Positions 1 through 46,475 of a stretch of 46,475 nucleotides of DNA are shown piece by piece (the first letter of the stretch is position 1; the number at the start of each line of letters is the position of its first letter). Location: NCBI GenBank assembly GCA_037134655.1, contig JBAXLR010000003.1:1-46475 (forward strand), read 5' to 3'. The DNA comes from a bacterium (lineage in GTDB: Bacteria > Bdellovibrionota_B > Oligoflexia > Oligoflexales > RGVZ01). The notes under the pieces are model-generated. The model had not been told where the DNA came from and did not search any database. It worked only from the letters and a program-made list of their open reading frames with translations. The position numbers and the translations under genes were made by a program.

Positions 1-426
1 CGCATCTTGGTCCCCAGCACTTTGAATCTCATCACGGTAATTATGGTAAACGTCTTTTATATTTCGCAGCCACTCATCCAAAACTCCAAAACGTTGCTTT
101 GTCATAGCTGCACGGATACCGCCACACCCATAATGCCCGCAAACGATAATATGCTGAACCTTCAAGACTTCCACCGCGTAATGCAAAACACTTTGCAAGT
201 TAACATCCGTATGCAGAACAAGATTTGCGATGTTCCTATGGGCAAAAATATCACCTGGCTTGGTACCGGTGATTTCCTCGGCAGGGACGCGGGAGTCAGA
301 ACAACCCACCCACAAAAACTCAGGATTTTGATCTTTGGTCAGTTCGGTAAAGTAGTCTTTATCGATCTGCAACCGTTCTTGTACCCATGCCTTATTAGCC
401 AAAAGAAGGGCTTTGTAACTCTCCAT
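1..426 (-). CDS. can: beta-class carbonic anhydrase (first 142 codons; 3-prime end lies beyond the window edge)
   Basis: Absent from the ORF track because there is no stop inside the window. Reverse-strand translation from ATG 426-424 gives [108 protein letters not shown]... This is colinear with E. coli Can (from memory), including the CSDSR and HxxCGG zinc-ligand motifs. The + ORF 7..459 is its antisense shadow. Confidence 0.9.
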
Positions 427-2002
427 TTTTTCCGCCGAATTTTAAACGTTTTGATCTAAGATTTTTCCAAGTTACCTTGATGTCTCTTGTCTCTGAAAAT
501 TCAATAAAATCCTTAACCTGCTCAAGAATATCAAAATCAATGAATTGAGCCCCTGCACCGTCAATAATCACCGAACATCCATTTGGTAAATCGGCTAAAA
601 TCTTCTTGAGACGAGGCTTATGTGTAAAAGCAACATCCTTGCAAAATCGAATCAGATACTGGTCGCCATCGTTGACCGTCGTGATCACCGAGCTAGTGTT
701 CATGCGGTAAACAATGGCCAGCCCGACGATCAGGCCAATTCCAACCCCCGTGAGAAGATCGCTAAACACCACCGCAACAAGTGTCACAGCAAACGGTATG
801 AACTGCTCTAAGCCAAGCATCCATACGGATTTGATCAGCTTCAAACTGACGAGCTTGTATCCTATCGCAATCAATACAACCGCTAATGCCGCCAGTGGTA
901 TTTGATTTAGAACCGTCGTAAAAAGTAGAACAAATATAAGCATGAAGAGACCATGAAAGAAAGAAGATAATCTCGACTTTGCTCCTGCATAAATATTTGC
1001 TGAACTACGAACAATCACCGACGTCATAACTAGGCCACCCAAACAACCGGAGACTATATTGCCTAAACCCTGGGCCAAAAGTTCCCGATTGCCGTCAGAT
1101 GTCCGTCGATCTGGATCCATACGATCCACAGCTTCAATTGACAAAAGAGTCTCAAGACTGCCAATGGCGGCTACCACTGCAGCCATGGACCATGTTTTCA
1201 TCTCACGAATGACGGTAAAATCAGGCGCCAGCATCGCAGCTTTTAATTCTGAAATGTTACGAAGATTTGGAACATTAACCATATGGCTTGAACCCGGAGT
1301 CAAAGCATACTGTGGAAACCATTTGGCCAAAGACATGTTGGCAACAACCCCTACGATCACGACCATTAGTGGGGCAGGAATAAATTTTAGAAGTTTTGAA
1401 TCCTTGATTTGCCTTCGCCCCCACAGCCAGTGCGTTAAAAAACCCAGGATGGCTACTATAATGGCACCTTCAGCTAGGTGCTCAAGTGATTCAGCAATCG
1501 CATAAAAAGTATTACTGTGGTCGAACGTTTGAAAAAAACTTTCGTCACCCTCATAATCCGAGTCCCAGCCAAGGGCATGAGGGATTTGTTTGAAGATGAT
1601 GGTTAGCCCAATTGCAGCCAGCATTCCCTTGATCACACTGTTGGGAAAAAATGCCGCCAGCGACCCACTGCGTAGTATTGAGAATAGAATCTGAAATATG
1701 CCGCTTAAAATCGTGACCGCTAGGAATGCTTCAAATGATCCCATCAAAGAGATTCCGGCAGCCACGGTCACAGAAAGCCCAGCAGCAGGACCACTGACGC
1801 TGAGCTCGCTTCCAGAGATCCAGGAAACTACGATTCCGGCCACAACACCACTAACAAGACCTGCCACCACTGGAGCCCCTGAGGCTAGGGAAATACCCAT
1901 ACACAGCGGAAGAGCCACCAAGAAAACCACAAAACCAGCCAAAATATCGGAGCGAAGGCCTCCGGCCATAACTTCAACACGTTTAGTGATTTGGGTATAC
2001 AT
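395..2002 (-). CDS. SulP/SLC26-family anion (sulfate/bicarbonate) transporter with C-terminal STAS domain
   Basis: 535-aa ORF with ATG start. Many hydrophobic spans ([39 protein letters not shown] and others) are followed by a soluble STAS-like tail ([54 protein letters not shown]). The 3-prime end overlaps the carbonic anhydrase start by 32 nt. Confidence 0.9.
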
Positions 2003-2044
2003 GAAGCGAACTCTTTTCGAATAACTTTTAGGCTAGGAACACGG

Positions 2045-2479
2045 TTAATGGGATTGACCGGTTCCACCTAGAAGCTGGTCTGCGAGTTCTTCCAATTTAA
2101 TATTCAGAATCTGGCCACGCAATTGCAATTCGAAGCCTTCACAATCATAATTTGCCCAATCAATCGGCAAGTAAGTCTCCTCGCCACCCGTCAGGAACTC
2201 CTCGATATAGGCGTCGATGTAATCCAGGAGAAAGTTGCGGGCGTCGTCAGCCTTCATATCCTGATCTTCAAATTGAATACGGCCTTCGATAGGATAGAAA
2301 AAAGATTTGTCCGCATTCCGCAGCGTTACTTTAACCGTCACAACGGCCGGCTGGGTCGCAGATACCACCTCAAAAAAACGCTGACCAAGCCATGTGCCGT
2401 ACTTTTTTTCAAAAAGGTTGGCGACTTCCTGGTTTTTCTCAGCCAGAGCTTGTTCATGCGTGGACGGATTCATCTTCAT
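2045..2479 (-). CDS. hypothetical acidic cytoplasmic protein (144 aa)
   Basis: Clean ATG ORF. Its start overlaps the stop of the upstream 473-aa gene by 4 nt, suggesting translational coupling. No motif recognised. Confidence 0.6.
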   Translation of the reverse strand: MKMNPSTHEQALAEKNQEVANLFEKKYGTWLGQRFFEVVSATQPAVVTVKVTLRNADKSFFYPIEGRIQFEDQDMKADDARNFLLDYIDAYIEEFLTGGEETYLPIDWANYDCEGFELQLRGQILNIKLEELADQLLGGTGQSH

Positions 2480-3897
2480 TGCAAGTTCTCTTTTCCTTCA
2501 TCTGTAAATACACGCCGCAAGTCTGCCACGAGCGCATCATAGTCACTGTTGGTCGCAACCGGCCTAAACCGCACCCGCCAAACTTTGTCGTCAGTAATGA
2601 CGTCGTCTTTGACCATTGGGAATCGATTAAAGAGACCTTTCAAAATTTCGACAGATTCGGGCTCCATCTTGCCAGCCAGATTTTTATCAAGCATCCAAAG
2701 TGCCGCGCCAAATTTACCGACACGCCAGTAAAGCTCGACTTTCTTAGCAAGCTTGTCATCTCTTGCCTGTAGTCCTGAAATAGCCTCAAGTCTGATCGCA
2801 TCAAACAGTGACAACGCAAATTTAAAGACAACTTTTGGATATTCTGTGAACAAAACCTCAATAGCCTTTGACTCGTCGCCTTTAGACAGGACTTCAAGCC
2901 CAAATGACGACATGCACTTCACTTGCTTCAAAAGACTGGTAAGGCCTGCGACATCGTCAGACTCCACCTGACAAGCAGCCGAAACTGCGTTGGCCAGGTA
3001 AGCAAAACCTTTTTGTACGTTTTCAACCGCAACCGAATCGGCCATGCCTGAGGTTGTTGCTAGACGCAGAACCGAGTCGAGAAATAAAACTTTTTTGTCG
3101 TCTTTCTTTGTAAGCGTCGTCGAGACTGGACGATGAACTCCACTCCACTTATCAAGAAGATCCTTGCCCGCCGCAAAGGGAGCAAAAAGCTCAAGGCTTT
3201 CTTCTGTGGAGACAAATCCGTCTTCCTCAAGCCGAGCATCACGGAATTGTTTGAGCAGAGCTTCTTGTTCATTGGGAGGCAGCATGGCTGACATGCCAAG
3301 TAGTGAATAAATATAGGCGGCATCTTCGGAGATGGAAGCCCCAATTAATGAGGACACAAATTCCTGTACCTTCTCATCCCCGCCTTTGACCTTCCACCAG
3401 AGGGTGTTGCACGGTAAGGCAGTAAATCGATCTTGTTCCTCTTGGGGTAATTTCTCAAAAGCCTCTTCATCCACCATCTCAATGTAGGGATTTAAAAAGG
3501 CGACTTGATACTCTTCATCAAGTTGGCGAAATCTCTTATAAAGCTGCTCAGGCCCAAGATGCTTATAAAGGTCAAGCCAGCGGATAGCCTGATGAACGGC
3601 CAAGTGTCCGTCCCGCCATGCCTCATTATCGATAATGCTGACAAACTGCTCGTCAGATAATAGAGGAAGGACATCCAGTGCCTCCTCGGCACCAGCCGCC
3701 ACAATGGCCAAATACATGTCCCGCCTGGGTACCGCGTGGGCCAAGGCTTCTGGGTCTTCGCCATGAAGAATCGCGTTGAGATCCACGGTAGTAGTTAACT
3801 GACTGTTTTTACTGGAGAACGGATCTCTCCAAACGAGCGAGCGCCACCCGCTGTCTAGGGAGCGAATAAGGGCCTCTTCAGATAGACGATCCGACAT
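2476..3897 (-). CDS. hypothetical protein (473 aa), probable operon with 2045..2479
   Basis: Long ATG ORF that dominates all overlapping frames. Soluble, helical-looking composition. No catalytic motif recognised. Confidence 0.65.
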   Translation of the reverse strand: MSDRLSEEALIRSLDSGWRSLVWRDPFSSKNSQLTTTVDLNAILHGEDPEALAHAVPRRDMYLAIVAAGAEEALDVLPLLSDEQFVSIIDNEAWRDGHLAVHQAIRWLDLYKHLGPEQLYKRFRQLDEEYQVAFLNPYIEMVDEEAFEKLPQEEQDRFTALPCNTLWWKVKGGDEKVQEFVSSLIGASISEDAAYIYSLLGMSAMLPPNEQEALLKQFRDARLEEDGFVSTEESLELFAPFAAGKDLLDKWSGVHRPVSTTLTKKDDKKVLFLDSVLRLATTSGMADSVAVENVQKGFAYLANAVSAACQVESDDVAGLTSLLKQVKCMSSFGLEVLSKGDESKAIEVLFTEYPKVVFKFALSLFDAIRLEAISGLQARDDKLAKKVELYWRVGKFGAALWMLDKNLAGKMEPESVEILKGLFNRFPMVKDDVITDDKVWRVRFRPVATNSDYDALVADLRRVFTDEGKENLQ

Positions 3898-4079
3898 AAT
3901 AAAAACCCTCCCTAAATGGTCCCAACAGCGCCGCTGCTTCTACCAGAATCAGGGCCTGATCGCAACTTTTTTAATCACTTGTAAGGGGGCGGATGAATTA
4001 ATGATTCCCTAAAATTGGCAATTCGAGTTATAACGCCGCTCGATACCAAAGGCCCACTAGCTAGGGAGACCTCAATACC

Positions 4080-5135
4080 TTGTCTGAGGCAACTGTCACA
4101 AGCCAAGCAAAAGCTCCACTCGGTCAAGCACCGATGACTGACGTTACGTGCGACCAGAAACAATTAATCGACTCTGCCTTAGCACCGGTTGCTGCTGAAC
4201 TTTCTGATCTTGCACCACACCTCACCACTCTACTACGAGCAAAGACGGTCTCAGGTCGCCACATCATCGAGCACATTCTCGGTGCTGGCGGTAAACGAGT
4301 CAGACCTGGTCTTTACTTCTTTGCTAGTAAACTAGTCGGTTACGCAGGTGAGCATTTACTCCCCATGGCAGCGGTTTGTGAATACGTGCACACGGCAAGC
4401 CTTCTCCATGATGACGTCATCGATAACAGTACCCTTCGCCGCGGAAAACCCACGCCCAATAAAATTTGGGGCGATGAATCAGCAGTCCTTGTTGGTGATC
4501 TTATTTATTCCAGAGCCAGTGAGCTGATGGCTGACACCGGAAGCCTTGAGATTGTTCGTTTGTTTGCCAGAGCTATCAGGCTCATGAGTGACGGCGAGCT
4601 CTTGCAGCTTGAGCATCTCTATAATCCTTCCATGCAAGAGACTGCCTACTACGAAATCATTGAAAATAAAACGGCGGTACTACTGTCAGCAGTTTGTAAG
4701 GCTCCTGCAATTCTTGCAGACTCTGGCACAAAGGCAGAGGCTGACCTGAGTGAATTTGGTCGTTGCGTCGGCTTTGCCTTCCAACTCCTGGATGATGCCT
4801 TAGACTACGCAAGTAGTGATCAGATCTTTGGCAAGAAAACCTTGGCTGACCTGCCAGAGGGTAAAGTTACGCTCCCAGTAATCTTACTTAAACAATATGC
4901 GAACGCCCAAGAACTGTCTTTTGTGGAAAACCTGATCAACAGTGAAGAAATCTCCCGTGACTCCATGCTAAAGGTGCTAGAACTTGTAAACAAATATGAC
5001 ACGGCCGGAAAAACCTTGGAAGAAGCCTCCAAGTGGACTGACAGAGCGCTGCAATCTCTTAATAATTTTCCGGCTGGCCAAAGCAGGTCTGAACTTGAGA
5101 CCTTAGCACGCCGTCTACTCATGCGATTTAACTAA
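4080..5135 (+). CDS. ispB: trans-polyprenyl diphosphate synthase (IspB-like long-chain type; chain length not inferable)
   Basis: First and second Asp-rich motifs are present: LLHDDVIDNSTLRRGKPT and FQLLDDALDY. The track uses a TTG start at 4080; an ATG at 4134 is an alternative. Confidence 0.88.
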   Translation: MSEATVTSQAKAPLGQAPMTDVTCDQKQLIDSALAPVAAELSDLAPHLTTLLRAKTVSGRHIIEHILGAGGKRVRPGLYFFASKLVGYAGEHLLPMAAVCEYVHTASLLHDDVIDNSTLRRGKPTPNKIWGDESAVLVGDLIYSRASELMADTGSLEIVRLFARAIRLMSDGELLQLEHLYNPSMQETAYYEIIENKTAVLLSAVCKAPAILADSGTKAEADLSEFGRCVGFAFQLLDDALDYASSDQIFGKKTLADLPEGKVTLPVILLKQYANAQELSFVENLINSEEISRDSMLKVLELVNKYDTAGKTLEEASKWTDRALQSLNNFPAGQSRSELETLARRLLMRFN

Positions 5136-5152
5136 AAGGGAGCGGCCCTGCG

Positions 5153-6469
5153 TTGATTAAAAATCACGTCGTAAGCGACTCACTAAAGCATTTAAAGAAT
5201 TTCGATAGCCAGTGGCAGGGATGGTCACTCGGCAACGGACTTCGATGTCTTCACATTCCGCTTCCCGATAACGATCCAAGATACCAAGTGACCCTCCTTG
5301 TGGGTACGGGAAGCCGTGATGAACCCGCAGGAATCGCAGGGGTTAGTCACCTCCTTGAACACATGATGTTCCGGGGCTCTTCAAAGTATCCGTCTTTTTC
5401 CGAGCTAAGTGTCGCGTTTGAAAGCTTAGGTGGAGAATGGAATGCTGCCACTGGGCATGAATACACGGAGTTTTTCTATAATGGCCCCGCAGGACACGTG
5501 GAAGAGTCCATGGCCTTATTCTCTGACTTCATTCTAAAACCGACTCTCAATGATCTAGAAACGGAACGCCGAATCGTTCAACGCGAACTCGAAGGTGAAC
5601 TCAATGAGCAGGGCGTAAGCACTGATCCTGACTATCATATCGCTAACCGTGTCTGGCCAAATACTTCTATGGCGCAGCCCATCATCGGCACCATGGATTC
5701 ATTGAACGCCATCAAAATAGAAAACATTACAGCTTGGCTAAAAGATCACTACGCTCCAAAAAACGCCGTCCTTTGCGTGGTTGGTGGTAACGTTTCTGAA
5801 CTCAAAAAACTGGTAGAAAAACATTTTGGCAGTTGGACGTCCGCATCAAAAGCAAACCACCGCTCAGTTCTTAAGACCGCCTATAAAGGACCTGAAATAT
5901 TTTGGATTGAAAACAGTGATAACGAATTTCAAGTTCAGCTCACTTATCTGTGCGAGGGAACTGGAAGCCCAAAAACTCCAGTCTATGAATTACTGACCAG
6001 AGTCCTAGCCGACGGCTTTAGCAGCCGTCTCACAAAACGTATCAGAGAAGAACTTGGACTGGTCTATGACATCAGCGCCAATCTTCATCAGTACTATGGC
6101 CAAGGCATGGTCAATATCACGGCCAGCGTCACAGAGGAAAATCTGCAGGATTTCTTCAAAGAAGTATTTGCGGTTTTAAAAATCATCGCTGAAAAAGATA
6201 TTCCTTCTGAAGAACTTGAACGTCACAAGCTCAGAGCCATCACTGACCTTCAGTTAACCACATCTGAACCGACAGCATTGGCCTGGCGAGGAGCGTGGGG
6301 ACTGCTCTCTGAAACTGAATACCGTCTGTCTGTTTTGGCAGAGCAAATGAATGCCATCACCGCATCACAACTAAAATCGGCTGCTGCCGAAATCTTTAAG
6401 CCCAAAAATCTTTGCATTACAGGCCTCGGGCCAAAGAACTTCACAAAAGAAAACTACTGCTTAATATGA
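5153..6469 (+). CDS. M16 (pitrilysin/insulinase) family zinc metallopeptidase
   Basis: Inverted zinc motif HxxEH (SHLLEHMMFRGS) near the N-terminus, with the two-domain length typical of M16. TTG start follows AAGGGAG. Confidence 0.85.
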   Translation: MIKNHVVSDSLKHLKNFDSQWQGWSLGNGLRCLHIPLPDNDPRYQVTLLVGTGSRDEPAGIAGVSHLLEHMMFRGSSKYPSFSELSVAFESLGGEWNAATGHEYTEFFYNGPAGHVEESMALFSDFILKPTLNDLETERRIVQRELEGELNEQGVSTDPDYHIANRVWPNTSMAQPIIGTMDSLNAIKIENITAWLKDHYAPKNAVLCVVGGNVSELKKLVEKHFGSWTSASKANHRSVLKTAYKGPEIFWIENSDNEFQVQLTYLCEGTGSPKTPVYELLTRVLADGFSSRLTKRIREELGLVYDISANLHQYYGQGMVNITASVTEENLQDFFKEVFAVLKIIAEKDIPSEELERHKLRAITDLQLTTSEPTALAWRGAWGLLSETEYRLSVLAEQMNAITASQLKSAAAEIFKPKNLCITGLGPKNFTKENYCLI

Positions 6470-8961
6470 ATCTTGACAGATTTAATATCACCCAGAGATT
6501 CGCCTTTAATTTGTGTTATCTTGATATCGATTGCCTCAACGAATTTATTTTTACAAGACGGAATGTCTAGAAGAGTTTTCTCTCCGGCTTTTGCCACAAC
6601 AGGAATCTCTTGATAATCACCCTTCGAGGAATCGTCTTCATAGCATCGCGCCTCAAGCTTCATCCCCTTCCACTCATCCGACGTTTCCGCCAATTTAATC
6701 CACTCAAAATAACTCTCAATCAAGGTGTCGGCGCGAAGGTCCGTCATACCTCTCTTAGCATAGCCCGGAATATCCTTAATTTTGACAGTTTGCTCAGACT
6801 CCCTTGTATAGAGAGTCGCACCGGTAAAGTCGACGTACATGTAGGGATCGCCATCAATCTTCGTCAAAGGCAAAGCATCGATACCCTTTGTGACATCCGC
6901 TGGATCTTTGAGGCTAAAAATTCGGACGCGCGTCGGATTAGAGCGACTAAGGCCTACGACACGCCCATCTTTTAAGGCACTGATTGGCCCAATCGTACCC
7001 ATACGATCCGAGTCGCCTGCCACGGGTGGAACTTCTGCAAAATGGTAATCTTTATCAGTGCAGTTGGGCTCAGTCGTCAGGCATTTTCTTTTGATTACCG
7101 CAATTTTATTTGAATTCCTTGACACCCAAATGGTGTCGGAAATTTTTTCATAAGCCATCGTATACGTGAGATTACCCTCGCCTACTGTCGACCCCGCAAA
7201 GGGCGGAAGGATGGCATCTCTATCTGCGTTATAAATATTTCCATCAGGATCACCCGCGACAGCGTAGGATCCCTTTACAGAGCTGACGCTAATAGCAAAA
7301 GATTTTAATACAGGGTTATTTTGAACAAATTTAGCATTGGGCACGATGGCATCAAGATTAACCTCTTTGTGCGTGGTAAGATCTACAGCAGCAGCTCGTG
7401 TCGATGTAGAGTCCGCAGCAAGAAGAAGCTTCGGTCCTACAGCCGCCCATTGAGAATAAAAAATCTTCTTTCTCTGATTGATGTTACAGCTGTAACCCCA
7501 GCCATTTCCTTCGAGGGGTGGATTATATGCTCTTACGGTCTTTTCGTCACCGCGGGCCCCATCGATTTGCCGTAAAGGAATCTTGCTCAGATCATCCCAC
7601 AGCGGGCTATAGGGGCGCGTATCCGCCATTGGAATTTCATAGTATCTACCGGCGCCGAACGCGGCGATCATGAAGCGTTGATCATTTTTGAGATAGGAAG
7701 CAAGGCAGATTCGAATGTCATCTCTTTTTCTTGATGGGTCAGAAATATCTTTCTTCCCGGCAGCTGGAATAGGCCCTTCAGGCATGTTCTCGGGATCAAT
7801 AAAGTATACGAAAGGATACTTTCCAATCAGAATACCGCCTTCTGTGACATAAGTTCGAAGGCCTAAATCGTAAACGTATGAATCAACACCACTCCATTTC
7901 TTGTGCTGGAGAATTTTATCTCCTTCAAGTTGCAGCCAGTGTGCCATGCCGGTTTGGGCGGTGAACTTTCCTGTGATTTTACCACCATGAACATTATAAG
8001 TTTGATTCGTTCTCGTCTTCGTGAAAAACTGATAAGTCAAATTACTATTGGTCGCACCATTAGAATGTTTGATCGCCCGATCAATGGTTATGGTTTTCGA
8101 ATTGACATCGACACTAGATACTACGGCCCTTCCTGGACAAGGTGATTCACAAGCTATGCGAAGGCCCGGGCCGTCTATCATCATACCGGCTACGATCCCA
8201 GCCACATCCCCACCAGATAATTGGTTACTGTTGTGAGCTGAAGAAAAGCCCTTGCGTATTTTAATCTGGTGAGCAAAAAACTTATTGAGAACTATGATAC
8301 GATTGCCTGTCACGGGATGGGGACTGCGGATCTCCGTGATTGTGGCGACACCAATACAATCTTTTGTTGTAGTCCCAGGATCCTCACATTCTTTGTCTAA
8401 ACCGGGCCCTGAAATGGTCATTCCGGGGAGCAAAGAAGAAACATCGGTTGTTGCCGGCACATCAAGCCAATGCTGTGAACTGTCGGAGGTTTGCCCAATT
8501 ATACTTAAAATAATCGGCGCATTTATGCTTTTAATTCCCCCCTTAATCGTTAAGGTCTTCGCCGCCGCATCAATTGCAGTAATGGCGGCAATGGGATAGT
8601 CCGGACAGTCGGAAACTTCGGTACTCGGATCATCGCAGTCTGTGTCAATACCAGGACCAGACAGCTTCATTCCAACAGTCACTTGACCGACGTCATCAAC
8701 CCTGACTTGCTGAGAGCCTTGCTCTGTGTCAGCACTATCCCAGGTCTTGACGGCATTCTGCTGGCGTGTGACTACCCAAAGATTTAGTTTTTTTGTTGTC
8801 TCAATTGATTTTTCACCCGAGGCAACCACTCGCTGATCCCGTGCAGCTATTTTTGCGCCACCGCCAAATTTCGCTTTGTTACAGGCCGAGAAAACGGAGG
8901 CGAAAGCCAAACCGAGCATGAGATGGTTTATTTTTATCTTGCAAGCCAGAAACGCCACCAC
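6454..8961 (-). CDS. large secreted lipoprotein (835 aa) with three Cys-containing ~55-aa N-terminal repeats
   Basis: GTG start preceded by GAGAGG. Signal peptide plus lipobox (KIKINHLMLGLAFASVFSAC). Three repeats of the pattern GMxxxGPGxDxxCxDP...DC...I. The rest is unassigned. Convergent 16-nt overlap with the M16 gene. Confidence 0.7.
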   Translation of the reverse strand: MVAFLACKIKINHLMLGLAFASVFSACNKAKFGGGAKIAARDQRVVASGEKSIETTKKLNLWVVTRQQNAVKTWDSADTEQGSQQVRVDDVGQVTVGMKLSGPGIDTDCDDPSTEVSDCPDYPIAAITAIDAAAKTLTIKGGIKSINAPIILSIIGQTSDSSQHWLDVPATTDVSSLLPGMTISGPGLDKECEDPGTTTKDCIGVATITEIRSPHPVTGNRIIVLNKFFAHQIKIRKGFSSAHNSNQLSGGDVAGIVAGMMIDGPGLRIACESPCPGRAVVSSVDVNSKTITIDRAIKHSNGATNSNLTYQFFTKTRTNQTYNVHGGKITGKFTAQTGMAHWLQLEGDKILQHKKWSGVDSYVYDLGLRTYVTEGGILIGKYPFVYFIDPENMPEGPIPAAGKKDISDPSRKRDDIRICLASYLKNDQRFMIAAFGAGRYYEIPMADTRPYSPLWDDLSKIPLRQIDGARGDEKTVRAYNPPLEGNGWGYSCNINQRKKIFYSQWAAVGPKLLLAADSTSTRAAAVDLTTHKEVNLDAIVPNAKFVQNNPVLKSFAISVSSVKGSYAVAGDPDGNIYNADRDAILPPFAGSTVGEGNLTYTMAYEKISDTIWVSRNSNKIAVIKRKCLTTEPNCTDKDYHFAEVPPVAGDSDRMGTIGPISALKDGRVVGLSRSNPTRVRIFSLKDPADVTKGIDALPLTKIDGDPYMYVDFTGATLYTRESEQTVKIKDIPGYAKRGMTDLRADTLIESYFEWIKLAETSDEWKGMKLEARCYEDDSSKGDYQEIPVVAKAGEKTLLDIPSCKNKFVEAIDIKITQIKGESLGDIKSVKIHIKQ

Positions 8962-8973
8962 AGGAACCTCTCA

Positions 8974-9513
8974 CTAAAAGTTATGGATAATTAACCGTGC
9001 ACTATGGAAATCCGAATAAAGTCTGACCCAGTTAGTTTTCTCCTGAGAGTCGATGGTGACGGATGCGGCTGAATTCAAAAGAGCAGCAAACTCTTTTTCA
9101 CAAATTATAATCGACTGCTCGATACGAGACTTTGCCTCTGAGAGATCATTGAGTGAATTCTCGCACTTTGATTTAGCGTTATAGTCGGTGATTTCTTTAA
9201 ATGTGCGGGATACAGCTGTACTCTTGGCAGGCGCTTTTAGGGAAGCTCCGATAACAGAGATTTTTTCAAAAGGATTTTGTGGACCATCTGAAGCCGTGCT
9301 AGCGTGAGATTTTTTTTGCTCAAAACTGATGATTGTAAACTCAGGGACGATCAAATTTAAATTTGTTACTTTTTCTTGAAACGATAAAGGGATGGTCGAC
9401 GACTTTTGACCCTCTACTGCAAATGTCACATCCCGCTGGTTTTTTCTGTCGAGGCCGCAGGAGAAACATAAAATCACCAATGTATAACAATAGAACTTTT
9501 GCCCTAAAATCAT
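8974..9513 (-). CDS. hypothetical lipoprotein (179 aa)
   Basis: N-terminal hydrophobic segment ending in a lipobox (LVILCFSCG). No other motif. Confidence 0.6.
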   Translation of the reverse strand: MILGQKFYCYTLVILCFSCGLDRKNQRDVTFAVEGQKSSTIPLSFQEKVTNLNLIVPEFTIISFEQKKSHASTASDGPQNPFEKISVIGASLKAPAKSTAVSRTFKEITDYNAKSKCENSLNDLSEAKSRIEQSIIICEKEFAALLNSAASVTIDSQEKTNWVRLYSDFHSARLIIHNF

Positions 9514-9785
9514 AGCCGTATCCCCAAAGTCTTTAAGTTGGTATCGGAGACCAGGCCGGGATCTTTAAGATCTCTCGACCATTGATTGATTAAATCAATA
9601 ATTACGGATGCTTAAAGAGTGCCTACCGTCTGATATTATTTGATCGCCAAAGGTTTCTAGAAAGGCCACCCATCGGCAAAAAAATTTCAGGCTACCTACT
9701 CTACCACCCTCATGCACCAAAGTGAGACTGGGGCGGTTGTCACTCCCGTGGATCCGCCATCGATGGCTTGTTGCTCGAGAACAAT

Positions 9786-9814
9786 CGGGACACCCGACTG
9801 ATTGAGTATTGATT
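9786..9814 (+). repeat. 29-bp direct repeat CGGGACACCCGACTGATTGAGTATTGATT, copy 1 of 3
   Basis: The exact 29-mer recurs at 38748-38776 and 40710-40738. This copy lies in the intergenic gap at the core/accessory transition. Confidence 0.9.
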
Positions 9815-9821
9815 AATCAGA

Positions 9822-10739
9822 TCAAAGCCTCGATGTTAAAAACTTGATGGCAGCTCCCACTTCCTTGTCGTCAAACAAAAAAGTCGCCACGTGACCAAAG
9901 GTCACTTCAAGATATTCCACATCAACACCTTGGCTTCGAAGTTTATCTACGAGGCGTCTCGACTGGTCCACTTCTACGACCCAGTCGTTCTTACCATGAT
10001 AGAGGAACACTGGTGGCACGCCTTTGCGCACATATGTCATGGGCGAGGCTGCTTTATAGGTCTGAGGAATAACGCTCGGCGGCTGACCGAAAAACTTCTC
10101 GTAGTATTTATTGTAGCTGCCATCGGTCAAATCTGTTGGAGTTCCGCCCACTGCAAGGGCTTTGACCGTAAGTGCCGCCGGTAGTGTTGATAATGGTTCA
10201 CTACCTGGAAACTTAAAAATTTTGGCCGCCGGTGGCTTCGTGTCATCAAGGCCATCTGATGGCAGCGTAAATCCAGCCATCAGAGCTAAATGAGCACCAG
10301 CTGAGTAGCCAATCATGCAAACGCGCTCTGGATCAATGCCAAGCGTTTTAGCGTTACCCTTGAGCCAGCGAATCGCATCTTTTGTATCTAGTACTGGTGC
10401 TGGGAATCGGTGCTCGGGTGCCAGGCGGTAGTTCATATTCATTGCGGCAATGCCTGACTCGGTTAGACGAACCGCCACTGATTCCATGTCTTTTTTGTCA
10501 CCCTTATACCACCCACCGCCGTGGATCACGATGCAGGCAGGAGCTTTTTTATCTCGCGCAAGCTCCTCGCTCAAAGCTGGATGCCAATCAGCCGTAAGCT
10601 TCACACCCGTTCGCTCAGCGAATATAAAATCACGCGTAATTTTTGTTTTGCTTCTCTCAGATGTCGTGGCACAGGCCGACAGCATTAGCAATATAACGAA
10701 GCATAACCTCAGTCGACTTATTGTGAATTCAATACGCAT
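9822..10739 (-). CDS. alpha/beta-hydrolase fold esterase/lipase, lipoprotein
   Basis: Oxyanion HGGG motif (CIVIHGGGWYKGD) and nucleophile elbow GxSxG (IGYSAGAHLA). The preferred start is the internal ATG at 10739, giving MRIEFTISRLRLCFVILLMLSAC (lipobox). The track ORF extends to 10823. Confidence 0.85.
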   Translation of the reverse strand: MRIEFTISRLRLCFVILLMLSACATTSERSKTKITRDFIFAERTGVKLTADWHPALSEELARDKKAPACIVIHGGGWYKGDKKDMESVAVRLTESGIAAMNMNYRLAPEHRFPAPVLDTKDAIRWLKGNAKTLGIDPERVCMIGYSAGAHLALMAGFTLPSDGLDDTKPPAAKIFKFPGSEPLSTLPAALTVKALAVGGTPTDLTDGSYNKYYEKFFGQPPSVIPQTYKAASPMTYVRKGVPPVFLYHGKNDWVVEVDQSRRLVDKLRSQGVDVEYLEVTFGHVATFLFDDKEVGAAIKFLTSRL

Positions 10740-10875
10740 GCGGCCTTCCAAAAAATAGAGACTTGTCATTACTATGACTAAATCATCTAGTATGGGGACA
10801 GTTGAAGCAAGATATTGGAACAAAAAATATTAATTTATGCGTAATTATTGTTGATTTTTTTGGGTGATAGGCCGA

Positions 10876-11289
10876 CTAGTCATCAGAAATACGCCTAAGA
10901 TGAATCTCAAACCTTCCGCGTATTTCATCTGGCGAAATGACTCCTTGTTTGAGGGCGTCACCACTCATACCCAAAACAACTGACCCGGCACCGCCAGCTC
11001 CAAACCCCGACTTCGATGAATTTGTAACGATAGCTAAAAGATCTTCATCAGATCTCGCAAAGCAGATGGTCTCGATCGATACGCCCAGCTCTTTAGCAAC
11101 AAGATACAGTTGCTCGATCTTGCGAGGCTGCACGCCAGACATCCAGTCACTCAAAACTTGTTTGGCCACACCTGTCTTGCGAGACAACTGGGACGCGGTC
11201 ATGCCGCGCTCTTTAAGGAGGGCCACAAGATTATGTCTAAGCCTAAAAGTCACATCCGAGGACAACGGGAGGAGCTCCTTTAGAACCAT
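10876..11289 (-). CDS. XRE-family helix-turn-helix regulator (paralog of 15021..15353)
   Basis: HTH core MTASQLSRKTGVAKQVLSDWMSGVQPRKIEQLYLVAKELGVS. Start chosen at ATG 11289 (MVLKELL...); the track ORF runs to 11361. Shares the C-terminal RGRFEIHLRRI motif with its paralog. Confidence 0.75.
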   Translation of the reverse strand: MVLKELLPLSSDVTFRLRHNLVALLKERGMTASQLSRKTGVAKQVLSDWMSGVQPRKIEQLYLVAKELGVSIETICFARSDEDLLAIVTNSSKSGFGAGGAGSVVLGMSGDALKQGVISPDEIRGRFEIHLRRISDD

Positions 11290-11507
11290 GGGGAGGCGTG
11301 GGAGATCTGAAACACACAAGAAAAAAAGCAGCGCTCTGAAAAGACTGCGCTTAAATTGCATTCTTGATAACCCAAGTCCGGCCTGCGCATCATAAAATCC
11401 GATGTTCCGGACGGCAAAAGACTTTTCTACAAAAATGGATGCCGCGGCTCCAGGCTCCAGGCTCCTAACTCCGACGTTCGGAGGGGGGGAGGGTTAGGAT
11501 TAAATTA

Positions 11508-11532
11508 TTAACCCAAAAATTAATTGGGTTAA
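11508..11532. promoter_or_regulatory. candidate operator: inverted repeat TTAACCCAA-N7-TTGGGTTAA
   Basis: Perfect 9-bp arms in the divergent intergenic region between the XRE gene (start 11289) and the 1073-aa surface protein gene (start 11665). Confidence 0.35.
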
Positions 11533-11664
11533 AATAATTGTCCTATCTACCTGGTATTACAGGCTTTCCCAGAAAGCCCGAGGAATCTATTAAATATCAG
11601 CATCTTACCACCTCAAGTAGCTAGCTCATTCTACCGAGCCCTTACTTTAGAGGTAAAAGTATCA

Positions 11665-14600
11665 ATGAAGATCTATGACTCGCCAAAACTTCAGTACCTA
11701 GCTCTCTCAAGAGAATGGTCAGTAAGACTTTTCTGCGTTGTCAGTGTTTTTATGTTTACCGCATGCGGCAAGACAACAAACCGTGTTGAGGCTACTCTGG
11801 CAGGGGGCAATGTTGAAGTCGTCGTAGAAAAACTTTATCCCATCGAGGCCAAGCCTTCGGAAATTATCAATATCGAGGGAAAGGGCTTTTATGCCTATCA
11901 AGATCTCAAAGCAAGATTGACGTTGGCAGACGGGATTACCAAGGATGTACCTCTAACGATTGCTGACCAGCGTCATGCATCTTTTGTCATGCCAGTTGGC
12001 GCAGGTCTTGGTCTAAAATCAGTTTCCATTATCCAAGGCGAATCTAAAGATCTTGTTTCATTTCGGATCGTAGCGAATACAGATGATAACCCGCTGCCTA
12101 TTCTAATTGATGACCAAGCGGAAATTTGCAGTACAAAAGTCTATATTGACCGCAATGGAGATCAGAAAACTGGTACGAAAGATTGCGCGACTGGCACGGT
12201 CCCTGATTGCACAGAAAGCGGAAAATCTGGATGTAGAACTACGCCTCAGCTTGTATCTGCCGAGGCCTCACTTTTAGTTGCCGATAATATCAAATCAGGT
12301 GTCACCATCGCAGGAATATCGGGAGTATTAACGGCCCCGCCAAGTGATTGCTCCAGTAACGGTCAGCAGTCTTGTGTCGCTACAGGTGCTTTCTTTGCCG
12401 GAACAGCTTGCTCAGCTGGTGGGTCCAAATGTTTCTTGCCGGAGTATTCTGTATTGAGCCAGCCGCTCAAGGCCATCAGCTACAACAGCATCGATCAGTC
12501 AAAAATGCTTGATTCCCTCACCCTCGCTGGAATTACTGGAGCCATCACATCAAAAGGTAATTGGAATTTGACGTTAGCGTTCCCAGGAGCAGGCTACTAC
12601 ACCGGCACCAGTAATGCTCCGACAGCCGCGACGATTGCAAGCGGCACGACCATCACTGGCATCGCTGGATCGGGGACTCTGGAGTCTCACTCGAACTGTT
12701 CATCTGACGGCGCTACAGGCTGCGTGGCAGTTGCCACATATCCTGCAGCTCTGGCAACTGGTGCAGCATCAAAGGTTCTCTCTGGTCAAACCCTCGCCGG
12801 TGTCACAGGTAACGTCACACTACCTGCTGCAGGAAAAGTCCTCACCGGTATTACCTACGGAGTCTCAGGAACTGGGAGCTCGGGGACTCTGACCTTACCA
12901 TCAGCTTCCAATGTTCTGTCTGGAAGTGGCACCTATGGTGATCCTGGTGCTGCCGTGACGCCGTCTCTCGCCAATAAAGGATCTTGGGATCTGACGGCTA
13001 CGTTCCCTGGGGCAGGCTACTATTCCGGTGTGAGTTCTACACCTGCGGCAAGTTCTTACACGGGCACACTATTTGGAACAGCGGGAACTGGAACATTGGA
13101 ATCTCATTCCAACTGCGCCACTGCTGGTGCTCAAGGATGCGTGGCCACAGGCACGTACTTTGCCGGTACCGTTTGCGGAACAGATGGATCAAATTGCTTC
13201 CTGCCAGCCTATTCCGTACCAGGTCTTCAAACCAAAAAAGCCATCGACTTCGCAGCTATTGATAGCAGTAAAATGCTTGATTCCCTCACCCTCGCTGGAA
13301 TTACTGGAGCCATCACATCAAAAGGTAATTGGAATTTGACGTTAGCGTTCCCAGGAGCAGGCTACTACACCGGCACCAGTAATGCTCCGACAGCCGCGAC
13401 GATTGCAAGCGGCACGACCATCACTGGCATCGCTGGATCGGGGACTCTGGAGTCTCACTCGAACTGTTCATCTGACGGCGCTACAGGCTGCGTGGCAGTT
13501 GCCACATATCCTGCAGCTCTGGCAACTGGTGCAGCATCAAAGGTTCTCTCTGGTCAAACCCTCGCCGGTGTCACAGGTAACGTCACACTACCTGCTGCAG
13601 GAAAAGTCCTCACCGGTATTACCTACGGAGTCTCAGGAACTGGGAGCTCGGGGACTCTGACCTTACCATCAGCTTCCAATGTTCTGTCTGGAAGTGGCAC
13701 CTATGGTGATCCTGGTGCTGCCGTGACGCCGTCTCTCGCCAATAAAGGATCTTGGGATCTGACGGCTACGTTCCCTGGGGCAGGCTACTATTCCGGTGTG
13801 AGTTCTACACCTGCGGCAAGTTCTTACACGGGCACACTGTTTGGAACAGCAGGAACGGGCACCTTAGAGTCTCACTCAAATTGCTCCAGTAACGGACAGC
13901 AGTCTTGTGTGGCCTCAGGTACTTACTTTGCCGGTACCGTTTGCGGAACGGATGGATCGGCGTGTTATCTACCGACCTATGCGTCAGGCACGCAAAACAA
14001 AAAAGCCATTGATTTTAGTTCAATCGATTCAAGTAAAATGCTGAGCACATTAACGGTCTCCGGTGTCACAGGATCAATTGCAGCGCAGTCATGGAATCTT
14101 CAAACTTCGTTCCCTGGATCTGGTTACTACTCAAGCGTTACGAATACTCCCGCCACTAGCAGCTACACAGGGACGTTGTTTGGGAGCCCCGGTACGGCAA
14201 CTATTGAGTCTCACTCTAACTGTACTTCTGACGGAGTCACAGGTTGTGTGACGACAGCCAGTTACAAGTCGGCAAATATGACGAATGCAGTTGCCACCAA
14301 TATCAAGTCTGGCGTCACGATTGCCGGTATCGCTGGAAACTACACGGGCGGCGGAGGTTCGCCCGCCTGTGGATTTGGTGGTAACGCCAGCACAAGCTGT
14401 ACACTTAGTCAGTTTAATTTGAGCACCTACCCATTGTACGCAACCTTTAGTGGTGGCGGTGATCCAGTAGTTTACGGAACAACGTTAAACCTCGCGGTGA
14501 ATGGTAGCAGCACTGTTACTTACAATGACGTCATCAACTATGCATTCAAGGCGAATGAAACACGCTGGTTCAAGATACCATTCACCGGGTGCTCCCAAGT

Positions 14601-14886
14601 TGAGGACAACCTTAACTTTTCGGCCACGAGTGCGTTTACCGCGAAGGTTTACGACAGAGATTTGATCTATAATACGGGCACCATGTGGAGTGCCTCCGCG
14701 AAAGGAAGCTACCCATATCAATCCGCCAGCGGTGTATATTATTCAGATTTAACGCGTCCATATTTAAATGGCTCGACATGCGACTCGGTGAGCTACGGTG
14801 GCGGGACTTCATACCAATATATCTTAATTACAAATGGCGGCAGCGCTCAGACCATCAGGGTAAACTTTGAATCCGTGGGTTATTAA
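11665..14886 (+). CDS. large repetitive surface lipoprotein (1073 aa)
   Basis: Signal plus lipobox (VVSVFMFTACGKT). The body is built of Gly/Thr/Ser-rich modules with recurring TLESHSNC..G..GCVA and FPGAGYY(T/S)G motifs. Two 256-aa units are in tandem. Confidence 0.8.
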   Translation: MKIYDSPKLQYLALSREWSVRLFCVVSVFMFTACGKTTNRVEATLAGGNVEVVVEKLYPIEAKPSEIINIEGKGFYAYQDLKARLTLADGITKDVPLTIADQRHASFVMPVGAGLGLKSVSIIQGESKDLVSFRIVANTDDNPLPILIDDQAEICSTKVYIDRNGDQKTGTKDCATGTVPDCTESGKSGCRTTPQLVSAEASLLVADNIKSGVTIAGISGVLTAPPSDCSSNGQQSCVATGAFFAGTACSAGGSKCFLPEYSVLSQPLKAISYNSIDQSKMLDSLTLAGITGAITSKGNWNLTLAFPGAGYYTGTSNAPTAATIASGTTITGIAGSGTLESHSNCSSDGATGCVAVATYPAALATGAASKVLSGQTLAGVTGNVTLPAAGKVLTGITYGVSGTGSSGTLTLPSASNVLSGSGTYGDPGAAVTPSLANKGSWDLTATFPGAGYYSGVSSTPAASSYTGTLFGTAGTGTLESHSNCATAGAQGCVATGTYFAGTVCGTDGSNCFLPAYSVPGLQTKKAIDFAAIDSSKMLDSLTLAGITGAITSKGNWNLTLAFPGAGYYTGTSNAPTAATIASGTTITGIAGSGTLESHSNCSSDGATGCVAVATYPAALATGAASKVLSGQTLAGVTGNVTLPAAGKVLTGITYGVSGTGSSGTLTLPSASNVLSGSGTYGDPGAAVTPSLANKGSWDLTATFPGAGYYSGVSSTPAASSYTGTLFGTAGTGTLESHSNCSSNGQQSCVASGTYFAGTVCGTDGSACYLPTYASGTQNKKAIDFSSIDSSKMLSTLTVSGVTGSIAAQSWNLQTSFPGSGYYSSVTNTPATSSYTGTLFGSPGTATIESHSNCTSDGVTGCVTTASYKSANMTNAVATNIKSGVTIAGIAGNYTGGGGSPACGFGGNASTSCTLSQFNLSTYPLYATFSGGGDPVVYGTTLNLAVNGSSTVTYNDVINYAFKANETRWFKIPFTGCSQVEDNLNFSATSAFTAKVYDRDLIYNTGTMWSASAKGSYPYQSASGVYYSDLTRPYLNGSTCDSVSYGGGTSYQYILITNGGSAQTIRVNFESVGY
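12502..14037 (+). repeat. tandem 768-bp duplication inside the surface-protein gene
   Basis: 12502-13070 and 13270-13838 (569 bp) read as identical base for base. Off-frame track ORFs 12614..12892 and 13382..13660 give identical peptides. The remaining 199 bp of each unit are diverged but homologous. Confidence 0.9.
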
Positions 14887-14908
14887 TTCCTTGTGTGCCG
14901 CTTTTCAA

Positions 14909-14932
14909 CGACGCAACTAGCGTCGCTTTTTT
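14909..14932 (+). terminator. intrinsic terminator candidate
   Basis: CGACGC-aacta-GCGTCG hairpin followed by CTTTTTT, 23 nt after the stop of the 1073-aa gene. Confidence 0.6.
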
Positions 14933-15020
14933 GACGTTGGAAGAAATCATCCACACATAAGAAGAGTCCGATTAAAACTGCAGACAATCCGCAAAGTCGG
15001 GCAAAAGTCCCCACTCCTCC

Positions 15021-15353
15021 TTAAAGACGTCTTAGATAAACCTCATATCGACCCCGAAGCTCCTGAAGACCAGAATCATCCGCTGGCTGTTCAAGACCAG
15101 CACCACCAGAGGATTTTCCATCAGATAAAAGATCACCCTCTGACTTGGCGAAGCAGAGACCATCCATGGAGACGCCGAGGGTCTGGGCTACCAAATAAAG
15201 CTGCTCCAGTTTTCGTGGCTGCACGCCGGCCATCCAGTCACTTAAGACTTGTTTAGCCACGCCTGTTTGCCGCGATAACTCCGCTGCCGTCATTCCGCGT
15301 GCCCTCAATACAGCAACCAAATTATGCCTTAATCTAAACTCTTGAACCGCCAT
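15021..15353 (-). CDS. XRE-family helix-turn-helix regulator (paralog of 10876..11289)
   Basis: FRLRHNLVAVLRARGMTAAELSRQTGVAKQVLSDWMAGVQPRKLEQLYLVAQTLGVS is nearly colinear with the other copy. C-terminal RGRYEVYLRRL. Confidence 0.8.
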   Translation of the reverse strand: MAVQEFRLRHNLVAVLRARGMTAAELSRQTGVAKQVLSDWMAGVQPRKLEQLYLVAQTLGVSMDGLCFAKSEGDLLSDGKSSGGAGLEQPADDSGLQELRGRYEVYLRRL

Positions 15354-15678
15354 AAGCCTTACCCCCCAAGGGTTTCATGACCCGATTGGAGGCCTTATCG
15401 CACAAGGCCGTGACATCTGGGGACGCAGGGTGAAAGCGTAATATGACACGTGATAGTGATCTGTCATCAGCCCATGCACTAGGTGAAGATACAAATCAGC
15501 CGCGTTCTTAGGAACTTAGGACCTAATTAAAGCGTCAGTCTCGGTCCGTTGGTTCGGATAAATGTCCACCCAGTCGGACTCCACTCAAGAGCATTTTCTA
15601 CCTTACCGAGTTTGCATTTGTCTAAAGCGCTCGTCATTCTGATGCAACGCAAAGGACACATTGACTGGGGAGGTCAGC

Positions 15679-16371
15679 ATGAGTGGTTGCGGTAGTTATG
15701 GAATTTTCTTGGCATCATCCGTTACATTTGGATTGCTCTCTTGTGGATCAAACAGTGGCGGCTTAAGCGGAGCACCAGCAGATAATGGCGCTGCCGGCGG
15801 AGGATCAGGTCAAACTCACTACACGATGTCTGTTAACGCTGAAGGTGACCTTCCAGCATGTTCATCGAGCAATAAAAAACAGCTCATCTACGTGACATCC
15901 AATCAGTCATTTAAATCTTGTGAGGAACGTGGTTGGACTACAATCGAAATTGGAGGACTAAGAGTTTTGAGTAATAGCCTACTCTCGCCTCATCAAGGAA
16001 ACCTTTGTACTTTTTACTCAACCTTCAATACTTGTCAATTCCGAGGTGGGCAGCTAGTAAAATATAGTGACGGATCAGTTCTGCTTACTGGCCTTTATAC
16101 TAACAAACTAGTCCATGAAGGTTCAATTTCGTCTGACCCAGAATACGACCAGTTCAACACTACTATCTCATTTCTGATCCCAGCATCGGCGGACTATGGA
16201 TATCAAATCTTGGATGAAAAAGTAGCGAGAGTTACGGGCGACTTCCGAAATCTTTTTCTTGTTTATGTTAAAAGCACAGACAAGGTTGGACTCGTTTTCG
16301 ATTCAAATGGTAATGAGCTACCTGATACGACAGACGAGGTAGTCGCTTACGTAGCCCGAACGAACTGGTGA
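15679..16371 (+). CDS. secreted lipoprotein (230 aa) with N-terminal Cys module
   Basis: ATG 15679 after GGGGAGG. Lipobox FGLLSCGSNSGG. GDLPACSSSNKKQLIYVTSNQSFKSCEERGWTTIEI resembles a module in the 23691..25154 protein. Confidence 0.7.
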   Translation: MSGCGSYGIFLASSVTFGLLSCGSNSGGLSGAPADNGAAGGGSGQTHYTMSVNAEGDLPACSSSNKKQLIYVTSNQSFKSCEERGWTTIEIGGLRVLSNSLLSPHQGNLCTFYSTFNTCQFRGGQLVKYSDGSVLLTGLYTNKLVHEGSISSDPEYDQFNTTISFLIPASADYGYQILDEKVARVTGDFRNLFLVYVKSTDKVGLVFDSNGNELPDTTDEVVAYVARTNW

Positions 16372-16585
16372 AAGAAATCCCACGAGCTTATTGGTTGTGA
16401 TTAAAAGAAAGGTAAAAATATCAGGGATAAGAATTAAATCCGCGATCTATTACTAACCTAGTATCCGCACTTTCGGACTTACACCACCTTTTCACGGACT
16501 TCACTTACCAAAACGCCAAATAGGTCAGATTATTCTGGCCCCCTGCGGCGCATTTATACGCCGCACTTTCAGAGGATGACCCAGC

Positions 16586-16921
16586 ATGCGTTTCACCATT
16601 CTCGTTTGTCTTGCTATGACAATGATTTCCTGCGGCAAAGACGATCGGTATAAGCTCAGAACCATGATCCGCGTCATCGGCGCCGATGGTATTGAATTTG
16701 ACGGAGCCCTGGGGACGCCAGGAAGCACCTCGTCCGTTACTGGCGTCACGCCAAAAGAATTCAAACTCCCAGCGACAGGCCCAATCTCGGCTGTGATCCA
16801 AAAATCTACTAAAGATGACTTACGGGAAATCATTGTTGAGTGCTGGTACAACACGTCTAGTGTCACCGAAACCGCAAAAACTAGTGTCGAATATGGAGTA
16901 GCATCTGTCAACTGCTCCTAG
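16586..16921 (+). CDS. small lipoprotein (111 aa)
   Basis: MRFTILVCLAMTMISCGKDD carries a signal and lipobox. Preferred over the overlapping minus-strand ORFs, which lack any such feature. Confidence 0.55.
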   Translation: MRFTILVCLAMTMISCGKDDRYKLRTMIRVIGADGIEFDGALGTPGSTSSVTGVTPKEFKLPATGPISAVIQKSTKDDLREIIVECWYNTSSVTETAKTSVEYGVASVNCS

Positions 16922-17308
16922 CAAATCCCTCAACGTTAGAGTCTGATAGCTCACGACCGAAAGTTCTTGATCCACCAGACTATTAATATGACGTGAACAA
17001 TCTGGGCTACTGGCCAAACTGCTAAAATCACCCAAAAGACTGGATCATTCATTGCTTCAAACATACTGCCCCCCCCTGACTGCCTACTAGGACTTATCGC
17101 CAGAGCCTGTGACATCCAAGGACAGGAGCCCGCGAAGGCCTACTGTAGCTAACGATCTAGAATCAATAGGATATAAATGACCGTCTTTGGCCTAGATTTC
17201 ACTTGTCACTTCATTTGATTTATAATTTAGGATCGACAATTCAGGCTGTCAAAAGACTGACAGGATTTACAGGTGCATGAAACATTTTCGACAACAAGGA
17301 CGTTATAT

Positions 17309-17953
17309 ATGAAGATCAAGATTTTCCTCACAACCGTCTCTTTGGCCATAGCCGCTATCACCGCCATTACAGGCTGCTCAAAAGACGAAAAAGATGACAA
17401 ACAAAAAGGCCTTGCCTCATTTAAAGTCCAACTTAAAAACTCTGCCTCCTCGCTCACAGCCAACGCAACGAGCCTCACAGCAAAACTTGGTGGCGTCGAC
17501 CTGATCGCCGACTGTGCGGGGGACCAGCCTCCAGGAAATTGCCTCGAGATAGGACGAAGTCCTGATCCTGACATCTGGATTAATGCAGGCTGCAATAACG
17601 ATATTGCCCAATGCACCACTTCAAACACTGAGTTTTTTGAGCTCATTGACCCAACGGCCGCCAACACAGTATTGAATTCTCAAGGGCGCTCCATTGAAGC
17701 CGGCGTCTTCACCAAGGTACGAATTTACATGCTCAATAACGATGCAGGTAACGCCCTGCAGTGCGATGGGGCTGCCTCCTCTGTCAGACCTGTTATGCCT
17801 ATTACTGTTACTTTGCCATCTGCGGTAACAGTTGCTGAGGGAGAGAGTGTCACTGTCACAATTAATTACGACCCATCGTCTGTTGATTGCGCCGATGGCA
17901 CGACGATCTCCTCGGCACTAGGGGCGATGACTGCCACGGTGACAAAGAATTAG
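17309..17953 (+). CDS. lipoprotein (214 aa)
   Basis: Internal ATG 17309 gives MKIKIFLTTVSLAIAAITAITGCSKDE (lipobox). The track ORF begins at 17273. Confidence 0.7.
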   Translation: MKIKIFLTTVSLAIAAITAITGCSKDEKDDKQKGLASFKVQLKNSASSLTANATSLTAKLGGVDLIADCAGDQPPGNCLEIGRSPDPDIWINAGCNNDIAQCTTSNTEFFELIDPTAANTVLNSQGRSIEAGVFTKVRIYMLNNDAGNALQCDGAASSVRPVMPITVTLPSAVTVAEGESVTVTINYDPSSVDCADGTTISSALGAMTATVTKN

Positions 17954-17984
17954 TTTCATCTATAGTTGATTCGGGAGATTCAGC

Positions 17985-18572
17985 ATGTCATCTGGCATGG
18001 CGTTTGATCGCAACACAGTAATCGATGAGCGTACGCTCTCGTTACTGGCGTGGCTTCCGACCCGGAGCTTTCAAAAGCTCACCGCACCTGACTTTTGGCC
18101 AAGACTTTCAGATGCTGACATGATGAGAATTGCCGTACTGCTAGCCCAAAAAAGCTACGATGAAGGCGGCTGCCCTATTGGCGCTGTGGTGATGGAGAAT
18201 TCGTCTAAAAAGATCCTGGGTAAGGGTCACAACACACTCATTCAGGAAAACCATCCCTACAACCACGGCGAAACCTCTGCTATGCGAGACGCAGGCTCCA
18301 TTGATTTCAGCGCCACCACCGTCTTTACGACACTAACTCCATGTAAGGTCTGCGCGACGCTCCTCGCAGAACGTGGCGTAGCACGAGTGGTCATCGGCAA
18401 TACCCCTGACAAAAATAACAACGAGGGGTATCTCCGTGACAGCGGAGTGAAAGTGGTAAATCTCAATGACCCAGTGGGAGTTACCCTCTATTCCCGCTAC
18501 TGCAAAGAAAAACCTGACCAGAATCTGATCGACTGGAAAGGTGTGGCGGCTCTTCGACGGCAAACTAAGTAA
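17985..18572 (+). CDS. CMP/dCMP-type zinc deaminase, FCY1-like cytosine deaminase
   Basis: HxE motif (NHGETSAMRDAG) and PCxxC motif (TLTPCKVCATLL). From residue ~45 it is colinear with yeast Fcy1 as I recall it (EGGCPIGAVV..GKGHN...; ...RYCKEKPDQNLIDWKG vs ...FIDERPQDWFEDIG). Confidence 0.8.
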   Translation: MSSGMAFDRNTVIDERTLSLLAWLPTRSFQKLTAPDFWPRLSDADMMRIAVLLAQKSYDEGGCPIGAVVMENSSKKILGKGHNTLIQENHPYNHGETSAMRDAGSIDFSATTVFTTLTPCKVCATLLAERGVARVVIGNTPDKNNNEGYLRDSGVKVVNLNDPVGVTLYSRYCKEKPDQNLIDWKGVAALRRQTK

Positions 18573-18616
18573 GACAAAACTAAGTAAGACAAAACTTAGC
18601 AAGTCTTACCGCAAAT

Positions 18617-18664
18617 CTGTCCACTCCGACGTCGGAGTGGGGGCTTTATGGCGCACATGTCTGC
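18617..18664 (-). repeat. palindromic repeat family member
   Basis: Perfect palindrome ACTCCGACGTCGGAGT at 18623-18638, followed by GGGG...GCGCACATGTCTGC. Lies between the convergent deaminase and higA genes. Confidence 0.7.
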
Positions 18665-18673
18665 ATCGATTGC

Positions 18674-18946
18674 CTAGGCGGCTTTTCTTCTTTTTTGGCG
18701 GGCGACCCACAGGTCATAGCTGGCTTGCATGTTGATCCACATCTCAGCACTGGTACCGAGGGTGCGTTCTAGATCGATGGCAAAATCTGCGGAGATTCCA
18801 CGCTTGCCGTTAACGATCTCGTTAATTTTGCGGTGCGCACAACCGATTTTAGCGGCCAGTGTAGACTGGTTTAGATCCATTTCCTTCATATAGACCTCGG
18901 CCAGAACTTGACCAGGGTGCATGGGCTTTTGATTTTTTACGGGCAT
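18674..18946 (-). CDS. higA: HigA-family antitoxin (XRE HTH)
   Basis: HPGQVLAEVYMKEMDLNQSTLAAKIGCAHRKINEIVNGKRGISADFAIDLERTLGTSAEMWINMQASYDL is the typical HigA/VapI signature. It follows the higB gene. Confidence 0.85.
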   Translation of the reverse strand: MPVKNQKPMHPGQVLAEVYMKEMDLNQSTLAAKIGCAHRKINEIVNGKRGISADFAIDLERTLGTSAEMWINMQASYDLWVARQKRRKAA

Positions 18947-18958
18947 AGTGTCGTCGCC

Positions 18959-19255
18959 TCAGTGATAGTCTTCAATTCGAACATCCCAAAACTCGCCAGT
19001 ATTAAATACAAACGTAATCCGCCACGGCGAGTCATTTACTACCGAGAGGCTCCATTGATCAGCTCGCCGGCCATGAAGCTTATGAAGGCGAATATTAGGT
19101 GGCTGTCCACGAAGTCTCAGATCCTCCAGCCGACTGGTAGCATGCATGATTGTTAGCAGTGCCTTTGCTCTGATCCATAGTGGCCTCGGCAGACCTTTTG
19201 AATGACCTTGCTCCCAAATATCAAGAGCTATGCGGTTGCCAAAAGACCTGATCAA
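18959..19255 (-). CDS. higB: HigB-family toxin (RelE/ParE superfamily, plasmid-maintenance killer type)
   Basis: MIRSFGNRIALDIWEQG...LRLRGQPPNIRLHKLHGRRADQWSLSVVNDSPWRITFVF...DVRIEDYH; toxin-first operon order with higA. Confidence 0.85.
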   Translation of the reverse strand: MIRSFGNRIALDIWEQGHSKGLPRPLWIRAKALLTIMHATSRLEDLRLRGQPPNIRLHKLHGRRADQWSLSVVNDSPWRITFVFNTGEFWDVRIEDYH

Positions 19256-19277
19256 TCAATGCTCCCTACCAGAAGCT

Positions 19278-19312
19278 ATTACACTGTTACACATACTGTA
19301 ATAGTTGTCAAT
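19278..19312 (-). promoter_or_regulatory. candidate higBA promoter/operator
   Basis: On the minus strand, TTGACA (19312-19307) is followed by the imperfect palindrome ATTACAGTATGTGTAACAGTGTAAT (19302-19278), 23 nt upstream of the higB start. Confidence 0.4.
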
Positions 19313-19416
19313 TCTTGAATTTGAGATGAGTACATCACCTGAAATATCTAAGCCAATATCTTGGGGCTTAGGTCCTGACCCGTCAGCATCATCTCAGATA
19401 ACCCAATATATTACCA

Positions 19417-19452
19417 ACTCCGACGTCGGAGTCGGTGTTTCGCGGCAGACAT
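19417..19452 (+). repeat. palindromic repeat family member
   Basis: ACTCCGACGTCGGAGT (19417-19432) plus the TTTCGCGGCAGAC arm (19438-19450). Lies between higB and the BrnA-like gene. Confidence 0.7.
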
Positions 19453-19463
19453 GGAGTGTTATT

Positions 19464-19757
19464 TTAAGCTTTACGTTTTCTGCGTTCTTCTTCCAGCTTT
19501 TGGATCAGCCATATTTTAATTAAAGGCTGCCGGGAGACTCCGGCGCGGGCGGCTTCTTTGTCGAGTTCGTTAAGAAGCCATTCTGGCAGATCAAGATTGA
19601 CCTTTCGAATCTGGGGCTCTTTGACTATGCCACTGGTGATAAACAATTCGCCTAGGTCAGAACGATCAAGATGCTGGTCCATGGATTTGGTCGACTTAAA
19701 GGTCTTCATGGCTGCCTTTACTTTGGATTTTTTGGAAATAGGCTTTTGCCTCACCAT
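19464..19757 (-). CDS. ribbon-helix-helix / BrnA-like antitoxin (97 aa)
   Basis: C-terminal KVNLDLPEWLLNELDKEAARAGVSRQPLIKIWLIQKL fits CopG/BrnA-type antitoxins. Sits directly downstream of a BrnT remnant. Confidence 0.6.
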   Translation of the reverse strand: MVRQKPISKKSKVKAAMKTFKSTKSMDQHLDRSDLGELFITSGIVKEPQIRKVNLDLPEWLLNELDKEAARAGVSRQPLIKIWLIQKLEEERRKRKA

Positions 19758-19854
19758 CTCTTGCCCTCCTAACCGATATCAACCGGATTTTGTCACGGTG
19801 ACCATGCTTAGCAAAATTGGCAGCCGACTTCAACTCATTCCACTCAAAAACCAT
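19696..19854 (-). pseudogene. internally deleted BrnT (DUF497) toxin remnant
   Basis: My translation from ATG 19854 gives MVFEWNELKSAANFAKHG|HRDKIRLISVRRARDGE... It keeps the BrnT N-terminus (FEW...K...N..KHG) and C-terminal IR(I/L)IS(A/V)R(K/R)A motif but lacks the ~45 residues between them. 52-codon ORF. Confidence 0.5.
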
Positions 19855-20241
19855 ACCTAAAATATACCTTTTTCATATGTCAGGTCACTTGGCAGCTCTA
19901 TCAACATACAAGAAAGAAAGCCCGTCCGGGGCGGTTTTCCAGACAGGCACGCACGTTTGTCTTTCTGCAAATCCCCGAGCGCCACCGGGACCTGGAACTA
20001 GGTCGGATTTTGAGAATTTGAATAAGCTAAATTTTTTATTTAATAGCAAGGTGAACGTGGCCGATTAAATGTTCGATAAAAAATAAGTCGGAGTCAACAT
20101 GGGAATTTTTAATTTGCCTGGAATAACCTCCATGTTAAACTGCACGGCTGCAGCACAACTAAGTATCCTAGGGAATCAAATCCATTGAGATTTTTTACAC
20201 AGAAATACAATGGGCATTCTGAGGCTTCGCGAGGCTAAAAT

Positions 20242-21207
20242 ATGTTAAGTTTAGCGGTCCAAATAAAACTCTTCGTGATTGCTACATTACTTGCGTCCCT
20301 AATCTCTTCCTGGCAGGCAAACGCAGCCACTGATGCGGCCACGCAATCACAGAGCACCGTCATTGGGGGCTACCTTACAAAAGTTGACCAGTGCTCGAGC
20401 TGTCTCGATTTAAAAAAGACATTAAATCGATGCGCCAAGGAATGCAGCATTTTCGGCAAGCTTCAATCCCTTTTTTTTCAGATGAAAAACCGACTGGGAA
20501 AATGTTCCAAAGTCGGGCCTATAGCCATCGAACATGACCGAACAACACAAATGGTAAAGTGTGAGAACAACACCCAATTTAATCAGCACATAGATTTTAG
20601 CGACAGCCAAGTCGATTATATGTATTGGGACCCCAAAGAGAGTCAGTCTAATCGCAAGAACTTTGATAAATTTGTACACGTTTTTAATGAGCACTACCGA
20701 AATTATCTGAAGAATTATGATGAAACCATTTTAAAAAATTTCCGAAAAAACATTAAAATAAAGAGCATAAAACTCTCCAAAACGGACTTTAAGTCGCGTA
20801 TCATTGATCCCCCGACTAATTACCGCTATGCCGCCGGTGGGAAGCCATATGGCAAAGTAACTCTCGATTCAAAACTTAATCTACACATGGCCATTCCGCT
20901 AACTAGTGGGATTTTTAGCGATGGTTCACGACTTCAAGATCAAATTTGCTCACAGAATAAATCGTTTATTTTTTCGGGAAATCCGAGCCAATTGATTCAT
21001 TGGAGCACGCCCTTAGAGATCAATCCACTATGCGAAGAAAGCTACCACCCTGGCGAGGTAGACATTACCCTCTACTATCGAAACGACAGCCCCCACCCTG
21101 TTATAGAAGTCGTTACGAACGCTCCTGCCTGTGTCCCCCATTATGTTTACGGATTCGATGTAAAAGATAAAGTCTACAAGTTAGCGGATTTCTTTTGTTC
21201 CGGGTGA
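20242..21207 (+). CDS. secreted Cys-rich hypothetical protein (321 aa)
   Basis: Signal peptide (LFVIATLLASLISSWQANA). Visibly more AT-rich than its neighbours (by eye, not computed). No motif recognised. Confidence 0.65.
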   Translation: MLSLAVQIKLFVIATLLASLISSWQANAATDAATQSQSTVIGGYLTKVDQCSSCLDLKKTLNRCAKECSIFGKLQSLFFQMKNRLGKCSKVGPIAIEHDRTTQMVKCENNTQFNQHIDFSDSQVDYMYWDPKESQSNRKNFDKFVHVFNEHYRNYLKNYDETILKNFRKNIKIKSIKLSKTDFKSRIIDPPTNYRYAAGGKPYGKVTLDSKLNLHMAIPLTSGIFSDGSRLQDQICSQNKSFIFSGNPSQLIHWSTPLEINPLCEESYHPGEVDITLYYRNDSPHPVIEVVTNAPACVPHYVYGFDVKDKVYKLADFFCSG

Positions 21208-21230
21208 GCGCGTCAAAGGAAATTCACCTT

Positions 21231-21291
21231 CCGCGCAGACATTTGCACACCCACCCTACACCAAAGTAGGAGTTAGTGTTTCACGGCGGAC
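21231..21291 (+). repeat. palindromic repeat family member (degenerate core)
   Basis: CCGCGCAGACATTTGCACACCCACCC (identical to 23592-23617), then ACACCAAAGTAGGAGT, then TTTCACGGCGGAC. Confidence 0.75.
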
Positions 21292-21309
21292 ATCATGTCT
21301 AAGTCTTGA

Positions 21310-21558
21310 TTATGAGACGCGTAGCTTTCTCAAAAGCTCGACCGTACTGCGCTCAATGAGCTCGCCATTTACAAATTGATGCAGAATGCTGGAGACCAAA
21401 GTCTGATAAGGAAGGCCTTTCTTGTCTGCTTCAGTCTTCAAGGCCGCAAGAACCCCTGCATCAAGACGAATACTAATCGGCACTTTCACAGCACCGGCGT
21501 CCACTTTGACCTTCCCCGGCCGCTTGGTGAGCTTTTTGAGGTTATAGTCCTTTTTCAT
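21310..21558 (-). CDS. brnA: BrnA antitoxin
   Basis: Start taken at ATG 21558 (MKKDYNLKKLTKRPGKVKVD...VPISIRLDAGVLAALKTEADKKGLPYQTLVSSILHQFV). 17-nt overlap with the brnT stop. The track ORF extends to 21630. Confidence 0.8.
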   Translation of the reverse strand: MKKDYNLKKLTKRPGKVKVDAGAVKVPISIRLDAGVLAALKTEADKKGLPYQTLVSSILHQFVNGELIERSTVELLRKLRVS

Positions 21559-21841
21559 AGTCGTATCTTTCCTTTTTGGTGGCCTTCCTAGCCGAGATGA
21601 TTCGGATAACCTCACACGCTTCGCGCTCACAAAAAACCACCAGTAGCAAATTTAGATTCTTAGAGTGCCCCAAGCGAATAAATCGGTCTTCTTGCTCGCT
21701 ACCTTCCGGATCAAAGAACTCCACAGACCTGCTATCGGCCCACACGGTCTGAGCCTCCTCAAACCATACCCCGTATTTTCGATAGTTGCGCAACTTTTTA
21801 AGCTCGTCCCACTGGTAAACCATGGGATGATATAAACCCAT
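21542..21841 (-). CDS. brnT: BrnT toxin (DUF497 ribonuclease family)
   Basis: YQWDELKKLRNYRKYGVWFEEAQTVWAD...EDRFIRLG...LLVVF...VIRIISARKATKKERYDYE. The likely start is the internal ATG 21823. Confidence 0.85.
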   Translation of the reverse strand: MGLYHPMVYQWDELKKLRNYRKYGVWFEEAQTVWADSRSVEFFDPEGSEQEDRFIRLGHSKNLNLLLVVFCEREACEVIRIISARKATKKERYDYEKGL

Positions 21842-21991
21842 TGTATATACAAAGTGAACGGACGTTGATCAAGGACACTCAAAAGTCTTGTGCAGATTCC
21901 TCAACCACAAGATCCGCCTTAAGGATCACAACGTCCATGGGCACAGTCAATTTGTGCAACCATTGGTTGCACAAATAGTTCATCTTGTCTG

Positions 21992-23071
21992 CTATGACGT
22001 CGCTAACCGGTAAGTTCTGGCTTTTAGTTCTCCCTTTGCTTTTAAAGCACGCTTTCGCACAAGTGCTGCAAGATCTCGTTCAAGTGTGCGTCGAGGGATA
22101 TTCGGCAGCCAGCCTAAGACATCTCGCATCGAGAATTGCTCGCGCTTCGCAGCATTGGCCAGAATCTTTCGATGTCTCGCCTGTGGCGATTTTCCAGAGC
22201 TGTCCCGAAGAATTTTGCGCCCCTCTTCCACCACTGCATCTGCCGAAACGGCAAAACACTCCGCCAGAAATTCCAACACCGGATCAAGCCGTCCGAGCAA
22301 GCGACTTTGTCGGATGACCGAGTAGTACCGATCGCGACCTTGCATGATTGCTGTCTCACTGGGGACGAATCTAGCAATGCGTTGGCCACTCTGCAGAAGA
22401 AGTAAATGCTGCATCAGTCGCATGGTACGCCCGTTTCCATCGGCAAAAGGATGGATTGAAACGGCTATGACGTGGAATGAAAAGGCACGTACGAAAGGAT
22501 TCATGCCTTTGGTGTCTTCCAGCCACTTCCAAAGATCGTCGAGCAAATCTTTTAAACAATGAGGCTCCGGACAATCATCAATCTTTTCTCCACTGGCAGA
22601 ACTAACTATTGAGACATTCACCGTGCGAACACGGCCGCACTGCTTTTCCGGGATCAGGCCTTGGGTTACAAGACGCTGAATATCGCACAGATCTGCGATC
22701 TTTATGGGCCGTTTTCCCGTGGCGAGCTCATCCACGTAATCCAGTGCTGCATGATAGTTCTGGACTTCTTTAATGTCTTTTACCAGACCTACAACCCGCT
22801 GTCCTTTCAAGATGGCAGTGACCTCACTCTCACCCAATGCATTGCCTTCAATTTGATTGGAATACGTAATAGCGCGAACTTTGGCCTTTCGCAGAAGTTT
22901 CACTTCGAGCGGGGTCCCAAGGTATTCGTCAAGGAATGGGCGACTTTCAGCTATTCGCATAAGCCAATTCACAAGAGCGTCCGAGTGGACAACCTCGTAG
23001 GGAATTTTATAGCGATAGAGTGTGGGATAGCGTGGCTTCATCGGGTTAATTATCCGCCATTTATCCGCCAT
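21992..23071 (-). CDS. Fic-domain protein (class II, internal inhibitory motif) with C-terminal winged-helix-like tail
   Basis: Canonical Fic motif HPFADGNGRTMR. N-terminal SNQIEG matches the (S/T)xxxE(G/N) inhibitory helix motif. ATG 23071 preferred over the track TTG 23077. Confidence 0.9.
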   Translation of the reverse strand: MADKWRIINPMKPRYPTLYRYKIPYEVVHSDALVNWLMRIAESRPFLDEYLGTPLEVKLLRKAKVRAITYSNQIEGNALGESEVTAILKGQRVVGLVKDIKEVQNYHAALDYVDELATGKRPIKIADLCDIQRLVTQGLIPEKQCGRVRTVNVSIVSSASGEKIDDCPEPHCLKDLLDDLWKWLEDTKGMNPFVRAFSFHVIAVSIHPFADGNGRTMRLMQHLLLLQSGQRIARFVPSETAIMQGRDRYYSVIRQSRLLGRLDPVLEFLAECFAVSADAVVEEGRKILRDSSGKSPQARHRKILANAAKREQFSMRDVLGWLPNIPRRTLERDLAALVRKRALKAKGELKARTYRLATS

Positions 23072-23151
23072 TGTCAATTTGGCGGATACTGATCTAGTAG
23101 GTGCCCGTCATTTATCCGTCATTTATCCGCCATACACAACAGTGGCGGATA
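23050..23151. promoter_or_regulatory. two operator-like modules of TTATCCGCCA boxes
   Basis: Module 1: TTATCCGCCA (23050-59), TTATCCGCCA (23061-70), 9 nt, inverted TGGCGGATA (23080-88). Module 2: TTATCCGTCA (23112-21), TTATCCGCCA (23123-32), 10 nt, inverted TGGCGGATA (23143-51). Module 1 covers the Fic start codon. Confidence 0.55.
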
Positions 23152-23157
23152 TGACCG

Positions 23158-23469
23158 TTACGCCGAGCGAGTGATTTCAAGTTCCATGGATAGACCAAGG
23201 GCTGCGGCAATACGCACGAGCCGGTCAAGCGTCACACTGCTGACTGAGCCAGAGATGATTCCAGTAATGTTGGTTCTTGCCACGCCTGCAAGCTTTGCCA
23301 CCTTGGCATGAGACAGGTCTTGAGCCGTAATTTCACGCCGAATAGCCGCCAGGAGCTGAGCTTTAAGTTTTGACTCCACCGAGCGACGCTTTAACGCGCC
23401 GATGCTTTTTGAAAAGGCCTCCACCGATTCATAAACCACCAAAGGTTTTTTCTTCTTAGAAGGCTTCAT
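23158..23469 (-). CDS. XRE-family HTH protein (antitoxin-like), upstream of fic
   Basis: ATG 23469 after GAGGGAG. HTH core LSHAKVAKLAGVARTNITGIISGSVSSVTLDRLVRIAAALG. Confidence 0.7.
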   Translation of the reverse strand: MKPSKKKKPLVVYESVEAFSKSIGALKRRSVESKLKAQLLAAIRREITAQDLSHAKVAKLAGVARTNITGIISGSVSSVTLDRLVRIAAALGLSMELEITRSA

Positions 23470-23591
23470 ACTCCCTCTCGCACTGACGTAGAACAATGAC
23501 CCGCATCCAAATCTTAATGTACCACATTTGGTACTATCGTCAAACGATTTCAGCCTGGATTATAAAAAGCCCCAACCGCCCGTCAATCCTG

Positions 23592-23667
23592 CCGCGCAGA
23601 CATTTGCACACCCACCCCACTCCAACGTCGGAGTCATGGTTTCACGGCGGACGTGCTAACGTCCGCC
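23592..23667 (+). repeat. palindromic repeat family member plus adjacent hairpin
   Basis: CCGCGCAGACATTTGCACACCCACCC, ACTCCAACGTCGGAGT (23619-34), GGTTTCACGGCGGAC (23638-52). GGCGGACGT-gcta-ACGTCCGCC hairpin at 23646-23667. Confidence 0.75.
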
Positions 23668-23690
23668 AAACCTATACATTGTCAGATATT

Positions 23691-25154
23691 TTATGGCGCG
23701 ATGGTCCATCCGGAAGCAAGACTTAGGGGCCACTCTGATGCACTAGAGGCTACGAGCTGTACTGGGGATGAGCTTTGACTGGTAGACACGGCCCCGCAAC
23801 TTGATGGGGTTCCGTATGAGTTAAAAGATCGGGTCGCCCACGTATCTGCGGACTTGTTCATTATGATCAAGTTTGAAGCGTTGTACTTAAGGCTAATTGA
23901 AGGCAGGGTACCAAACAACGTCACGTCTCCATCTGGTTGGAAGGTTGATGCACGCACGATGTATGCCTGACCGGAACAATCACTAGACGTATAGTGAATC
24001 TGGTCATAGTTCGCGTAGTTGGAGCTTGGCCAAAAATAAACATCTAAAAGTTTGAGTGTCCCGGGCGACGCGCTGCTGTCTAACGAAGGGACGTACTGTG
24101 TGCCGCTCCAGCTGGACACAACGAGACTCGAGCGTGGACCAATATAAGCCGCATAAGCATTGTTAGCCGTGCTCTTCACTAAGTAAGTCAACGTCGTATA
24201 TTGCCGGTTTGTCGCGTACATGCCCCAATCTAGCCGACTTTGAGTAAAAATTGAAATCACCTGTCCCACGACGCTACCATCTGACTTTTTGAGCTTCAGA
24301 CTCGCACCATCACATACGTATGACGTCTGAGACACCTCTCCAGCGTCCAATACGCCACTGGAATCAGTGTCAGGCCCAACTTCAAGTTTCTTCCCACCAA
24401 ACGGACAATTTGTTCCCGCCGATTCAGATGACAACTTAATCAAAGAATTCTTACCATTTGTTCCGTTACTACCACTCGCCCCCGCTGCTCCAGCCACGCC
24501 CTGGCTGCCGGCTGCGCCGTGACAGACAAAACTTGTCGACTGCACTTCGCCGTCTTCAAGAGTACCGTTACTATTGGCATCAAGGCCTGATCTGACTTTG
24601 TTGCCACCACTTGCGCAGTTACTACCGGCCGCTTCCGCGGTGACGGCCACCAGCGAGGGCTTTCCATCCGCTCCACTAACACCCGCTAAGCCGTTACAAG
24701 CATAACTAGTCGAGGTGACTTCGTTTGCGTCTAGTTGGCTGTTGGCGTTTTGATCAAGGCCATTTTGAATTTTCTGACCGCCTGTTGCACAGCTAGCTCC
24801 CGACGCCTCGGGCGTGACGAGAACAATGCTATTTTTGCCAGCAGCACCGCCTGTGCCGTCAGATCCTTTAAGATCAATGACATCCCATTGATCACTGTCA
24901 CCGCAGTAGCGGAATTTCTTCTCCGCCAAGACGTAGTAACTCTTACCTCGCCTTGAGCTATTACATGCGCCTAAGTCTCCCGTCAAATTAACGATAGCGA
25001 TCTCGCTGCCGTCATCGGTGCTGCCGACTTTTGTACCCTCGTCTTTTTTGTCAGCCTCAACATTAGGCCCAGCACCACCGCCAGAGGATCCTCCCTTCTG
25101 ACAAGACACCAGCCCCACGACCAACGAGATCCCAATCATCTGACTTTTGAGCAT
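23691..25154 (-). CDS. secreted lipoprotein with three ~55-aa Cys/Asp repeats
   Basis: ATG 25154 after GAGGTGG. Lipobox LVVGLVSCQ. Repeats are GKNSIVLVTPEASGASCATGGQKIQNGLDQNANSQLDANEVTSTSYACNG, GKPSLVAVTAEAAGSNCASGGNKVRSGLDANSNGTLEDGEVQSTSFVCHG and GKNSLIKLSSESAGTNCPFGGKKLEVGPDTDSSGVLDAGEVSQTSYVCDG. Confidence 0.75.
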   Translation of the reverse strand: MLKSQMIGISLVVGLVSCQKGGSSGGGAGPNVEADKKDEGTKVGSTDDGSEIAIVNLTGDLGACNSSRRGKSYYVLAEKKFRYCGDSDQWDVIDLKGSDGTGGAAGKNSIVLVTPEASGASCATGGQKIQNGLDQNANSQLDANEVTSTSYACNGLAGVSGADGKPSLVAVTAEAAGSNCASGGNKVRSGLDANSNGTLEDGEVQSTSFVCHGAAGSQGVAGAAGASGSNGTNGKNSLIKLSSESAGTNCPFGGKKLEVGPDTDSSGVLDAGEVSQTSYVCDGASLKLKKSDGSVVGQVISIFTQSRLDWGMYATNRQYTTLTYLVKSTANNAYAAYIGPRSSLVVSSWSGTQYVPSLDSSASPGTLKLLDVYFWPSSNYANYDQIHYTSSDCSGQAYIVRASTFQPDGDVTLFGTLPSISLKYNASNLIIMNKSADTWATRSFNSYGTPSSCGAVSTSQSSSPVQLVASSASEWPLSLASGWTIAP

Positions 25155-25292
25155 AATCCACCTCAAGTTGTTTGCGATGATTCGGAATCTCGCTGACCTC
25201 CCTTAGCCCTGTCCGCTAACGAACCCAATAAATCCGACAACCCGGACAAAGCCCATTACCAGCGTGATCACGACAAAGTTAGGGCTGAACGT

Positions 25293-25556
25293 TCAGCTGA
25301 CTTTCAAGCTTAGTTTTTCTTTGTTTATCTGGTCTTGTAGGGCTAGCTTCACCAGCCATTCGGCAGGGAGGTCTAGTTTTTTGGAAAATTCCTTTGCCAA
25401 TTTAATACTGACCGCAAAACGGTCGTGCTCAATGTCGCACAAACGCTGCTTAGATATGCCCAGAAACTTGGCAAACTCTACCTGAGACAGTTCTTCCCCT
25501 AGTCGGTGTAGGCGCAGAAATTCGCCCAGGGAGTTGGCTTTTCGTTTAGTACTCAT
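25293..25556 (-). CDS. XRE-family antitoxin
   Basis: LSQVEFAKFLGISKQRLCDIEHDRFAVSIKLAKEFSKKL. 11-nt overlap with the upstream RelE-like gene. Confidence 0.75.
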   Translation of the reverse strand: MSTKRKANSLGEFLRLHRLGEELSQVEFAKFLGISKQRLCDIEHDRFAVSIKLAKEFSKKLDLPAEWLVKLALQDQINKEKLSLKVS

Positions 25557-25803
25557 GTTTGTTGACCTCTAAAATCTCTATGACTTCATAGCGGTTGGGA
25601 TCTAGCTCACGGTAGATTATCCGGTAGCCCTTCGACAACCTGACGGAACGCTGCCCCCGACGACGGCCGTGCAATGGCTCATCGTGAATTCCATTATATT
25701 TGCGGGCCTCTCGAAGTACAATCGTCTTGAGCAAATCAACCCAGTAGTCATATTTCCGCGCTATGTGAGCCGGGCAGTGATCTAAAAACATTACACACAT
25801 CAT
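25546..25803 (-). CDS. RelE/ParE-superfamily toxin
   Basis: 85 aa. GQRSVRLSKGYRIIYRELDPNRYEVIEILEVNKHEY is typical of RelE-fold toxins; toxin-first operon. Confidence 0.7.
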   Translation of the reverse strand: MMCVMFLDHCPAHIARKYDYWVDLLKTIVLREARKYNGIHDEPLHGRRRGQRSVRLSKGYRIIYRELDPNRYEVIEILEVNKHEY

Positions 25804-26328
25804 AGCCGTTAAAAATCACCGAAAAATTAAACCTCCTAAATTGCAATAGGATTAACGGCCTAAAATTTGAGAAATAATGAAAGAAATGACACTTCTTTCT
25901 TCCCGATCAGAAGAGGTTAGCCCAAACAAAGTCCACCGCATGGAGGACGCAACACCTGCCAGCATGTTAATTGCGTTGGCAAAAATCATCGAAATAGGAT
26001 CTTAAAACCTCACAAATCGGTGCTTCAATCCAGCTATTGTACAATTTATTGTAGCGTCTCTCAGTTGAAGATGATCCCACAACTTAGACGGATTTATTTA
26101 TCCAAATATCCAGCCAGGTATTTTTTTTTGACCCAACTTAAGCAAGTGTCCTCTTTCATCCCCAATACTGAACCTATGTCTCTTTCGGAGGATGAATTGA
26201 CTTAATAGATCTAGTTTCGATCCTTAGTCGAAATCAATAATCACGCGATCCAGCGTGTATACCATCCGGTATCGATCAGTGTTAAACTACTTTGGTCAAT
26301 TTCTCCACTGATACGCAAGGAAGCTAAT

Positions 26329-26949
26329 ATGAATTCGCTCCAAATTGAAACATTTGCAGTTAAATTGCAAAGACATCCACAACCATCCGAGATTCACTCG
26401 TGTTTTTGCGAATTTGTCGGCAAGTCAGACGGTAAATCTTCTGAATCGCTGGGATGTAGCGGTATTGCTCGGGACGGCGCAATACTAGTGAGACCCGCAA
26501 ATGAGCGGCAAATCACTTCAAGCGATAAAATGCAAAGTCGGTCAATCCAGATTGATTTATCCAAGCCAATTTCAATATCATTGCGGCTATGTCTCGGGGC
26601 AAATGGTGGCGGCAAGAAACGTCGAGAACGCGACGGACAACGCACAGGACTTTCTTGGAAGCAGCGGACAGCCTCTGGGCAAACGACTATCGATAAAATA
26701 CTCGAAAAACTCGAGGTGTCGGCTGGAATCAAGCCGTCTTCTGACGATAGCGCAATCGTGCGCAATCTTACACAGGAGCATGCTGGCATTCGCATTGATA
26801 GAAACGCGGGCACTTTCTTTCTCAATGATTGCCACGAGGTCATCGGCTCGTTTGAAATTATTAATATAGAAAAATTTACGGCGGCAATTCAAAGAGGCAT
26901 AGGAAAGCGTCGTTCCTATGGATTTGGGCTAATCGAGGTTATCGTATGA
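26329..26949 (+). CDS. cas6e: Cas6e-like (CasE/Cse3-type) crRNA endoribonuclease
   Basis: C-terminus ...EVIGSFEIINIEKFTAAIQRGIGKRRSYGFGLIEVIV resembles E. coli CasE ...FEGVLTINDAPALIDLVQQGIGPAKSMGCGLLSLAPL (from memory), including the Gly-rich loop. ISISLRLCLGANGGG resembles LYFRLRANP. AAGGAAG RBS. Stop overlaps the cas3 start (ATGA). Confidence 0.75.
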   Translation: MNSLQIETFAVKLQRHPQPSEIHSCFCEFVGKSDGKSSESLGCSGIARDGAILVRPANERQITSSDKMQSRSIQIDLSKPISISLRLCLGANGGGKKRRERDGQRTGLSWKQRTASGQTTIDKILEKLEVSAGIKPSSDDSAIVRNLTQEHAGIRIDRNAGTFFLNDCHEVIGSFEIINIEKFTAAIQRGIGKRRSYGFGLIEVIV

Positions 26950-29900
26950 CTGAGTTGTTTGCAAAATCTAAAGACGCTGTCAAATATCAACAGCCCCTTG
27001 ACCTCCACTTACGTGGAGTTGGCCTGACTGCGGAAAGACTTGCGCGTGATCTAAGCGGTCAAGCTCCCATGAGTAACTTCCTACGAGATGCCGCTTTTAC
27101 AGCAAAAATTGCCGGTTTCCTACACGACATTGGAAAGCTTGATTCGGGATTTCAGAGAGCACTTAATCGCGGCACTAATTCAGATGCAGACGAACAAGAA
27201 GATTCGCTACCATCGGACTATTGGCATCATGAAATCGTTTCTACCGCCCTGCTTTCGACCAAGGCACTAGCAGAATTGCTGGCCACTCTGATTCGGGAAG
27301 AGTATGGCGAAAACTTAGACTCTCGCCGCAAGAGCTCTCTTACAAGGGCAATTAAGTTTGGGGTGCTGTGGCATCACGGCCGGCGATCACGTTCAAAAAA
27401 ATGGGATTTAATATCCGCGCCTATGAGCACGGAGGCTGAGTTTTTTAACGCATCAGATATCGTTCGTGAAATCTCAGCGGATTCAAAGTATAGCGTTCAT
27501 GACAGACTGCAGACGCTTCTAAAAAGAACACTCAATAAGGACGTCTTGATTGCTGCTGCTGACCTTGAGATTTGCAAAAATACAACTGAAATTTTTCCAA
27601 GATTTCGGCAGTACTCATTGTTATCATCAAATCCCTACTTGAATTCAATGATTGCTGAGTTAGATCCCGAGTTTGATCGAATACCAAATGACAAATTTAC
27701 AGACAAATATGTCGGTAAAGTTAAGGCCATTCTCGCTAGAAATGTTAATGTCCTACGCAAAGCTGCACAATCGTGTGGCGATTCGGAGTACTCAAATACA
27801 ATAGCGCAGCTACTGCATCAACCGAGTAGGAACGGCATTTACTTAAATGAAGAGTATGACCAGGATCTTTATCTTAATGCTCTGTGTGATCTAGTCAGAT
27901 GCTTAGTGATCCAAGCAGACTGGGAGGTCTCCCAGATGGGAAAACAGGATCTAGAGCATTTAGCAAATTCCGAACCAGCCAAAATAAGATCAAATATTAA
28001 CCAACACAATTGGCTGGAACTAATTCCGTCTGACGATAGCGCTAAACTCGAAAAAGCTAAGCTGGATTCATACCGTTACCGTGTAATGGAAGAGTCTGCA
28101 AAATTAGTTTATGACTTGGGCAAACGAATCGTGATAAACCGATCCTGCGCTGGGGCCGGTAAGACACTTTGGGCACTCTCGTATTTTCAAAACCAAAAGT
28201 CGATATCCAAAATTTATTGGGTCTGCCCGCGAATACCCATTGTTCGAGGAGTATACGACGAGCTAGTTGAAGAAGTTAAAAGGCAAAGCCTATCGGGCAC
28301 TGTTGCCGTGACTCAATTATCTTCAAGCGAGATTGTTTGTAGCAATGAAAAGATTGAGCCGCTGGAAGCACAGATCATAGTAACGACATTTGACTTCATC
28401 TTATCTACCTATGTACGTCACGGGAAGGCAAATCAGCTTTCGTCCATTTATGCTGGCAGCATCATTTTTGATGAATATCACGAAATCGCAAGTGAGCCTA
28501 TGATACAGTCGTTTGCTTCTGAACTCCTTTACGCCCGAAGTCAAGTGCCTGATTCACGCACGGTGCTGCTTAGTGCGACGCCGTGCTTTCCGTTGCTAGC
28601 GTCTATGGGACTTTGCACACGTATTTCGCACGCGGATGGCAATTCTAGCTTTGAAATGAATGAGGAAGCGGGCGTTTATGCAATTCCGTTACTGGGTGCA
28701 TTTCCAGCCGTTTTTTCTGAACAAAATCTGAAAAGTAACCCGGTGATTGCGAAACAGCATCACCTTGAGCAGACAACTATGAGCGATGAGAAACATTTTT
28801 ACGAACTGGCGAAAAATCTAAGTGATCAAGGAACTCAATCGCTGTTAGCGTCATCCAGTTCGATATCTAAAACCGTAAGATTATACAAGATGTCACAAAA
28901 TGAAGGACGCGAGGACCAAATTTTTCACGGGCAGTACTATCGTGAATTGATGCCTGGAGCTAACAAATCCCATTGGACTCTCAATTATGAAGCTGTGATG
29001 GCAGGGTGGGGCAAGGCCTCCCTCAATGCCGACGGCAATTCAAGAAAAGGACATGTATGGTCCGCCCAAATGCTAAAAGCCTCATTGAATGTGTCTACGC
29101 CGCGCACTATTCATCTTACGTTAGGACCTGATTCCGACATTCAACTCTACGGTCGAAATGATCGCTTCGCCAGATCACAAGCAACTAAGAAATTTCCGAA
29201 AATTCTGATGGTTAATTCAAACGATGCGTCACATCGTTGGGCTCTGGATGCCGCCTTCGACAAGAAGATAGCTGATCGATGGTTTGAATTTATAAGGGAA
29301 AAACTCCAACATATAGGTACATCGAAAATCGTTTCCAATTCACAACTGTACGCCTGGTATGATGAATTTGCACTTAAAGAGTGGGATCCACAATCCGATC
29401 AGATTTCCTGGCGCGATTTTGCAAATTACAACTTGATAAGCGGTCTACAGAAGATGAATGCCCAGTGGCTTGTTCCACGTAACGAACCCCCATGGAGTCA
29501 CACTCACAAAACAACGCCAAATGGGCCTCGGTATGCCGGTCGAAACCTGCGTGGGGAGGGGTTTTGGGCGCGTTTAGCAGTCATCACGGATCATGAGGTA
29601 TTGGTAGACTGCCCGACTATTGAAATGACCGCGCGACCAATGGATCGACACTTCCTTGAAAGGGTGACACCTAACAGGAAGGTAAAAGAGGCAAGATGGA
29701 GAGATAAACCTTTCTTTTACTCATTACCAGGGAGTTCAGAAGATTTTAAACCTTGGTGCGAGAGCGTGAAGAGCGAGGCGCGCCGACGCTTGAGAGAATC
29801 CGGTTATTCAACAGAGAACGTCTTGAAAGAATTTAGTCGCAAAATATTGGTGTATCATTGTCATTCGACGTCTGATCCGGGTCTTGGAATGATCAGTTTG

Positions 29901-30005
29901 GCAACGCTAACTGAAGACGTGCCGTTCTGGGAAGAAAATATTTCACACGCATTTGTGCCAGCAGAAATCATGGATATATTTAAATCAATCGCAAAAATGA
30001 AATGA
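26946..30005 (+). CDS. cas3: Cas3 HD nuclease / SF2 helicase (1019 aa)
   Basis: HD-domain residues FLHDIGK, WHHE and LWHHG in the first ~150 aa. Walker A CAGAGKT, DExH box IIFDEYHE, motif III LLSATP, possible motif VI LYGRNDRF. Confidence 0.9.
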   Translation: MTELFAKSKDAVKYQQPLDLHLRGVGLTAERLARDLSGQAPMSNFLRDAAFTAKIAGFLHDIGKLDSGFQRALNRGTNSDADEQEDSLPSDYWHHEIVSTALLSTKALAELLATLIREEYGENLDSRRKSSLTRAIKFGVLWHHGRRSRSKKWDLISAPMSTEAEFFNASDIVREISADSKYSVHDRLQTLLKRTLNKDVLIAAADLEICKNTTEIFPRFRQYSLLSSNPYLNSMIAELDPEFDRIPNDKFTDKYVGKVKAILARNVNVLRKAAQSCGDSEYSNTIAQLLHQPSRNGIYLNEEYDQDLYLNALCDLVRCLVIQADWEVSQMGKQDLEHLANSEPAKIRSNINQHNWLELIPSDDSAKLEKAKLDSYRYRVMEESAKLVYDLGKRIVINRSCAGAGKTLWALSYFQNQKSISKIYWVCPRIPIVRGVYDELVEEVKRQSLSGTVAVTQLSSSEIVCSNEKIEPLEAQIIVTTFDFILSTYVRHGKANQLSSIYAGSIIFDEYHEIASEPMIQSFASELLYARSQVPDSRTVLLSATPCFPLLASMGLCTRISHADGNSSFEMNEEAGVYAIPLLGAFPAVFSEQNLKSNPVIAKQHHLEQTTMSDEKHFYELAKNLSDQGTQSLLASSSSISKTVRLYKMSQNEGREDQIFHGQYYRELMPGANKSHWTLNYEAVMAGWGKASLNADGNSRKGHVWSAQMLKASLNVSTPRTIHLTLGPDSDIQLYGRNDRFARSQATKKFPKILMVNSNDASHRWALDAAFDKKIADRWFEFIREKLQHIGTSKIVSNSQLYAWYDEFALKEWDPQSDQISWRDFANYNLISGLQKMNAQWLVPRNEPPWSHTHKTTPNGPRYAGRNLRGEGFWARLAVITDHEVLVDCPTIEMTARPMDRHFLERVTPNRKVKEARWRDKPFFYSLPGSSEDFKPWCESVKSEARRRLRESGYSTENVLKEFSRKILVYHCHSTSDPGLGMISLATLTEDVPFWEENISHAFVPAEIMDIFKSIAKMK

Positions 30006-30017
30006 GAGGTTAAGTTA

Positions 30018-31199
30018 ATGATTACGAAAGAGAAAGCTGCCACGACGAGAGTTTGGTTTGAGTATACGCTAGATGGAGAAGGCGGACTTAACTACGGGGA
30101 ATCGGAAAAAATCACCTACTCAAAAGTCGATTCAAGCGGAAGAGAAAAAAAAGAAGATAAGACGATTAAGAGGCTCAAGAAAAATACATACAGGCATGGC
30201 GGGCAATTAGTTTCTGTGCCCAAAGTTTCGTCAAACTGCATTCGCCATGGGTTGTTTCAACGGGTAGAGAACTTTATTCTACGCGAAGGTGAATCAATGA
30301 CTAGTGATTCAAAAGATAAACTATTTTGGGCAAGGTTCGGAACGCTTAGCGGCCTAATGCGAGGATATATGAATGCCGCGCAAGGCGAAACCTACAAACG
30401 TTTCTCGGCCGTAGTGGCATCTTCAGCAACGGGCGAAGTTCATATTGATCAAGAAGGTAACACATTGGTGCCTGAGATTTCTGAAGAATTTTTCAGCTCC
30501 TCGTCACGTAAGGAGGCTACAAATGGTGCCGCATCGATTTTTAACGCCGAGACCGTTGGGCGGGTCCGGTATTTTGGAGATATTCATATTGATTTAGTGA
30601 CGCTTCAGTTTTTTCCAATTTCTCCCGGTGCTGAACGAAGCTGCGTACCACTCGGAAAAAGTGGAGATAAAAATGGATATGAAGAAATTGTTGCGCAGAT
30701 GAAAAATAGCATCAATACCGCTCTGAAAAGATATTTAACTCAGCCAAACGAGGAAACTGCAAACCACGGCATTGTGAGATTCCGGGGAAGCGTTCTGCCC
30801 GCAGAAGTTGGCGAATTCGGAGTGCTTTTGACTGATAAAGGTGTATCTGCAGCAGTTTGGGGTTTTCTTAAGGACTGTCTACTACCATTTCAGATTTTTC
30901 GAGGTGGTCGTGCAAGAGCTAACCTCGATTCCATGAAAATTTACGTCGAAGATGCAAATTTCGACCGTCAAGAGTTTATGGTCATAACAAAGGGCTTGTT
31001 GAGTAAAGATGCGCTAAATAAATTTAAAGATCGGCTATTCCAGGCAAAATTTGACAACTATGATCTTGTCGCCCAAGGGCAGGACATTACAGAATATTTT
31101 AAATCAATTGAAAGGAATAAAGAGGAAGCAGGAGGCGAAGACCGTAAAAAAGCGCCCTCGGCTAATGGGAAAGATAAAACCAAGAAACGTCAGAGATAA
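30018..31199 (+). CDS. cas7: Cas7-like backbone subunit candidate (393 aa)
   Basis: By eye: GGLNYGE, then HGGQLVSVPKVSSNCIRHGLFQ (compare E. coli CasC [20 protein letters not shown], from memory), FGTLSGLMRGYM (compare ALSGRMAT) and RVRYFGDIHIDLVTLQ (compare VFYRYANINLAQL). Position between cas3 and the cas5-like gene. Lys-rich C-terminal tail. Confidence 0.65.
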   Translation: MITKEKAATTRVWFEYTLDGEGGLNYGESEKITYSKVDSSGREKKEDKTIKRLKKNTYRHGGQLVSVPKVSSNCIRHGLFQRVENFILREGESMTSDSKDKLFWARFGTLSGLMRGYMNAAQGETYKRFSAVVASSATGEVHIDQEGNTLVPEISEEFFSSSSRKEATNGAASIFNAETVGRVRYFGDIHIDLVTLQFFPISPGAERSCVPLGKSGDKNGYEEIVAQMKNSINTALKRYLTQPNEETANHGIVRFRGSVLPAEVGEFGVLLTDKGVSAAVWGFLKDCLLPFQIFRGGRARANLDSMKIYVEDANFDRQEFMVITKGLLSKDALNKFKDRLFQAKFDNYDLVAQGQDITEYFKSIERNKEEAGGEDRKKAPSANGKDKTKKRQR

Positions 31200-31258
31200 A
31201 TCTTGATTTATTTTCATCCTCATTTTCTGCGGACACCAGGGTCGATTAGGTGAATTAT

Positions 31259-32197
31259 ATGAAGTTTCTTGCGCTTAGAATTGCAGCAGCTGAATTAGTA
31301 TTGAGGAATGTTGACTCAGGTCAAGAGGCTGATGTTTATAAGAAGTATTATAAGAATCGAGAAAAACCGGACGGACATCTTCAATCTGAATTGTTTAAAT
31401 TCAACAATAGACCGCAGGATCTCATTCGCACTCTTGACACTGTTGGATTCGTGTCCGTTAGTACATTATCGGGCTTTATTTTACGCCAGATCGCAGGTGG
31501 CCAGGTAACAACAAAGATGATGAAAGGATTCGCAGCCAATCATCCTCTTGCAAAATTGCTGGCGGAATGCGAAGAGCTTGCAAAAGCTGCTTTTTTTACT
31601 GACGAGTCATCTGAATTAAAATTAGGCGCTGAGCTTATTACCTACCCTATGCGCGAGGGACAGCCTGACAAATCTCCGTTACTTGAATGGCATCTTTTCA
31701 CCTCGCAAAATCAAGCAAAATTAGACTTTATATTTGCCTTGGCGGAGTTTGCCAAACATAAAAAATGCGGACCTCGAAAACTACCAGAGGACTTTCGATT
31801 GGAGACAACAAATGATCTAAGGCAACTCTATTCATGGTTAACCGAGGTTAATAAAGATAAAAAAATAGAATCCTTTTATGAAGATTTCCGAAAAACCAAT
31901 CAAGCTTGCGCAAGTAAAAGTTGGGGGTCTATTCTTTCGGGCGGAAAGTATTGGTCGCGCCGATATTCTGATAAAACATTCACTCGAAAATTGACTATAG
32001 GTAGGACTATTTTTATCCCACTTGATAGCGAAGCGAAAGAAAAATTGGCGTCCAAAGTCATGTCATCGTCTGTTTTGCCACAAATAGGAAGATGTGTTGT
32101 AAAGCTCCAGATAATGGAAAGAAGGTCCTTTCAGCAAAAGACCGCGATACCAAGTTCAAAAAATATTTTGGAAAAATTATGTGCCAAAAGAAGTTAA
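31259..32197 (+). CDS. cas5: Cas5-like subunit candidate with large helical insertion (312 aa from ATG 31259; track start GTG 31250)
   Basis: N-terminus MKFLALRIAAAELVLRN and TLSGFILRQIAGG resemble CasD SYLILRLAGPMQAWG / TRSGLLGLLGACLG. C-terminal LPQIGRCVVKL resembles TPYLGRRSCPL (from memory). Weak motif-level evidence plus gene position. Confidence 0.5.
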   Translation: MKFLALRIAAAELVLRNVDSGQEADVYKKYYKNREKPDGHLQSELFKFNNRPQDLIRTLDTVGFVSVSTLSGFILRQIAGGQVTTKMMKGFAANHPLAKLLAECEELAKAAFFTDESSELKLGAELITYPMREGQPDKSPLLEWHLFTSQNQAKLDFIFALAEFAKHKKCGPRKLPEDFRLETTNDLRQLYSWLTEVNKDKKIESFYEDFRKTNQACASKSWGSILSGGKYWSRRYSDKTFTRKLTIGRTIFIPLDSEAKEKLASKVMSSSVLPQIGRCVVKLQIMERRSFQQKTAIPSSKNILEKLCAKRS

Positions 32198-33060
32198 ATC
32201 TTCGCAAGCTAGAAGAACATCGCAAACTCATCTCGTATCGAATGAGAAATCCTATGGTTTACCTCGAACGAGCAATTTTAAAAAATAAAGGTGGCAATGT
32301 CATCGCATATACAGGGGAAGAGATCCGTAGCATTCCAGTTGCCAACGTGGCGGCCATTGTGTTGGGACCAGGCTGCAGCGTCACGACCGAGGCCGTGCGC
32401 AGAAGTGCGGCCCGAGGCTGTACACTTATATTTGCAGGCGGTGATGGGCTTTCGGTTTTCGCTCAATCGGCTGGGTTCAGGGATGCACGGCGAAGAATTG
32501 AGCAGGGAGCAATGCATCGCTCAAAAGTTAGGCGCCTTCGTCAGGCAAGGTTCTTGTTAACAGAACGAAATCGCATGATCGCTGAGGCTGGAGATATACC
32601 AAGAATAGACTCACTAAGCATTACTGAGGCGAAGTCCGTGAATGAGCTAATGCTACTTGAAGCAAGGTGGACTCGTCAAATTTGCTTCATATTGGCTCGA
32701 AAATATAATATTCCCCGCGAATACAATCTACGGTCACCGAGCTCGCCACTGATGTTGATCAATTCATTTTTATACGCGATGGCGACATCTGTCGTAGCGT
32801 CTTTGGGATTAGATCCCGGGTTAGGTTTCCTGCATGGCGCCTCTCGAGGTGGTGGCTTAGTCTTTGATATCGCCGATGTCTTCAAACCTTTGTTAGGATT
32901 CGAACTTACCTTTTATTGTATCGCAAATAGCATCACTTCGCCCACAAAAGTCAAGGCTGAGTTCTTGAGACAAGCGCGTCGCAAGAGGCTGCAAGAACGA
33001 ATGGTAAAACTATTACTAACTTTATTTGATGAGGAAGATCATGCTGCTCGCAATAAATAG
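32179..33060 (+). CDS. cas1: Cas1 integrase, I-E-like
   Basis: IPVANVAAIVLGPGCSVTTEAVRRSAARGCTLIFAGGDGLSVFA and GFLHGASRGGGLVFDIADVFKP are colinear with E. coli K-12 Cas1 IPVGSVACIMLEPGTRVSHAAVRLAAQVGTLLVWVGEAGVRVYA / GFVHTGKPLSFVYDIADIIKF (from memory). ATG 32179 overlaps the cas5-like 3-prime end by 19 nt. The track ORF starts at 32092. Confidence 0.9.
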   Translation: MCQKKLNLRKLEEHRKLISYRMRNPMVYLERAILKNKGGNVIAYTGEEIRSIPVANVAAIVLGPGCSVTTEAVRRSAARGCTLIFAGGDGLSVFAQSAGFRDARRRIEQGAMHRSKVRRLRQARFLLTERNRMIAEAGDIPRIDSLSITEAKSVNELMLLEARWTRQICFILARKYNIPREYNLRSPSSPLMLINSFLYAMATSVVASLGLDPGLGFLHGASRGGGLVFDIADVFKPLLGFELTFYCIANSITSPTKVKAEFLRQARRKRLQERMVKLLLTLFDEEDHAARNK

Positions 33061-33292
33061 AACAAAGCGCCCCCTACGCAGAATGATTTCTGCAATTTTG
33101 GGAAGGTACATGTGGACAGTTGCTCCGGGGGTTTATTGCTGCGACTCCAAGCATGTAGGTCAACTGATTTTAGATGAAATTTCAGAACAGAAGCAAAATC
33201 TGAACTGGGATGGTCCCGTTTTGGTATCCTTGGCGGAGACTGATTCTGGGGAAGAATCTGGACTTTTGGTTTGTGATCATAGCTGGTTATAA
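33041..33292 (+). CDS. cas2: Cas2, I-E-like
   Basis: MLLAINRTKRPLRRMISAILGRYMWTVAPGVYCCDSKHVGQLILDEI vs E. coli Cas2 [45 protein letters not shown] (from memory). Overlaps the cas1 stop. The track ORF starts at TTG 33026. Confidence 0.8.
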   Translation: MLLAINRTKRPLRRMISAILGRYMWTVAPGVYCCDSKHVGQLILDEISEQKQNLNWDGPVLVSLAETDSGEESGLLVCDHSWL

Positions 33293-33299
33293 AGTTCTT

Positions 33300-34714
33300 A
33301 TGTCGCCCGCGATCGCGGGCGGTTCGCAGTTTAGAGTAACATCGCCAAAACTTCCACCTTGAATGTCGCCCGCGATCGCGGGCGGTTCGCAGTGACTTCA
33401 TAGCCGCAACACTTGCAGCCTTTGTATGTCGCCCGCGATCGCGGGCGGTTCGCAGGAAAGCTGACCGGTATGTTGCCCAAGAGTTGTAATGTCGCCCGCG
33501 ATCGCGGGCGGTTCGCAGATAAAACCCTCTGGCGTCCCAGACCCGAAACTATGTCGCCCGCGATCGCGGGCGGTTCGCAGGTATGGATGACACGAAGGCT
33601 AAAGAAGCCCGCGATGTCGCCCGCGATCGCGGGCGGTTCGCAGAATGATGACGGTGATGGAAAGTCGGCAGGATATATGTCGCCCGCGATCGCGGGCGGT
33701 TCGCAGATGAGTAAAGTACCTTCACTTGCCGATGCTGGTATGTCGCCCGCGATCGCGGGCGGTTCGCAGTACACCATACAGCTGTCACCCGTCACATTTT
33801 GTATGTCGCCCGCGATCGCGGGCGGTTCGCAGAAAGAAAGGACTCTATGCTGCCCCCTACAGATTATGTCGCCCGCGATCGCGGGCGGTTCGCAGCATGA
33901 GCGCATACATGAGGCTCTTGGTGATTTCATGTCGCCCGCGATCGCGGGCGGTTCGCAGCTTAGGATGGCCGAACAATTTGGAACGGCTTTCATGTCGCCC
34001 GCGATCGCGGGCGGTTCGCAGAACTACTAACCTGCTCCCGAAGCTGATCTACAGATGTCGCCCGCGATCGCGGGCGGTTCGCAGATGACCTCCATATCCT
34101 CAGACGGGCAATCCCACATGTCGCCCGCGATCGCGGGCGGTTCGCAGTCAGCAAGAGTGCCGCTGATTTCAAATGTAGCTATGTCGCCCGCGATCGCGGG
34201 CGGTTCGCAGTAAAGATTACCGACACCACCCGCTGATACTTGTATGTCGCCCGCGATCGCGGGCGGTTCGCAGAAGGACTTGGTAGCTTTCCTAGAGGCA
34301 CCAGACATGTCGCCCGCGATCGCGGGCGGTTCGCAGTATAAAACTATAGAGCATGACAAGTATAGGGTGATGTCGCCCGCGATCGCGGGCGGTTCGCAGT
34401 CGCCAGTGTCGCCTTTGTCACCTTTAAGCCCTATGTCGCCCGCGATCGCGGGCGGTTCGCAGTTGCGTACCGGATTTGGACAGCCTTGTTACGCTATGTC
34501 GCCCGCGATCGCGGGCGGTTCGCAGATCAACGGCAAGCCCACCATGTCGGCAGAGATTATGTCGCCCGCGATCGCGGGCGGTTCGCAGAAGCCAAAGCTT
34601 AAGGGAGATAAGACTTGAATAATGTCGCCAGCGAGCGCGGGCAGTTCGCAGTCGATATAAACCCCAGCCGAGATTTCTACTTAGATGTCGCCAGCGAGCG
34701 CGGGCAATCACCGA
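33300..34714 (+). CRISPR. CRISPR array: 23 repeats (21 identical, 2 degenerate at the distal end), 22 unique spacers
   Basis: 30-nt repeat ATGTCGCCCGCGATCGCGGGCGGTTCGCAG. Repeat starts: 33300, 33363, 33426, 33489, 33551, 33614, 33677, 33740, 33803, 33866, 33929, 33992, 34055, 34118, 34181, 34244, 34307, 34370, 34433, 34496, 34559, 34622 (3 mismatches) and 34685 (3-prime end lost). Spacers are 33 nt (one of 32). The repeat is an 18-nt perfect palindrome CGCCCGCGATCGCGGGCG plus the 8-nt tail GTTCGCAG, which sets + strand orientation. Confidence 0.97.
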
Positions 34715-34805
34715 TATCCATCTGATTTTACGCTCTGATAAACGAGCTCAAAGCAAGACAACTGGCACAGACGTCACCGGAATCTTTTCAAATTTTTATC
34801 ACCGT

Positions 34806-35705
34806 TCAAATCGGAAATATATCAGACAATTCTTTAATTATATTGTCCCTAAAAATCTCTCTTCGATGCCACCGAATGTATTCTAGTGACGGCTCACTTC
34901 CCGATTGATTGGGCAAGATGACGGCCTTGCCATGGTGTCGGTAAAAGACTTCTTCCATGGGGCCTGGACCATTGAGAGATTTTGAGACGAGGATAGAGCG
35001 TTCATCTGAGAGAGCAATGGCTCCTGAGTCGAAGGCTTTGTGGTGAATGGAGCACAGAGCTAGGCCATTGGTGTCGTGATCAGGTCCGTTGTAGGAGTGC
35101 CACTTGATGTGGGCAGCCTCAATGCCCATGGGCGCGTGTCCCAGGCGAGCGCCGTATTGGCAGACGGCACAACTATAGCGGTAGAGTTCAAGGATTCTTT
35201 TGGCGAACTTGGGATCTCGTTTTCGTTTGACGGCTGATTTGTACCATTCTGCTGACAGACCAAGACACTCGCGAATGTCTTCGTGGAGACTGGGCGGAAA
35301 GTAGTCGTCAAGAATCTGCTGGGACAACTCACTTAGAAGCTTTGGGTCAGATTTAAGGGCATCAAAGATTTCACTGGTAAAGCCTGCTTTGATATTGAGA
35401 TCAATAAGGTCTTTCGGCGACACGTCGCCTGACTTATTGGGATGAAGATCATCGGCTCTCGGAATGTCCCAGAGCTTTCCGCCCATGTCGCCTCGTAGCC
35501 GCCAGAAGGGATACTGGGGGTTTGGAGCAGAGTTTGAAAACCTCGTCAGAAGCTCTTTGAGATCTGACTCAAGTTCTTGGTAGGTAAGAAGCCTCGGCTC
35601 CCCCATCTGTAGTCTTGATAGCGCCAGAAGAATCAGTAGGGGTTTGTGAGGCGCGACCTGATCGCCACGTTTGAAGGTGTTAAGTTTTAGGTCGGAGAGG
35701 TTCAC
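34806..35705 (-). CDS. HNH nuclease with N-terminal DNA-modification-reader-like domain (type IV restriction-like; resembles SBD-HNH phosphorothioate-dependent enzymes)
   Basis: HNH core CAVCQYGARLG...IEAAHIKWHSYNGPDHDTNGLALCSIHHKAFDSGAI. The N-terminal KRGDQVAPHKPLLILLALSRLQMGEPRLLTYQELE...YPFWRLRGD matches my recollection of the sulfur-binding-domain family annotated as phosphorothioated-DNA-binding restriction endonuclease. Confidence 0.7.
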   Translation of the reverse strand: MNLSDLKLNTFKRGDQVAPHKPLLILLALSRLQMGEPRLLTYQELESDLKELLTRFSNSAPNPQYPFWRLRGDMGGKLWDIPRADDLHPNKSGDVSPKDLIDLNIKAGFTSEIFDALKSDPKLLSELSQQILDDYFPPSLHEDIRECLGLSAEWYKSAVKRKRDPKFAKRILELYRYSCAVCQYGARLGHAPMGIEAAHIKWHSYNGPDHDTNGLALCSIHHKAFDSGAIALSDERSILVSKSLNGPGPMEEVFYRHHGKAVILPNQSGSEPSLEYIRWHRREIFRDNIIKELSDIFPI

Positions 35706-35841
35706 TGACTTCCTACAAATTAATAGTTTAAGAAGACTTCATTATACCGGATTTGGTGGAAATGTCGGTCCGATTGTTCGGACGCTTGGGGAGTTTTTTT
35801 TGGTGAATCGGTAGTCACGTCATATCCGCCTCGTAACCCCT

Positions 35842-35857
35842 ACTCCGGCGTTGGAGT
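35842..35857 (-). repeat. palindromic repeat family member (core only)
   Basis: ACTCCGGCGTTGGAGT followed by TTGGGTGG. Lies upstream of the orphan antitoxin and toxin remnant. Confidence 0.5.
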
Positions 35858-35977
35858 TTGGGTGGCCTTCGGATTATGACCCTGGCGGTCAGAGAGGCAT
35901 TTTTGTAAGTCTAGGTAGACTGCTACTGCGGGGCTAGGGATGGCCTCCTTGCGTGGCAGAGTTTTGGATTGACTTAG

Positions 35978-36040
35978 TACTCCTTTAGGTTTACTAATGA
36001 GTTTCTTCAGGGCAGTGAGGTCACAAAACATGCGTACTAA
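35978..36040 (+). pseudogene. possible RelE-like toxin 3-prime remnant
   Basis: The open frame ends ...NEFLQGSEVTKHAY-stop, resembling the C-terminus ...EILEVNKHEY of the 25546..25803 toxin. It overlaps the start of the paralogous antitoxin by 11 nt, the same geometry as the intact pair. A TAG lies 20 codons upstream of the end. Confidence 0.35.
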
Positions 36041-36344
36041 AAACAAAAGTGCTGCGATGCAGTTTCTAGAGAAACTTGCAGGTGGACCTTTAACCATTGG
36101 AGAGCTCCTCAGGGCTTTGCGCAAAGCAGAGGGCAGGACCCAGGAAGACTTTGCTCAGAGTCTTGAGATTTCAAAGCAGCACTTATGTGATATCGAGAAG
36201 GGCCGCAAGGCGGTCACGCCAGGCAGAGCTGCCGTTTTTGCAGTAAGGCTTTCGCAGCCACCGGCTTTTTTCATTCAGCTTGCCTTGCAGGAAGAACTCA
36301 AACAGGCAGGCCTCAAAATAAAGATCAAAGTCCAGGCGGCTTAG
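36030..36344 (+). CDS. XRE-family antitoxin paralog (orphan)
   Basis: ATG 36030. RTQEDFAQSLEISKQHLCDIEKGRKAVTPGRAAVFAVRL parallels 25293..25556 (LSQVEFAKFLGISKQRLCDIEHDRFAVS) and both end with LALQ(D/E). Confidence 0.7.
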   Translation: MRTKNKSAAMQFLEKLAGGPLTIGELLRALRKAEGRTQEDFAQSLEISKQHLCDIEKGRKAVTPGRAAVFAVRLSQPPAFFIQLALQEELKQAGLKIKIKVQAA

Positions 36345-36417
36345 CACGAATCTCTAATCTCTCGCGGACATACCCGGGATCTGGCAATAGACGAGAAGAG
36401 GTTTGGTTAAATGACTG

Positions 36418-36445
36418 TTGACATGTTACCGTGTGGTGGTAACAT
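36418..36445 (+). promoter_or_regulatory. candidate higBA-2 promoter/operator
   Basis: TTGACA (36418-23) overlaps the inverted repeat ATGTTACC-N7-GGTAACAT (36423-36445), just upstream of higB. Confidence 0.45.
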
Positions 36446-36478
36446 GGGAACAGCTGGCGGATGGGAGTGGCGGGACTC

Positions 36479-36772
36479 GTGATTATCAGTTTTGGCAATA
36501 AGCTAGCTAAAGATCTTGTTGAAGATGAAAGGTCAAAAGAGGTCAGAAGCTTTCCACCAGAGCTTTACCGGACGACGAGAAAAAAGCTGGCCATGCTGCA
36601 TGCAGCTCACACTCTAGAGGATTTAAAGATACCGCCCGGCAACAGACTTGAGAGGCTTAAGGGGCGTTACAAGGATTATCACTCGATTAGGATCAACGAT
36701 CAGTGGCGGATCATGTTTAAATTTGAGGACAACAACGCCCACGACGTACGTGTAGAGGACTATCACTCATGA
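36479..36772 (+). CDS. higB: HigB-family toxin
   Basis: (V)IISFGNKLAKDLVEDE...LKIPPGNRLERLKGRYKDYHSIRINDQWRIMFKFEDNNAHDVRVEDYH. GTG 36479 is the likely start; the track ATG is at 36461. Confidence 0.85.
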   Translation: MIISFGNKLAKDLVEDERSKEVRSFPPELYRTTRKKLAMLHAAHTLEDLKIPPGNRLERLKGRYKDYHSIRINDQWRIMFKFEDNNAHDVRVEDYHS

Positions 36773-37041
36773 AGTTTAAGCGCTTTTCATCACCGTTTCA
36801 TCCAGGCGAGATCTTACTAGAAGAGTTCATTGCGCCTCTCGGGTACTCGCAGCGAGGCTTTGCGCAAAAAATCGGTTGGACGCCTCGTAAACTTAACGAA
36901 ATCATCAAAGGCAAACGATCTGTCACGGCCGCATCGGCCATTGAACTTTCAGAGACCTTAAAGACCACACCAGAGTTTTGGCTAAACCTCCAGCAGGCCT
37001 TTGATCTAGCGGCAGCCTTTAAGGCTCGCAGGGCGAGTTAG
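36769..37041 (+). CDS. higA: HigA-family antitoxin
   Basis: HPGEILLEEFIAPLGYSQRGFAQKIGWTPRKLNEIIKGKRSVTAASAIELSETLKTTPEFWLNLQQAFDL. ATGA overlap with higB. Confidence 0.85.
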   Translation: MKFKRFSSPFHPGEILLEEFIAPLGYSQRGFAQKIGWTPRKLNEIIKGKRSVTAASAIELSETLKTTPEFWLNLQQAFDLAAAFKARRAS

Positions 37042-37216
37042 CGTCCTTCACTCGGCTTATGCTCGAGGGGACGAACAACTCGGCAGACCAGTTGTATCTA
37101 TAATTTTCCATTATTTACAGATAGTTATGCTATTAGGAGCGGCTCCTGCGTCCTAGTCTGTCACAGCAGTATCCGATAAGGGCTTCACAGCAAAGAAAGC
37201 TCTGGAGGCCTGCCCG

Positions 37217-38065
37217 ATGGACATGAAGACTTTTCTGACGACGAAAGTTCAACCCAAGATTGAAGAGATCTTAGAGCAATCTGTCGAGCTTGAGTTTGGT
37301 GAAGAGTTTGAGGCCACAGGTGGCGTCAAGAAAAAATCTGACCAAGACCACCAACTCTATGATTACCCCGATGACCCCCACTACCTCACCATCAGTCAGT
37401 CCCTCATTATCGGGATGACTCAGATGTCTGCTGGCATGCCAGTGACCACAAGACCAAAGAGACTCGTCTTGTCAGGGCTATCACGGGATATTGCTGGAGC
37501 TGTGATCCGCGCTATTCGTGAGCTTTTAACTGACGTGGATTTTGCTCCGCTCACTGATAAGCCTCTTTGCTTTGGCATCAAGGGCATGACGGGTGTCATT
37601 AGAAGTGTGGACATTTCAAATAACCTTGAACTTAAAAACATGCGCCACAAAGTAGCCCTTGAGCGTGTCAAGGAAGCCGTCAACGAGACCAAGGATGATG
37701 CCAGTGATCAGCTCAAATACCTCAGTTACCGAACATCTAAGATGAATCGCCATGCTCTAGAAAAACGTATCAGAGATCACCTTGATCTTTTGCTGTCTGC
37801 ATCAATCTATCATCTCATGATGAGAGAAGAGCCAGAGATTGGGGTGTGGATTTTGAAGTTTACGCCGGAATACATGTTAAAACCCGTGATGATCAAGCTG
37901 CCTGAATCCTACCGAGACGACATGACAGAAATAACAAAAAACGCGGCCAAGTTTAAGATAACACTGCAGTGTCTGAGATCACTTGCTATTTATACCGATG
38001 TACTTGTGGCCTTTGGCGAGGACGGACCTCCGACGCATGTGCCGTTTTTTGTGGAGTGGGAGTGA
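37217..38065 (+). CDS. hypothetical protein (282 aa)
   Basis: Clean ATG ORF with no signal peptide and no motif recognised. Confidence 0.6.
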   Translation: MDMKTFLTTKVQPKIEEILEQSVELEFGEEFEATGGVKKKSDQDHQLYDYPDDPHYLTISQSLIIGMTQMSAGMPVTTRPKRLVLSGLSRDIAGAVIRAIRELLTDVDFAPLTDKPLCFGIKGMTGVIRSVDISNNLELKNMRHKVALERVKEAVNETKDDASDQLKYLSYRTSKMNRHALEKRIRDHLDLLLSASIYHLMMREEPEIGVWILKFTPEYMLKPVMIKLPESYRDDMTEITKNAAKFKITLQCLRSLAIYTDVLVAFGEDGPPTHVPFFVEWE

Positions 38066-38077
38066 CTCCGTGACTGG

Positions 38078-38106
38078 CGTGAAACTCGAACGACTGACGT
38101 CCGAGT
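38078..38106 (-). repeat. palindromic repeat family member (degenerate)
   Basis: CGTGAAAC...ACTGACGTCCGAGT, just after the stop of 37217..38065. Confidence 0.45.
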
Positions 38107-38337
38107 GGATCTAAATTGGCGTCCATTTCTCCAGACTTATTCGTCAATCTTCACGGACGTAATTCATCCGCAGGTAATTATTGACTGCTAAGCTCCACTT
38201 AATGTCGCCTCTTCGTCCGTCACAAACGACTTCGTAAATGACCAATTCAGGAAATATCCTCACCAGCCGACTGACACTTCAAAGCTTTGAGTAGCTTGAT
38301 CATGTGGTCTTAAGTTTGGCCTAAAGGAGATGTGACT

Positions 38338-38742
38338 ATGCGAATGATTTTTACTGTTTTCGCCCTACTGGCAATGCTTTCTGGTTGCGCTACACTGATT
38401 AACCAAGAGCGCCAGCTGGTGTTCTTCAAAGGCGGACAAGATAATGCCGTCACTAAGGTACAAACGCCTGATGGGACGTTTGATGTAGAAAACGGTACCG
38501 GATCATTCATGATGACCAGAAGTCGCAGCAATATTCCCATCAAGATCATGTGCGCAAATGGTGAATCAAAATCTGACATTCTTGAGACGAGGTTTGATTG
38601 GCTACCAGGATTTTTTGGAAATATACTGTTCACTGGATGGGGACTTTTTGTCGACCCCTTCATGCCTGATGCTTACGTGATCCCCGATGTATCTCTGATG
38701 GGTAAGTGTAAAGACACGAGTGCTGGTGCCGTGGCTCACTGA
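38338..38742 (+). CDS. lipoprotein (134 aa)
   Basis: ATG 38338 lies 8 nt after AAGGAG. MRMIFTVFALLAMLSGC carries a lipobox. The stop codon overlaps the first bases of the 43-bp repeat. Confidence 0.7.
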   Translation: MRMIFTVFALLAMLSGCATLINQERQLVFFKGGQDNAVTKVQTPDGTFDVENGTGSFMMTRSRSNIPIKIMCANGESKSDILETRFDWLPGFFGNILFTGWGLFVDPFMPDAYVIPDVSLMGKCKDTSAGAVAH

Positions 38743-38783
38743 TAAACCGGGACACCCGACTGATTGAGTATTGATTGGGCAGG
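38741..38783 (+). repeat. 43-bp direct repeat GATAAACCGGGACACCCGACTGATTGAGTATTGATTGGGCAGG (contains the 29-bp core), copy 2
   Basis: Identical 43-mer at 40703-40745. The core is shared with 9786-9814. Confidence 0.9.
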
Positions 38784-38873
38784 ACAAGTTCGACCACTGC
38801 TTAAGGCATAGTAGGCATACTGCTGCGCCTTTTTTATATTCAATTAGGTGGGTGTCCCCATTTTTACATGCAA

Positions 38874-39659
38874 TAAGGTATCTTCAGCATAGTGAAGGCC
38901 AGGCGGGGCGTAGGATTCAAGCCATGCGCCTTCTGAAAGAAATCCCTGAGATTGAAGCCAAGATTGAATCGGGTGCTTTGACTTTAAGTAACATCTGCCA
39001 GGCTCATAGCTTTTTTAGGGACGTAGGTCACACCACCGAAGACGGTCGTCCAAAGATCTTGGCAAAAGATGACAAGGTCAAAATCCTTGGACTTCTTGAG
39101 AATAAGACTGCACGGGATGCCACCAAAGAACTCCTCGCCATTGGCGGCGATGCCGTCATACCAAAAGAGCGCGAGCGCGTTATTGATGACGAACATTCCG
39201 AAGTGCGCTTTGTGATGGATCAAGGTCTGAGAGAGAAACTTGAAGAAGTCAGGTCTCTCCTCGGTCCTGAGGGAGCCGTCATGGGCCTCGCAGATCTTGT
39301 GGCAAGACTAGCGGATGTCGGTGTCGCTGCTTTACGCGCAAAGAAATTTGGCAAACAACGCAGTGAGCAGGTAGAGAATGGCACTGATAGTCATGTCCGC
39401 CGTGTAACCCGAACTGCCGACGTCGGAGTTACGCCAACAATCAAATCCTCGCTATATCTCACGAGAACTTAAGCATCTGGTATGGCAGCGCGATAAAGGC
39501 GCTTGCACGTCGTGCGGAACACGAAGGGGACTGAACTTTGATCATATTACTCCCGTGGCCCACAGCGGAGAGTCTAAAGCTGAGAATTTAAGACTTTTAT
39601 GTTTTCACTGTAATCAGCGGGCTGGGATTAGGCTTGGGGTGATTCCTTTACATCCATAG
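38874..39659 (+). pseudogene. 5-prime-truncated, frameshifted HNH endonuclease gene (copy 1)
   Basis: Homologous at a constant offset of 2826 nt to 41700..42485, but lacks the first ~60 codons. Has the same frame break before the HNH motif as copy 2. Confidence 0.7.
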
Positions 39660-39712
39660 CATTCTATTTGTGCACATTTTATATGTACATTAATACTGGT
39701 AGGTGGTAATCT

Positions 39713-40003
39713 ATGAGTGTGGGTTTTAGCTGGGATCGACAAAAAGACCTCAGTAACCGGGTCAAGCACGGCATCTCCTTTGACGAAGCCTCTTCGGTTT
39801 TTTTGGATGAGCAAGCCAGACTTATTGCTGATCCAGATCACTCGGCCAACGAAGATAGGTTTGTGCTACTAGGTCTAAGCTACGCCATGCGACTATTGAT
39901 TGTGGTTCATGTCTATCAGGATAATGATGAGATAATTCGAATTATCTCTGCTAGAAAGGCGACCAAGTCAGAGAGCCAGAATTATGAGACGGGAGACACA
40001 TGA
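39713..40003 (+). CDS. brnT: BrnT toxin (DUF497)
   Basis: FSWDRQKDLSNRVKHGISFDEASSVFLDE...EDRFVLLG...LLIVVHV...IIRIISARKATKSESQNYE. Identical to 42539..42829. Confidence 0.85.
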   Translation: MSVGFSWDRQKDLSNRVKHGISFDEASSVFLDEQARLIADPDHSANEDRFVLLGLSYAMRLLIVVHVYQDNDEIIRIISARKATKSESQNYETGDT

Positions 40004-40221
40004 GAAAAGAATATGACTTTTCAAAATCAAAGAAAAATCCCTACGCTAAAAAGCTAAAATCTCGGACGACCATTAGACTTGATATGGACGTGGTGAGTTA
40101 CTTTCAAAAGCTTGCCGATAAAACGGGCGTACCCTATCAAACACTGATCAATCTTTACCTGAAAGATTGCATGGAAACTAAAAGAGCGCCTAGTTTCAAG
40201 TGGAAGCGCACGGGTGATTAA
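40000..40221 (+). CDS. brnA: BrnA antitoxin
   Basis: MRKEYDFSKSKKNPYAKKLKSRTTIRLDMDVVSYFQKLADKTGVPYQTLINLYLKDC. ATGA overlap with brnT. Identical to 42826..43047. Confidence 0.85.
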   Translation: MRKEYDFSKSKKNPYAKKLKSRTTIRLDMDVVSYFQKLADKTGVPYQTLINLYLKDCMETKRAPSFKWKRTGD

Positions 40222-40702
40222 CCCGCCTTCTTTGGGTAACTAGACGTGATCTCTTGGGCAGCTTTGCATACGAGATCTTGAAGTTTAGCCGGCCCAAGAA
40301 CCTTGGCGTCACTGCTAAAGCCCAAGATCCAGCAGACAAGCTGCGGCGTGATGCCAACTTGTAGTTTAAGTTTCACGCTACCATCAGTGTTACTTGTCAG
40401 AACTTGGCTTGGATGCCAGGTGCGCTCTTTGATGTACTGAGATCTTGAAGCTATAAACAAGATTTCCACAGGTTCGGTTTCGCTTGCACGCCAGACGCCA
40501 AAACTGGACTTAAAGTGCTCGTCAGGAGATGAGATTTTTCCGGTGTAGGCTCTGTCAATCATTTCGACCTTTGACATGCGAGGAAGAGCAAAGGTTTTGA
40601 TGGTTTGATCGGCAAGATCTTCTGCCACGAGATAAAGACTGCGCTCTCGAAAGTAAAGATAATGGGGGCCGAGCTCTCGCTCCCTGTCAGTCTGGGAGTT
40701 TG
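40218..40702 (-). pseudogene. C-terminal fragment of WYL-domain regulator (truncated duplicate of 43044..44081)
   Basis: The track ORF 40218..40628 peptide is identical to the C-terminal 136 aa of the 355-aa track ORF (43044..44111). Nucleotide identity stops at 40702, where the 43-bp repeat begins. Confidence 0.8.
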
Positions 40703-40745
40703 GATAAACCGGGACACCCGACTGATTGAGTATTGATTGGGCAGG
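40703..40745 (+). repeat. 43-bp direct repeat, copy 3
   Basis: Identical to 38741-38783. Confidence 0.9.
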
Positions 40746-40943
40746 CCTTGAAACGGCATGCTCCGGCGGAAAGATTACTTACGTTAATTTATGATCCGCC
40801 TGATATGAGACAGCCAGACAAATATTGGTCCGCAGAGACATCTTGCCTCATCAGATTGACTCAGAAAATTACAGCCTTACAAACCTTGCGTTGATTAACC
40901 AAATACCTATCTATATATTATCTAGATAGCGGGCTGGGGTAGC

Positions 40944-41225
40944 ATGACGCTAGAGTTTCAGTGGGACACCATAAAGAATATCCTTAACCGCAAAAAGCAT
41001 GGGATATGGTTTGAAGAGGCGCAGACGGTATTTGACGATCCACTAGGGCGGCTTTTCATGGACGAGTCTAGTCACGAGGAGCGCTACGTTTTGATAGGCG
41101 CAAGTTTCTCGTCACAAGTCTTAGTGGTGATTCACTGCTATAAAAATGAAGACTCGGTAGTACGAATCGTCTCCGCACGCCGTGCAACCAAACAAGAAAG
41201 GTCTTTCTATGAAAAAACAATATAA
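40944..41225 (+). CDS. brnT: BrnT toxin (DUF497), distinct paralog
   Basis: FQWDTIKNILNRKKHGIWFEEAQTVFDDP...EERYVLIG...VLVVIH...VVRIVSARRATKQERSFYE. Confidence 0.85.
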   Translation: MTLEFQWDTIKNILNRKKHGIWFEEAQTVFDDPLGRLFMDESSHEERYVLIGASFSSQVLVVIHCYKNEDSVVRIVSARRATKQERSFYEKTI

Positions 41226-41427
41226 CTTCTCAAAAATGAAAGAAGTCAAAAACCCGTACCCAAAGCTTAAAAAGAAGCTGGTCGGCATCAACCTAAGCCC
41301 CGAAGTCATTGACTACTTTAAGGCCCTGGCCTTGGAATGCAAAATACCCTACCAAAAACTGATTGATCTATATCTACTGGACTGCGTTAAGACCAAGAAA
41401 AAAATCTCTTTGAAGTGGACTGCTTAA
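41209..41427 (+). CDS. brnA: BrnA antitoxin, distinct paralog
   Basis: ATG 41209 gives MKKQYNFSKMKEVKNPYPKLKKKLVGINLSPEVIDYFKALALECKIPYQKLIDLYLLDC. 17-nt overlap with brnT, as in the 21.5-kb pair. Confidence 0.8.
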   Translation: MKKQYNFSKMKEVKNPYPKLKKKLVGINLSPEVIDYFKALALECKIPYQKLIDLYLLDCVKTKKKISLKWTA

Positions 41428-41515
41428 TGATGTCGGTCAAAGACATTTCATGTCGGTGGCTTGTTTGAGATTGCTACAAAAAATATTTGATCGTACCTTC
41501 CACGAAAGATGACCT

Positions 41516-42485
41516 ATGTTAGTGGAGGGTTTTGTCATGAATCTCACGCATCTTCAAGATCAAGAGTTGTTGGACAACACCAAAGACCTAAACCAGACCG
41601 AACGAAGAACCCTCACCAAGATCTTGCATCACTTAAGGGAAATCGACCGAAGGCGCCTTTACAGTGATCTTGGGTGCGCTAGCCTTTTCGACTACGCGGT
41701 AAGACATCTTCAGTACAGTGAAGGTCAGGCGGGGCGTAGGATTCAGGCTATGCGGCTTCTTAGGGAAATCCCGGAGATTGAAGCGAAGATCGAGTCCGGC
41801 GCTCTGACGTTAAGTAACATCTGCCAGGCTCAGAGCTTTTTTAGGGACGTAGGTCACACCACCGAAGACGGTCGCCCAAAGATCTTGGCAAAAGATGACA
41901 AGATCAAAATTCTTGGACTTCTTGAGAATAAGACTGCACGGGACGCCACCAAAGAACTCCTCGCCATCGGTGGAGACGCGGTCATACCAAAAGAGCGTGA
42001 GCGCATACTTGATGACGAGCATTCAGAAGTGCGCTTTGTCATGGATCAAGGTCTGAGAGAGAAACTTGAAGAAGTCAGGTCTCTCCTTGGTCCTGAGGGA
42101 GCTGTCATGAGCCTAGCAGATCTTGTGGCAAGACTAGCGGATGTCGGTGTCGCTGCTTTACTCGCAAAGAAATTTGGCAAACAACGCAGTGAGCAGGTAG
42201 AGAATGGCACTGATAGTCATGTCCGCCGTGTAACCCGAACTGCCGACGTCGGAGTTACGCCAACAATCAAATCCTCGCTATATCTCACGAGAACTTAAGC
42301 ATCTGGTATGGCAGCGCGATAAAGGCGCTTGCACGTCGTGCGGAACACGAAGGGGACTGAACTTTGATCATATTACTCCCGTGGCCCACAGCGGAGAGTC
42401 TAAAGCTGAGAATTTAAGACTTTTATGTTTTCACTGTAATCAGCGGGCTGGGATTAGGCTTGGGGTGATTCCTTTACATCCATAG
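41516..42485 (+). pseudogene. HNH endonuclease gene with frame break (copy 2, full length)
   Basis: Frame A (41516/41537..42298) encodes the helical N-terminal region. The HNH motif PRYISRELKHLVWQRDKGACTSCGTRRGLNFDHITPVAHSGESKAENLRLLCFHCNQRAG lies in the +1 frame, open 42234..42485. The overlap window coincides with the palindromic element at 42221-42255. Confidence 0.7.
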
Positions 42486-42538
42486 CATTCTATTTGTGCA
42501 CATTTTATATGTACATTAATACTGGTAGGTGGTAATCT

Positions 42539-42829
42539 ATGAGTGTGGGTTTTAGCTGGGATCGACAAAAAGACCTCAGTAACCGGGTCAAGCACGGCAT
42601 CTCCTTTGACGAAGCCTCTTCGGTTTTTTTGGATGAGCAAGCCAGACTTATTGCTGATCCAGATCACTCGGCCAACGAAGATAGGTTTGTGCTACTAGGT
42701 CTAAGCTACGCCATGCGACTATTGATTGTGGTTCATGTCTATCAGGATAATGATGAGATAATTCGAATTATCTCTGCTAGAAAGGCGACCAAGTCAGAGA
42801 GCCAGAATTATGAGACGGGAGACACATGA
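42539..42829 (+). CDS. brnT: BrnT toxin (identical duplicate)
   Basis: Peptide identical to 39713..40003. Confidence 0.85.
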   Translation: MSVGFSWDRQKDLSNRVKHGISFDEASSVFLDEQARLIADPDHSANEDRFVLLGLSYAMRLLIVVHVYQDNDEIIRIISARKATKSESQNYETGDT

Positions 42830-43047
42830 GAAAAGAATATGACTTTTCAAAATCAAAGAAAAATCCCTACGCTAAAAAGCTAAAATCTCGGACGACCATT
42901 AGACTTGATATGGACGTGGTGAGTTACTTTCAAAAGCTTGCCGATAAAACGGGCGTACCCTATCAAACACTGATCAATCTTTACCTGAAAGATTGCATGG
43001 AAACTAAAAGAGCGCCTAGTTTCAAGTGGAAGCGCACGGGTGATTAA
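42826..43047 (+). CDS. brnA: BrnA antitoxin (identical duplicate)
   Basis: Peptide identical to 40000..40221. Convergent 4-nt overlap with the WYL gene stop. Confidence 0.85.
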   Translation: MRKEYDFSKSKKNPYAKKLKSRTTIRLDMDVVSYFQKLADKTGVPYQTLINLYLKDCMETKRAPSFKWKRTGD

Positions 43048-44081
43048 CCCGCCTTCTTTGGGTAACTAGACGTGATCTCTTGGGCAGCTTTGCATACGAG
43101 ATCTTGAAGTTTAGCCGGCCCAAGAACCTTGGCGTCACTGCTAAAGCCCAAGATCCAGCAGACAAGCTGCGGCGTGATGCCAACTTGTAGTTTAAGTTTC
43201 ACGCTACCATCAGTGTTACTTGTCAGAACTTGGCTTGGATGCCAGGTGCGCTCTTTGATGTACTGAGATCTTGAAGCTATAAACAAGATTTCCACAGGTT
43301 CGGTTTCGCTTGCACGCCAGACGCCAAAACTGGACTTAAAGTGCTCGTCAGGAGATGAGATTTTTCCGGTGTAGGCTCTGTCAATCATTTCGACCTTTGA
43401 CATGCGAGGAAGAGCAAAGGTTTTGATGGTTTGATCGGCAAGATCTTCTGCCACGAGATAAAGACTGCGCTCTCGAAAGTAAAGATAATGGGGGCCGAGC
43501 TCTCGCTCCCTGTCAGTCTGGGAGTTTGAGGATTTGTATTGAAGCCTTAGACACTGTCCTTCACCAATAGCTGCATGAATGGTGTCAACCACGTCTGGAT
43601 CAGAGTCGACTACTTGTGCGTCTGAAAGATCTACGTGCAGATCTTTTGAAAGTTCATCAAGAAGACTACGGTTACGAGAGCCGATAAGATCACTCACTTG
43701 TTCAAAGAAGTGATCAAGGCCAGCAAATAAAGGATTTTTGGAGAGGGCTTTAAACTGTGCTTTGGCCAAATAAAGACCTGCCAGTTGTCTTTGAGAGATT
43801 TTTAGTACGGCAGCCTGAGCTTGTCTCGCCACGCGTGGACTGATGTCCACTTTCCAGCGTACCCCTCCTTGGTCTGATTTTGATCCAGACTCGGCGAGAG
43901 GAATTCCTGCAGCTAGAAGACCTTCAATGTCCCGGTGAATGGTGCGTTTAGTGACCGAGTAGCCGCGGTCAGTCAGTTGATCGGTGATCTCGGCGGGAGA
44001 CAGTCCGCGTGTTCCGGCAGCTTGCAGCATCTGATGGATGACCAGCTGTCTTGATGATTGACTGTTGCGGCCTTTGGACAT
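43044..44081 (-). CDS. HTH + WYL-domain transcriptional regulator (YafY-like)
   Basis: ATG 44081. N-terminal wHTH (RQLVIHQMLQAAGTRGLSPAEITDQLTDRGYSVTKRTIHRDIEGLLAAGIPL). The central and C-terminal regions have WYL-type architecture (LRLQYKSSNSQTDRERELGPHYLYFRERSLYLVA...). Confidence 0.75.
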   Translation of the reverse strand: MSKGRNSQSSRQLVIHQMLQAAGTRGLSPAEITDQLTDRGYSVTKRTIHRDIEGLLAAGIPLAESGSKSDQGGVRWKVDISPRVARQAQAAVLKISQRQLAGLYLAKAQFKALSKNPLFAGLDHFFEQVSDLIGSRNRSLLDELSKDLHVDLSDAQVVDSDPDVVDTIHAAIGEGQCLRLQYKSSNSQTDRERELGPHYLYFRERSLYLVAEDLADQTIKTFALPRMSKVEMIDRAYTGKISSPDEHFKSSFGVWRASETEPVEILFIASRSQYIKERTWHPSQVLTSNTDGSVKLKLQVGITPQLVCWILGFSSDAKVLGPAKLQDLVCKAAQEITSSYPKKAG

Positions 44082-44290
44082 GATTGCGAACACTCTCCAC
44101 AATACAAACATACTAGGTGGGCGCAGAACGGCCTTTCGGGCAGCTGACGGCGCGTAGCTTTTTGAGGGATCGGAAGGGTGTGAAAAGGCTTTAGATAATC
44201 TAGCAAATAGAGGTCTAAATTATAATAATATCATTCTGTTATGATTTAAGCGAAACCCCTCAGTATATCTCGGATAAGGGGTCCTAGGAT

Positions 44291-45562
44291 TTACGATTTA
44301 GATGTCAGCTTCCAGTTGGCGTTAGTGACAATTCTGGCGCCGCGCCGCCACGTCATGTAAGCCAAAGCCCATTGAAGGATAACGAAGAGCCGGTTTTTAA
44401 ATCCGATCAAATAATAAATATGAACAAACACCCAGCCCCACCATGCCATTGGTCCAGCAAGCTTTAGACCTTTGTACTGTAAGATGGCCCTTCGTCTTCC
44501 GATCGTTGCCATCTGACCTTTGTCTAAAAATTTAAAAGGTAGAGAGTTACCACCACTCAGTAGTCTTATGATGTTGCGCGCAGCATGCCGACCCTGCTGC
44601 ATGGCGGCTGGCGCTTGTCCTGGCAAGGGGTATCCTTTTGCGTCGTCAAATCGCACTTGATCACCCACTGCAAAAATATTTGGGCTACCTGGCAACGAAA
44701 GATCTTTATTTACGATCACTCGCCCGACAGGATCAAGTGGTGCACCAAGTGTTTGATTGATGGCCGCTGGCTTCACACCGGCAGCCCAGATGACAGTGCT
44801 GGATTTAATCACTTCAGAGCCAAGGAATACCCCTTCCGAATTAATCTTGGTCACTCTTGTCGATGTCCAGACGGTGACTCCCAGTTTTTCAAGATCTCGC
44901 ATAGCACGTTTTGATAGGCTTTGATCAAACCCTGACAAAATTCTGTCTCCAGCCTCAATCAGAATAATACGAGTACTCGCTGGGTCAATGTTGTCAAAGT
45001 CTTTATCTAGAGTGAACCTAGTGATTTCACCAAGGGAGCCCGCGATTTCAACACCAGTCGCGCCGCCGCCTACAACGACAAACGTCAAAAAATCTTTTCG
45101 TTTAGCTGGATCTTTTTCGCGCTCAGCATATTCAAATGACAAAAGCACGCGCCGGCGAATTTCTGTTGCTTGCTCAAGTGTTTTCAGCCCAGGAGCGTAA
45201 TCCTCCCACTCGTCGTGACCAAAGTAGCTGTGGGAGGCGCCACAGGCGAGGATGAGATAATCAAATTTAACCTTACCAAAATCGCACTCAATTTCGTTAG
45301 CCTTGGCGTGTACAGATTTCACCTCGCCAAGAAGTACGGTCGTGTTCTTGAAGCCTGAAACCACCGAACGAATCGGAGTGGCAATATCAGCGGGCGATAA
45401 ACCCGCCATGGAGACCTGGTATAGTAGCGGCTGGAATAGATGATGATTACGCCGATCAATTAAGGTGATCTTCACACCTGGTGTGTGCGCTAGTATCTTG
45501 CAGGCTTCTAGACCTCCAAAACCACCGCCAACGATCACTATATGCTTTTCTTGACCAGACAT
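44291..45562 (-). CDS. ndh: type II NADH:quinone oxidoreductase (NDH-2)
   Basis: N-terminal dinucleotide fold HIVIVGGGFGGLE, second Rossmann motif FVVVGGGATGVE, and a C-terminal hydrophobic membrane-anchor segment. Confidence 0.9.
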   Translation of the reverse strand: MSGQEKHIVIVGGGFGGLEACKILAHTPGVKITLIDRRNHHLFQPLLYQVSMAGLSPADIATPIRSVVSGFKNTTVLLGEVKSVHAKANEIECDFGKVKFDYLILACGASHSYFGHDEWEDYAPGLKTLEQATEIRRRVLLSFEYAEREKDPAKRKDFLTFVVVGGGATGVEIAGSLGEITRFTLDKDFDNIDPASTRIILIEAGDRILSGFDQSLSKRAMRDLEKLGVTVWTSTRVTKINSEGVFLGSEVIKSSTVIWAAGVKPAAINQTLGAPLDPVGRVIVNKDLSLPGSPNIFAVGDQVRFDDAKGYPLPGQAPAAMQQGRHAARNIIRLLSGGNSLPFKFLDKGQMATIGRRRAILQYKGLKLAGPMAWWGWVFVHIYYLIGFKNRLFVILQWALAYMTWRRGARIVTNANWKLTSKS

Positions 45563-45657
45563 CTAAAGCGAGAAATCCTAACTAGAAGTAAGATCGACCG
45601 CTACATAGTATCACATTACAAAGCTCTTGGGTTAATATCAGCCCAAGAGCAATAATC

Positions 45658-46475
45658 CTATCGCCAAAAAGGAAACCAGCTTCGAGTTGAGGTGGATTGC
45701 TTGGGTGAGTTTGAAGAAGAGTTGTTTGAATTGGAATCAACGATGATCACAGACTTCTTTAGACCTTGCTTGTTAAGTCTACTGATATCGTTGACGTTAA
45801 CTCGGCTGTTAGGCCGACTTAGTTCATCGTACATTTTGGCTCTATCACGACCAGCTTGGAACGTAGCATCGACGTTCTTTGCAGGTGTCGCCCACCATGA
45901 TGGCGTCACCCAGTCAAAATATCCCAAATTAAAACCACTGCTGTTGACAATTGAGTTTGCTGCCGTATTTGAAGACCTTGGACGGACATTGCGCTTCACT
46001 TCCGAAAGGAATTCTTGGTCGTTTTCAATCTTTTGGGCGTAGTTGGCAAAGAGACCGTAGGTTTGGGGGAAGTCTTTTCTAAAGGTGTCGCGAGTACCGC
46101 CTGGCTGAGCGCTGCAGTAATAGGAATCAAAACTTTCTGCATAAACGAAGTGATCAAATAGCTTTCTTCCGCTGGCATTACCAGCTGACAGCAGACTGGC
46201 GTATGGATCAAGACTTACTTTTTCTCCTTTGGCGCGAGCTTCTTCAACTTCCTTGATGAACGCAGACGAGAGGTCAAACTTAAATTTTTGGAAGTTTTCC
46301 GTGCGGCGAACAAACTCTGCATATCCTGCTTTGGAGCGAGTCACAGGTACTTCACCGGCTGCGGCGATGACTTCAGATGTAGCACGCGCCAGCATTCTAA
46401 CCAGATGATGCTGGATGACTACAGGGTCAGCTTTAAGATAAATGGCAATGCGGCCTTCCGATGTATCCCAGCAAG
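45658..46475 (-). CDS. hypothetical protein (5-prime end probably beyond window edge)
   Basis: The track ORF starts at ATG 46395, but the frame stays open to the window end (...CWDTSEGRIAIYLKADPVVIQHHLVRMLARATS...). Asn/Ser-rich C-terminus. No motif recognised. Confidence 0.55.
   Translation of the reverse strand, partial: CWDTSEGRIAIYLKADPVVIQHHLVRMLARATSEVIAAAGEVPVTRSKAGYAEFVRRTENFQKFKFDLSSAFIKEVEEARAKGEKVSLDPYASLLSAGNASGRKLFDHFVYAESFDSYYCSAQPGGTRDTFRKDFPQTYGLFANYAQKIENDQEFLSEVKRNVRPRSSNTAANSIVNSSGFNLGYFDWVTPSWWATPAKNVDATFQAGRDRAKMYDELSRPNSRVNVNDISRLNKQGLKKSVIIVDSNSNNSSSNSPKQSTSTRSWFPFWR

Follow-up and report, generated by a model that had tools for sequence, protein, structure and literature searches.

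Subtype I-F2 (I-Fv), known from Shewanella putrefaciens CN-32, comprises Cas6f, Cas7fv, Cas5fv, and a fused Cas2-3 (PDB 5O6U, 5O7H, 9G44). It functions without Cas8 or Cas11 (PMC4937334); Cas5 alone senses the PAM, and Cas7 recruits Cas3 (PMC12956352; PMC6546366; PMC4937334). The 2025 classification update mentions in its Extended Data Fig. 1 an "I-F variant intermediate between I-F1 and I-F2" (PMC12669027), which, compared by that mention alone, resembles the locus described here in being rare, I-F-related, and outside the canonical I-F1/I-F2 scheme. The other points of comparison are subtype I-E, as found in E. coli and T. fusca, and two sets of metagenomic I-F2-like loci: L002, L003, and L004 (JGI 3300073502, 3300075671, and 3300075670) and L005 and L007 (JGI 3300055726).

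The locus under study lies in a window of 46,475 nt, the whole stretch of DNA that was analysed. It is probably a functional type I CRISPR-Cas system without Cas8 and Cas11, whose interference module shares ancestry with I-F2 and in which adaptation and crRNA processing rely on unfused components nearer to I-E. Six co-directional and tightly packed genes (26329–33292, + strand) make up the operon and are followed by an array:

25786–26328, + strand: conserved upstream non-coding region, presumed promoter/regulatory region of the cas operon
26329–26949, + strand: cas6, 206 aa, Cas6e-like crRNA endoribonuclease
26946–30005, + strand: cas3, 1019 aa, N-terminal HD nuclease and SF2 helicase, without a Cas2 domain
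30018–31199, + strand: cas7, 393 aa, Cas7fv-like backbone subunit with a lysine-rich C-terminal tail
31259–32197, + strand: 312-aa ORFan, putative Cas5 equivalent (315 aa if started from the GTG at 31250)
32179–33060, + strand: cas1, 293 aa (alternative start at 32092)
33041–33292, + strand: cas2-like gene, 83 aa, tentatively assigned
33300–34714, + strand: CRISPR array, 23 repeats and 22 spacers

The cas6 and cas3 genes share an ATGA overlap, 12 nt separate cas3 from cas7, and 50–59 nt separate cas7 from the ORFan, whose ATG at 31259 follows an AGGTG Shine-Dalgarno sequence and is the start chosen by public gene callers; elsewhere the genes overlap. These gaps are too small to conceal cas8 or cas11. 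No operon protein matches a Cas8 or Cas11 profile of Pfam, NCBIfam, or PADLOC, profile searches of the two effector ORFs gave no match to Cas8e or Cas11, and the other large ORFs of the window gave no match. An earlier note, made from the sequence, had described Cas6, Cas3, two effector ORFs, Cas1, Cas2, and an array, with cas2 unfused to cas3 and neither Cas8 nor Cas11 at the locus; ORF positions and profiles bear out this description.

The resemblance to I-F2 covers the lack of Cas8 and Cas11, a three-protein effector (predicted in the window), homologous Cas7 and Cas3, a gene in the Cas5 position right after cas7, a PAM on the 5′ side, and repeats with a hairpin and an 8-nt handle. The differences are also numerous. 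In the window, cas2 is unfused from cas3, Cas6 is Cas6e-like and not Csy4, Cas1 scores closer to Cas1e, there is no detectable Cas5fv similarity, and the gene order is cas6-cas3-cas7-X-cas1-cas2. Repeat and spacer measure 30 and 33 nt, as opposed to 27–28 and 32 nt in I-F2, and the PAM is GT-N instead of GG. The window Cas7, of 393 aa and with its Lys-rich tail, has about 25% identity with that of I-F2 and falls under the NCBIfam equivalog cut-off. With I-E the locus shares a separate cas3 with an N-terminal HD domain, separate cas1 and cas2, a Cas6e-type Cas6 C-terminus, a GC-rich stem-loop, and repeat/spacer lengths of about 29–30/32–33 nt; in contrast with I-E, no Cas8e, Cas11, Cas7e, or Cas5e is detectable in it, and its Cas3 and Cas7 group with I-F2.

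These last two proteins link the locus to I-F2. The best profile for Cas3 is the PADLOC Cas3fv (I-F2) model (2.1e-53, 180 bits), whereas the remaining Cas3 profiles give about 50 bits each (at most 52; Cas3e 48), and its sole PDB match is the I-F2 Cas2-3 of S. putrefaciens (9g44_A, 1e-27). Pfam identifies Cas3_HD and ResIII, NCBIfam cas3_HD is above cut-off, and the protein retains intact HD (FLHDIGK), Walker A (AGAGKT), and DEYH motifs. The HD domain begins at about residue 6, hence there is no fused Cas2. The 393-aa protein matches NCBIfam cas_Cas7fv (2.5e-15, 56.6 bits, less than the equivalog cut-off of 200), PADLOC Cas7fv (7e-10), and, in precomputed Pfam results, PF28157 "Cas7fv-like," with no match to Cas7e/Cse4 or Csy3 in profile searches. 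It has 23–28% identity across about 250 aa with the metagenomic Cas7fv proteins, with which it shares the motifs VSxxCxRxxLF, GLxRGY, LQFxP, and ExGxLL, and it is a Cas7fv homologue. Given this and the Cas3fv match of Cas3, the interference module is homologous to that of I-F2, and an independent reduction from I-E is not supported.

A search for related loci found the metagenomic I-F2-like loci, which have the same Cas8-less plan with an unfused cas3. Their stand-alone Cas3 lacks a Cas2 domain, and its Cas3fv match begins at profile position 108. L002 is clearly I-F2-like, with a Cas7fv of 225 bits that is above cut-off. Its order, shared with L003, is cas3-cas7fv-cas5fv-cas6-cas1-x-array, and it resembles the window in ending with cas1, a small ORF, and the array, in a non-Csy4 Cas6 that has these C-terminal and His motifs too, in a Cas1 whose best score is with Cas1e, and in a Lys-rich Cas7 tail. 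L005 (csy4-cas3-cas7fv-cas5fv-array) has instead the window order of cas6-cas3-cas7-cas5. These loci differ from the window in having clear Cas7fv (214–235 bits) and Cas5fv proteins, the latter, of 377 aa, being true Cas5fv homologues (PDB 5O6U_F, 2e-37). Their I-F-like repeats have 28 nt, with CTTAGAGG or CTTAGAAA at the end; the proteins of the window have only 22–29% identity with theirs. From these comparisons, the metagenomic loci bridge the architectures of the window and of I-F2.

The processing and adaptation genes are those nearer to I-E. Cas6 matches Pfam PF08798 (Cse3 family; 9.3e-6, 26.4 bits for a cut-off of 25) and the PADLOC Cas6 and Cas6e profiles (1e-6 to 7e-6), all matches being limited to a C-terminal G-rich loop of about 35 residues (170–204), and it has no Csy4/Cas6f match. 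Its top PDB matches, all non-significant, are to the corresponding C-terminus in four Cse3 structures, and a P-x-P-x-E-[IL]-H motif (His23) is common to it and to the Cas6 of L002. Cas1 matches Pfam Cas_Cas1 (3.7e-19) and, above cut-off, the generic NCBIfam cas1 (96.8 bits); its best subtype model is Cas1e, with 117 bits (below the cut-off of 215.6) vs. 78 bits for Cas1f. Its near-full-length PDB alignments include the I-E Cas1 of Megasphaera (8FY9/8FYC), and the next chains align in the C-terminal half only. The cas2-like gene, of a length that suits Cas2, shares its first 20 nt with the end of cas1. The 83-aa product has no HMM or PDB match, even at E ≤ 10, and gives a colinear 75-aa BLASTP alignment with E. 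coli Cas2 (28% identity, E = 0.07), which hints at a Cas2-like protein.

The repeat is a 30-mer, ATGTCGCCCGCGATCGCGGGCGGTTCGCAG, identical in 21 of the 23 copies, the two degenerate ones being at the cas-distal end; 21 spacers have 33 nt and one has 32 nt. A shuffled sequence gave 0 matches, vs. 22 observed. The repeat RNA folds into a hairpin of 7–8 bp (with a GC-rich 7-bp stem) and a 4-nt loop, followed by 7–8 unpaired nt; on the + strand, this single-stranded tail of about 8 nt reads GUUCGCAG.

The earlier note had recognised this I-E-like flavour of Cas6, Cas1, and repeat shape, and also the lack of a clean fit to any existing subtype, and both observations hold. It had proposed an independent reduction to Cas7, Cas5, and Cas6e on an I-E-type chassis, in which case the two effector ORFs would be a derived Cas7e and Cas5e. 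The Cas1e and Cse3 matches, the colinear alignment of the Cas2-like protein with E. coli Cas2, the stem, loop, and tail of the repeat with its 30/33-nt periodicity, and the separate cas3 with an N-terminal HD would all fit such a history. It is nevertheless quite unlikely, and this part of the note is not supported. The Cas7 match is specific to Cas7fv, not Cse4, Cas3 scores far higher with Cas3fv than with Cas3e and finds only 9G44 in the PDB, and L002 also has a Cas1e-best Cas1 and a non-Csy4 Cas6, so "I-E-like" traits are also found inside the Cas7fv lineage.

A search of 1.84e9 representative proteins detected no relative of the ORFan, and none of the Cas profiles or families, those of Cas5, Cas8, and Cas11 included, matches it. 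An HMM built from 12 Cas5fv sequences gives it −2 bits, a score equalled or exceeded by 343 of the 454 scored shuffled copies; hhalign against Cas5fv gives a probability of 0.2%; and with block PSSMs of three conserved Cas5fv motifs it scores no better than shuffles. AlphaFold2 models of the two effector proteins have pLDDT of 35 and 32, both too poor for use as fold evidence. The gene directly follows cas7, which is the place of cas5fv in every I-F2-like locus examined, and its product resembles Cas5fv in size (332–392 aa). On position, size, and necessity only, we infer that it is the Cas5 equivalent. It could alternatively have been recruited from an unrelated source, as a novel PAM reader or stand-in for the large subunit, or else as an accessory protein. 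Cascade would then be assembled differently, for example from Cas7 and Cas6 only, one of which would cap the 5′ handle. The isolation of the sequence and a PAM that differs from that of I-F2, as fits a different reader, speak for recruitment, which we still regard as unlikely. No type I effector is known to lack Cas5, and the place after cas7fv is conserved in all related loci. Moreover, Cas5fv is the fastest-diverging subunit: pairs of Cas7 proteins that align with 130–195 bits correspond to Cas5 pairs of only 29–58 bits. Because the window Cas7 stands at a distance of 38–57 bits, one would expect a Cas5 homologue to have sunk into noise.

A second copy of the locus (L001), in another assembly, has the same six genes in a different upstream context. 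Homology begins abruptly at 25786 and continues into cas6 at about 95% identity; upstream of 25786 the contigs diverge. A promoter consensus scan of 25786–26328 gave nothing convincing. Relative to this 95%-identical copy, dN/dS is 0.37 for cas6, 0.16 for cas3, 0.02 for cas7, 0.23 for the ORFan, and 0.13 for the cas2-like gene (overall range 0.02–0.37), with amino acid identities of 98% for the ORFan and 84% for the Cas2-like protein. These values point to purifying selection on all six genes.

At least 8 of the 22 spacers match IMG/VR phage contigs. The match is perfect for spacers 1, 2, 4, 5, 6, and 8; spacer 15 has 2 mismatches, spacer 22 has 3. One matched contig (L019) encodes tail-fibre and virion genes. 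For the older spacers 15 and 22 the mismatches lie in the seed or the PAM, as phage escape would lead one to expect. On the 5′ side, position −3 is G and position −2 is T in all 7 independent protospacers (GT background frequency 0.057; P about 2e-9 before correction). The PAM is thus 5′-GT-N upstream of the protospacer, and its side fixes the orientation of the array, which is transcribed from the + strand with the newest spacers adjoining cas2. Consistent PAMs demonstrate selective adaptation and do not by themselves demonstrate interference.

This last point, and a view spanning 46 kb of the genome, leave room for an incomplete or decaying locus that needs Cas8 and Cas11 from elsewhere in the genome, or that has lost interference and kept adaptation only. 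Such a state is very unlikely, as the genes are intact and have low dN/dS, the gene set recurs in the second assembly, the Cas3 motifs and 21 repeats are preserved, 5 of the 7 newest spacers scanned against all IMG/VR match phage perfectly, and the related I-F2 works without Cas8/Cas11 (PMC4937334). The locus is a real and apparently active CRISPR-Cas immune system.

The gene content, the homologies of Cas3, Cas7, Cas1, and, more weakly, Cas6, the array structure, the phage-matching spacers, and the PAM motif are shown by the data above; what the ORFan does, which subunits form the complex, where the crRNA is cut, and how Cas3 is recruited we infer as follows. The array would be transcribed on the + strand, possibly as a continuation of the cas operon transcript, given the gap of only 7 nt between the cas2 stop and repeat 1. 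The Cas6e-like nuclease would cut at the 3′ base of the GC-rich hairpin, giving an 8-nt 5′ handle (GUUCGCAG) and a 3′ hairpin on which Cas6 would remain. Several Cas7fv-like subunits would coat the 33-nt spacer, and the 312-aa ORFan would cap the 5′ handle and read the 5′-GT-N PAM, in the place of Cas5fv, which in I-F2 has a helical insertion that stands in for Cas8. After R-loop formation, the Cas7 backbone and the displaced strand would directly recruit the stand-alone HD-helicase Cas3, as in I-F2, which would then degrade the target. A separate Cas1-Cas2 integrase would pick GT-N-flanked protospacers and insert them at the cas2-proximal end. The system is probably a very distant, deep-branching relative of I-F2.

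The locus consists of six co-directional genes followed by a CRISPR array, a layout given in an earlier note on this DNA and reproduced here by the ORF list and the translations:

26329–26949, + strand: cas6-like gene (ORF), overlapped by cas3 through ATGA
26946–30005, + strand: cas3 (ORF), with HD and SF2 helicase domains
30018–31199, + strand: ORF of 393 aa, Cas7fv-like by profile matches
31250–32197, + strand: ORF of 315 aa (ORF call), no family match
32179–33060, + strand: cas1, passing the generic cas1 model
33041–33292, + strand: cas2-like gene of 83 aa, from position and size
33300–34714, + strand: CRISPR array, 23 repeats of 30 nt and 22 spacers

Along the operon there are gaps of 12 nt and 50–59 nt, two overlaps, and finally 7 nt before the array. 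The fourth gene can also start at ATG 31259, which is preceded by an AGGTG Shine-Dalgarno sequence and is the start chosen by public gene callers; the product is then 312 aa long (the ORFan in the following). In the array, 21 of the 23 repeats are identical (ATGTCGCCCGCGATCGCGGGCGGTTCGCAG, with the 3′ end GTTCGCAG) and the two cas-distal copies are degenerate; all spacers are 33 nt long except one of 32. The repeat RNA folds into a GC hairpin of 7–8 bp with a 4-nt loop, followed by 7–8 unpaired nucleotides, and matches none of the Rfam CRISPR-DR families at the gathering threshold. The repeat core contains GCGATCGC, the cyanobacterial HIP1 octamer. It was rejected as a cyanobacterial mark: the 46-kb window has 21 copies, all inside the array. 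At the newest (leader-proximal) end, the 7 nt of 33293–33299 lie between the cas2 stop and the first repeat. Because cas2 stops so close to repeat 1, a leader or a signal for integration would have to extend into the 3′-terminal part of the cas2 coding sequence (33200–33292), an unusual arrangement for such a putative leader. Predicted promoters and terminators were no more numerous than in shuffled sequence.

The absence of Cas8e and Cas11 from the locus, already claimed from the sequence, is confirmed within the window. Cas8e (Cse1) profiles from NCBIfam, Pfam, and PADLOC match neither the operon proteins nor the other large ORFs of the window, Cas11 (Cse2) profiles match none of the operon proteins, and the gaps are too small for a missed gene (no intergenic gap >59 nt). 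In particular, neither the 393-aa nor the 315-aa ORF scores as Cas8e or Cas11. The two effector proteins also lack profile matches to Cas7e (Cse4) and Cas5e, so that the locus differs from type I-E in missing all four of these signatures. A reading of the two effector ORFs as I-E signature proteins is unlikely: the first matches Cas7fv and the second matches nothing.

The closest affinities of Cas3 are with I-F2 (I-Fv). The protein passes the cas3_HD model (51.8 bits, cut-off 43.45), matches Pfam Cas3_HD and ResIII, and has intact HD, Walker A, and DEYH motifs. Its best profile is PADLOC Cas3fv (2e-53, 180 bits), the others scoring ≤52 bits (Cas3e 48), and the sole PDB sequence that it matches is 9G44_A (1e-27), the Cascade-bound Cas2-3 of the Shewanella putrefaciens I-F2 system (PMC12956352). 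A search of GTDB genomes with this Cas3 alone as query returned nothing. It begins with the HD domain, with no Cas2 domain ahead of it, and there is a separate 83-aa gene after cas1.

By its sequence matches, the 393-aa protein appears clearly homologous to Cas7fv. It matches the NCBIfam Cas7fv model at 2.5e-15 (56.6 bits, far under the equivalog cut-off of 200) and the PADLOC Cas7fv profile at 7e-10, carries a precomputed assignment to Pfam PF28157 (“Cas7fv-like”), and shares motifs and 23–28% identity over ~250 residues with metagenomic Cas7fv proteins. Searches of NCBIfam, Pfam, and PADLOC gave no Cse4 or Csy3 match; besides Cas7fv, there is only a weak match to DevR. A word-indexed search of 5.8e9 clusters returned the query itself only, and nothing was found by tblastn against plasmids or by searching viral contigs with the Cas7 alignment. 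AlphaFold2 models from single-sequence input are unusable for both effector proteins (mean pLDDT 35 for the 312-aa and 32 for the 393-aa protein). Lysine-rich C-terminal tails (e.g., KKAPSANGKDKTKKRQR) are found in this Cas7 (31100–31199) and in that of one metagenomic I-F2-related locus (L002, 11700–11827), and are absent from canonical Cas7fv; a possible role for them is to bind the displaced DNA strand, standing in for Cas11.

The processing and adaptation genes appear closer to I-E. The first gene is tentatively assigned to Cas6: it matches the Cse3 family (Pfam PF08798, 26.4 bits, cut-off 25) over its last ~35 residues only, which contain the G-rich loop, and its matches to generic Cas6 profiles are confined to the same residues. 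It scores 17 bits against NCBIfam casE (cut-off 45.2), its top PDB matches are four Cse3 structures aligned at the same C-terminal position (all nonsignificant), and the Csy4/Cas6f profiles of NCBIfam, Pfam, and PADLOC give no match. For Cas1 the best subtype is Cas1e (117 bits, under the cut-off of 215.6), against 78 bits for Cas1f; its near-full-length PDB alignments include the I-E Cas1 of Megasphaera (8FY9/8FYC), and the next chains cover only the C-terminal half. The 83-aa ORF has no significant match in NCBIfam, Pfam, PADLOC, or the PDB, and is weakly colinear with Escherichia coli Cas2 (E = 0.07); it is provisionally named cas2 from its position and size. The earlier note had proposed a I-E chassis whose Cascade was independently reduced to Cas7, Cas5, and Cas6e. 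The I-E component of this reading may hold for Cas1 and for the Cse3-like C-terminus of Cas6, but not for Cas3 and Cas7, which share I-F2 ancestry.

The ORFan matches nothing in Pfam, NCBIfam, PADLOC, or the PDB, and finds only itself in the word-indexed search of 5.8e9 clusters and, as the 315-aa ORF, in an exhaustive phmmer search of 1.84e9 representatives. It was compared with Cas5fv using 12 homologs from related loci, a 3-sequence subset of which matches PDB 5O6U_F at 2e-37. The HMM of the 12 sequences gives the ORFan −2 bits, a score equaled or exceeded by 343 of 454 scoring shuffled copies, hhalign gives a probability of 0.2%, and PSSMs of three conserved Cas5fv blocks score it no better than shuffles. 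A by-eye likeness to Cas5fv (N-terminal “TLSGFILRQIAG” and C-terminal “LPQIGRCVV”) was dismissed, none of these three methods placing it above chance. Nondetection is nevertheless expected, and is no argument against homology, because Cas5fv is the fastest-evolving subunit: pairs of Cas7 proteins score 130–195 bits where their cognate Cas5 pairs score 29–58. Since the Cas7 of the window is at 38–57 bits from its relatives, a true Cas5 homolog should be undetectable at that distance. The gene lies directly after cas7, the slot occupied by cas5fv in every related locus, its product is similar in size to Cas5fv, and it is kept under purifying selection in a second copy of the locus (98% amino acid identity, dN/dS 0.23). 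From position, size, and conservation we infer that the ORFan is the Cas5 equivalent, and it is likely the PAM reader, one without recognizable relatives.

This second copy (L001, Logan assembly SRR24319163) is 95% identical to the cassette over a stretch that begins 540 nt ahead of cas6 and ends at the first repeat, and fragments of the cassette also occur in JGI and ENA metagenomes. Upstream, homology ends abruptly at 25786 (~4100 in L001), beyond which the two sequences share only short patches (19474–19581 and 23616–23652 in the window); given this boundary and these patches, the cassette would border a variable island. Between the two copies (26329–33292 versus 4652–11615 of L001), dS is ~0.04 for cas7, the ORFan, and cas1, 0.25 for cas3, and 0.64 for cas2, the most diverged gene. 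Such mosaic divergence along the operon suggests that related strains have recombined within the cassette.

The next nearest Cas3 proteins are only ~27% identical and belong to metagenomic I-F2-like loci with an unfused cas3. Three of these loci (L002, L003, and L004) have the order cas3 (no Cas2 domain)-cas7fv-cas5fv-cas6 (non-Csy4)-cas1-small ORF-array. Their Cas7fv passes the cut-off (225 bits), their cas1 matches Cas1e best, their Cas6 has the C-terminal and His motifs in common with that of the window, and their arrays have 27–28-nt repeats whose stem is GC-rich and whose tail is CTTAGAGG. The repeat of this system (L003, 11110–12217) looks hybrid, joining a I-E-like GC-rich stem to the I-F-like tail. 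L002 and L003 apparently represent an undescribed intermediate architecture. Two loci (L005 and L007) read csy4-cas3 (no Cas2 domain)-cas7fv-cas5fv-I-F-type array, and the others (L006 and L008–L018) are canonical or fragmentary I-F2, the complete ones with cas1-cas2/3-cas7fv-cas5fv-cas6f. Because its pairwise scores are equidistant from all compared loci, the window locus would branch deepest; by the same scores, L002 and L005 take intermediate positions.

The array appears to have been recently active. Searching IMG/VR with spacers 1–7, with N at every sixth position, gave matches for five of the seven (1, 2, 4, 5, and 6). When all 22 spacers were then compared with the viral loci so obtained, three more matched: spacer 8 perfectly, spacer 15 with 2 mismatches (positions 3 and 5), and spacer 22 with 3 mismatches. 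One viral contig (L019), which encodes tail-fiber and virion proteins, is targeted by four spacers (1, 2, 8, and 15); for spacer 3, this contig offers no more than a degenerate match with 8 mismatches. Neither the window nor the related cas loci contain a match to any spacer. Of the independent protospacers with ≤2 mismatches, all seven show GT at −3/−2 on the 5′ side, with A, G, or C at −1, and there is no 3′ motif. As GT has a background frequency of 0.057, the naive probability of seven out of seven is ~2e-9. This conserved flank establishes + as the strand of the crRNA and identifies GT-N as a 5′ PAM of the type I kind, and alone is no proof of interference; the matches show recent, selective spacer uptake from phages. 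The target of spacer 15 (L019, 11466–11498) carries its mismatches in the seed, and that of spacer 22, the oldest (L023, another viral contig, 8156–8188), has GAA in place of GT-N besides its 3 mismatches. The pattern for these older spacers looks like phage escape.

The locus has type I features in its HD-nuclease/SF2-helicase Cas3, its Cas7fv-like protein (followed by a putative Cas5 placed by position), and its 5′-side PAM (on the strand identical to the crRNA). It resembles I-F2 in lacking Cas8 and Cas11, with only three candidate effector genes (the third putative), and in its Cas3 type (best profile Cas3fv, PDB match 9G44_A). It differs from I-F2 in several respects. The cas2-cas3 fusion is the norm in I-F2 (PMC12956352), whereas cas3 is unfused here; Cas6f (Csy4) has no counterpart by profile in the window, and Cas5fv, with its helical insertion domain, no recognizable similarity. 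The I-F2 repeat has 27–28 nt and ends in CTTAGAAA, that of the window has 30 nt and ends in GTTCGCAG, and the I-F2 PAM is GG (PMC4937334, PMC12956352) instead of GT-N (7 spacers). The 2025 classification (PMC12669027) mentions an “intermediate” I-F variant in a figure only, and no description of the present architecture was found in the searchable literature, whose coverage is incomplete.

In the mechanism that we propose, the array would be transcribed on the + strand and cut by the Cas6e-like nuclease at the hairpin base, so that the crRNA would keep a predicted 8-nt 5′ handle (GUUCGCAG) and, at its 3′ end, the hairpin. Cas7fv-like subunits would form the backbone, the ORFan would take the part of Cas5fv, capping the handle and reading the PAM, and the stand-alone Cas3 would dock on the Cas7 backbone, with no need for Cas8; the ORFan role and the docking of Cas3 have precedents in I-F2 (PMC6546366, PMC12956352). 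A separate Cas1-Cas2 integrase would act at the cas2-proximal end. The locus is predicted to function in the I-F2 manner, with Cas3 and Cas7 of I-F2 ancestry, and the most fitting description is probably that of a new variant branching deeply in the Cas8-less Cas7fv lineage. A more specific reading, to which we give somewhat less than even credence, is that of an unclassified, deep-branching type I lineage (variant or subtype) without Cas8 and Cas11, which split off from the I-F2 stem when cas2 and cas3 were still separate and Csy4 had yet to be adopted, and which joins I-E-type adaptation and processing to a I-F2-type effector; the reader of its new GT-N PAM would be either a Cas5 diverged beyond recognition or an unrelated protein.

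Downstream, the array is adjoined by an HNH endonuclease gene (34806–35705, − strand; Pfam HNH_2, PADLOC HNH, type II restriction enzyme-like), which may be a separate defense gene. An HTH-WYL-WCX regulator (43044–44111, − strand) lies 8 kb downstream of the locus; WYL regulators are commonly linked to defense loci. Upstream lies a Fic/DOC-family protein (21992–23077, − strand). Two further ORFs, of 835 aa (6454–8961, − strand) and 1073 aa (11665–14886, + strand), have no Pfam or PADLOC match, and a tRNA search found none.

To our knowledge, I-F2 is so far the only well-characterized type I effector working without large and small subunits, and it is under development as a compact genome-editing tool. 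Taken with the metagenomic intermediates, the window locus shows, at the level of sequence comparison, a Cas8-less Cas7fv lineage that appears broader and older than canonical I-F2, and that seems to combine with unfused Cas3, Cas6e-like nucleases, and a Cas1 nearer to Cas1e. This bears on the relationship between I-E and I-F, and on whether the loss of Cas8 came before the cas2-cas3 fusion. With a new GT-N PAM and a likely reader without recognizable relatives, the locus is also a natural experiment in PAM reading.

Follow-up and report, generated by a model that had tools for sequence, protein, structure and literature searches.

A Cas8- and Cas11-less type I CRISPR–Cas locus, a divergent relative of I-F2 with an orphan protein in the Cas5 slot

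I-F2 systems and the composition of the locus

Among known type I systems, I-F2 (I-Fv) is the most compact; small Cascade–Cas3 genome-editing tools might be derived from it. Canonical I-F2, for which Shewanella putrefaciens CN-32 served as our reference (PDB 5O6U, 5O7H and 9G44; PMC4937334, PMC6546366, PMC12956352), works without Cas8 or Cas11 (PMC4937334). Segments of Cas5fv and Cas7fv stand in for the missing subunits (PMC6546366, PMC12956352), with Cas7 wrist loops and thumbs, rather than a tail at the C terminus, performing the job of the small subunit (PMC12956352).

The window analysed here (46,475 nt of a bacterial contig) carries six cas genes on the forward strand in the order cas6–cas3–cas7–cas5-like–cas1–cas2, followed by a CRISPR array (Table 1). 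Ahead of cas1–cas2 the locus holds only cas6, cas3, cas7 and the cas5-like gene, with neither cas8 nor cas11. None of the six cas ORFs is disrupted in the window, and ORFs of the locus are intact in three to four independent assemblies, those for Cas3, Cas7 and the Cas5-like protein among them. The host genome assembly (303 contigs, 93.7% complete) contains a single Cas1 match. Neither the locus nor this genome gave a match to Cse2 or Cse1, the Cse1 Pfam search being of limited sensitivity as it also missed the E. coli control.

Table 1 Features of the cas locus (window coordinates)
Feature	Position	Strand	Basis
cas6, Cas6e-like (206 aa)	26329–26949	+	Pfam, PADLOC, BLASTP
cas3 (1019 aa), N-terminal HD domain, Cas3fv-related, no Cas2 fusion	26946–30005	+	PADLOC, HMM
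cas7, distant Cas7fv homologue (393 aa)	30018–31199	+	NF040577, Foldseek, VIA
Cas7 residues 38–62, basic loop at Cas7fv wrist-loop position	30129–30203	+	alignment
Cas7 residues 321–345, ~21-aa insertion not in Cas7fv, predicted helix 330–342	30978–31052	+	alignment, AF2
Cas7 residues 364–393, lineage-specific Lys/Arg-rich C-terminal tail	31107–31196	+	composition, alignment
Cas5-like orphan ORF, 312 aa from ATG (315 aa from GTG at 31250)	31259–32197	+	position, size, layout
Cas5-like residues 86–215, putative helical insertion	31514–31903	+	alpha-type hydrophobic periodicity
Cas5-like residues 216–312, basic C-terminal third, strand-helix-PxIGR-strand pattern	31904–32194	+	charge, motif by eye
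cas1, closest to Cas1e	32092–33060	+	NCBIfam, PADLOC
cas2, stand-alone (88 aa)	33026–33292	+	alignment with E. coli Cas2
CRISPR array	33300–34714	+	30-nt repeats, 63-nt period, 33-nt spacers

Cas3 scores 179.7 bits against the PADLOC Cas3fv model (next model ~52), and a Cas3fv HMM built in this analysis matches residues 14–880 at 176 bits. The latter match begins at model position 116, past the Cas2 part, and the HD domain of Cas3 begins at residue 6; the Cas2–Cas3 fusion of I-F2 is thus not present, cas2 being a separate gene. The closest plasmid matches of Cas3 are canonical I-Fv loci.

The processing and adaptation genes have a different complexion. Cas6 matches Pfam PF08798 at 26.4 bits (cut-off 25) through a C-terminal G-rich motif only, PADLOC Cas6/Cas6e models at E about 1e-6 and E. 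coli CasE over the last 37 aa (BLASTP, E 0.005); TIGR01907 gives 17 bits versus a cut-off of 45.2, and a Cas6f (Csy4) HMM from 62 I-F2 loci does not match it. For Cas1, the Cas1e model TIGR03638 (117 bits, cut-off 215.6) outscores Cas1f (78 bits), and PADLOC Cas1e gives 119 bits. Cas2 matches no Pfam, NCBIfam or PADLOC family and gives a full-length alignment with E. coli Cas2 (29% identity, E 0.02). Every I-E family score of the locus lies below its NCBIfam cut-off. The array repeat, ATGT followed by a 7-bp GC stem, a GATC loop and the 8-nt tail GTTCGCAG, is I-E-like in layout; the terminal repeats are degenerate, and there are about 21 unique spacers. In the search for a PAM, the spacers matched nothing in the organism's own genome (self-targets), and phages and plasmids yielded no genuine protospacer.

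Set beside I-F2, the locus shares the lack of Cas8 and Cas11, homologous Cas3 and Cas7, the order cas3–cas7–cas5 found in 80 canonical loci, a Cas5-slot protein far longer than Cas5e with its surplus mid-chain, and a basic wrist loop on Cas7. It differs in its unfused Cas3 and separate cas2, a Cas6e-like Cas6 rather than Csy4, a Cas1 nearest Cas1e, a 30-nt repeat of I-E-like layout (27–28 nt in I-F), the placement of cas6 upstream and cas1–cas2 downstream, the 21-aa insertion and 30-aa basic tail of Cas7, and a Cas5-like protein matching neither Cas5fv nor PF20158. Likeness to I-E, as represented by E. coli K-12 Cascade, is found in the best, though weak, matches of Cas1, Cas2 and Cas6, in the repeat (4 nt, 7-bp stem, tetraloop and 8-nt handle), the 33-nt spacers and the stand-alone HD-helicase Cas3; however, Cse1 and Cse2 are lacking, Cas7 and Cas3 are nearer I-F2, and the Cas5-like protein exceeds CasD by 88 aa and gives no usable alignment with it. 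Our third comparison set, a Cas8-less I-F2-like family on huge phages (loci L166–L210), has the unfused Cas3, a non-Csy4 Cas6 and the order cas3–cas7–X, where X (276–369 aa) occupies the Cas5 slot and is likewise unrecognisable as Cas5fv. Unlike the window, the phage loci mostly lack cas1/cas2 and their Cas3 is ~750 aa rather than 1019 aa; neither the X proteins nor the phage Cas6 show similarity to their window counterparts.

We conclude that the locus is a very divergent, deep-branching relative of I-F2, the only sampled one of its kind, and is not a stripped I-E system. The earlier note on this DNA stated the I-F2 precedent correctly, and the missing large and small subunits that it reported are borne out by the locus and, within the sensitivity of the Cse1 search, by the genome. 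Its suggestion that the same solution may have evolved here, which would imply convergence from I-E, is not supported, Cas3 and Cas7 being homologues of I-F2 proteins. Given that homology, the Cas8/Cas11-less design is most simply inherited; it is probably common to I-F2 by descent and not evolved anew.

Cas7 backbone and its additions

Cas7 matches NF040577 at 56.6 bits (E 2.5e-15; equivalog cut-off 200) and Acinetobacter Cas7fv at 24% identity (E 5e-9), with 22–26% identity to I-F2 Cas7 generally. Motifs SxNCIRHxLF, GLxRGY, KRxS, IDQxGN and GExGxLL are common to the window Cas7 and Cas7fv. An AF2 model (pLDDT 66.6) is closest to I-Fv Cas7 by both Foldseek (5o7h_E, E 7e-12; next family 4.5e-4) and VIA (Z 18.6, 18.5 and 17.1 to 5O7H, 5O6U and 9G44; next family 10.1; I-E Cas7 9–10). 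As the model was built on a Cas7fv alignment, this fold match and the sequence homology are not separate lines of evidence. The protein sits on a terminal branch of 4.6–5.8 substitutions per site versus ~1.4 across sampled I-F2, and is equally close to phage Cas7 and canonical Cas7fv (44 bits each). Trees place it firmly with neither group: a quick tree joined it to the phage clade with a support of 100, but the AU test slightly favours the constrained alternative (p 0.63). Scans of genomes and metagenomes yielded no intermediate above 30% identity among the 80 loci kept from each; searching viral contigs with the Cas7 alignment recovered one canonical locus, and no relative was found in phages by tblastn or in 131 genomes of the same phylum.

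Three parts of the chain bear on the small-subunit question. The wrist region (residues 26–69) has a net charge of +6, against a median of +1 and a range of −1 to +3 in 71 Cas7fv, in a slightly shorter segment (44 aa, Cas7fv median 50); its loop has low pLDDT and is probably flexible. Near the C terminus, the 321–345 insertion contains the predicted helix 330–342 (AF2 pLDDT ~66–70). The 30-aa tail (11 K/R, 6 D/E, net +5; AF2 pLDDT ~43–53) lies past the final strand alignable with the Cas7fv C terminus, the structural alignment stopping at model residues 362–364, equivalent to Cas7fv 313–315. In all, 32 aa follow the terminal YF, whereas in the 71 Cas7fv the median is 3 and none has more than 12.

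The Lys/Arg-rich tail was thus rightly noticed before, but the part once proposed for it, replacement of a subunit, is contradicted by its absence from 71 of 71 Cas7fv in equally minimal loci. It is likelier that the small-subunit surrogate is the wrist loop, conserved and unusually basic, rather than the tail. The same comparison lends something to a further reading, in which all the additional segments are no more than neutral or peripheral decoration: the tail would be a disordered appendage, serving perhaps solubility, non-specific nucleic-acid binding or contact with Cas3 or Cas1–Cas2, the excess of Cas5 would be ancestral to the Cas8-less clade, and nothing would be newly replaced beyond I-F2. 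The Shewanella system is active with a tail-less Cas7fv (PMC4937334), the window tail is modelled at low confidence, and Cas7.1 of I-F2 contacts the Cas3 HD domain through its C-terminal region (S298, E299 and E303), with hydrogen–deuterium exchange of the C-terminal tail unchanged upon DNA binding (PMC12956352). Set against this, a second assembly, with 8% of its Cas3 residues changed, has exactly this tail and this 321–345 insertion, each Cas7 copy of the backbone would gain about +5 of charge from the tail, and the shorter wrist region makes some compensation conceivable. On balance we regard a purely peripheral role for the extra segments as rather unlikely.

The thumb region of the window Cas7 is acidic (net −3), where I-F2 Cas7 thumbs are described as lysine-rich (PMC12956352); this counts against the mechanism proposed below.

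The protein in the Cas5 slot

The ORF directly 3′ of cas7 occupies the slot of cas5fv in canonical I-F2 and of X in the phage family. Gene callers choose the ATG at 31259 as its start. Three assemblies carry an unbroken copy (95–98% identity), one of them with an in-frame deletion of 2 aa. Its length falls within that of Cas5fv in 80 I-F2 loci (301–438 aa, median 340), and its layout of ~85 + 130–155 + 72–97 aa places the middle part at the chain position of PF20158 in Cas5fv (residues 110–266 of 337, leaving 71 aa C-terminal). Residues 86–115 and 186–215 have hydrophobic moments of 1.06 and 1.23 at 100 degrees versus 0.6–0.7 at 170 degrees; residues 151–170 do not show a strong 100-degree moment. 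The C-terminal third carries net +14 over 97 aa, and by eye resembles both CasD FTVALWLTPH...LEKAVLKPRYTPYLGRR and the Cas5fv C terminus, a resemblance that is not statistically significant. From gene position, size and layout we infer that this ORF is the Cas5 of the system; its middle part may be a folded helical domain performing the job of Cas8.

No homology search connects the protein to a family. An exhaustive phmmer search of 1.84e9 representatives and a word-based search each returned only the query itself, tblastn found no match in phages, and Pfam, NCBIfam, PADLOC (to E 10) and the PDB gave none. PF20158, the helical part of Cas5fv, is without a match at E up to 10 in a protein scan and a six-frame genome scan, and the PADLOC Cas5fv model does not match the ORF; both models do match Acinetobacter Cas5fv (226 and 528 bits). 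A Cas5fv HMM gives 1.0 bit (not significant), hhalign against Cas5fv a probability of 0.2%, comparison with CasD an unalignable E of 2.3, and hhalign and HMM comparison with the phage X family nothing. Taken domain by domain, hhalign does no better than with shuffled sequences, 6, 20 and 3 of 25 of which scored as well. In a phmmer search over 1,478 ORFs of related loci, Cas5fv accounts for nine of the best 40 matches versus about four expected, but none exceeds 4 bits and the enrichment is not convincing. Structure prediction was similarly unproductive: AF2 from the single sequence is unusable (pLDDT 34.6), the Atlas model (pLDDT 0.35) renders its structural neighbours (TM <0.3) meaningless, and a complex prediction with the Cas7 alignment (ipSAE 0.01/0.00, Cas5-like fold uncertain) speaks neither for nor against binding. 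There is precedent for unrecognisable subunits: in their own description, neither Cas5fv nor Cas7fv bore an apparent resemblance to any known Cas family, and Cas5fv could not be modelled (PMC4937334).

Several earlier observations on this protein can now be qualified. An excess of some 90 aa over CasD is correct (312–315 versus 224 aa in E. coli K-12). Amphipathic helices in the middle third fit residues 86–115 and 186–215 but not 151–170; RAMP-like motifs at both ends are visible on inspection beside CasD, Cas5fv and the phage proteins, yet score as shuffles do in hhalign; and the supposed likeness to the Cas5fv insertion holds for its position in the chain, not for homology to PF20158.

The lack of detectable homology to any Cas5 would also fit the ORF being something else, whether a novel analogue of the large subunit or an accessory defence protein of nuclease-like type, with the handle capped otherwise. 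Queried with the unaltered sequence, the ESM Atlas feature search scored 0.95 (179 of 256 features) to clusters sharing no common Pfam family, some auto-named 'Upx-like domain-containing'. We discarded the Upx-like identity: a 95%-identical variant reached only 0.82, and to unrelated clusters, PADLOC gave no match to E 10, and neither Upx nor another nuclease appeared among PDB sequence matches. The ORF lies exactly in the cas5 slot of I-F2 and the phage family, Cas5 is present in every known type I Cascade, and the locus offers no other candidate ORF. A non-Cas5 identity is therefore improbable in our estimation, and we retain the assignment as Cas5.

The middle region of the protein is not basic (net charge about −1 over residues 86–215), which is unexpected for a DNA-binding surface and counts against its proposed role.

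Proposed assembly and its implications

Cas7 is the backbone subunit, and the Cas5-like protein the probable 5′-handle cap, of a Cas8/Cas11-less type I Cascade, a deep-branching relative of that of I-F2, for which we propose the following mechanism as more likely than not. The Cas6e-like nuclease would cleave 63-nt repeat–spacer units, with about six copies of Cas7 covering the 33-nt spacer and the 312-aa Cas5-like protein capping the 8-nt handle. Between its first RRM helix and its C-terminal strand-helix-strand, the ~130-aa helical segment may fill the place of the large subunit as in Cas5fv, reading the PAM and wedging the duplex. The displaced strand would be held mainly by the basic wrist loop of Cas7, as in I-F2, and the stand-alone Cas3 would bind directly to Cas7 and Cas5. 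Helix 330–342 and the probably disordered tail of Cas7 would be lineage-specific extras and not the primary small-subunit surrogate; if they have a role, these C-terminal additions most likely give non-specific DNA affinity or aid strand transfer to Cas3.

Might the missing subunits come from elsewhere? Translation of Cas11 from an internal start is known from other type I subtypes, and a genome in 303 contigs, 93.7% complete, could conceal a cas8 or cas11 acting in trans; alternatively, the system could be a decaying remnant. We found no in-frame ATG with a good Shine–Dalgarno sequence in the 3′ part of cas7 or the helical part of cas5 (best 3/6), a weak test because true starts here score only 4/6. 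The genome has one Cas1 and no Cse1 or Cse2 match, the spacers are numerous and unique, all cas ORFs are intact, several of them across assemblies, and canonical I-F2 does without such subunits (PMC4937334). External supply or decay thus appears very improbable.

A bolder interpretation, to which we give little credence, would have the locus as the sole sampled member of another deep lineage, the third, among type I systems that lack Cas8 and Cas11, uniting an I-F2-type interference core with I-E-type adaptation and processing, its helical insert independent of the Cas5fv AH domain and its displaced strand held through the Cas7 tail. If true, large- and small-subunit functions were re-invented more than once in minimal Cascades.

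As a relative of I-F2, the locus is a self-contained six-gene system: it brings an adaptation module of its own, its Cas3 stands alone and its PAM-side subunit is entirely different. It could provide a new PAM specificity, and would illustrate the ease with which I-E and I-F exchange interference and adaptation modules by recombination. The occupants of the Cas5 slot in canonical I-F2, the phage family and the window are mutually unrecognisable while Cas7 and Cas3 remain recognisable, which suggests that no part of a Cas8-less Cascade evolves faster than its PAM reader, anti-CRISPR pressure being a possible cause.

The listed cas1 ORF shares 106 nt with the cas5-like gene and its Pfam match runs from residue 59, so the true cas1 start is probably further downstream.

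Layout and affinities of the locus

The type I CRISPR-Cas locus is compact, with no further plausible genes found within the operon; the ORF coordinates and peptides quoted in the earlier note are correct.

Features of the CRISPR-Cas locus and its flanks, in window coordinates
Feature	Position	Strand	Size and remarks
Toxin/HTH-antitoxin-like gene pair	25293-25803	-	small; upstream of the locus
CRISPR-Cas locus	26329-34714	+	compact, type I
cas6-like		+	206 aa; first gene listed in the locus
cas3	26946-30005	+	1019 aa
Cas7-like ORF	30018-31199	+	393 aa
Cas5-like ORF	31250/31259-32197	+	315/312 aa by start chosen
Overlap of longest cas1 ORF with cas5-like 3' end	32092-32197		106 nt
cas1, cas2	after Cas5-like ORF	+	separate genes
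CRISPR array	ends 34714	+	30-nt repeats, 33-nt spacers
Spacer 18	34400-34432
HNH-type gene	34806-35705		299 aa; downstream, convergent with the array

The interference genes contradict an earlier treatment of the locus as a stripped I-E system. Cas3 has Cas3fv, of the Cas8- and Cas11-less I-F2 (I-Fv) subtype, as its top model (179.7 bits versus 52 or fewer for any other), and among plasmids tblastn matches it only to canonical I-Fv loci, from Acinetobacter and Legionella, ordered cas1f, cas2-3, cas7fv, cas5fv, cas6f. Unlike I-F2 Cas3, the window protein is unfused and lacks the Cas2 domain, Cas2 being encoded separately. Cas7 matches the NCBIfam Cas7fv model (E 2.5e-15) and Acinetobacter Cas7fv (24% identity over residues 70-314, E 5e-9), and contains the motifs that are invariant among 71 Cas7fv from equally minimal I-F2 loci. 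An AF2 model built on a Cas7fv alignment (pLDDT 66.6, pTM 0.67) matches Cas7 chains of Shewanella putrefaciens I-Fv/I-F2 Cascade (Foldseek E 7e-12 versus 4.5e-4 for the next family; VIA Z 18.6, 18.5 and 17.1 versus 10.1), a fold match not independent of the sequence homology, since the alignment derives from Cas7fv.

The adaptation and processing genes appear to lean towards I-E: Cas1 scores 117 bits with Cas1e and 78 with Cas1f, Cas6 has a C-terminal motif of Cas6e type and no match to the Cas6f HMM, and the stand-alone Cas2 aligns weakly with E. coli Cas2. Judged by sequence, the locus unusually combines interference genes of I-F2 type with adaptation and processing genes of I-E type. Its grouping with systems devoid of Cas8 and Cas11 holds, given the relation to I-F2 and the lack of a detectable cas8 or cas11. 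The suggestion that the same solution evolved afresh is not supported; with Cas3 and Cas7 homologous to I-F2, the design would most simply reflect shared ancestry rather than fresh invention. The 93.7%-complete genome, which holds one Cas1, gave no match to the I-E subunits Cse1 and Cse2, the Cse1 search being of limited sensitivity because it missed its E. coli control. The 3' part of cas7 and the middle of cas5 contain no internal in-frame start preceded by a good ribosome-binding site, although this is a weak test.

The Pfam match of Cas1 begins only at residue 59 of the longest ORF, so the true start is probably further downstream. The flanking genes look like a defence-island setting. Many unrelated phages have tail-fibre genes whose collagen-like Gly-X-Y repeat DNA is matched by spacer 18 (best match 27/27 nt, Klebsiella phage vB_KaeM_KaOmega), and the spacer probably originates from such a gene; no full-length protospacer was found, so no PAM is readable. 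Comparison of the window with an 11,651-nt metagenome contig shows 82 differences in the 1019 residues of Cas3 (8%), many within 160-400, one in the 393 of Cas7 and six in the 312 of the Cas5-like protein; such unevenness is suggestive of recombination or of diversifying selection on Cas3.

Additions to Cas7

By structure-guided and by sequence alignment alike, the window Cas7 spans the whole of Cas7fv (model residues 5-364 on chain residues 2-315), a short strand at 361-363 aligning with the terminal YAxYF. Compared with Cas7fv, residues 321-345 contain an insertion of ~21 aa, in which a helix is predicted at 330-342, and the terminal YF is followed by a tail of 32 aa (median 3, maximum 12 among the 71 Cas7fv). 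The tail is Lys/Arg-rich, as had been noted (11 K/R and 6 D/E in residues 364-393), and is modelled at low confidence.

The proposal that this tail replaces the small subunit fares poorly by the earlier note's own test, as functional minimal systems among the 71 Cas7fv do without it; it is probably not such a replacement and would be a lineage-specific add-on. In I-F2, wrist loops (D34, K57) and lysine-rich thumbs retain the displaced strand; the C-terminal region of Cas7.1 contacts the HD domain of Cas3, and DNA binding has no effect on the C-terminal tail (PMC12956352). The window Cas7 retains the wrist region, which at net +6 is more basic than in all 71 Cas7fv (median +1, range -1 to +3); its thumb, in contrast to the lysine-rich I-F2 thumbs, is acidic (net -3), and its C-terminal region adds net +6. 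Given these charges and strand handling in I-F2, the conserved wrist loop is a likelier small-subunit surrogate than the tail.

The gene in the Cas5 slot

The Cas5-like gene is real; three assemblies carry its intact ORF at 95-98% identity, and one of these copies has an in-frame 2-aa deletion. At 312/315 aa it is, as claimed, ~90 aa (88-91) longer than E. coli K-12 CasD (224 aa). By sequence comparison it is truly an orphan: a phmmer search of 1.84 billion representatives matched only itself, and Pfam, NCBIfam, PADLOC and PDB sequences gave no match. A Cas5fv HMM from the 71 loci scores 1.0 bit and hhalign against Cas5fv gives a probability of 0.2%. In the 337-aa Acinetobacter Cas5fv, PF20158 (Cas5fv_helical) spans residues 110-266 at 226 bits; it does not match the window protein. 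Nor do the proteins that occupy this slot in a huge-phage family match Cas5fv or the window protein. Across the three lineages, then, the Cas5 slot is mutually unrecognisable, while Cas7 and Cas3 stay recognisable. Cas5fv and Cas7fv were themselves first described as bearing no apparent resemblance to known Cas families, and Cas5fv could not be modelled (PMC4937334).

The RAMP-like motifs described earlier are discernible by eye, in that the N-terminal strand KFLALRI, the first helix STLSGFILRQIAGG and the C-terminal strand-helix-PQIGR-strand resemble CasD, Cas5fv and the phage proteins; statistically they lack support, per-domain hhalign doing no better than shuffled sequence. Of the amphipathic helices read into the middle segments (residues 86-215, 312-aa numbering), 86-115 and 186-215 have clear alpha-type periodicity, whereas 151-170 is hydrophobic without it. 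Two models of the protein are of too low confidence to confirm them (single-sequence AF2, pLDDT 34.6; ESM Atlas model of the identical sequence, 0.35).

Position and layout support the Cas5 label. The gene directly follows cas7, as in every related locus; its length compares with 301-438 aa for Cas5fv and 276-369 aa for the phage family; and its three-part layout, in which 71-72 aa follow the middle part, is like that of Cas5fv. Further support comes from the very basic C-terminal third (97 aa, net +14; the middle is ~-1) and from the need for a 5'-handle cap, for which the locus offers no other candidate. A Upx-like protein is a low-probability rival: an ESM Atlas feature search with the exact sequence reached 0.95 to unnamed clusters, some auto-labelled 'Upx-like', but a 95%-identical variant reached only 0.82, to unrelated clusters, and neither PADLOC nor PDB sequence searches link the ORF to Upx. 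The excess lies where Cas5fv has its Cas8-replacing domain, in line with the earlier note, and we infer, as the key claim, that the middle region may do the job of Cas8.

By Cas5fv length, canonical I-F2 loci of genomes form two groups, one of ~331-355 aa and one of 381-438 aa, which cluster on the Cas7 tree (examples are loci L004, L010-L013, L018, L048, L053 and L082); in the long form of L004 the PF20158 match is partial, in two stretches.

Isolation and phage relatives

In public data the window's Cas7 and Cas5-like protein are represented only by variants of at least 95% identity, and no relative was found in any of 131 same-phylum genomes. When the Cas7 alignment was used for pattern scans, 80 loci were retained from 185,579 species genomes and another 80 from JGI metagenomes, none exceeding 30% identity; the genome loci that were inspected all have canonical I-F2 architecture. 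On the Cas7 tree the window's terminal branch is 4.6-5.8 substitutions per site, versus ~1.4 for the deepest sampled I-F2 split.

A Cas8-less family of huge phages shares the order of an unfused cas3 (~750 aa), a Cas7fv-like gene and an unrecognisable 276-369-aa gene (X), followed by a non-Csy4 cas6. The window Cas7 is equally near phage Cas7 and canonical Cas7fv (44 bits each); a quick tree places it on the phage side, but the AU test keeps the alternative, which has the higher likelihood (p 0.63). In our view the locus represents a third lineage within the Cas8-less, I-F2-like group. On one viral contig (L185:11493-12311) a cas1 with E 4e-18 to the window Cas1 adjoins the phage cas3-cas7-X-cas6 module, and on another (L204:4780-5712; E 3e-25) cas1 is accompanied only by an adjacent Cas3 fragment; adaptation genes are thus carried by at least some phage relatives.
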